From an uncultured Candidatus Izemoplasmatales bacterium (GTDB taxonomy: Bacteria > Bacillota_I > Bacilli_A > Izemoplasmatales > Hujiaoplasmataceae): 25,739 nucleotides of DNA. The notes beneath the pieces are model-generated. The model was not told the DNA's origin. It saw only the letters and a program-made list of their open reading frames with translations, and did no database searches. The DNA lies in contig CAYZPL010000001.1 in the NCBI GenBank assembly GCA_964480415.1, forward strand, positions 1 to 25,739. The letters are read 5' to 3'. Positions 1 to 25,739 of the stretch are shown here, one piece after another (positions within the stretch are counted from its first letter, which is position 1; each line of letters opens with the position of its first letter). The position numbers were made by a program, and so were the translations under genes.

Positions 1-2
1 CC

Positions 3-950
3 GGCGCCAGCGTTTATTCCGCGTCTGATTTGGCGAGAGAAGAATTTCCTGAATTCCAAGTCGAGGAAAGGTCCGCTGTCAGCATCGCTAGAAGAATGCA
101 GGATCCACTTAGCGAACTTGTCAAGATCGACCCGAAATCCATCGGCGTGGGCCAGTATCAACATGACGTAACGCAATCCAAACTATCCGATTCACTTGAT
201 TTCGTCGTTTCGACGGCCGTCAACCAGATAGGCGTCAATGTCAACACCGCTTCATTCTCGTTATTGAAATATGTTTCCGGATTGTCTGGCAAAGTAGCTA
301 AGAACATAGTTGAATACAGAGAATCGAACGGACCATTCAAAAACAGAAAAGCAATACAGAAAGTATCCGATCTGGGTCCGAAGACTTTCGAACAGTCGAT
401 CGGATTCTTGAGAATACTGAATTCGGACAATCCTTTGGATAAAACACCGATCCATCCGGAAAGTTATGAACTGGCGGAACAGATTTTGGATTATTTGAAG
501 TTGAGTGTGGAAGATATCGGAACACCGATATGCAAATTCCGCATCAGTGCGACGGATAAAAATAAAATCGCCAAGGATCTCCATCAAAACGTGATTCTGG
601 TGGAAGACATTCTTGATGCGTTCATTGCGCCAAACAGAGATTTGCGTGATGAATTCCCGCAGCCGCTTCTAAAGAGCGAATTGCTAAAACTGGAAGACCT
701 GAAACCTGATATGGAGTTGCAAGGGACCGTGCGGAATGTCGTTGATTTCGGAGCTTTTGTGGATGTTGGCATCAAAGAGGCGGGGTTGGTTCATATCTCG
801 AAAATGAGCAACAAGTACATCAAACATCCACTTGAAGTGGTAAGTGTCGGAGACATCATCAAAGTCTGGGTTCTGGCAGTGGATATCGATAGAAAAAGAC
901 TGCAACTGACAATGATCGATCCGAAAACAAAACCAAGTTTCATTAATTAG
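3..950 (+). CDS. tex: Tex-family RNA-binding transcription accessory protein, 5'-truncated by the window edge
   Basis: The frame is open from position 3 (GASVYSASDLAREEFP), so TTG at 30 is internal. Tex motifs present: AVSIARRMQDPLSELVKIDPKSIGVGQYQHDV, helix-hairpin-helix region, and C-terminal S1 domain (LQGTVRNVVDFGAFVDVG...GLVHISKM). Confidence 0.95.
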   Translation, partial: GASVYSASDLAREEFPEFQVEERSAVSIARRMQDPLSELVKIDPKSIGVGQYQHDVTQSKLSDSLDFVVSTAVNQIGVNVNTASFSLLKYVSGLSGKVAKNIVEYRESNGPFKNRKAIQKVSDLGPKTFEQSIGFLRILNSDNPLDKTPIHPESYELAEQILDYLKLSVEDIGTPICKFRISATDKNKIAKDLHQNVILVEDILDAFIAPNRDLRDEFPQPLLKSELLKLEDLKPDMELQGTVRNVVDFGAFVDVGIKEAGLVHISKMSNKYIKHPLEVVSVGDIIKVWVLAVDIDRKRLQLTMIDPKTKPSFIN

Positions 951-968
951 CAATTTCATTGAGATTCA

Positions 969-996
969 TTGTTTTAATTAGAGAATATATTATAAT
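969..996 (+). promoter_or_regulatory. Putative sigma-A/70 promoter for the membrane protein gene
   Basis: TTGTTT (969-974), 16 bp spacer, TATAAT (991-996). SD AAGGAGG at 1018-1024 precedes ATG 1031. Confidence 0.5.
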
Positions 997-1030
997 TATA
1001 AATATAAGACACATATAAAGGAGGATTCTT

Positions 1031-1726
1031 ATGGCAAAAACTAAGTTTGGTTACGGTTGGGCTGTAAAATGGGCGTTGGCGGCGATATTGATCGCTTCCG
1101 GTATCCTTATGAAAATCTATCAAGAGGAAGTTGTGTACGCTGCTACAGGTATAGCTGTGGTGATTTTCTCACTCTTCAGAGTTTACCCTTTGATGAAGAC
1201 CTTGCAAAAAGAGGTTTTGAGAACTATCAACTTGATCGAGATCATATTCGATGCGATTTTAGGCGGATTAATGATTTATGCAGTGTTTTCTGGTAAAGTG
1301 TCAAGTTCATCAGGCACATCTTCATTCTGGACGGGATTATATGGGTACTTGTTGACATTCTTCTTACTCGCAAGAGGCATCATATATTTTGTGTCACTAT
1401 ACTATTTCGAAGAAAAGACAGAACCTATCAAATTCTGGGCTCATCTATTATTTGTGGGTCTGGGTTCGGCTGTCCTGACGCTTACAATTCTTAACCAGAA
1501 CATCATAGTCACCTTAGGCTGGCTAGTATTGTTCATCGCAGTAGGCGGCGGCGGTTATCTTGGATATGACGGTTACGGAGGTTATCGCAAGTATCGCGAG
1601 ACTTCCAAGAAATTGAATGCGGAAAAGCAACCTGAAAAGAAACAGAAAAAAGAACCAGAAGTAGAAAAGGAAATACCAAAACCCGCTGAAGAAGAAATCA
1701 AACAAGACGAAACATACATCAATTAA
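1031..1726 (+). CDS. Hypothetical polytopic membrane protein (about 6 TM segments) with a charged K/E/P-rich C-terminal tail
   Basis: Strong SD, own candidate promoter, alternating hydrophobic segments. Family not recognised. Confidence 0.85.
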   Translation: MAKTKFGYGWAVKWALAAILIASGILMKIYQEEVVYAATGIAVVIFSLFRVYPLMKTLQKEVLRTINLIEIIFDAILGGLMIYAVFSGKVSSSSGTSSFWTGLYGYLLTFFLLARGIIYFVSLYYFEEKTEPIKFWAHLLFVGLGSAVLTLTILNQNIIVTLGWLVLFIAVGGGGYLGYDGYGGYRKYRETSKKLNAEKQPEKKQKKEPEVEKEIPKPAEEEIKQDETYIN

Positions 1727-1733
1727 AAAACTG

Positions 1734-1762
1734 TTGACAGTTGGCTGAAAACAAAGTAAAAT
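1734..1762 (+). promoter_or_regulatory. Sigma-A/70 promoter of tRNA-Ser
   Basis: TTGACA (1734-1739), 17 bp spacer, TAAAAT (1757-1762), 20 nt upstream of the tRNA. Confidence 0.85.
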
Positions 1763-1782
1763 AATATGGCTGACTGTTAATT

Positions 1783-1873
1783 GGAGTAATACTCAAGTGG
1801 CCGAAGAGGCGCCCCTGCTAAGGGTGTAGGTCGGGTAACCGGCGCGAGAGTTCGAATCTCTCTTACTCCGCCA
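1783..1873 (+). tRNA. tRNA-Ser (anticodon GCT), class II with long variable arm, CCA encoded
   Basis: Acceptor stem GGAGTAA/TTACTCC, anticodon arm CGCCC-CTGCTAA-GGGTG, T-loop GTTCGAAT, ends GCCA. Confidence 0.97.
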
Positions 1874-1885
1874 TCAAAAAAACAG

Positions 1886-1913
1886 AAAGACGAAGGATTT
1901 TTCGTCTTTTTTT
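1886..1913 (+). terminator. Intrinsic terminator after tRNA-Ser
   Basis: 9-bp stem AAAGACGAA (1886-1894) / TTCGTCTTT (1901-1909) with a 6-nt loop, followed by a T run. Confidence 0.85.
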
Positions 1914-1969
1914 GTTAAAAGGAATCATATATGTGTTTTTACTTATGGCATTAAAATTTCGACTGTATA

Positions 1970-1978
1970 TGATATAAT
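1970..1978 (+). promoter_or_regulatory. Extended -10 promoter element for the MFS gene
   Basis: TG-A-TATAAT at 1970-1978, 30 nt upstream of ATG 2008. Confidence 0.55.
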
Positions 1979-2007
1979 ATTCTGAGTTACATGTTTAGGG
2001 TGTTTAT

Positions 2008-3225
2008 ATGAAGAAAGTAAGATTGATAATCGTTTTCTATTTCGTACAAGGCATAATCCATAATCTTGGCCACCCTGTAACACCATGGTTGGTCAGGAGC
2101 CAGGGAATACCGGATTTCATGTTCGGAGTTTTTTTCGCGACGATGAGTTTCGGACTCATGGTCGGCGGACCGATATGGGGAACGATTGGCGACAAGGGAA
2201 AAAAGAAACGATATATTGTGATCGGATTGTTGATGTATAGCATCGGACAATTCTTTTTCGGATTCGCTCACAACCAATATTGGATGATCTTTTTCAGGTT
2301 CTTCAGCGGATTCGGAGTCGTTAGCACCGTTGCACTATATGCCAGCTATATCATTGAATTGACGCCTCTCAAAGACAGGGCCAGATATCTGGCTTACGGC
2401 GTAGCAGCCACTACACTGGGAACCTCGATAGGCTATTTCGTGGGAGGCTTTCTCGGTACCAATCCATTCTTTGTACAGTTGTTGCATGTGACGGATTACA
2501 GTCAGATTTTCACAGTTCAGTCGATTGTGAATGTGATTTACGCCATGGTAGTGCTTGTGCTGTTAAAAGACATTGAAGAAGAACCGGATATTGAAGAATA
2601 TAAACCGAGTTTCTTTAAGAGTCTCAAATCCGTCGGCAAAATGAGATTAAGTTTGTTGTTGTTCCTGATTTCATTGGCGTTCATTTTCATGGGAGTAACC
2701 AATCTTGACAAATACAAGGACGTCTATTTCAACAATCTTCATTTTACACCGGAGACATTGGGGCTTTTCGTGATGGTAAGTGGGTTTGTGTCACTTTTCG
2801 CGAGCGTCGTGATCGTACCGATATTCGCGAAATTCAAGAAACAGCTTGTGGCGATGATCATCATCCAGGTTGTCAGCGCGGCAATCATCGTTTATGTTTT
2901 CCGTGCGACCAATTTCCTGCTGACGATCTATACAGTTTTCATGGTTTATGTCATACTCAGAGCTGTTCATCAACCGCTTGAACAGAATTACATATCGCTG
3001 CACGCCAAGAAAGGCGAATACGGAAAAATCATGGGAGTAAGGCAATCGTTCGTGTCCCTTGGCATGATAATCGGCCCTTTGGCCGGAGGGTTCGTATTTC
3101 AGAAAAATCCGTTGCTTTTGTTCGACTCAAGCGCTATGACTTTCTTGATAGCAGCCGTGCTCTTGGTTTTGGTCATCATTATAGAAAAAAGGAATAGACA
3201 TATATTAAGCGAAGATCTGAAGTGA
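2008..3225 (+). CDS. Major facilitator superfamily transporter, substrate unknown
   Basis: 405 aa with about 12 hydrophobic segments and an MFS motif-A-like loop GTIGDKGKKKRY after TM2. Confidence 0.9.
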   Translation: MKKVRLIIVFYFVQGIIHNLGHPVTPWLVRSQGIPDFMFGVFFATMSFGLMVGGPIWGTIGDKGKKKRYIVIGLLMYSIGQFFFGFAHNQYWMIFFRFFSGFGVVSTVALYASYIIELTPLKDRARYLAYGVAATTLGTSIGYFVGGFLGTNPFFVQLLHVTDYSQIFTVQSIVNVIYAMVVLVLLKDIEEEPDIEEYKPSFFKSLKSVGKMRLSLLLFLISLAFIFMGVTNLDKYKDVYFNNLHFTPETLGLFVMVSGFVSLFASVVIVPIFAKFKKQLVAMIIIQVVSAAIIVYVFRATNFLLTIYTVFMVYVILRAVHQPLEQNYISLHAKKGEYGKIMGVRQSFVSLGMIIGPLAGGFVFQKNPLLLFDSSAMTFLIAAVLLVLVIIIEKRNRHILSEDLK

Positions 3226-3241
3226 ACTTCGCTTTTCATTT
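3207..3241 (+). terminator. Possible intrinsic terminator overlapping the MFS stop codon
   Basis: 8-bp stem AAGCGAAG (3207-3214) / CTTCGCTT (3227-3234), 12-nt loop, then TTCATTT. The loop is large, so confidence is low. Confidence 0.4.
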
Positions 3242-3250
3242 CATAAGCCA

Positions 3251-3278
3251 TTGAAAATATTCGTTTACATACTATAAT
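3251..3278 (+). promoter_or_regulatory. Putative promoter of the Nudix gene
   Basis: TTGAAA (3251-3256), 16 bp spacer, TATAAT (3273-3278). SD GAGGTGA precedes ATG 3309. Confidence 0.6.
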
Positions 3279-3308
3279 AGACATATATATAAGTTTAGAG
3301 GTGATATC

Positions 3309-3728
3309 ATGAGAAAGGAAAAATCCTGTGGTTGTATTGTTTTCAATAAGAACAAAGAAATCCTTCTTGTCAAAATGAATCTTGGTCACTGGTCATTTCC
3401 GAAGGGACATGTGGAACCGGGGGAGACCGAATACGATACTGCGTATCGGGAAACAAAAGAAGAAACGGATATCGATTGTGTAATTGTCGACGGTTTCAGA
3501 TTCGTCAGTTCCTACTCCCCATATAAAGGCGTTTTGAAGGATGTCATCTTTTTCATCGGCATCGCAAAAACGGACACACCGAAAAGGCAGGTTGAAGAAA
3601 TTGCGAAAGTGGACTTTTATACATATGATGAAGCAGAAGAACTTTTGACGTTCAAAACCGACAAGGAAATATTAAAGGAAGCGATGAATTTCATCGGGAA
3701 ACACGACGTTTTTAAACAGTTTGAATGA
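3309..3728 (+). CDS. Nudix hydrolase (Ap4A-hydrolase-like)
   Basis: WSFPKGHVEPGETEYDTAYRETKEETDI matches the Nudix box GX5EX7REUXEEXGU except that the last G is D. Confidence 0.9.
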   Translation: MRKEKSCGCIVFNKNKEILLVKMNLGHWSFPKGHVEPGETEYDTAYRETKEETDIDCVIVDGFRFVSSYSPYKGVLKDVIFFIGIAKTDTPKRQVEEIAKVDFYTYDEAEELLTFKTDKEILKEAMNFIGKHDVFKQFE

Positions 3729-3777
3729 TGCTATTTTTAAGGCTTTTCGAAACATTCAAGAATCCGCTCGAATTATA

Positions 3778-3806
3778 TTGACAACGCTTACATTATTCAG
3801 TATAAT
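3778..3806 (+). promoter_or_regulatory. Consensus sigma-A/70 promoter of the lysine fermentation operon
   Basis: TTGACA (3778-3783), 17 bp spacer, TATAAT (3801-3806). Predicted transcription start near 3813, just before the riboswitch. Confidence 0.92.
3779..3792 (+). promoter_or_regulatory. cre-like (CcpA/LacI-family) operator overlapping the -35 element
   Basis: TGACAACGCTTACA fits TGWNANCGNTNWCA at every defined position. Confidence 0.65.
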
Positions 3807-3818
3807 TACTATGTAATT

Positions 3819-3996
3819 AAATAAATCACAGAGGAGCAATTTGTTGGTATTTCGTCATTCAATATAAGATGAACCTTATTTGACTTAAGAAGGAACATGT
3901 TGCCGAAAGGGATTATTTGTTCATAAGTATTCTCTTGGGGACTGAACACAAAAGTTCAGTTACTGCCATTTTGAAAGAATGGAGAGCTGTTATATT
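3819..3996 (+). ncRNA. Lysine riboswitch (L-box) aptamer
   Basis: Conserved cores: AGAGGAGC (3830-3837), GAAGG, GCCGAA (3902-3907), ACTGC (3962-3966), GGAGAGCT (3981-3988). P2 GCAATTTGTT/AACATGTTGC. L2-L3 kissing complement ATGAAC (3869-3874) / GTTCAT (3919-3924). P4 ACTGAAC/GTTCAGT. P5 CCATT/AATGG. Located upstream of lysine catabolic genes. Confidence 0.93.
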
Positions 3997-4018
3997 TTTT
4001 AATATAGCAGCTCTTTTT
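3983..4018 (+). terminator. Riboswitch-controlled intrinsic terminator (expression platform)
   Basis: 14-bp stem AGAGCTGTTATATT (3983-3996) / AATATAGCAGCTCT (4001-4014) with one G-U pair and a TTTT loop, followed by TTTT. The 5' arm overlaps the aptamer P1 3' strand. Confidence 0.9.
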
Positions 4019-4035
4019 ATATGAAAGGAGAGAAC

Positions 4036-4692
4036 ATGAGAGCTTTTATTGACGGAAAGAAATTCAAAACATTTTTAAAAGACGGAATGAGTATCATGGT
4101 CGGCGGATTCCTAAGCAACGGATCTCCTGAACGTCTGATCGATCTTCTGATCGAGGCTGATGTCAAAGATCTTACCATAATCTGTAACGACGGCGGTTTT
4201 GAAGACAAGGGCGTAGGGAGACTGATCGTGAACAATCAAGTGAAAAAGCTTGTAGCTTCGCATATCGGCACTAATCCGACAGTCGGCACTTTGATGAATG
4301 AGAAAAAGATGGAGGTAGAACTTGTACCTCAGGGGACTTTGGCAGAAAGGATCAGAGCGTACGGAGCTGGATTAGGCGGTATTCTTACACCGACAGGACT
4401 TGATACGATGGTTGAGAAAGGCAAGAGAATCATCGAGGTTAAGGGACAAAAATATTTATTGGAAGAGGCTTTGGGAGCTGACATGGCGATCCTCGGAGGA
4501 GCCATAGCCGACAAGTACGGAAATCTGAAATATATCCAAACCATGAGGAATTTCAATCCGATAATCGCTACGGCGGCTGATATAGTCGTTTGCGAACCAA
4601 GAAAAATAATAGATGAGATAGATCCGGAGAATGTGATCACACCACATCCTTTCGTTGATTATATATTGGCAGGTGACAATAGTGACAGATAA
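4036..4692 (+). CDS. atoD: Butyrate/acetate:acetoacetate CoA-transferase, alpha subunit (AtoD/CtfA family)
   Basis: [41 protein letters not shown] motifs. Start moved from 4021 to ATG 4036 because SD AAAGGAG lies at 4024-4030. Confidence 0.92.
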
Positions 4693-5326
4693 AGAGATTA
4701 TCGCCTCAAGAATTGCGCTTGAGTTGAATGACGGGGATTTGGTCAATTTAGGAATAGGAATCCCTACCCTAGTCGCGAATTATATCCCGCAGGATAAAAA
4801 AGTCACTTTTCAATCCGAAAACGGCATCATCGGCATCGGTCCCTTGACCGATTGCGAAACGGATCTCGTAAACGCTGGCGGAATGAAGGCAACGATCGTG
4901 CCTGGAGGCGCGTTTATTGATTCATGCACATCTTTTGCATTCATCAGAGGTGGACATATTGATGTGACTGTCCTTGGCGCTTTGGAAGTCGATCAGGAAG
5001 GTTCTTTGGCTTCATGGATAATACCTGGGAAGAAAGTTCCAGGCATGGGTGGAGCGATGGATCTGGTGACCGGAGCTAAGAAGGTCATCATCGCCATGAG
5101 GCATACAAACAAAGGAATACCAAAAATACTTAAGAAATGCACCTTGCCGCTTACCGCTGCGCATCAGGTCAATCTGATCGTGACGGAGATGGCGGTGATA
5201 GAAGTCAAAAAGGACGGGATGTATTTATTGGAAGTGCATCCTGACTATACAGTGAAAGAAGTCTTGGAAGCAACCAAAGCAAAATTGATAATCAATGATG
5301 TCAAATCGATGAAAGGAGTTATATGA
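4682..5326 (+). CDS. atoA: Butyrate/acetate:acetoacetate CoA-transferase, beta subunit (AtoA/CtfB family)
   Basis: VNLGIGIPT, catalytic [14 protein letters not shown] motifs. Likely start GTG 4682 after AGGTG (the ORF track start at 4655 lacks an SD). Confidence 0.92.
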
Positions 5327-5712
5327 TGGAAACCAAATTGAGAGTGAGAATGTCGATGCATGACGCCCATTATGGAGGCAATCTGGTCGACGGAGCGAGA
5401 ATATTGGGACTTTTCGGCGATGCCGCAACGGAACTTTTAATCAGAAAAGACGGTGATGAAGGCCTGTTCAGAGCGTATGAAAAAGTTGATTTTCTAGCCC
5501 CTGTTTACGCAGGAGACTTCTTGGAGGTGGAAGCGAAAATAATCTCCGAAGGAAAAACGTCGAGAAAGATGGAATTCCATTGTTACAAAGTAATTGAAGC
5601 GCGCCCGGATATCGCGCCTAGCGCTTGCGACGTCTTGGAAGAAAAGATTCTGACAACCTACGCGATCGGAACCTGTGTGGTTCCAAAGGAGCTTCAAAGA
5701 TACAATGGATAA
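5323..5712 (+). CDS. kal: 3-aminobutyryl-CoA ammonia-lyase (hotdog fold)
   Basis: [53 protein letters not shown] signature, located in the lysine cluster. Confidence 0.88.
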
Positions 5713-6532
5713 ACTGATAATCACATGTGCCATAACCGGAGCGGAGACCACAAAGGAACATAATCCCGCTGTCCCTTATACACCCGAAGAAATGGCTGAA
5801 TCGGCATATGCGGCATATAAAGCCGGGGCTTCCATCATCCATCTGCACGCCAGAACGGAGGATGGCATACCGACACAAGATAAGGATAGATTTAGAATAA
5901 TCATCGATAAAATACTGAAAAAGTGTCCCGATGTCATAATCCAGGTTTCAACCGGCGGAGCGGTAGGCATGTCAAGAGACGAACGCCTGGATGTTCTTAA
6001 CGTAAATCCGGAGATGGCGACACTTGATTGTGGAACGCTTAATTTCGGCGGTGACGACATTTTTGTCAATACCGAGAGCGACATCAGGTATTTCGCCGAA
6101 AAGATGAACACGCTTGGTATCAGCTACGAAATGGAATGTTTTGAAAAAGGACATATAGACACTACCCTGAGATTCATAAAAAAAGGTGTGATAAAGAACC
6201 ATCTGCACTATTCCTTTGTGCTGGGAGTGAGAGGTGGAATGTCCGGAGAAGAAAGGGATTTTATCTTTATGAAAGAAAGTATCCCGAACGATGCCACATT
6301 TTCCGTCGCGGGAATCGGCAGATATGAATTTCCCCTTGCGGAACTGTCAGTCAAGCACGGCGGACATGTCAGAGTCGGACTTGAAGACAACATATATATA
6401 GAAAAAGGGATTTTGGCGAAATCAAACGCGGAACTTGTGGAAAAAGTAGTTCGAATCGCCAAGAAATACGGACGCGAGATCGCGACACCGGCAGAGACAA
6501 GAAGAATATTGGAAATGGAGAAAAGAAGATGA
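5705..6532 (+). CDS. kce: 3-keto-5-aminohexanoate cleavage enzyme (BKACE family)
   Basis: [12 protein letters not shown], metal-binding [21 protein letters not shown]. Start ATG 5705 gives the family-typical N-terminus MDKLIIT. Confidence 0.92.
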
Positions 6533-7572
6533 AGAAATTATGCAAATACGGAACACATAGGGTTTTATCTCCTGAAGGAGCTTTACCTCAAGCAGCGCAA
6601 AAGCTAGACAATAGAATGTTATGTTACGACAACGAAATACTGATAAATGTCAAAACTCTTAACATCGATTCGGCTTCATTCACACAAATCAAGGGAGCTT
6701 GTGACAAAGATCCCGAGAGAATGAAGAAAATGATAATGGAAATTGTCGAACAAAGAGGAAAAATGCAGAATCCTGTAACCGGAAGCGGTGGTATGCTTTT
6801 AGGAACAGTTGAAGAGATCGGTAAAGATCTGCATAAGGATATAAAGGTGGGAGATGAAATCGCTTCTTTGGTATCGCTATCGCTTACACCGCTAAAAATA
6901 GATAAAATACTGGAAATCCACATGGACAAGGATCAAGTAGACATTGAAGGACATGCGATATTGTTTGAAACCGGCATCTTCGCAAAAATCCCTGATGACA
7001 TGCCGCCTCATATAGCTCTTGCGGCACTTGATGTGGCCGGAGCTCCTGCACAAGTGAAAAATCTTGTGAAAAAGGATGATACGGTTCTGATTCTTGGGGC
7101 TGCCGGAAAATCCGGAGTATTGTGCGCCTATCAGGCGAGAAAGAACGCTGGTCCGAACGGAAAGATAATCGGCATCATCCATCACGACACACATAAACAC
7201 GAATTGGAAAATCTAAATGTCTGCGACCATATCATGATCGGCAACGCCAAAAATCCGATGGAGATCTATGAAAAAGTGATGGCTGTGACAAATAACGAAG
7301 GCGTAGACGTGACCATTAACGTTGTAAACGTTCCCGATACGGAGATGGCGACGATCTTGCCGACAAAACCTACAGGTACGGTTTACTTCTTCAGTATGGC
7401 GACCTCATTCACAAAAGCAGCACTTGGAGCCGAAGGCATAGCCGCTGAGGCTTTGATGATAATCGGTAACGGTTATACCAAGAACCATGCCGATATAACA
7501 CTGGACATACTAAGAGAATCCAAAGAAATGTATGATTTGTTTGCGAATAGGTATGGAAAGGAGAATCTATGA
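6529..7572 (+). CDS. kdd: L-erythro-3,5-diaminohexanoate dehydrogenase
   Basis: YGTHRV...[43 protein letters not shown]. Sits between kce and kamA. Confidence 0.9.
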
Positions 7573-8819
7573 TCATAACTAACGATAAATATTTGGAAAG
7601 AAAATCAAAATACTTTCCAAATGTTACCGAGGAACAATGGACAGACTGGCGCTGGCAGGTAAGAAACAGGATCCAAAACGCAGAAGATCTTAAAAAATAT
7701 ATGCCAATCGCTGATGCGGAAGTTGAAGAAATCAGAGAAGTGTTGTCGAAATTCAGAATGGCTGTCACGCCATATTATCTGAGTCTGATTGATCCAAGCA
7801 ATCCGAATTGCCCGATAAAAATGCAGTCTATTCCTTCAATCAACGAACTGCATATTTCCGAGTTCGATCTGGAAGACCCGCTTGCGGAAGAAGTCGATTC
7901 TCCGGTCCCGGGATTGACACATCGATATCCGGACAGAGTGCTGTTTCTGATAACGGATATGTGTTCGATGTACTGCCGCCATTGTACAAGAAGAAGATTT
8001 GCCGGACAAACCGACAAGAGAATGTCGGAAGACAGAATCGAAAAAGCGATAGAGTATATCAGAAACACAAAAGAAATCAGAGACGTATTACTTTCTGGCG
8101 GAGACGCGCTTCTTGTCAATGATGAAATTCTTGAAAGCATAATAAGAAGGTTGAGAGAAATAGAACATGTCGAGGTTATCCGCATCGGTACGAGAACCCC
8201 TGTTGTCCTACCGCAGAGGATAACCGACAATTTAGTCAACATGTTGAAAAAATACCATCCCATTTGGGTCAACACCCATTTCAACCATTATGACGAGATT
8301 ACTATTGAAAGTAAAAAAGCTATCGACAAACTGGCCGATGCAGGCATACCTTTAGGAAATCAGTCAGTGCTTTTAAAAGGCATCAACGATTCCGTCGATG
8401 TCATGAAGACATTGGTTCAGAGACTCGCCTATATCAGAGTAAGACCATATTATATCTATCAATGCGATCTATCTTTGGGAATCGAGCATTTCAGAACTCC
8501 TGTTTCCAAGGGAATCGAAATTATTGAAGGATTAAGAGGACACACTTCCGGTTATTGTGTACCTACTTTTGTGGTAGATGCACCAGGAGGCGGCGGAAAG
8601 ATCCCGATCATGCCAAACTATGTCATATCACAGGCACCGGGAAAAGTGGTTTTGAGAAACTATGAAGGAGTGATCACCACTTACAGTGAACCGTTGTGTT
8701 ATGAAAACCATACTCCTAAGAGCAAAAGCCTGGAAGGTGTCAGCGCGCTTCTATCAGGATATCAGACGGTTCTTGAACCAAAGGATCTCGAAAGAAGGAA
8801 AAGAACATTAAAAAAATAA
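7569..8819 (+). CDS. kamA: L-lysine 2,3-aminomutase (radical SAM, PLP)
   Basis: CSMYCRHC (CxxxCxxC), [39 protein letters not shown]. Confidence 0.96.
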
Positions 8820-9811
8820 TCGAGTTAATTGAAAAACACAAAGTCATAAGCGTTGTCGGCAATGCCAAGAACGCCGGCAAAACCACAGTTATCAACCATA
8901 TCATTGATAACTGTTTTGAGGCTGTGGTAGCCGTGACTTCAATTGGTCTCGACGGAGAGGAAATAGATCAGATAACATATCAGGAAAAACCGAGAATATT
9001 CGCCAAAATCGGATACATTATCGCGACTGCAAAGGATACGCTTAAATCTTTTCAAGCTGAATATGAGATATTGGAAGAGACAGATATCCGAACGTCGATT
9101 GGAACCATTGTCATAGCCAGAATCACAAAAGAAGGCAATGTGCTTGTTGCGGGACCTTCGATCATATCGGATATGCAAAGATTGATCAAGGTGATCGAGA
9201 AATACAAACCAACAAAGATTTTGATCGACGGTGCTTTCTTCAGGCATTCGACAGCCAGATTGTCTCAAGCCACGATCTTTGTTGTTGGAGCCAATCTTTC
9301 GGCTAGAATCGAAAAAGTCGTAAACAACGCGAGACTAAGCATCAAGAAATTCAGCTTACCGGAATATATTGATAAAGCAAAACTTTCCGGAAGGGAAAAA
9401 GTATGTCTAGTAAATGGAAATGAAGAAATCATTGAACTCGGTCATAGCAGTATACTCGGTAAAGGAAAAGAACTTTTTACGGAAACAAACCAAAATGTAA
9501 AATATATATTCCTACCCAAGGCATTGACAAACGATTTTGCGAAAGAACTTGTCAAGAAACGAAAAGAATATGATTTCGACATCATCGTTAATTCACCCGT
9601 GAACATTCAACTTGACGAAACCAATCTGGACAATCTCTTCAAAATCAACAGGCGGATATTTGTTTTGGATTCCGTGAATCTGGTGGCTGTATGCTATAAC
9701 CCGACTTCTCCAAGAGGGTATTCATTCGATGAAAAAGAATTTAGGGAAAAACTTTCCGAAATAACCCAGCTTGAAGTAATCAATGTAAAAGAGGAAATAC
9801 AATATGAATAA
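8807..9811 (+). CDS. kamB: KamB-like P-loop protein, putative lysine 5,6-aminomutase reactivating-factor subunit; start uncertain (ATT 8807 or ATA 8816)
   Basis: The frame is open from 8777. The P-loop-like [14 protein letters not shown] and TSIGLDGE motifs fit this family, and the P-loop lies upstream of the first GTG (8924). The gene occupies the kamA-kamD slot. Confidence 0.7.
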
Positions 9812-11360
9812 ACTGAATCTAGATAAAAACAGAATAATATCCTGCAGGCAATATGCAAAGAAGATAGCCGTCATTGTACAGAATTTCATCGATCTTCATT
9901 CGACCGTCAGCGTCGAAAGGACCGTTCTGAGACTTTTAGGAATTGACGGTGTGGATGAATTCGGCGTACCTGTGCCAAACAGAATCGTCGATGATGTCAT
10001 GAGAGACGGCGACATCAGTCTTGGAATCTCAACATATGTCGCCAGCGCGATTAAAGGCAGCGAACAAGGTTTGGATGAACTTATCAGCGATTATCTGAAC
10101 GACGAGGTTGACATCTGCGGATTTGAATTGGTGGATAAAAACGAAGTTGTGGAAATTCTAAAACCATATTTCACTAAGTATTTGGATATAATCAAGAGAA
10201 ACAAAAAAACTAGAGAAGAATTGATTGGGAAATACGGGCAGAAAAAAACCGACTTGTACGTAATCGTCGCCACAGGCAACATCGATGAAGACGTGGTCCA
10301 AGCAATAGCGGCAGCGAAAGCTGGCGCAGACATAATCGCAGTTATCAGATCGACGGGACAATCTTTGCTTGATTATGTTCCTTACGGAAAAACCACCGAA
10401 GGTTTCGGTGGCACTTTCGCCACTCAGGAAAACTTCAGAATCATGCGCAAAGCTTTGGATAAAGTCTCCGAAGAAGAAGGAAGATACATCAAATTGGTCA
10501 ATTACGCTTCCGGATTATGCATGCCAGAAATAGCTGCGATGGGTGCGATAGAAAGATTGGACGTGCTCCTTAACGACAGCATGTACGGCATCATCTTCCG
10601 CGACATCAATATGCAGAGGACATTCATCGACCAATATTTTTCCCGGTTGATAAATGCTTATTCGGGAATCATAATAAATACGGGAGAAGACAATTATCTG
10701 ACCACCAGCGACGCGATTGAGGAAGCCCACACGGTTTTGGCATCCCAGTTCATCAACGAGGCTTTCGCGAAGAAGGCTCATCTGAAAGAAGAGCTGATGG
10801 GCTTGGGTCACGCTTTCGAAATCAATCCCGATGTCGAAAACGGTTTTTTGTTTGAAATTGCACAAGCCGAGATGGCTAGAGAAATATTTCCAAATGCACC
10901 GTTAAAATACATGCCCCCGACGAAGCATATAAATGGTAATATTTTCCGAGCCTACCAACAGAATGTGATGTTCAACATAGCGACCACTTTGACCGACCAG
11001 TCCATTCATCTTCTTGGTATGATGACGGAGGCGATCCATACGCCGTTTTTGTCAGACAGATACATGGCGATCAAGAACGCGCAGATGATTCAGACCTCGA
11101 TGAAATCATTGGGAGATGAAATTGAATTCAAAGAAAACGGCCTGATCCAGACGAGAGCCAAAGAGGTCTTGGTCGAAGCGGAGAAATTATTGAAGCAGAT
11201 TTCCTCTGACGGACTGTTCAAGACATTGGAAATGGGTATCTTCGCCAATACAAAAAGACTGGTTGATGGCGGAAAAGGATTGACAGGCGTCTTTAAAAAG
11301 CACGATAAATATGTTAATGTAGTGTTGGATAGAATGGAGGAATCGTTCTATGAAGATTAA
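9804..11360 (+). CDS. kamD: D-lysine/beta-lysine 5,6-aminomutase, alpha subunit
   Basis: STVSVERTVLRLLGIDG, YVIVATGNI, AVIRSTGQSLLDYVPYG, NYASGLCMPEIA, KYMPPTKH. Confidence 0.95.
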   Translation: MNKLNLDKNRIISCRQYAKKIAVIVQNFIDLHSTVSVERTVLRLLGIDGVDEFGVPVPNRIVDDVMRDGDISLGISTYVASAIKGSEQGLDELISDYLNDEVDICGFELVDKNEVVEILKPYFTKYLDIIKRNKKTREELIGKYGQKKTDLYVIVATGNIDEDVVQAIAAAKAGADIIAVIRSTGQSLLDYVPYGKTTEGFGGTFATQENFRIMRKALDKVSEEEGRYIKLVNYASGLCMPEIAAMGAIERLDVLLNDSMYGIIFRDINMQRTFIDQYFSRLINAYSGIIINTGEDNYLTTSDAIEEAHTVLASQFINEAFAKKAHLKEELMGLGHAFEINPDVENGFLFEIAQAEMAREIFPNAPLKYMPPTKHINGNIFRAYQQNVMFNIATTLTDQSIHLLGMMTEAIHTPFLSDRYMAIKNAQMIQTSMKSLGDEIEFKENGLIQTRAKEVLVEAEKLLKQISSDGLFKTLEMGIFANTKRLVDGGKGLTGVFKKHDKYVNVVLDRMEESFYED

Positions 11361-12078
11361 ACCATATGGAGATACTCTGAATGACGGGAAAGTCCAATTA
11401 AGTTTCACTCTTCCGGTAGAAATCGGAGCCAAAGGTATCGCCGCCGCGAAAGAACTTGCGAAATCCATGGGCTTGATCGATCCAAGCGTGGTCCACTCAG
11501 AGAAAATCGGTGACAGATTCAGCTTTTATATTGTATATGGTTCAATCACCCATTCAGTGGATTTGGATAAAATCCATGTCGAAGAAATAAAGACAAAACA
11601 TTTGTCAAGAAAAGAGATAGAATCCCTTATAAAGGAAAAGCTGAATAGAGATATTGTTTTCGTCGGTGCTTCGACAGGAACCGACGCTCATACCGTCGGC
11701 ATCGACGCTATCATGAACATGAAAGGCTACGCCGGACATTACGGGCTCGAAAGATATGAGGGAATCAAGGCATATAATCTGGGTTCCCAAGTTCTGAACG
11801 AAGATTTTGTCAGAGAAGCGATAGATAAAAAGGCGGATGTGCTTCTTGTATCGCAGACGGTGACGCAAAAAGACGTTCACATTAAAAACCTCGTGGAGTT
11901 GGTCGAATTGCTTGAAGCCGAAGGAATCAGAGACAAAATGCTTTTGATTGTCGGAGGAGCCAGAATCACTCACGAGTTGGCCAAAGAACTTGGTTATGAT
12001 GCCGGATTCGGTCCAGGTAGTTTCGCTGAAGATGTAGCATCCTTCGCAGTTAATGAATTGATCAAAAAACATGAATGA
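11350..12078 (+). CDS. kamE: D-lysine/beta-lysine 5,6-aminomutase, beta subunit (B12-binding)
   Basis: KPYGDTLNDGKVQLSFTLP, DXHXXG motif TDAHTVG, PLP-site region MNMKGYAGHYGLE. Confidence 0.95.
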   Translation: MKIKPYGDTLNDGKVQLSFTLPVEIGAKGIAAAKELAKSMGLIDPSVVHSEKIGDRFSFYIVYGSITHSVDLDKIHVEEIKTKHLSRKEIESLIKEKLNRDIVFVGASTGTDAHTVGIDAIMNMKGYAGHYGLERYEGIKAYNLGSQVLNEDFVREAIDKKADVLLVSQTVTQKDVHIKNLVELVELLEAEGIRDKMLLIVGGARITHELAKELGYDAGFGPGSFAEDVASFAVNELIKKHE

Positions 12079-12094
12079 CCCGGGAGGGGATAAA

Positions 12095-12619
12095 ATGTAT
12101 ATAAAAAAGACGGATCAAATTGTCACGAAAAACGGAGATACCGGAGAATCAAAAGATTTCGGGAATGAAACATACAAGAAAAACGACATCATATTCGAAG
12201 CCATGGGATCGATTGACGAACTTAGTTCTTTTTTGGGTTTGGCATATCATTTCACGAACTATGAATATATCAAAGAGATCCAAAAAAAGTTACAGATCAT
12301 CAACGCTAGAGTAGCCGTTTCGCCTAAGTCCGATTTGGCCAATAAGATCGACAGGGTCGAAGAACACGACGTGGTTTTCCTTGAGTCGGAGATCCAGAAC
12401 ATTCTCGACCAGAAACCGATTGAGGCGAGGTTTGTTCTTCCTGGTAGTGAAAGAACGCAGAACGGAGCGTTTTTTGACTATGCGAGAACAATAGCCAGGA
12501 AGTGTGAAAGAAGGCTGGTTGAGTACTTGGAAAAACACAAAAGAACCGATCTGAAAATCGAATTGAAATACTTGAACAGATTGAGTGATTATCTATTTGT
12601 TCTGGCAAATATTCTCTAG
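12095..12619 (+). CDS. PduO-type ATP:cob(I)alamin adenosyltransferase
   Basis: IVTKNGDTG, GSIDELSSFLG, FVLPG, ARTIARKCERR, YLNRLSDYLF. Likely start ATG 12095 after SD GGGAGGGG (12082-12089); 12071 is an alternative. Confidence 0.9.
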   Translation: MYIKKTDQIVTKNGDTGESKDFGNETYKKNDIIFEAMGSIDELSSFLGLAYHFTNYEYIKEIQKKLQIINARVAVSPKSDLANKIDRVEEHDVVFLESEIQNILDQKPIEARFVLPGSERTQNGAFFDYARTIARKCERRLVEYLEKHKRTDLKIELKYLNRLSDYLFVLANIL

Positions 12620-12639
12620 ATTTTGACCTATCGAAATTA

Positions 12640-12681
12640 TTGAATTTTTAACTTTAAAAGTTATAATGACTATGTTATAAT
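12640..12681 (+). promoter_or_regulatory. Putative tandem promoters of the glutamate fermentation operon
   Basis: TTGAAT (12640-12645), 16 bp spacer, TATAAT (12662-12667). A second extended -10, TG-T-TATAAT, lies at 12673-12681. Confidence 0.65.
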
Positions 12682-12692
12682 TATACAAGTGA

Positions 12693-12706
12693 TAAAAACG
12701 CTTACA
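12693..12706 (+). promoter_or_regulatory. Second cre-like operator, between promoter and SD of glmS
   Basis: TAAAAACGCTTACA has one mismatch to TGWNANCGNTNWCA. Its core AACGCTTACA is identical to 3783-3792. Confidence 0.55.
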
Positions 12707-12724
12707 AATAATAAGGAGATAATA

Positions 12725-13129
12725 TTGAAATCGATTGTAATTGGCGTGATAGGTTCCGATGTTCACGCTGTTGGAAACAAGATTATTGAATATACTCTAC
12801 ATAACGCTGGATACAACGTTATAAACATCGGAGTATTATCTTCACAGGAGGATTTTATCAATGCGGCGATCGAGACAAACGCCGATTTGATTATGGTATC
12901 TTCACTCTACGGTCATGGTGAGATTGATTGCAGAGGAATGAGGGACAAATGCATAGAAGCCGGCATAGGAGACATTCCACTTTACGTCGGCGGCAACATT
13001 GTGGTTGGAAAACAGGATTTCTCAGAAGTCAAAGAAAGATTCATGGCGATGGGATTCAACAGGATCTATCCACCCGGGACACCTATAGATGAAGCACTAT
13101 CAGATTTAAAAGAGGACTTGGGAGAGTAA
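12725..13129 (+). CDS. glmS: Glutamate (methylaspartate) mutase, B12-binding small subunit (GlmS/MutS/MamA)
   Basis: [17 protein letters not shown] (DXHXXG), [21 protein letters not shown]. Likely start TTG 12725, 6 nt after SD AAGGAG (12713-12718). Confidence 0.95.
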
Positions 13130-13131
13130 GC

Positions 13132-14514
13132 ATGGCAAACTATTTGCTGATTGATTTTGGTTCCACTTTCACAAAACTTTGTGCAGTTGATTCAGAAGCT
13201 TCCGATATTTTAGCGACAGCTTCTCATTTTACGACTGTCGAAACCGACATTAGCATAGGATATCATAGTGCCCTTAAGAGCATCTATGAAAGCATAGGAA
13301 AAGAGATAAAATTTGATCAAGTAATTGCTTGTTCATCAGCTGCTGGCGGCCTTAAAATGGCCGCTATTGGTCTAGTTGAGGAGCTAACTGTCGAGGCTGC
13401 GAAACGTGTTTGCCTCGGTGCGGGAGCGAAAGTCGACCTGGTATTCTCACATCATATAAACACTAGTGAAGTAAATCAGATAATAGATAAGAAAATCGAT
13501 ATCATTCTGCTTGCCGGAGGTTCAGACGGTGGCAATTCCGAATGTGTCATTTTTAATGCGGAAATGTTGGGTAAAATGGGCATAAAGAAACCGATTGTCT
13601 TCGCCGGTAACAAATCCGCTCAGGACGAAATCAAAGAGATTTTCGATAAGTACGAGATGGACGGATACATCTGCGACAACGTGATGCCGAAAATCAACGC
13701 ACTCAATATCGATAGCGCAAGAGAACAGATCAGAGAAATATTCCTTAAAAAGATCATCGCAGCCAAAGGCATCAAAAAGATAGAAGAGGAAATCGATGAA
13801 GTTGTCTTGCCGACACCGAAAGCGGTACTTGATGCGACATTGCTTTTATCAAGAGGATATTTGGATGAACCTGGTTGGGGCGATATCGTCGTCCTTGACA
13901 TTGGCGGAGCCACAACGGATCTATATTCGATATGCAACGCTTCAAAACGGAGTGACGTGTTGATACACGGGTTGGAAGAACCTTTCGCAAAAAGGACCGT
14001 CGAAGGAGACCTGGGTATGAGATATTCCGCTCCGGGAATTATCAAGGCTTTGACCAGACAGGAAATAGAATTCATAAACAAGGAAAAAGGCGTCGATATC
14101 CAAGCCGAAGTAGCTAAAAGATACATCGATGTGGCATCTCTTCCTGAGAATCAGCATGATGAATTCATCGATCAGCTATTAGCGGAGATGTGCGCATATA
14201 GAGCGATGAACAGACACTGCGGCAAGATTGAGAAAGTGCTGACTCCGATGGGTACGATGTACAATCAGATTGGAAAAGACTTAACGGATATAAGATACGT
14301 GATCGGCAGTGGTGGCGTAACGATCAATTCCAAACATCAAAAAGACATCTTGATAAAAACCACCAACATTTTGCACAACGAAACCGAACTGAGGCCACTT
14401 CATCCGCATTTCATGATAGACACGAGATACATCATGGCGGCTATGGGATTGCTTTCTCAGAAAGAACCGCTATTGGCGCTAAGACTAATGAAGAAGTACA
14501 TAAAAAGAATTTGA
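13132..14514 (+). CDS. glmL: GlmL/MutL glutamate mutase reactivating-factor-like ATPase (ASKHA fold)
   Basis: [51 protein letters not shown]. Lies between glmS and glmE. Confidence 0.92.
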
Positions 14515-14524
14515 GGAATATGAT

Positions 14525-15982
14525 ATGGAGCTAAGAAACAAAAAACTTACCGAGGAAGAATTTCTGCAAATAAGAAAACAAGTTTTGACAAGTTGGAAAA
14601 CAGGTAACGAAAAAGAGTTGGACTTGGACAAGGCAGTAGATTATTTGAGAAACGTACCTGAGCATAAGAATTTCGCCATCAAACTGAATAAAGCTAAAGC
14701 TGAAGGCTTGACTCTTGTCCAGCCTAGAGCCGGCGTGCCGGAACTGGACGAGCATATAAAGTTATTACAATATCTGGAAAAATGTGGTGCTGATTTCGTT
14801 CCATCTACCATAGACAGCTATACCAGACAGAACAGATATCAGGAAGCCGAAAAAGGATTGGAAGAAAGCATCGCCAAACACAGGGCGCTTCTCAATGGAT
14901 TTCCGGCTGTCAACTATGGCGTCAAAATGTGTAAAAAAGTCTATGAATCAGTAAATGTTCCAATCGAAGCAAGACATGGAACACCCGATGCGAGACTATT
15001 GTCGGAAATCATCCACGCAGCGGGATGGACTTCAAATGAAGGTGGAGGGATTTCCTATAATATCCCCTACGCCAAATCGGTTCCGCTAGAAGTATCCATC
15101 AAGAATTGGCAATACTGCGATCGTCTTGTCGGATATTACGAAGAAAGAGGAATAAAGATCAACCGCGAACCTTTCGGACCGCTTACCGGCACTTTGGTTC
15201 CGCCATCAATTTCCAATACAATAATGATAATCGAAGCGCTTTTGGCAGCTGAACAAGGTGTCAAAAACATTACGGTCGGGTATGGAATGGGCGGCAATCT
15301 GATTCAGGACGTAGCTGCCATCAATGCGCTTTATGACCAGACGAACCGCTATTTGAAGAAATACGGGTACAAAGACATGGAAGTAACAACCGTATTCCAT
15401 CAGTGGATGGGAGGATTCCCGACGGATGAAGCTGAAGCAATGGCTTTGATATCCTTCAGTTCGACTGTCGCGGCTTTATCGAAAGCGACAAAACTGATTA
15501 CCAAATCACCACAGGAATCAGTTGGAATTCCGACAAAGGAAGCAAACGGATTGGGTATAAAAGCTTCTAAATTCATCGTCAATATGTTGAAAGATCAAAC
15601 AATGTCGGACAGCAAAGATCTGGAAGAAGAAATAGCACAGATCAAAAAAGAAGTGGATTGCTTGATGGACGCCATTATGAAAGTCGGCGAAGGCGATTTG
15701 GCAATTGGTACAGTGAAAGCTTTCAAACAAGGACTTATTGACGTTCCGTTCGCGCCAAGCACTTGCAACGCAGGCAGGATTCTGCCGGCAAGAGACAACG
15801 ACGGACGCATAAGAATTCTTGAATTCGGCAACTTGGGATTTAGTGAAGAAATCAAAGAATTCCACCATAAGAAAATCGCAGAAAGAGCAAAATCGGAAAA
15901 CAGAGCGATATCTTTCCAATTGACAGTGGATGATGTTTACTCGGTTAGCAAAGGAAAATTAATTGGAAGACCACAAAAATAA
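14525..15982 (+). CDS. glmE: Glutamate (methylaspartate) mutase, epsilon subunit
   Basis: [59 protein letters not shown]. Confidence 0.96.
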
Positions 15983-15991
15983 GGTGAAAAT

Positions 15992-17236
15992 ATGAAAATC
16001 AAGGACATAATCTTAACAAAATCTTACACCGGATTCTTTTTCGATGATCAGAAAGCGATAAAATCCGGGGCAGTCTCAGACGGCATGATGTATATCGGTG
16101 AACCGGTCATACCGGGATTCTCGTCAATCCGTCAAAAAGGGGAGGCTATCTCAATCCAGATCATGCTGGATGATGGGTCTGTCGGCTACGGAGATTGCGC
16201 AGCGGTACAATATTCAGGTACCGGAGGCAGGGATCCTTTGTTCCTTGCGGACGAATACATCCCTTTCATCGAAAATGAAATCAAACCCCGACTGATTGGC
16301 GAGGACTTAAGTAATTTCAAACCGTTAGCCGAGAAATATGACAAGATGAAAATCAAAGGCAAAAGACTTCATACTGCTATAAGATATGGCCTCACACAAG
16401 CGATTTTGAGCGCTGTAGCCGTAAATAACAGGTTGACTATGGCGGAAGTCGTGAGAAAAGAATATAATATTGTCGAGGAAGTATATCAACCCGTTCCTGT
16501 ATTCACACAAAGTGGCGACGACAGATACACAAACGTCGACAAGATGATTTTGAAGGAAGCAGATGTATTGCCGCATGCCTTGATCAACAACGTCAATGAT
16601 AAACTCGGACAAAACGGCGAGATACTTCTTAATTATGTAAAATGGCTCAGTAACAGAATTATGAAATACAAACCGAATGAAAAATATCATCCGGTACTGC
16701 ACATAGATGTTTACGGTACAATCGGCATGGCGTTCGATAATGATATCGATAGGATCGTCGATTACCTCATAGAACTTGAGAAAGCCGCCGAACCTTTCAC
16801 ACTTCGTATCGAAGGCCCGATCGACGGCGGAAACAAAGAAGACACAATCTATTATTTGAAAACAATAACAAAAAAACTCAACGACAGATATTCGAAATTG
16901 GAAATCGTCGCCGATGAATGGTGTAACACTCTTGAAGACATCATCGATTTCGCAGACGCGGGCGCAGGACACATGTTACAGATCAAAACCCCTGACCTAG
17001 GCGGAGTGAACAATGTCATCGAGGCGATACAATATTGTAATAAGACCGGAGTGGGTAGTTATTGCGGAGGAACTTGCAACGAGACGAACATCTCGGCGGA
17101 AGTGACCACCAACATAGCGATCGCCTGCAAGGCGACCCAATGTCTGGCAAAGCCGGGCATGGGAGTAGATGAAGGATTCATGATTGTCAAGAATGTGATG
17201 AACAGAGTATTAGCAATAGCGAATCAAAGGAGATAA
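15992..17236 (+). CDS. mal: Methylaspartate ammonia-lyase
   Basis: GFFFDDQKAI, GDCAAVQYSGTGGRDPLF, QSGDDRY, LPHALINN, catalytic QIKTPDLGG, GGTCNET. Confidence 0.96.
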   Translation: MKIKDIILTKSYTGFFFDDQKAIKSGAVSDGMMYIGEPVIPGFSSIRQKGEAISIQIMLDDGSVGYGDCAAVQYSGTGGRDPLFLADEYIPFIENEIKPRLIGEDLSNFKPLAEKYDKMKIKGKRLHTAIRYGLTQAILSAVAVNNRLTMAEVVRKEYNIVEEVYQPVPVFTQSGDDRYTNVDKMILKEADVLPHALINNVNDKLGQNGEILLNYVKWLSNRIMKYKPNEKYHPVLHIDVYGTIGMAFDNDIDRIVDYLIELEKAAEPFTLRIEGPIDGGNKEDTIYYLKTITKKLNDRYSKLEIVADEWCNTLEDIIDFADAGAGHMLQIKTPDLGGVNNVIEAIQYCNKTGVGSYCGGTCNETNISAEVTTNIAIACKATQCLAKPGMGVDEGFMIVKNVMNRVLAIANQRR

Positions 17237-17241
17237 AGGAT

Positions 17242-17496
17242 ATGATAGCGACCGCAGGAACCAAAGAATCAAACGATTGTTTTGTGACTGTAAAACCGGC
17301 TGATAAGAGAAAAGTGGTCATCAACAGTGTTGTTGGAGCGTTTTTCTATGACCAGATCAAAGAGACTGTCGAGAAAACATTGGATGAATTGAATGCAGAC
17401 AACGTCGAAATTGTAATTGAAGATAAAGGCGCATTGGATTATACAATCAAATCCAGAGTCATAAGCGCTGTGAAAAGGATGAGGAGCGATGTTTAG
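17242..17496 (+). CDS. citD: Citrate/citramalate lyase acyl carrier protein (gamma subunit)
   Basis: AGTKESND carries the prosthetic-group serine; DKGALDYTIKSR also conserved. Confidence 0.9.
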   Translation: MIATAGTKESNDCFVTVKPADKRKVVINSVVGAFFYDQIKETVEKTLDELNADNVEIVIEDKGALDYTIKSRVISAVKRMRSDV

Positions 17497-18343
17497 GTCT
17501 CTCCTTTTTATTCCTGGAAACAATCCTTCGATGATCCAGAATGCGGACATCTTTTTAAGCGATGCCATCATTTTCGATCTGGAAGATTCGGTGAGCATTT
17601 CCGAAAAGGACAACGCCAGAAATCTCATCCTCAATTTCCTATTGACGAAACAATCATTCGCGCAGACGATCATTCTAAGAGTCAATCCTGTGGATACATC
17701 CTTCTTCAAAGATGATTTGAAACTCCTTTCTTCAAAAAGAATAGATTATGTGCTTTTGCCGAAAGCGACAAAGGAGAATCTTGATATTCTCAATGAAGAA
17801 CTTTTCGCATATGAAAAAGAAAACGACCTGAAAGAGACCAAAACAATCGCTTTGGTAGAACAGGCAAAATCGATAATAGAAGTAGAAACAATCGCAGAGA
17901 AACCAAGAGTGGAGGCTCTGTTCCTGGGTGCTGAGGATTTGTGCAACGATCTGGAGATCGAAAGAACCGGCAAGGGAAAAGAGATCCTGTTCGCAAGATC
18001 TAAAGTGATCTATGCGGCCGCAGCAAACAACATCATCTCAATTGATACGCCTTACACAGACATATATGACGAAGAAGGTCTTAGAAAAGACGCGCTGAGA
18101 GCGTATGCGCTGGGAATGAAGGCGAAAGCGTGCATCCATCCCAATCAGTTGGAAATTGTCAACGAGGTGTTTTCACCTAAAAAAGCTCAGATCGAATGGG
18201 CTAAGAAGGTTTTAGTGGCTTATGAAGAGAATTTGAAAATAGGAAAAGGCGCATTCAAAGTCGATGGCAAGATGATTGATAAACCGATAATCGAGAAAGC
18301 GCAGAAAATAATCGACAAAGCCAAGAAATACCAATTATTGTAG
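17489..18343 (+). CDS. citE: Citryl/citramalyl-ACP lyase (beta subunit, HpcH/CitE family)
   Basis: RSLLFIPGNNP, IFDLEDSV, LGAEDL, IDTPYTD, KACIHPNQ, DGKMIDKP. Confidence 0.92.
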   Translation: MFRSLLFIPGNNPSMIQNADIFLSDAIIFDLEDSVSISEKDNARNLILNFLLTKQSFAQTIILRVNPVDTSFFKDDLKLLSSKRIDYVLLPKATKENLDILNEELFAYEKENDLKETKTIALVEQAKSIIEVETIAEKPRVEALFLGAEDLCNDLEIERTGKGKEILFARSKVIYAAAANNIISIDTPYTDIYDEEGLRKDALRAYALGMKAKACIHPNQLEIVNEVFSPKKAQIEWAKKVLVAYEENLKIGKGAFKVDGKMIDKPIIEKAQKIIDKAKKYQLL

Positions 18344-18350
18344 GTGTAGT

Positions 18351-19868
18351 ATGAAAAACGGAGTCGGAAGAAACATTCCTGATGACTTGAGACCATTTGT
18401 CTCAAGCGATGATTACAAAACAAAAGAGCGGAGATTGATTCCGAAGAAAAAAAGACAGTCAAAAACTGTTTTTTTCAATGATCTCGCATCCGCTTTCGAT
18501 CATTTCGGAATATCGTCCGGCAGTACGATATCATTCCATCATCATCTACGTAATGGAGACCATGTTCTTGAGGATGTCTGTGAAATCATTGATCAAAGGA
18601 ACCTAAGAAACATCCATCTTGCTCCAAGTTCGATTTTTCCAAGTTACACAAATTTGGTGAAACTGATCGAGAATCAGAATGTTACCGACATTCATACAAA
18701 TTATGTGAATGGTCCGGTAGCGAAAGCCATCAGCCTAGGAAAATTGGCTGGCAAACTGGTAATGGACACACACGGAGGCAGAGCCAGAGCGATTGAAAGC
18801 GGCGATCTCAAGATCGACTATGCATTTCTGGCGTGTCCGGTTGTGGACAAGCAGGGCAACGGTACTGGCGCCTTTGGTAAAAGCGCATGTGGAACTTTGG
18901 GTTATGCTGTAAGTGATCTCGAATATGCAGGTAAAGTGATACTAGTGACGGATTCCTTAGTTGACAAACTTGATGAATTCCAGCTGAATGGCGAATATGT
19001 GGACGCGGTTGTCGTCCTTGATTCGATTGGTGATTCCGAAGGCATCATTTCGGGTACGACGCAACTGACGAAAGATCCGATCGGCCTGAAAATAGCCAAG
19101 GATTGTTCAATGCTACTAGATGATTTGGGTATGATAGAAAACGGATTTTCCATGCAGACGGGAGCCGGAAAAACATCATTGGCAGTCGTGAAATATGTCA
19201 AGGAACTCATGGAAAGAAAAGGAGTCAAAGGTTCTTTCGGTTCAGGCGGAATAACGAAGAGTTATGTAGAAATGCTCGAACAGGGATTGTTCGACAAACT
19301 ATACGATGTACAATGCTTTGATTTGGACGCGGTAGAATCATTCCACAAGAACAAGAACCATTTGGCGATGTCAGCTTCAGAGTATGGTAATCCATTCGAA
19401 AAGGATCCCGTTTGCGACAGACTCTCTTTCGTCATTTTGGGAGCTGCGGAAATAGATCTTGATTTCAATGTGAATGTAACGACGGATTCGTTGGGTAATC
19501 TTATCGGTGGAAGCGGCGGACACGCCGATATTGCGAAAGGTGCTGACTTGACAATAATAATTTCCCCATTGATCAAATCGAGAATACCGCTCATCAAGGA
19601 TGAAGTCATGACAGTGACCACTCCGGGAAGCGACATTGACATTCTGATCACCGAAAGAGGGATTGCGATAAATCCGTTGAGAAAGGATTTATTGAAAAAA
19701 CTGCAAAACAGGCCTCTGCCTGTATATACGATAAAGGAACTATATGATTTGGCGCACAGTATTACAGGTAAACCAAGAAAGATAGAAACAACCGATGAAA
19801 TAGTCGGCTTCGTTGAATACAGGGATGGTACAATCATCGATTGCATCTATAAAACGAAGGTATTCTAA
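18351..19868 (+). CDS. citF: Citrate/citramalate:acetyl-ACP transferase (alpha subunit)
   Basis: ISFHHHLRNGD, THGGRARAI, CGTLGYA, QTGAG, GGSGGHAD, VTTPG, VEYRDGTIID. Confidence 0.92.
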   Translation: MKNGVGRNIPDDLRPFVSSDDYKTKERRLIPKKKRQSKTVFFNDLASAFDHFGISSGSTISFHHHLRNGDHVLEDVCEIIDQRNLRNIHLAPSSIFPSYTNLVKLIENQNVTDIHTNYVNGPVAKAISLGKLAGKLVMDTHGGRARAIESGDLKIDYAFLACPVVDKQGNGTGAFGKSACGTLGYAVSDLEYAGKVILVTDSLVDKLDEFQLNGEYVDAVVVLDSIGDSEGIISGTTQLTKDPIGLKIAKDCSMLLDDLGMIENGFSMQTGAGKTSLAVVKYVKELMERKGVKGSFGSGGITKSYVEMLEQGLFDKLYDVQCFDLDAVESFHKNKNHLAMSASEYGNPFEKDPVCDRLSFVILGAAEIDLDFNVNVTTDSLGNLIGGSGGHADIAKGADLTIIISPLIKSRIPLIKDEVMTVTTPGSDIDILITERGIAINPLRKDLLKKLQNRPLPVYTIKELYDLAHSITGKPRKIETTDEIVGFVEYRDGTIIDCIYKTKVF

Positions 19869-21130
19869 TGGAATCTATCAAAGAAAAAATCCTGAGTTCA
19901 AGAGAAAGAAGAAGATGGTTATATATTGAAGACAAACTTGTAGGTGACGTTATAATGGTTTGTCTGAAAGCGAATATTCCCGGAGACAACAAAAACATCC
20001 AGGAAGCGTATATGCTTTTGGGACTGTTTTACAATCTTGTAGTCAAGGATTCTAGTGAGCATATATTCATCGATTCTGACGACGGGCCGCTTTATTTCTT
20101 TTTGTTCGAACATAAAGATGGCGAAAAGCTGAAGAAAAGGATGATGGAAATCGAAGATGCACATGAGCTTGGCAGGTTCATCGACATCGATGTGTATCAG
20201 AAAGACCATGAATTTTCTCGGGAAACTCCAAGAAAATGTTATATATGCGATGACATAGCATTCAACTGCATAGTATCCAAAAAGCATACACTCGAGGAAA
20301 CACTGTCGGTAATCCGCGAAAAAGTCAACGGATACTTTTACAATGAAATCCAAAAGATGGTATTTGACAGTATAAAACTGGAACTGGATCTTGATCCGAA
20401 ATTCGGACTTGTTACTCCGAAGACAAACGGATCGCATCCGGACATGGATTACGAGCTGATGCTAAAAGCCGCGAAAACGATTCTTCCTTTCATAATGGAA
20501 ATGTACGATCTTGCCAGTTCAAGTGATGAAATAGAAAGCATTTTTCCTGCAATCAGGAAAATTGGCATTAAAGCAGAAAACAAAATGTATGAAACCACCA
20601 ACAATGTCAATGCGTATAAGGGATTGATATTCCACATGGGTCTGTTTGTTTCAGCTTTCGCATTTTTGCTTTATCATCACGATTACGGATGGGATGTACC
20701 GGATCTGGCTTCGTATCTGGTCAGCGGCATACTTGATGAATTAGATCAGCCAGGAGATTCCTACGGTCACGAGGCATATGAAAAATATGGCATACTCGGA
20801 GCGAGAGGAGAAGCCGCGCTCGGGTTTACACATGTCTTGGAAGCATTGGAATATCTCAGTGATTTTTCCGTCGAAAAGCGCATCGAGACGCTCGCATATC
20901 TGATATCCGAGGTAGAGGATACCAATCTGTTGAAGAGATCCGGGTCTTATGATGCATATATTGAGAACAAAGAAAAATTCTTTGCTTTGGTCAAATACAA
21001 AAAATCGCTGGTTGAAGAGCTTGACGAGTACTGCAGAGATAACAATCTCAGTTTCGGCGGAAGCGCCGATCTGTTGATTGTAACAATTTTCATGAAAAAA
21101 TTGAATACATTTTACAAGTTATATGAATAG
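19868..21130 (+). CDS. citXG: Fused CitX-CitG (holo-ACP synthase plus triphosphoribosyl-dephospho-CoA synthase)
   Basis: N-terminal CitX-like region (KANIPG, GRFIDIDV, RKCYIC...C...KKH) and C-terminal CitG-like region (PKFGLVTP...GSHPDMD, YKGLIF, GARGEA, LSFGGSADLL). Confidence 0.85.
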   Translation: MESIKEKILSSRERRRWLYIEDKLVGDVIMVCLKANIPGDNKNIQEAYMLLGLFYNLVVKDSSEHIFIDSDDGPLYFFLFEHKDGEKLKKRMMEIEDAHELGRFIDIDVYQKDHEFSRETPRKCYICDDIAFNCIVSKKHTLEETLSVIREKVNGYFYNEIQKMVFDSIKLELDLDPKFGLVTPKTNGSHPDMDYELMLKAAKTILPFIMEMYDLASSSDEIESIFPAIRKIGIKAENKMYETTNNVNAYKGLIFHMGLFVSAFAFLLYHHDYGWDVPDLASYLVSGILDELDQPGDSYGHEAYEKYGILGARGEAALGFTHVLEALEYLSDFSVEKRIETLAYLISEVEDTNLLKRSGSYDAYIENKEKFFALVKYKKSLVEELDEYCRDNNLSFGGSADLLIVTIFMKKLNTFYKLYE

Positions 21131-21211
21131 GTGAGAAATTGGCTTTTTCTGAATGGTATATGGATATTTTTTTGATAACCTCAAAAAAATAATCATTTTG
21201 GAATTTTTTTC

Positions 21212-21240
21212 TTGACTTTACCTAATACAAATAGTAAAAT
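21212..21240 (+). promoter_or_regulatory. Sigma-A/70 promoter of the tRNA-Val/tRNA-Thr pair
   Basis: TTGACT (21212-21217), 17 bp spacer, TAAAAT (21235-21240). Confidence 0.85.
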
Positions 21241-21259
21241 TGTTATGCGAGAAAAATTC

Positions 21260-21335
21260 GGAGGTTTAGCTCAGCTGGGAGAGCATCTGCCTTACAAGCA
21301 GAGGGTCGGCGGTTCGAGCCCGTCAACCTCCACCA
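21260..21335 (+). tRNA. tRNA-Val (anticodon TAC)
   Basis: Acceptor GGAGGTT/AACCTCC, anticodon arm TCTGC-CTTACAA-GCAGA, GGTTCGAG, CCA encoded, 76 nt. Confidence 0.97.
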
Positions 21336-21336
21336 T

Positions 21337-21413
<77 letters not shown>

Positions 21414-21442
21414 TTTACAAACTGTGCAGATATGCATTAAAT

Positions 21443-21477
21443 ATAATGGCGTACGGAATGTACGCTATTATTTTTTT
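21443..21477 (+). terminator. Intrinsic terminator of the tRNA pair
   Basis: 12-bp stem ATAATGGCGTAC (21443-21454) / GTACGCTATTAT (21460-21471) with one G-U pair, loop GGAAT, then TTTTTT. Confidence 0.85.
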
Positions 21478-21495
21478 CCTAAGGAGCAAGTCAGG

Positions 21496-22884
21496 ATGAC
21501 CGAAACAAGCGAAAAAAAGACAAAGTTGATATTGTATGGCAAACCGATTTGGAAGGGTATAATCGCTCTTAGCCTTCCGGTCTTCTTGGCAAATATAGTC
21601 AAGACTATGCAAGACCTTGTGGATGCGGTCACCTTGGGTCAATTACCGGATATAACTCAAGCGACGCAATCGCAAGGTGCGGTCGGCTTGACTTGGCCGA
21701 TTTTCTTTATCTTCCTATCGTTCGGAATCGGTCTTAGTATCGCTGGAAATGCGCTGATCGGACAGTACGTCGGTAAGAACGATATGAAAAATGCTAAAAA
21801 ATTTGCGAACAACGTATTGTTACTTAGCTTGGGACTTGGTATATTATTTAATATAATGGTATATATGTTCGGACCGATGATTTTGAGTCTGATGCAAGCG
21901 CCAGGAGACAAGCTCGATTATGCGGTGACCTATATCCGAATCAGAAGTTTCGGGTTGCCGATCATGTTCCTGTCTTTCGGATTCCAAGCCGTAAGACAAT
22001 CCACCGGAGATACGACCACACCCGTTATAGTCAGTACGATGGCGATCGTACTGAACATAATATTGACGCCGATTTTCGTTCTCGTGTTCCATTGGGGCAT
22101 AATGGGAGCCGGACTGTCGACAATGATCGCAAATAATCTAATGTTGCCGGGAATAATCTTTTTCTTGCTAAAAAGCAAAACCGGAATCAAGGCGACATTC
22201 AACATCAAGAGTTTCAATCTCAATATAGCCAAGGACCTTTTCAATGTCGCAATACCGGCTTCAATCGGACAATCGATCCAGGCGGTCGGATTTGTAATCT
22301 TGAACGCAAAGATAAATTTTTATGGCGATGCGGTGTACAATGCGTTCTATCTGGGGAACCGGATCAATTCAATCGTGCTGTTCCCGATTATGTCCATTAG
22401 CGCGATAGTCGCAATCTATATCGCACAGAATGTCGGTGCCGGAAATATTGCAAGAGCCAAGCAGGCGATCAGACAAAGCATGTTCATCAGTGTGGCATTT
22501 ATGATACTGGGTATTATTTTGATTCTACCCTTAAGGAAGGATATCATCGGATTGTTCACAAACGATCCGGCGACAATCGAACAAGGAGTACAATATATGC
22601 TCTATATCGGCTTAGGTTTGCCTCTGATGGCCATTTTTCAGATTTTCTTCTCCACATATCAAGGTAGCGGAGAAACGAAATTTGCGATGGTGCTGGGGAT
22701 TGTAAGACTATGGATATTCAGATTGCCGCTTGTATTCTTGGCTATAGCATTTACGAATATGGGACCATTAGGCATCTGGTTGTCTATGCTTATCAGCAAT
22801 TTCCTAGCAACCGTATTGGGATATTTCCTATATAGAAGAGTTAAATTCGTACCAAAAATAAGACGCAGTTTTGCGGAAGGGTGA
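21496..22884 (+). CDS. MATE-family efflux transporter
   Basis: About 12 TM segments, internal repeat of the GQYVG/AQNVGAG...AK motifs, GDTTTP and GSGETK loops. Likely start ATG 21496 after SD AAGGAG; the track start at 21424 runs through the terminator. Confidence 0.92.
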   Translation: MTETSEKKTKLILYGKPIWKGIIALSLPVFLANIVKTMQDLVDAVTLGQLPDITQATQSQGAVGLTWPIFFIFLSFGIGLSIAGNALIGQYVGKNDMKNAKKFANNVLLLSLGLGILFNIMVYMFGPMILSLMQAPGDKLDYAVTYIRIRSFGLPIMFLSFGFQAVRQSTGDTTTPVIVSTMAIVLNIILTPIFVLVFHWGIMGAGLSTMIANNLMLPGIIFFLLKSKTGIKATFNIKSFNLNIAKDLFNVAIPASIGQSIQAVGFVILNAKINFYGDAVYNAFYLGNRINSIVLFPIMSISAIVAIYIAQNVGAGNIARAKQAIRQSMFISVAFMILGIILILPLRKDIIGLFTNDPATIEQGVQYMLYIGLGLPLMAIFQIFFSTYQGSGETKFAMVLGIVRLWIFRLPLVFLAIAFTNMGPLGIWLSMLISNFLATVLGYFLYRRVKFVPKIRRSFAEG

Positions 22885-22888
22885 TTAG

Positions 22889-24007
22889 ATGTATAAATTG
22901 GTATATCCGGATTATGATCATTCGATTATGAATATCACTAATTCGATTCTAGAATATTACGGAGCTGAACATAAGCACGCCACGTTACCGATACTGGATA
23001 AAGAACTTGCGAAGAAATATCGCAATGTGGTTCTTTTTCTTGTCGATGCGATGGGGTCTGAGATACTACTGAGACATAAGAAGAACGCCAAACTGCTTTT
23101 GAAATACCAAAAGGACGTTTTGACTTCGGTTTATCCTTCGACCACTGTTGCGGCTACGACATCAGTCCTTACAGGGTTGTCACCGGTCGAAACTGGTTGG
23201 ATCGGTTGGTTCCAATACATCAAAGAAGAAGACAAAAGCATAATATTCTATTTCAATGAAGATTTCTATGACAACAGTTACAAATTCGATTACAATGTAT
23301 CGGAAAAATATGTTCCGGTTGTAGATGTATATACTAAGATCAAGAATGCCAGAAGCGACGTTCACACCGAAGAAATATTTCCTGAATTCAGAGAACCAAA
23401 ACACAATAAATTCATCAAGATATGCGAGACCATAGCGGAAAAGACAAAACTACCCGGTGAAAATTACATATATGCATACTGGGAAAAACTTGATTCCTAT
23501 ATGCATAAAGAAGGTCCCGGGGCCGAAAAAATCCTCAACCATGTCAAAGAAATCAATGATGGATTCAAATACTTGCAGGAAAATATCGCCGATGACACAT
23601 TGTTGATATTGACGGCGGACCACGGTCAGGTGGATATCGAAGAAATTCCAATAGACGATTATCCTGATTTGGTCGAAACATTTGTCCATGCGCCTTCAAT
23701 CGAAACCAGAGCGACGGCTTTCTTCATCAAAGAAGACAAGAAAGCAGAGTTCGAAGAAGCCTTTCTCAAGCATTTTCGTGATAAATTCATCCTGATGAAA
23801 TCCGAAGACGTGTTGAAATCTCATCTTTTAGGATTCGGAAAACCACATGAAAGAGTGAAAGAATTCCTTGGCGATTATATGGCACTTGCCATAGACAAAT
23901 ATGTTTTCAGAATGGCCAAGGGAGACATGGCGCCTTTCAAAGGCCAACATGCCGGACTCAGAAAAGAAGAAATGCTTGTACCACTAATCATCTACGCTAA
24001 AAAATAA
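22889..24007 (+). CDS. Alkaline phosphatase superfamily protein (type I phosphodiesterase / nucleotide pyrophosphatase)
   Basis: LFLVDAMG, TSVYPSTT, DSYMH, LTADHGQ, GQHAG metal and nucleophile motifs. Confidence 0.9.
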   Translation: MYKLVYPDYDHSIMNITNSILEYYGAEHKHATLPILDKELAKKYRNVVLFLVDAMGSEILLRHKKNAKLLLKYQKDVLTSVYPSTTVAATTSVLTGLSPVETGWIGWFQYIKEEDKSIIFYFNEDFYDNSYKFDYNVSEKYVPVVDVYTKIKNARSDVHTEEIFPEFREPKHNKFIKICETIAEKTKLPGENYIYAYWEKLDSYMHKEGPGAEKILNHVKEINDGFKYLQENIADDTLLILTADHGQVDIEEIPIDDYPDLVETFVHAPSIETRATAFFIKEDKKAEFEEAFLKHFRDKFILMKSEDVLKSHLLGFGKPHERVKEFLGDYMALAIDKYVFRMAKGDMAPFKGQHAGLRKEEMLVPLIIYAKK

Positions 24008-24019
24008 CGAAACATCAAC

Positions 24020-24041
24020 AGCCCTATCAAGGGCTTTTTTT
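24020..24041 (+). terminator. Intrinsic terminator after the MATE-phosphodiesterase pair
   Basis: AGCCCT-ATCA-AGGGCT followed by TTTTTT. Confidence 0.8.
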
Positions 24042-24070
24042 GTTTGGATGAAATAAAAAGACTGCATTGA

Positions 24071-24099
24071 TTGACTGCTGAATATCAATATGCTAGAAT
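24071..24099 (+). promoter_or_regulatory. Sigma-A/70 promoter of acr3
   Basis: TTGACT (24071-24076), 17 bp spacer, TAGAAT (24094-24099), with extended TG at 24091-24092. Confidence 0.75.
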
Positions 24100-24140
24100 A
24101 CAAGCGAAATAAAAATGATATCATTAGTCTGAAGGATAAT

Positions 24141-25190
24141 ATGGATAAGGAAAAAAGCAAAATCAGTTTCTTTGAAAAGTTTTTGACATTGTTTGTGATC
24201 GTGTGCATGGCAATCGGTGTCTTAATCGGAAAGTATATTCCCGGTGTACCTGATTTTCTTAACAAATTAGAAATTTATAATGTGAATATACCAATTGGCA
24301 TACTCATTTGGGTAATGATCTATCCGATGATGTTGAAGATCGATTTCGCATCTGTCAAAAATGTCGGCAAGAATCCGAAAGGTCTTTTTCTGACATGGAT
24401 TGTCAACTGGCTGATCAAACCGTTCACGATGTTTGGAATCGCAAGTCTTTTCTTCTTGGTGATCTTCAAGACGGTGATCCCGCTTAATCTCGCCAACGAT
24501 TATCTGGCAGGAGCGATATTGCTTGGAGCGGCACCATGTACGGCGATGGTTTTTGTCTGGAGTTCATTGACAAAAGGCAATCCGGCTTACACATTGGTAC
24601 AAGTCGCCACCAACGATTTGATAATACTGGTATTATTCGTGCCGATTGTTGGGTTGCTTTTGGGAATAAGCGGCGTTAGTGTACCTTGGGGTACCTTATT
24701 CCTTTCTGTAGTATTATTCGTCGTGATTCCTTTAGCCGCTGCGTCCTTTACAAGAATGCATATGATCAAGAAAAAGGGATTGGAGTATTATAACGATAAA
24801 TTCATACCAAAGTTCAGTTTGGTGACGATAACGGGTTTGTTGCTAACTTTGGTACTTATCTTCTCTTTACAAAGCAATCTGATTATTAATAACCCTTTGC
24901 ATATAGTTTTGATTGCGATACCGCTTGTAATCCAGACTTTCCTGATCTTCTCCATAGCTTATTCGGGAGCAAAATTGATCAAATTGCCACATGATATAGC
25001 CGCACCGGCAGGAATGATAGGTGCCAGCAACTTCTTCGAATTGGCCGTTGCCGTGGCGATCGCCTTGTTCCCAATGAATCCGGGAGTGTCACTAGCGACG
25101 ATAGTCGGGGTTTTGGTTGAGGTGCCGGTAATGCTGATATTGGTCAAAATAGCAAACAGCACAAAAAAATGGTTCGAAAGGCAGGAATGA
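24141..25190 (+). CDS. acr3: ACR3-family arsenite efflux transporter
   Basis: WVMIYPMMLKIDF, NWLIKPFTM, GAAPCTAMVFVWS, IGASNFFELAVAVAI, GVLVEVPVML. Likely start ATG 24141 after GAAGGA; the track start at 24090 lies inside the promoter. Confidence 0.93.
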   Translation: MDKEKSKISFFEKFLTLFVIVCMAIGVLIGKYIPGVPDFLNKLEIYNVNIPIGILIWVMIYPMMLKIDFASVKNVGKNPKGLFLTWIVNWLIKPFTMFGIASLFFLVIFKTVIPLNLANDYLAGAILLGAAPCTAMVFVWSSLTKGNPAYTLVQVATNDLIILVLFVPIVGLLLGISGVSVPWGTLFLSVVLFVVIPLAAASFTRMHMIKKKGLEYYNDKFIPKFSLVTITGLLLTLVLIFSLQSNLIINNPLHIVLIAIPLVIQTFLIFSIAYSGAKLIKLPHDIAAPAGMIGASNFFELAVAVAIALFPMNPGVSLATIVGVLVEVPVMLILVKIANSTKKWFERQE

Positions 25191-25237
25191 TTTCATTCTT
25201 GCTTTTTTAAACCATTAGTTTATCGATATTCAGATTT

Positions 25238-25612
25238 TTATAATTCGTCTTCGGAAAGTGCGTGAACGATAAGTTCGGCTGTAGAGATGTTCGTGGCTAA
25301 AGGAATTTTATATACATCGCTAAGCCTCAGCAAAGCGCTGATATCGGGTTCATGAGGTTGTGCTGTAAGCGGATCGCGGAAGAAGAAAACGAGATCGATG
25401 TCACCGTTGGCTATTTTGGCGCCCATCTCTTGATCGCCGCCTAAAGGTCCCGAACGGAAACACTTGATATTCAGCCCGGTAGCTTCGATCACTTTATGCC
25501 CCGTGGTACCTGTGGCGAATAATTCATGTTTCTTAAGAACGTATTTGTATTTCTTAGCAAATTCAATGATTTCCGGTTTCATTTTGTCATGAGCTATCAA
25601 CGCTATTTTCAT
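25238..25612 (-). CDS. mgsA: Methylglyoxal synthase
   Basis: [57 protein letters not shown] on the minus strand at 25618-25623. Confidence 0.96.
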
Positions 25613-25645
25613 AAATTTCCTCCATGCGGTTAAAATCTCATTTAC

Positions 25646-25654
25646 ATTATAACA
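25646..25654 (-). promoter_or_regulatory. Extended -10 element of mgsA
   Basis: The minus strand reads TG-T-TATAAT (25654 to 25646). Confidence 0.55.
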
Positions 25655-25703
25655 TTACTCAATAAAAGAAAGCCGCAAATATTCAAAATGACGAAAAATA
25701 ATC

Positions 25704-25732
25704 TTGCATTTTAAAATGCGTTTTGATATAAT
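25704..25732 (+). promoter_or_regulatory. Promoter for a gene beyond the right window edge, divergent from mgsA
   Basis: TTGCAT (25704-25709), 17 bp spacer, TATAAT (25727-25732), with extended TG at 25724-25725. Confidence 0.7.
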
Positions 25733-25739
25733 GTAATAG

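Follow-up and report, generated by a model that had tools for sequence, protein, structure and literature searches.

The leader of a ten-gene lysine-fermentation operon in an uncultured Candidatus Izemoplasmatales bacterium very probably contains a lysine-activated (ON) transcriptional riboswitch, in which lysine bound by an L-box aptamer would withhold one arm of an intrinsic terminator and permit read-through into the genes that degrade it. We analyzed a single stretch of 25,739 nucleotides (contig CAYZPL010000001.1 of assembly GCA_964480415.1, forward strand), here called the window, and compared its leader with those of related loci by a combination of covariance models, RNA folding and protein family searches. 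The elements of the leader, in window coordinates, are as follows.

3778–3806, plus strand: sigma-70-type promoter, TTGACA-17-TATAAT, matching 12 of 12 consensus positions, with a predicted start near 3813.
3821–3997, plus strand: lysine riboswitch aptamer (L box, RF00168) with helices P1-P5, from the Rfam match, the fold and covariation.
3826–3831, plus strand: P1 5' strand UCACAG, with the conserved core ACAG at 3828–3831, from the Rfam alignment.
3869–3874, plus strand: L2 loop ATGAAC, kissing partner of L3, from covariation with L3.
3919–3924, plus strand: L3 loop GTTCAT, kissing partner of L2, from covariation with L2.
3983–3992, plus strand: shared segment, consisting of J5/1 AGAG (3983–3986) and the P1 3' strand CUGUUA (3987–3992), from the Rfam alignment set against the hairpin fold.
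3982–4022, plus strand: putative intrinsic terminator, stem 3982/3983–3996 with 4001–4014/4015 and loop UUUU at 3997–4000, from the fold and homologous hairpins.
4025–4038, plus strand: ribosome-binding site AAGGAGAG (4025–4032) and ATG 4036, with which the first gene probably starts, from the sequence and a frame check.

An initial annotation, made from the sequence alone, had proposed a complete L-box aptamer at this position and a search with the Rfam model RF00168 as a check. That search matched window positions 3821–3997 on the plus strand with 79.3 bits (E = 1.8e-19) against a gathering score of 30 bits, and the match extends over model positions 1–182 of 182, so that the aptamer is indeed complete. 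Besides the lysine riboswitch, the Rfam search of the whole window returned two tRNAs only. The minimum-energy fold of 3821–3997 alone is the canonical P1-P5 structure. In the Rfam alignment, P1 is formed by UCACAG (3826–3831) and CUGUUA (3987–3992) with one C.U mismatch, and J5/1 is the AGAG at 3983–3986. Conservation within P1 is limited to ACAG/CUGU, in agreement with the earlier description of a weak helix with a 4-bp core.

To assess the structure comparatively, we built a covariance model, termed R1, from seven homologues and used it to align 17 aptamers. For the consensus structure together with the L2-L3 kissing helix, 92.3% of cells hold standard pairs, compared to 38–48% when the partners are slid by 1–3 columns; changes on both sides occur in 42 of 53 pairs, and the observed pairing values were reached by none of 500 shuffles, although the alignment itself was fitted to the model. 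The kissing helix serves as an independent check because it is absent from the model used for the alignment. It is paired in 88.5% of cells and changes on both sides in five of its six pairs, with variants that include GAAC/GUUC, GGAC/GUCC and AGAU/AUCU, and this covariation upholds the kissing pair ATGAAC/GTTCAT that had been proposed by eye. In P1, the pair C3829-G3989 also covaries, being CG in 14 of the 17 sequences and UA in three.

The nucleotides of the lysine pocket have been defined in B. subtilis as G40-C110, G111, A112 and G144.U170 (PMC3384330). Mapped by motif position, they correspond to G3834-C3904, G3905, A3906 and G3937.U3964 in the window. Both pocket pairs, the G-C (alignment columns 14–100) and the G.U (columns 136–163), are invariant in 17/17 sequences, and the GCCGAA motif that contains G111 and A112 is intact in 16/17, the exception being locus L014, which differs at the A following A112. 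By aptamer identity, the window RNA is a genuine representative of the lysine-sensing riboswitch class and can be predicted to bind lysine.

The promoter at 3778–3806, which the initial annotation had called a consensus promoter, is a perfect TTGACA-17-TATAAT, and its −35/−10 arrangement is likewise conserved in the relatives; from the promoter spacing, transcription would start near position 3813. Intrinsic terminators of low-GC Bacillota are recognized by a hairpin followed by a U-tract, and such an element lies at the 3' end of the aptamer. Its stem comprises 14–16 bp with an energy of −19.8 to −20.1 kcal/mol (z = −6.8 to −8.2), a stability matched by none of 200 dinucleotide shuffles. The U-tract begins at 4014/4015 (UUUUUAUAU), and the tail, UUUU(U)AUAU, is short and interrupted; beyond the 14-bp stem it reads UUUUAUAU. 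The hairpin at 3982–4015 is absent from the list produced by a generic terminator scan of the window, since greedy extension of the stem by two G.U pairs enters the U-tract and leaves too few T residues. The previously annotated 14-bp terminator with a U-tract at 3983–4014 is reproduced by the hairpin fold (z = −8.2), and the hairpin at 3982–4015 is a putative site of transcription termination. The ribosome-binding site at 4025–4032 is located downstream of the hairpin and is unpaired in local folds. For the first gene, ATG 4036 is the most likely start; ATG 4021 was rejected, since no Shine-Dalgarno sequence precedes it.

Downstream of the leader, ten genes on the plus strand were assigned by protein family models.

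4036–5326, plus strand: acetate/3-oxoacid CoA-transferase subunits A (4036–4692) and B (4655–5326); Pfam CoA_trans, NCBIfam TIGR02429 and TIGR02428.
5323–5712, plus strand: kal, 3-aminobutyryl-CoA ammonia lyase; NCBIfam NF052388, 185.9 bits, above cut-off.
5675–6532, plus strand: kce, 3-keto-5-aminohexanoate cleavage enzyme; NCBIfam NF052387, 424.3 bits, above cut-off.
6529–7572, plus strand: kdd, 3,5-diaminohexanoate dehydrogenase; NCBIfam NF052381, above cut-off.
7569–8819, plus strand: kamA, lysine 2,3-aminomutase; NCBIfam TIGR03820, above cut-off.
about 8807–9811, plus strand: kamB-type reactivase subunit; NCBIfam NF052386.
9804–11360, plus strand: kamD, lysine 5,6-aminomutase alpha subunit; NCBIfam NF052384.
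11350–12078, plus strand: kamE, lysine 5,6-aminomutase beta subunit; NCBIfam NF052385.
12071–12619, plus strand: PduO-type corrinoid adenosyltransferase (ATR); NCBIfam TIGR00636.

The NCBIfam equivalog models for KAL, KCE, KDD, lysine 2,3-aminomutase, KamB and both the alpha and beta subunits of lysine 5,6-aminomutase all score above their cut-offs, and Pfam agrees. A ten-gene catabolic operon had been noted here before, and Pfam and NCBIfam together now provide a name for each of its ten genes. These genes are predicted to encode the complete lysine-to-butyrate/acetate fermentation route (3-keto-5-aminohexanoate pathway); the genes under control of the leader would thus consume the ligand of the riboswitch. 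No terminator is evident in the sequence downstream of the tenth gene, which ends at 12619.

The central feature of the leader is that positions 3983–3992 are used twice, namely as J5/1 and the P1 3' strand of the aptamer and as the GC-rich base of the terminator 5' arm, just as the initial annotation had derived this arm from the P1 3' strand and the pocket segment. Since the terminator 5' arm is made of J5/1 and the P1 3' strand, the aptamer and the terminator are mutually exclusive. The gap between the aptamer and the ribosome-binding site is only ~25 nt, which leaves no space for a third helix, and when the shared strand was blocked in constrained folding, no other hairpin remained; the earlier claim that a separate antiterminator is not needed therefore stands. 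Folding along the transcript, which had also been suggested as a check, was carried out as a length scan from 3813. The P1 core is part of the minimum-energy fold for 3' ends from 3991 to about 4007, and the terminator displaces P1 from 3' end 4009 onward. The energy of the full leader is −56.4 kcal/mol when the terminator is formed versus −41.6 kcal/mol with P1 forced, and the P1 duplex alone contributes about −2.4 kcal/mol versus roughly −20 kcal/mol for the terminator, all of these being secondary-structure energies that exclude tertiary and ligand contributions. With the terminator more stable by ~15 kcal/mol, the decision would have to be kinetic and co-transcriptional, and termination would be the default state. 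On this folding model, the leader is a kinetic ON switch.

We propose the following sequence of events. Transcription would start near 3813 from the consensus promoter, and the L-box aptamer would fold once the P1 3' strand (3987–3992) has emerged. Without lysine, P1 would comprise only 4–5 bp, and J5/1 together with the P1 3' strand would be captured by the complementary segment 4001–4015, which is transcribed about 10–25 nt after the P1 3' strand. This capture would complete the 14–16 bp terminator, and RNA polymerase would be released at the U-tract near 4016–4020. Binding of lysine would lock the five-way junction together with J5/1 and P1 and withhold the terminator 5' arm, leading to read-through into atoD-atoA-kal-kce-kdd-kamA-kamB-kamD-kamE-ATR. 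The ligand-bound junction would have to resist strand invasion over roughly 20 nt of synthesis, from the completion of P1 to the completion of the 3' arm of the terminator, and the model assumes that bound lysine can hold the very weak P1 for that long. A cre-type operator over the −35 box, described below, would probably add repression by preferred carbon sources.

To assess how widely this arrangement is shared, we scanned representative genomes with a Kdd alignment, which yielded 80 loci. The nearest Kdd proteins, 84–87% identical, come from Izemoplasma/Izimaplasma, Mycoplasmatota and "Bacilli" metagenome-assembled genomes (MAGs). A regular expression for the core motifs caught only six related loci besides the window and was replaced by R1, with which 16 of the 80 loci proved to have an aptamer that precedes kdd in the same orientation. 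Twelve of these 16 belong to Mycoplasmatota/Bacilli-type MAGs (Izemoplasmatales-like) and four to Clostridia, namely Vallitalea maricola, Clostridium sp. 19966, a Christensenella MAG and Flavonifractor porci. The R1 scan detected no aptamer at the kdd loci of Bacteroidales, Spirochaetes, Marinitoga and Cetobacterium among the 80. Rfam confirmed five new R1 positives and, in agreement with R1, found no aptamer in any of eight R1-negative loci on which it was run. Three loci (L018, L051 and L024) were unreported by Rfam at the gathering threshold, yet scored 104–123 bits with R1; either the speed filters or divergence would account for this. The relatives carry an additional MaoC-type gene as the first gene of the operon.

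Direct overlap of aptamer and terminator was found in 13 of the 16 loci: each has a hairpin that opens with GGAGNGC plus the P1 3' strand, and a U-tract and a ribosome-binding site come after it, in this order. The z-scores of these 13 homologous hairpins range from −4.6 to −9.7, and their stems carry compensatory changes. The variable position N of GGAGNGC forms an A-U pair in most loci and a C-G pair in L055, L010 and L014, as well as in L073, which is outside the 13; position 5 of the terminator stem is a G-C pair, but A-U in L010. The distal part of the stem is locus-specific (UAUAUU/AAUAUA, UGUCU/AGACA, UAUGUU/AACAUA, UUUAUGUC/GACAUGAA and UAUGCC/GGCAUGA). In the window, G3989 has two alternative partners, C3829 in P1 and C4008 in the terminator. 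The corresponding three positions are G/C/C in most sequences and have changed jointly to A/U/U in L013 and L073, as is expected from two mutually exclusive pairings that are both under selection. For the Clostridia loci, we also tested a relay model with an anti-antiterminator, an antiterminator and a second terminator, which was rejected: when folding was constrained, L013 agreed with this model, whereas L036 and L073 gave it no support.

The promoter carries a candidate second control element.

3779–3792, read on the minus strand: cre-type (CcpA/LacI-family) operator TGTAAGCGTTGTCA, overlapping the −35 box, from a consensus match.

The consensus of cre/CcpA operators in Bacillota is TGWAANCGNTNWCA. 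The site at 3779–3792 is the sole exact match to this consensus in the window, against a chance expectation of 0.06, and nine related loci have an exact match 35–50 nt before the aptamer; in L051 the same site carries a one-base insertion. As in known cre/CcpA operators of Bacillota, the window site is exact to the consensus, lies in a repressing position (overlapping the −35 box) and precedes a catabolic operon; it could also serve another LacI-family regulator. We infer a role of the site in catabolite repression, with CcpA or a different LacI-family protein as the repressor; the window itself has no gene for CcpA or HPr(Ser-P). The conservation of an operator over the −35 box suggests a combined control by sugar repression and lysine induction. 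A second cre-like site with one mismatch (TGTAAGCGTTTTTA, 12693–12706) lies in the interval that separates the tenth gene from the glutamate-mutase genes, closely behind hexamers that resemble a promoter, and is identical and in the same relative position in L003 and L004. Given this second site and the lack of an evident terminator after the tenth gene, the transcript may extend into the glutamate-fermentation genes. Tentatively, the locus might therefore be a two-input gate, in which the cre operator would shut the promoter in the presence of preferred sugars and the riboswitch would allow elongation only when lysine is abundant, with a transcript that may reach the glutamate-mutase/methylaspartate genes and coordinate amino-acid fermentation in wall-less Izemoplasmatales-like bacteria.

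The operator also bears on a different explanation of the leader, in which the hairpin is a constitutive attenuator or an RNA-stability element, the aptamer is a relic, and regulation is exerted mainly by the promoter and the cre-type operator. Conservation of the operator on the −35 box makes protein-mediated control probable, and a terminator far more stable than P1 would fit an attenuator that operates regardless of lysine. However, both purifying and compensatory selection act strongly on the aptamer in the 17 loci, and the terminator arm follows the changes in the aptamer strand; in a relic, neither the pocket nucleotides nor the kissing loop nor the exact overlap would have persisted. 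We consider this explanation unlikely.

Another possibility is that the ON logic holds but that the ligand of the aptamer has changed from L-lysine to an intermediate of the pathway or an analogue, for instance beta-lysine. This idea stems from three relatives (L018, L019 and L051), in which J5/1 is UGAG instead of AGAG; L019 obtains only 46.3 bits with Rfam, and L018 and L051 are among those that went unreported at the gathering threshold. Yet the change of GGAG to GAUG in these loci is mostly a compensated P5 pair, from C-G to U-A, and J5/1 departs at its first base alone (A to U); for these reasons we mostly rejected the GAUGAGC sequence as a variant of new specificity. The window aptamer fits the L-lysine consensus at every pocket position and core motif, with 79.3 bits, and lysine is the substrate of the pathway. 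A change of ligand is thus improbable, and L-lysine remains the expected inducer.

We also weighed control at the level of translation or mRNA decay in place of transcription termination, because some lysine riboswitches, for example that of E. coli lysC, act on translation and on RNase E access (PMC5584792). The position of the ribosome-binding site, downstream of the hairpin and unpaired, and the presence of a U-tract after the hairpin in the window and in 13 relatives argue against such control, which we rejected on structural grounds as having little chance of being correct. On the same kind of grounds we rejected a conventional OFF switch, in which lysine promotes termination and an unrecognized antiterminator forms without it: although this is the logic of most lysine riboswitches (PMC2258182, PMC3384330), it is most improbable here, given that the folded aptamer and the terminator cannot coexist, that the ~25-nt gap holds no third complementary segment, that the regulated genes consume lysine, and that the direct overlap is kept in 13 relatives.

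The concept of a lysine ON riboswitch is not new, as the initial annotation had acknowledged. Lysine, adenine and glycine riboswitches have been named as ON classes that bury pieces of the terminator stem in the bound aptamer (PMC2258182), and activating lysine riboswitches were predicted by Rodionov et al. (2003), as cited in the same paper. Lysine riboswitches upstream of kal/kce have been described in C. sticklandii, F. nucleatum and Thermoanaerobacter, and their regulation was called positive (Mukherjee and Sengupta, 2017; PMC5584792). Compared by the published descriptions, these share with the window the aptamer class, the pathway (lysine to acetate/butyrate) and the buried-terminator ON logic. 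They differ in that they stand before kal alone, kal-kce or a pspF-type regulator, whereas that of the window precedes the CoA-transferase genes and a complete ten-gene pathway; in that the window promoter has a cre-type operator; and in lineage, as those papers name no Izemoplasmatales-like Mycoplasmatota/Bacilli. The searchable literature yielded neither an experiment that tests a natural lysine ON riboswitch nor a lysine ON riboswitch in Izemoplasma, an absence that is not proof.

The B. subtilis lysC and T. maritima asd OFF switches (PMC3384330, PMC3082890) have the five-helix junction, the L2-L3 kissing interaction, the pocket and an intrinsic terminator in common with the window. In contrast to the window, where the terminator pairs the P1 3' strand directly and the logic is inverted, they employ an extra antiterminator helix and lysine causes termination; P1 of the window is also shorter, with a 4-bp conserved core. 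The adenine and glycine ON riboswitches resemble the window in that the aptamer 3' strand is the terminator 5' arm, in the lack of a separate antiterminator and in a kinetic co-transcriptional decision. They belong to other aptamer classes with other ligands; at about 170 nt, the lysine aptamer far exceeds them in size, and its overlap with the terminator is confined to J5/1 and P1. Examples of the adenine and glycine ON type are the B. subtilis pbuE and gcvT leaders. In engineering work, natural lysine riboswitches are called repressors and ON versions have been evolved (PMC10974012); engineered lysine-ON riboswitches are also attributed to Zhou and Zeng (2015), as cited in bioRxiv 10.64898/2026.06.17.733018. 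Lysine-activated gene expression from an L-box aptamer is common to these constructs and, by prediction, to the window, but they were selected in the laboratory from OFF switches in E. coli and Corynebacterium contexts, whereas the design in the window is natural, conserved and transcriptional.

The layout had been called unusually minimal in the initial annotation. This was overstated: ON transcriptional riboswitches ordinarily bury a piece of the terminator stem in the aptamer when the ligand is bound, and this layout has already been ascribed to lysine riboswitches. Both the concept and the direct-overlap layout are already published as predictions, and the window is a clean new example and not a new type of switch. 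New here are the lineage, the placement of one riboswitch at the head of the whole pathway, and the perfect cre-type operator on the −35 box, which is kept in nine relatives. The finding leaves known riboswitch mechanisms unchanged and is not a conceptual surprise.

The experimentally studied natural lysine riboswitches are repressors, which makes a natural ON version attractive as a test system. The system is compact, with about 205 nt from start to terminator, a consensus promoter and one hairpin, and 13 close natural variants already sample the length and stability of the stem. It offers an opportunity to study how a very weak P1 could out-compete a terminator of roughly −20 kcal/mol, and it could serve as a lysine-inducible genetic part. 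If the two-input reading is true, this would be the first natural lysine-ON switch suited to direct biochemistry and to use as a lysine-inducible part. For the organisms themselves, the arrangement indicates that uncultured Izemoplasmatales-like bacteria may turn on lysine fermentation when free lysine is available, probably also under carbon catabolite repression.

We distinguished a subgroup of lysine aptamers among the kdd-containing loci of representative genomes by UGAG, instead of AGAG, in the J5/1 junction. It comprises three members:

L018, 6839-7014: aptamer with UGAG in J5/1
L019, 6845-7023: aptamer with UGAG in J5/1
L051, 6803-6980: aptamer with UGAG in J5/1

The L019 aptamer scored 46.3 bits in the Rfam search, and those of L018 and L051 were not reported by Rfam at the gathering threshold; with the covariance model built in this analysis all three scored 94-123 bits. 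The overlap with the terminator is kept unchanged throughout the subgroup.

Variant leaders were found in loci from Clostridia. The leader of Vallitalea maricola (L013, 597-690) has a hairpin overlapping P1 and then a second terminator, to which the 17-nt loop of that hairpin is complementary. When the aptamer strand was blocked in constrained folding, the minimum-energy fold was an 18-bp antiterminator, and the folded leader looks like a two-terminator relay form of the ON switch. In Flavonifractor porci (L073, 8960-9084), the segment CAUGAAGCGCUAU, spanning the P5 3' strand, J5/1 and the P1 3' strand, is duplicated, and each copy starts its own terminator. The leader of Clostridium sp. 19966 (L036, 8564-8668) has a downstream terminator, which was not relieved in the constrained folds.

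The Acholeplasmataceae contig of L055 carries a cobalamin riboswitch (RF00174, 1551-1720, 89.2 bits), with the lysine riboswitch following about 3 kb downstream; the lysine pathway requires B12. Within 10 kb upstream of the kdd loci of Bacteroidales, Spirochaetes, Marinitoga, Cetobacterium and many Clostridia (among L022-L080), a lysine riboswitch was undetected, and lysine fermentation in these groups must be under different regulation.

Within the lysine operon of the window, the first canonical start codon of the kamB-type reactivase is GTG 8924, and the reading frame is open from 8777, with the Walker-A motif encoded in this open frame 5' of the GTG. From the sequence, the gene appears to begin 5' of GTG 8924, probably at a non-canonical ATT, ATA or ATC near 8807-8830, the place at which the equivalent gene of L003 has a TTG start.

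The region directly 3' of the lysine operon and the promoter upstream of it contain the following features:

3779-3792: cre-type palindrome TGTAAGCGTTGTCA, perfect match, over the riboswitch promoter's -35 box
12689-21130: glutamate fermentation cluster, methylaspartate pathway
12693-12706: second cre-like site TGTAAGCGTTTTTA, one mismatch, 5' of the glutamate-mutase genes
21260-21410: pair of neighbouring tRNA genes (68.4 and 76.0 bits), 3' of the citrate-lyase-like genes
21443-21471: 13-bp terminator-like hairpin, after the tRNA genes

The cluster encodes mutase S, MutL, mutase E and methylaspartate ammonia-lyase, together with citrate-lyase-like subunits (ACP, beta and alpha) and CitX/CitG. 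Between the lysine operon and this cluster, no convincing plus-strand terminator was found, and their synteny is the same in L003. Promoter-like hexamers (12640-12681) immediately precede the second cre-like site, and L003 and L004 both carry an identical site at the corresponding position. The palindrome over the -35 box is matched exactly, at the same position, in nine related loci, which suggests that carbon catabolite repression acts on top of the lysine switch.

Follow-up and report, generated by a model that had tools for sequence, protein, structure and literature searches.

For citramalate lyase (EC 4.1.3.22), we know of no experimentally verified gene. The citramalate lyase of Clostridium tetanomorphum was reportedly described by Buckel and Bobi in 1976. 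Our literature search found no recombinant CitDEF-type citramalate lyase assayed on citramalate, and because no CitDEF-type set has been reported as assayed on this substrate, the link from gene to enzyme rests on context. Kronen and Berg (2015; PMC4682846) interpreted the citDEF and citCXG genes in clostridial glm-mal clusters as a putative citramalate lyase; they give the C. tetanomorphum cluster and make the same assignment for the cluster type seen in Clostridium cadaveris and Clostridium liquoris. Escherichia coli citrate lyase shows no detectable citramalate lyase activity (PMC4682846), and thus the two specificities are separable.

We analyzed a 25,739-nucleotide stretch of DNA (hereafter the window) from an uncultured Izemoplasmatales bacterium, in which a citDEF-type gene set directly follows the glutamate mutase and methylaspartase genes. 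The features are as follows.

12640..12681, plus strand: best sigma-70-like promoter matches, just 5' of glmS (10 of 12 consensus positions, one with an extended TG; consensus match only)
12689..13129, plus strand: glmS (mutS), B12-binding small subunit of glutamate mutase (NF002612, 214.6 bits; cut-off 110)
13132..14514, plus strand: glmL (mutL), glutamate mutase accessory/reactivating protein (NF040745, 594.8 bits; cut-off 475)
14525..15982, plus strand: glmE (mutE), catalytic subunit of glutamate mutase (TIGR01503, 758 bits; cut-off 390)
15992..17236, plus strand: mal, 3-methylaspartate ammonia-lyase (TIGR01502, 585.7 bits; cut-off 286)
17242..17496, plus strand: citD-type gamma subunit, an acyl carrier protein (ACP) of 84 aa and 9.3 kDa (PF06857 and TIGR01608 matches)
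17489..18343, plus strand: citE-type beta subunit, putative (S)-citramalyl-ACP lyase of 284 aa and 32.1 kDa (HpcH_HpaI, PF03328, E 1e-49)
18351..19868, plus strand: citF-type alpha subunit, putative acetyl-ACP:(S)-citramalate ACP-transferase of 505 aa and 55.2 kDa (PF04223, 492 bits; TIGR01584, 525 bits)
19868..21130, plus strand: citX-citG fusion of 420 aa, holo-ACP synthase (PF03802, residues 6-154) and triphosphoribosyl-dephospho-CoA synthase (PF01874, residues 167-409)
21260..21471, plus strand: tRNA-Val, tRNA-Thr and a terminator hairpin closing the unit

GlmS, GlmL, GlmE and Mal all exceed their NCBIfam equivalog cut-offs. The ORFs and the sequence confirm the close packing described in the initial annotation. 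The mal stop codon TAA (17234-17236) is separated from the citD ATG at 17242 by only 5 nt (AGGAT), and the AAGGAG before citD sits within the 3' end of mal. The citD and citE genes overlap by 8 nt, with GAGGAG upstream of citE; citE and citF are 7 nt apart, and citF and citXG overlap by 1 nt (TAATG). CitF, of the family II CoA/ACP transferases, also matches PDB 1XR4 (E 4e-119). Both domains of the CitX-CitG protein score below the NCBIfam equivalog cut-offs, and mollicute-type mal-linked loci as a rule carry such fusions, about 420 aa long. Between 12000 and 21600, we found 24 promoter-like matches against 20.8 expected from shuffled sequence, which is no enrichment, and the first convincing plus-strand terminator (21443-21471) lies after the two tRNA genes. 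Read-through from the upstream lysine operon may be an alternative to the promoter candidate at 12640-12681 for transcription of the glm-mal-cit genes.

Judging from sequence comparisons, the last four protein genes very probably specify an (S)-citramalate lyase (EC 4.1.3.22) of the ACP-dependent kind with its prosthetic-group machinery. Such an enzyme splits citramalate into pyruvate and acetate, which completes glutamate fermentation by the methylaspartate pathway. The initial annotation had proposed this identity over citrate lyase, and the trees, the gene linkage and the co-occurrence with mal all support it. Glutamate mutase or methylaspartase genes are found in the same stretch at 83 of 142 CitF loci, and these 83 linked loci span Mycoplasmatota/Bacilli, Clostridia, Tissierellia, Fusobacteriota and Negativicutes. 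The usual gene order at mal-linked CitF loci is glmS-glmL-glmE-mal-(mesAB)-citD-E-F; the C. cadaveris and C. liquoris loci, for example, read GntR-glmSLE-mal-mesAB-citDEF-citCXG. In a sample of 400 genomes of the window's phylum, methylaspartase is present in all 46 genomes with a non-canonical CitF and in none of the 14 with a canonical CitF only, these being counts of related, non-independent genomes. Both this perfect co-occurrence and the gene order conserved in dozens of genomes argue for citramalate lyase.

Some genomes have mal without CitF. The Cml enzyme (cmlAB) of Raoultella planticola is reported to yield pyruvate and acetate directly from citramalate (bioRxiv 10.64898/2026.01.16.699985), and a lyase of this type may explain such genomes.

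Could the set instead be a true citrate lyase (EC 4.1.3.6) whose position beside glutamate genes is incidental, as current annotation has it? The catalytic and prosthetic-group residues are indeed all common to citrate lyase, CitF lies above the NCBIfam citF equivalog cut-off (525 versus 501 bits) and CitD above the citD cut-off. Public databases also label close homologues "citrate lyase subunit alpha", the very mislabeling that had been predicted of automated annotation. However, the NCBIfam cut-offs are non-diagnostic in either direction. All of the mal-linked CitF sequences tested pass the citF cut-off, and the window's CitE scores below the citE equivalog cut-off (239 versus 443 bits), but so do clearly 2HCT- or OAD-linked CitE sequences (302, 367 and 437 bits); we rejected these cut-offs as a specificity test. 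The linkage to mal, in a fixed order that recurs across the linked loci, also speaks against citrate lyase, as does the absence of its usual companions. Among the window's other ORFs of at least 80 aa, we found no match to the citrate transporter families (2HCT, CitMHS, DASS), oxaloacetate decarboxylase (OAD) or CitA/CitB, in agreement with the earlier remark that transporter, decarboxylase and citrate sensor are absent nearby; malic enzyme and CitO, other usual partners of citrate lyase, are likewise missing from the window. Neither 2HCT nor OAD beta was found in the whole assembly (1.15 Mb, 70% complete), which contains one CitF and one CitE.

The only extra transporters in the window are a generic efflux-like MFS protein (2008-3225), a MATE and an ACR3.

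The phylogeny also speaks against citrate lyase, an identity that the evidence as a whole makes very improbable. A canonical clade, containing E. coli together with 2HCT-, CitT-, OAD- or CitAB-linked loci, was recovered in the CitF, CitE and concatenated CitE+CitF trees (support 99, 95 and SH-aLRT 100, respectively). Comparing mal-linked with transporter-linked sequences, as suggested in the initial annotation, places the window outside this clade and within a clade of 23 rows (support 99), of which 22 are mal-linked and one is fumarase-linked. Nesting among characterized citrate lyases would have spoken against citramalate lyase, but a tree in which the window was constrained into the canonical clade cost 522 lnL units and was rejected (AU p 3.5e-8, under LG+G4). 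The mal-linked citDEF sets of Negativicutes (L138, and L178 of Pelosinus baikalensis) fall within the canonical clade.

We then compared the active-site residues. Ser10 of CitD, the prosthetic-group serine in an E-S-N-D motif, aligns with Ser14 of E. coli CitD and is conserved in 117 of 119 CitD sequences. In CitE, Arg64, Glu124 and Asp150 align with Arg64, Glu112 and Asp138 of Mycobacterium tuberculosis Rv2498c (the catalytic arginine and metal ligands) and are invariant or nearly so across the alignment. CitE Phe145 aligns with Rv2498c Met133, which contacts the methyl group of the substrate (PMC6689899); Val181 of Rv2498c is a second methyl contact. The column aligned to Met133 holds a bulky hydrophobic residue in all 79 mal-linked sequences and alanine in 17 of 24 canonical ones. 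A clostridial 2HCT-linked CitE subgroup shares the window's F...GAEDL motif, including Phe145 and Leu151, and these two residues were therefore rejected as a specificity marker.

The CitF of the window carries the non-canonical residues M138, D139, T140, Q211, S298, A339, T377 and K409. At four of these positions, canonical CitF proteins have Ser211, Glu339 and Arg409 (29/29 each) and Arg139 (26/29), while the mal-linked type has E/D/Q at 211, a non-acidic residue at 339, K/N/S at 409 and Q/H/D at 139. All four sites adjoin invariant motifs, and two canonical arginines are lost. This residue list comes from a relaxed test (conserved in one group, rare in the other); when we required a column to hold different residues in the two groups, each fixed at 80% or more, we found one weak column in CitF and none in CitE. 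The Negativicutes mal-linked CitF proteins carry the same residues as their CitAB/2HCT-linked neighbors, and in a convergence test L138 and L178 showed no shift toward the mal-type residues, so the CitF signature marks a clade and is not proof of specificity. The proposed active-site comparison thus gave a mixed outcome: CitF has clade-specific residues at invariant motifs, but CitE shows no clean separation and the Negativicutes are an exception. Taken together, the CitF and CitE differences are at most suggestive of a substrate pocket suited to a methyl group. PDB 2HJ0 is Streptococcus mutans CitF, reportedly with bound citrate. The literature searched yielded no paper describing where CitF binds citrate or reporting a holo-complex structure for citrate lyase.

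The Negativicutes also bear on the idea that the lyase is promiscuous, accepting citrate as well as (S)-citramalate, with its role set by context alone. Their mal-linked sets share about 70-77% identity with the CitAB/2HCT-linked ones and have the same residues at otherwise variable positions, and the two substrates differ solely by CH3 versus CH2COO-. We nevertheless regard promiscuity as unlikely, given the inactivity of the E. coli enzyme on citramalate, the systematic differences between clades at invariant-motif positions, and the retention of separate mal-linked and transporter-linked paralogues in some genomes. Anaerovirgula multivorans, for example, has two separate sets, one mal-linked and the other arranged as oadA-2HCT-citCEFX-malic enzyme; only the mal-linked set occurs in C. 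cadaveris and Desulfosporosinus nitroreducens.

If the set is a citramalate lyase, its catalytic cycle is presumably the same as that of citrate lyase. By homology with that enzyme, CitG would make triphosphoribosyl-dephospho-CoA and CitX would attach the group to Ser10 of CitD, after which the prosthetic-group thiol would be acetylated. CitF would then exchange acetyl for citramalyl (acetyl-S-ACP + citramalate to citramalyl-S-ACP + acetate), and CitE would split citramalyl-S-ACP into pyruvate and regenerated acetyl-S-ACP. The product should accordingly be pyruvate rather than oxaloacetate. Upstream in the pathway, mesaconate could be hydrated by an unlinked two-subunit class I fumarase. This candidate mesaconase was not found in the window's assembly (70% complete), but 39 of 41 genomes from the family encode it at an unlinked site, and its alpha and beta genes lie side by side at the four loci examined.

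The acetate ligase CitC (PF08218) gave no match above the cut-off in the window's genome (70% complete), where a weak match is CoaD. Nor did the genomes sampled from the nearest genera (g3, g4, g10 and g12), four of them single-contig, yield a true CitC; other genera of the window's family do have it. Missing CitC and mesaconase genes might be taken as signs that this lineage's module has become inactive or is in decay. Against this, the four cit ORFs are intact with conserved catalytic residues, and the CitC-less citDEF-citXG set is retained across several genera at 63-73% CitF identity, which implies selection; together with the wide occurrence of the fumarase in the family and the incompleteness of the assembly, this makes decay highly improbable. 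We tentatively raise the possibility that one Izemoplasmatales subclade, made up of the window's genus and those nearest to it, has an ACP-dependent citramalate lyase that works with no CitC ligase at all. The thiol might then be primed directly with acetyl-CoA or acetyl phosphate, for instance, or an unrelated ligase might acetylate it. Such a CitC-free enzyme, if real, would represent a new activation route for this enzyme class.

The view of these genes as a candidate citramalate lyase set holds for the window but is not new in general, since clostridial sets have already been proposed as such (PMC4682846); the window is a well-supported new example from a wall-less Izemoplasmatales bacterium. 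In a phylogenomic study of environmental Tenericutes, "citrate lyase genes" were read as evidence of reductive-TCA CO2 fixation (PMC7301438), an example of what the mislabeling can lead to. In our phylum sample, CitF occurs in 60 genomes, and in 46 of them it is of the methylaspartase-associated type, which indicates glutamate fermentation rather than CO2 fixation by that route. The split between the clades, together with the linkage rule and the residue signature of CitF, offers a practical route to re-annotation and will help in picking enzymes for assay. The window also indicates that B12-dependent glutamate fermentation occurs beside lysine fermentation in free-living wall-less bacteria, which broadens the metabolism usually attributed to these organisms, centered on DNA and sugars.

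Among the known systems, the stand-alone (S)-citramalyl-CoA lyases of the CitE-like superfamily (Rv2498c, human CLYBL and Yersinia RipC) have the same TIM-barrel fold and Mg/Arg catalytic residues as the window's CitE, which also resembles Rv2498c in the bulky hydrophobic residue at the methyl-contact position. Unlike the window's CitE, however, these proteins use free CoA thioesters and have no CitD/CitF partners, and CitE scores 199 bits against the RipC_Ccl model (cut-off 375). The R. planticola Cml, compared by description only, is encoded by two genes and thus also differs from the window. Citrate lyase of E. coli, Klebsiella and lactic acid bacteria (CitDEF with CitC, CitX and CitG) has a homologous architecture: an alpha transferase, a beta lyase, a gamma ACP with a phosphoribosyl-dephospho-CoA group, and CitX/CitG. 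The CitF of the window shares 39% identity with E. coli CitF, but it lacks equivalents of the canonical Arg139, Ser211, Glu339 and Arg409, and the window lies outside the canonical clade, with no CitC, citrate transporter, oxaloacetate decarboxylase or CitAB found. The window resembles the C. tetanomorphum and other clostridial sets in pathway position and in having the same genes immediately behind glmS-glmL-glmE-mal. Its three predicted subunits of 55, 32 and 9 kDa are a further likeness to the C. tetanomorphum citramalate lyase, and the main split of the tree leaves the mal-linked sets of C. cadaveris and C. liquoris together with the window. The clostridial loci examined have mesAB inside the cluster and separate citC, citX and citG genes, whereas the window has neither mesAB nor citC and carries a citX-citG fusion. 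It belongs to a separate mollicute-type subclade, with a CitF about 50-53% identical to the clostridial proteins, and its host, in contrast to those of the clostridial systems, is an Izemoplasmatales-like wall-less bacterium.

We found that the genes of the window form a single long series, all on the + strand, in which citD, citE, citF and a citX-citG fusion stand behind glmSLE and the methylaspartase gene (mal):

4021-12619, + strand: lysine fermentation operon (CoA-transferase, thioesterase, Kce, Kdd, KamA, KamD, KamE and PduO-type adenosyltransferase)
12689-13129, + strand: glmS, above the NCBIfam equivalog cut-off
13132-14514, + strand: glmL, above the NCBIfam equivalog cut-off
14525-15982, + strand: glmE, above the NCBIfam equivalog cut-off
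15992-17236, + strand: mal, above the NCBIfam equivalog cut-off
17242-17496, + strand: citD
17489-18343, + strand: citE
18351-19868, + strand: citF
19868-21130, + strand: citX-citG fusion

The tight spacing of the cit genes behind mal, described in the initial annotation, is borne out: citD starts 5 nt behind the mal stop, the citD and citE frames share 8 nt, a gap of 7 nt leads from citE to citF, and the junction of citF with citXG is a TAATG overlap. The best promoter-like sites of a consensus scan lie 5' of glmS (12640-12681), and the first convincing terminator (21443-21471) is reached only past tRNA-Val and tRNA-Thr. Promoter-like matches occur across the cluster at no higher rate than in shuffled sequence. 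No citrate transporter family, oxaloacetate decarboxylase (OAD) or CitAB was found among the other ORFs of the window, in agreement with the initial reading. The lysine fermentation operon looks complete and lies directly 5' of glmS; its last gene encodes an adenosyltransferase, no second gene of this kind was seen in the window, and the kamD-kamE-adenosyltransferase-glmS junction is also kept in the nearest relatives. On the 3' side of citXG, beyond two tRNA genes and the terminator, are a MATE transporter gene and a PF01663 (type I phosphodiesterase/nucleotide pyrophosphatase-family) gene (21424-24007), which likewise follow citXG in four CitC-less relatives (loci L053 and L080-L082).

We compared CitF neighbourhoods of about 20 kb: 60 from a 400-genome sample of the window's phylum, which includes genomes reading TGA as a sense codon, 80 named loci belonging to other phyla, and the cit locus of E. 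coli K-12. ORFs were called in the fetched loci and then clustered. Glutamate mutase or methylaspartase genes are present in 83 of the 142 CitF loci (here called mal-linked), usually in the order glmS-glmL-glmE-mal-(mesA-mesB)-citD-citE-citF-(citC)-(citX)-citG, where mesAB encode a mesaconase of the class I fumarase type and citC the acetate:SH-ACP ligase. These loci come from Izemoplasmatales, Acholeplasmataceae, Haloplasmataceae, Clostridiaceae, Desulfitobacteriaceae, Tissierellia, Fusobacteriaceae and Negativicutes. The exact arrangement of the window, kamD-kamE-adenosyltransferase-glmSLE-mal-citDEF-citXG-MATE, is common to its nearest relatives. A further 24 loci have the surroundings classically associated with citrate fermentation, with 2HCT or CitT transporters, OAD subunits, CitAB or malic enzyme according to Pfam checks.

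E. coli and the transporter- or OAD-linked loci share one branch in FastTree trees of both CitF (139 rows, support 99) and CitE (128 rows, support 95). In an unrooted IQ-TREE PMSF tree of concatenated CitE and CitF (64 rows, 805 columns), this canonical clade has an SH-aLRT support of 100 and contains 14 citrate-context, three context-free and one mal-linked rows, and the 23-row clade in which the window falls (support 99) is made up of 22 mal-linked rows and one fumarase-linked row. Placement of the window inside the canonical clade was rejected with a constrained tree (delta lnL 522, AU p 3.5e-8); therefore, the window sequences do not nest within the characterised citrate lyases. The clostridial and fusobacterial mal-linked sets are closer to the canonical clade than the mollicute sets in this unrooted tree. 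Four clostridial or Synergistales loci of the canonical clade (L145, L156, L130 and L149) have aconitase-family small-subunit genes adjoining citDEF in Pfam searches, accompanied in L145 and L156 by genes for a CitA-like sensor/CitB, malic enzyme and 2HCT; this subgroup may act on a substrate other than citrate. Anaerovirgula multivorans has three CitF genes, one mal-linked, one in an oadA-2HCT-citX-citF-citE-citC-malic enzyme cluster and one further; such separate mal-linked and citrate-type sets within one genome agree with separate functions. Only mal-linked CitF is found in Clostridium cadaveris and Desulfosporosinus nitroreducens.

Searching all genomes of the 400-genome sample for both CitF and methylaspartase gave 60 genomes with CitF. 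Methylaspartase occurs in none of the 14 genomes with canonical-type CitF (loci L017-L030) and in all 46 with the other type, including two (G214 and G218) with mal on another contig. This match is a strong pattern, not a statistic, because relatives are not independent. Four genomes, all of one family (G164, G237, G246 and G382, family f9), have mal and lack CitF; they must cleave citramalate by other means, perhaps a Raoultella-like CmlAB-type lyase or a CoA-dependent route. A small non-canonical citDEF group (L055, L132, L134 and L141, with L127 and L142 from Treponema) has mal-type CitF residues; the neighbouring genes encode malic enzyme or a GntR regulator, or are uninformative. L055 comes from G218, so at least this set probably also serves the methylaspartate pathway.

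We investigated the residues that separate the clades. At CitF positions 211, 339 and 409 (window numbering), the canonical clade has Ser, Glu and Arg, each in 29/29 sequences, with Arg at 139 in 26/29. Mal-linked CitF has E/D/Q, a non-acidic residue, K/N/S and Q/H/D at 211, 339, 409 and 139, respectively, and is further marked by Met138 (81/82), Ser or Ala at 298 and Thr377 (78/82). Each signature site adjoins an invariant motif (HGGR 141-144, GGIT 299-302, His337, NVNV 373-376 or Arg411). Judging from these alignments, the loss of a pair of arginines would fit a substrate that has one less carboxylate. The window CitE keeps the catalytic residues Arg64, Glu124 and Asp150, and alignment offsets place Phe145 at Met133 of M. 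tuberculosis Rv2498c, which touches the 3-methyl group of (S)-citramalyl-CoA (PMC6689899). Position 145 is L/M/I/F/V in all 79 mal-linked sequences and Ala in 17 of 24 canonical ones. However, CitE is no clean discriminator, because Phe occupies this position in a 2HCT-linked subgroup of clostridia as well.

The Negativicutes depart from this picture. Their glmSLE-mal-citDEF sets (L138:8772-11437; Pelosinus baikalensis L178, G446:C11) have CitE and CitF inside the canonical clade, with CitF about 70-77% identical to neighbouring CitAB/2HCT/CitT-linked sets and all signature residues shared. This points to independent recruitment or promiscuity, or else to a signature that marks the clade rather than specificity. 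Taking the evidence together, we regard the citDEF-citXG module as almost certainly an ACP-dependent lyase complex, one that very probably has (S)-citramalate as its physiological substrate.

The source assembly is a MAG (1.15 Mb, 199 contigs, 70% complete) with one CitF and one CitE, and its nearest CitF loci in named genomes (67-74% identity) are from Candidatus Izemoplasmatales MAGs and the cultured Mycoplasmatota bacterium strain zrk2 (CP076020). No 2HCT transporter, OAD beta subunit, class I fumarase or CitC was found in this 70%-complete assembly; a weak CitC-like match proved to be CoaD. citC is absent from the window cluster, as it is from 9 of the 60 mal-linked loci holding both citF and citG. 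True CitC was found in only some genera of the window's family; the sampled genomes of the nearest genera (g3, g4, g10 and g12), four single-contig genomes among them, did not yield it. Likewise, neither the window nor the 70%-complete assembly yielded a mesaconase gene. This is most simply put down to incompleteness, because class I fumarase genes are encoded away from the cluster in 39 of 41 family genomes. In the four fumarase loci examined (L158-L161), alpha and beta genes are adjacent and their products 52-58% identical to the cluster-encoded MesAB of an Acholeplasmataceae-like genome.

Automated annotation does mislabel these genes, as initially expected. The window CitF scores above the NCBIfam citF equivalog cut-off, and close homologues from strain zrk2 (QWC00048.1), C. 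cadaveris, C. liquoris and D. nitroreducens are publicly named "citrate lyase subunit alpha", their CitE being labelled "HpcH/HpaI aldolase/citrate lyase family protein", "CoA ester lyase" or "citrate lyase subunit beta". A 2020 phylogenomic study of environmental Tenericutes took citrate lyase genes as evidence for reductive-TCA CO2 fixation (PMC7301438). Most genes so named in our phylum sample are of the methylaspartase-associated type, and our data make CO2 fixation an unlikely reading for most of the Tenericutes genomes of that study.

No recombinant citramalate lyase of the CitDEF type was described in the literature that we searched; a different enzyme, encoded by the two-gene cmlAB of Raoultella planticola, was used in a 2026 preprint (bioRxiv 10.64898/2026.01.16.699985). 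This work adds comparative evidence, a usable rule of sequence and context, and the question of activation without CitC. [quoted passage not shown] The window is thus an Izemoplasmatales example of a kind already proposed.
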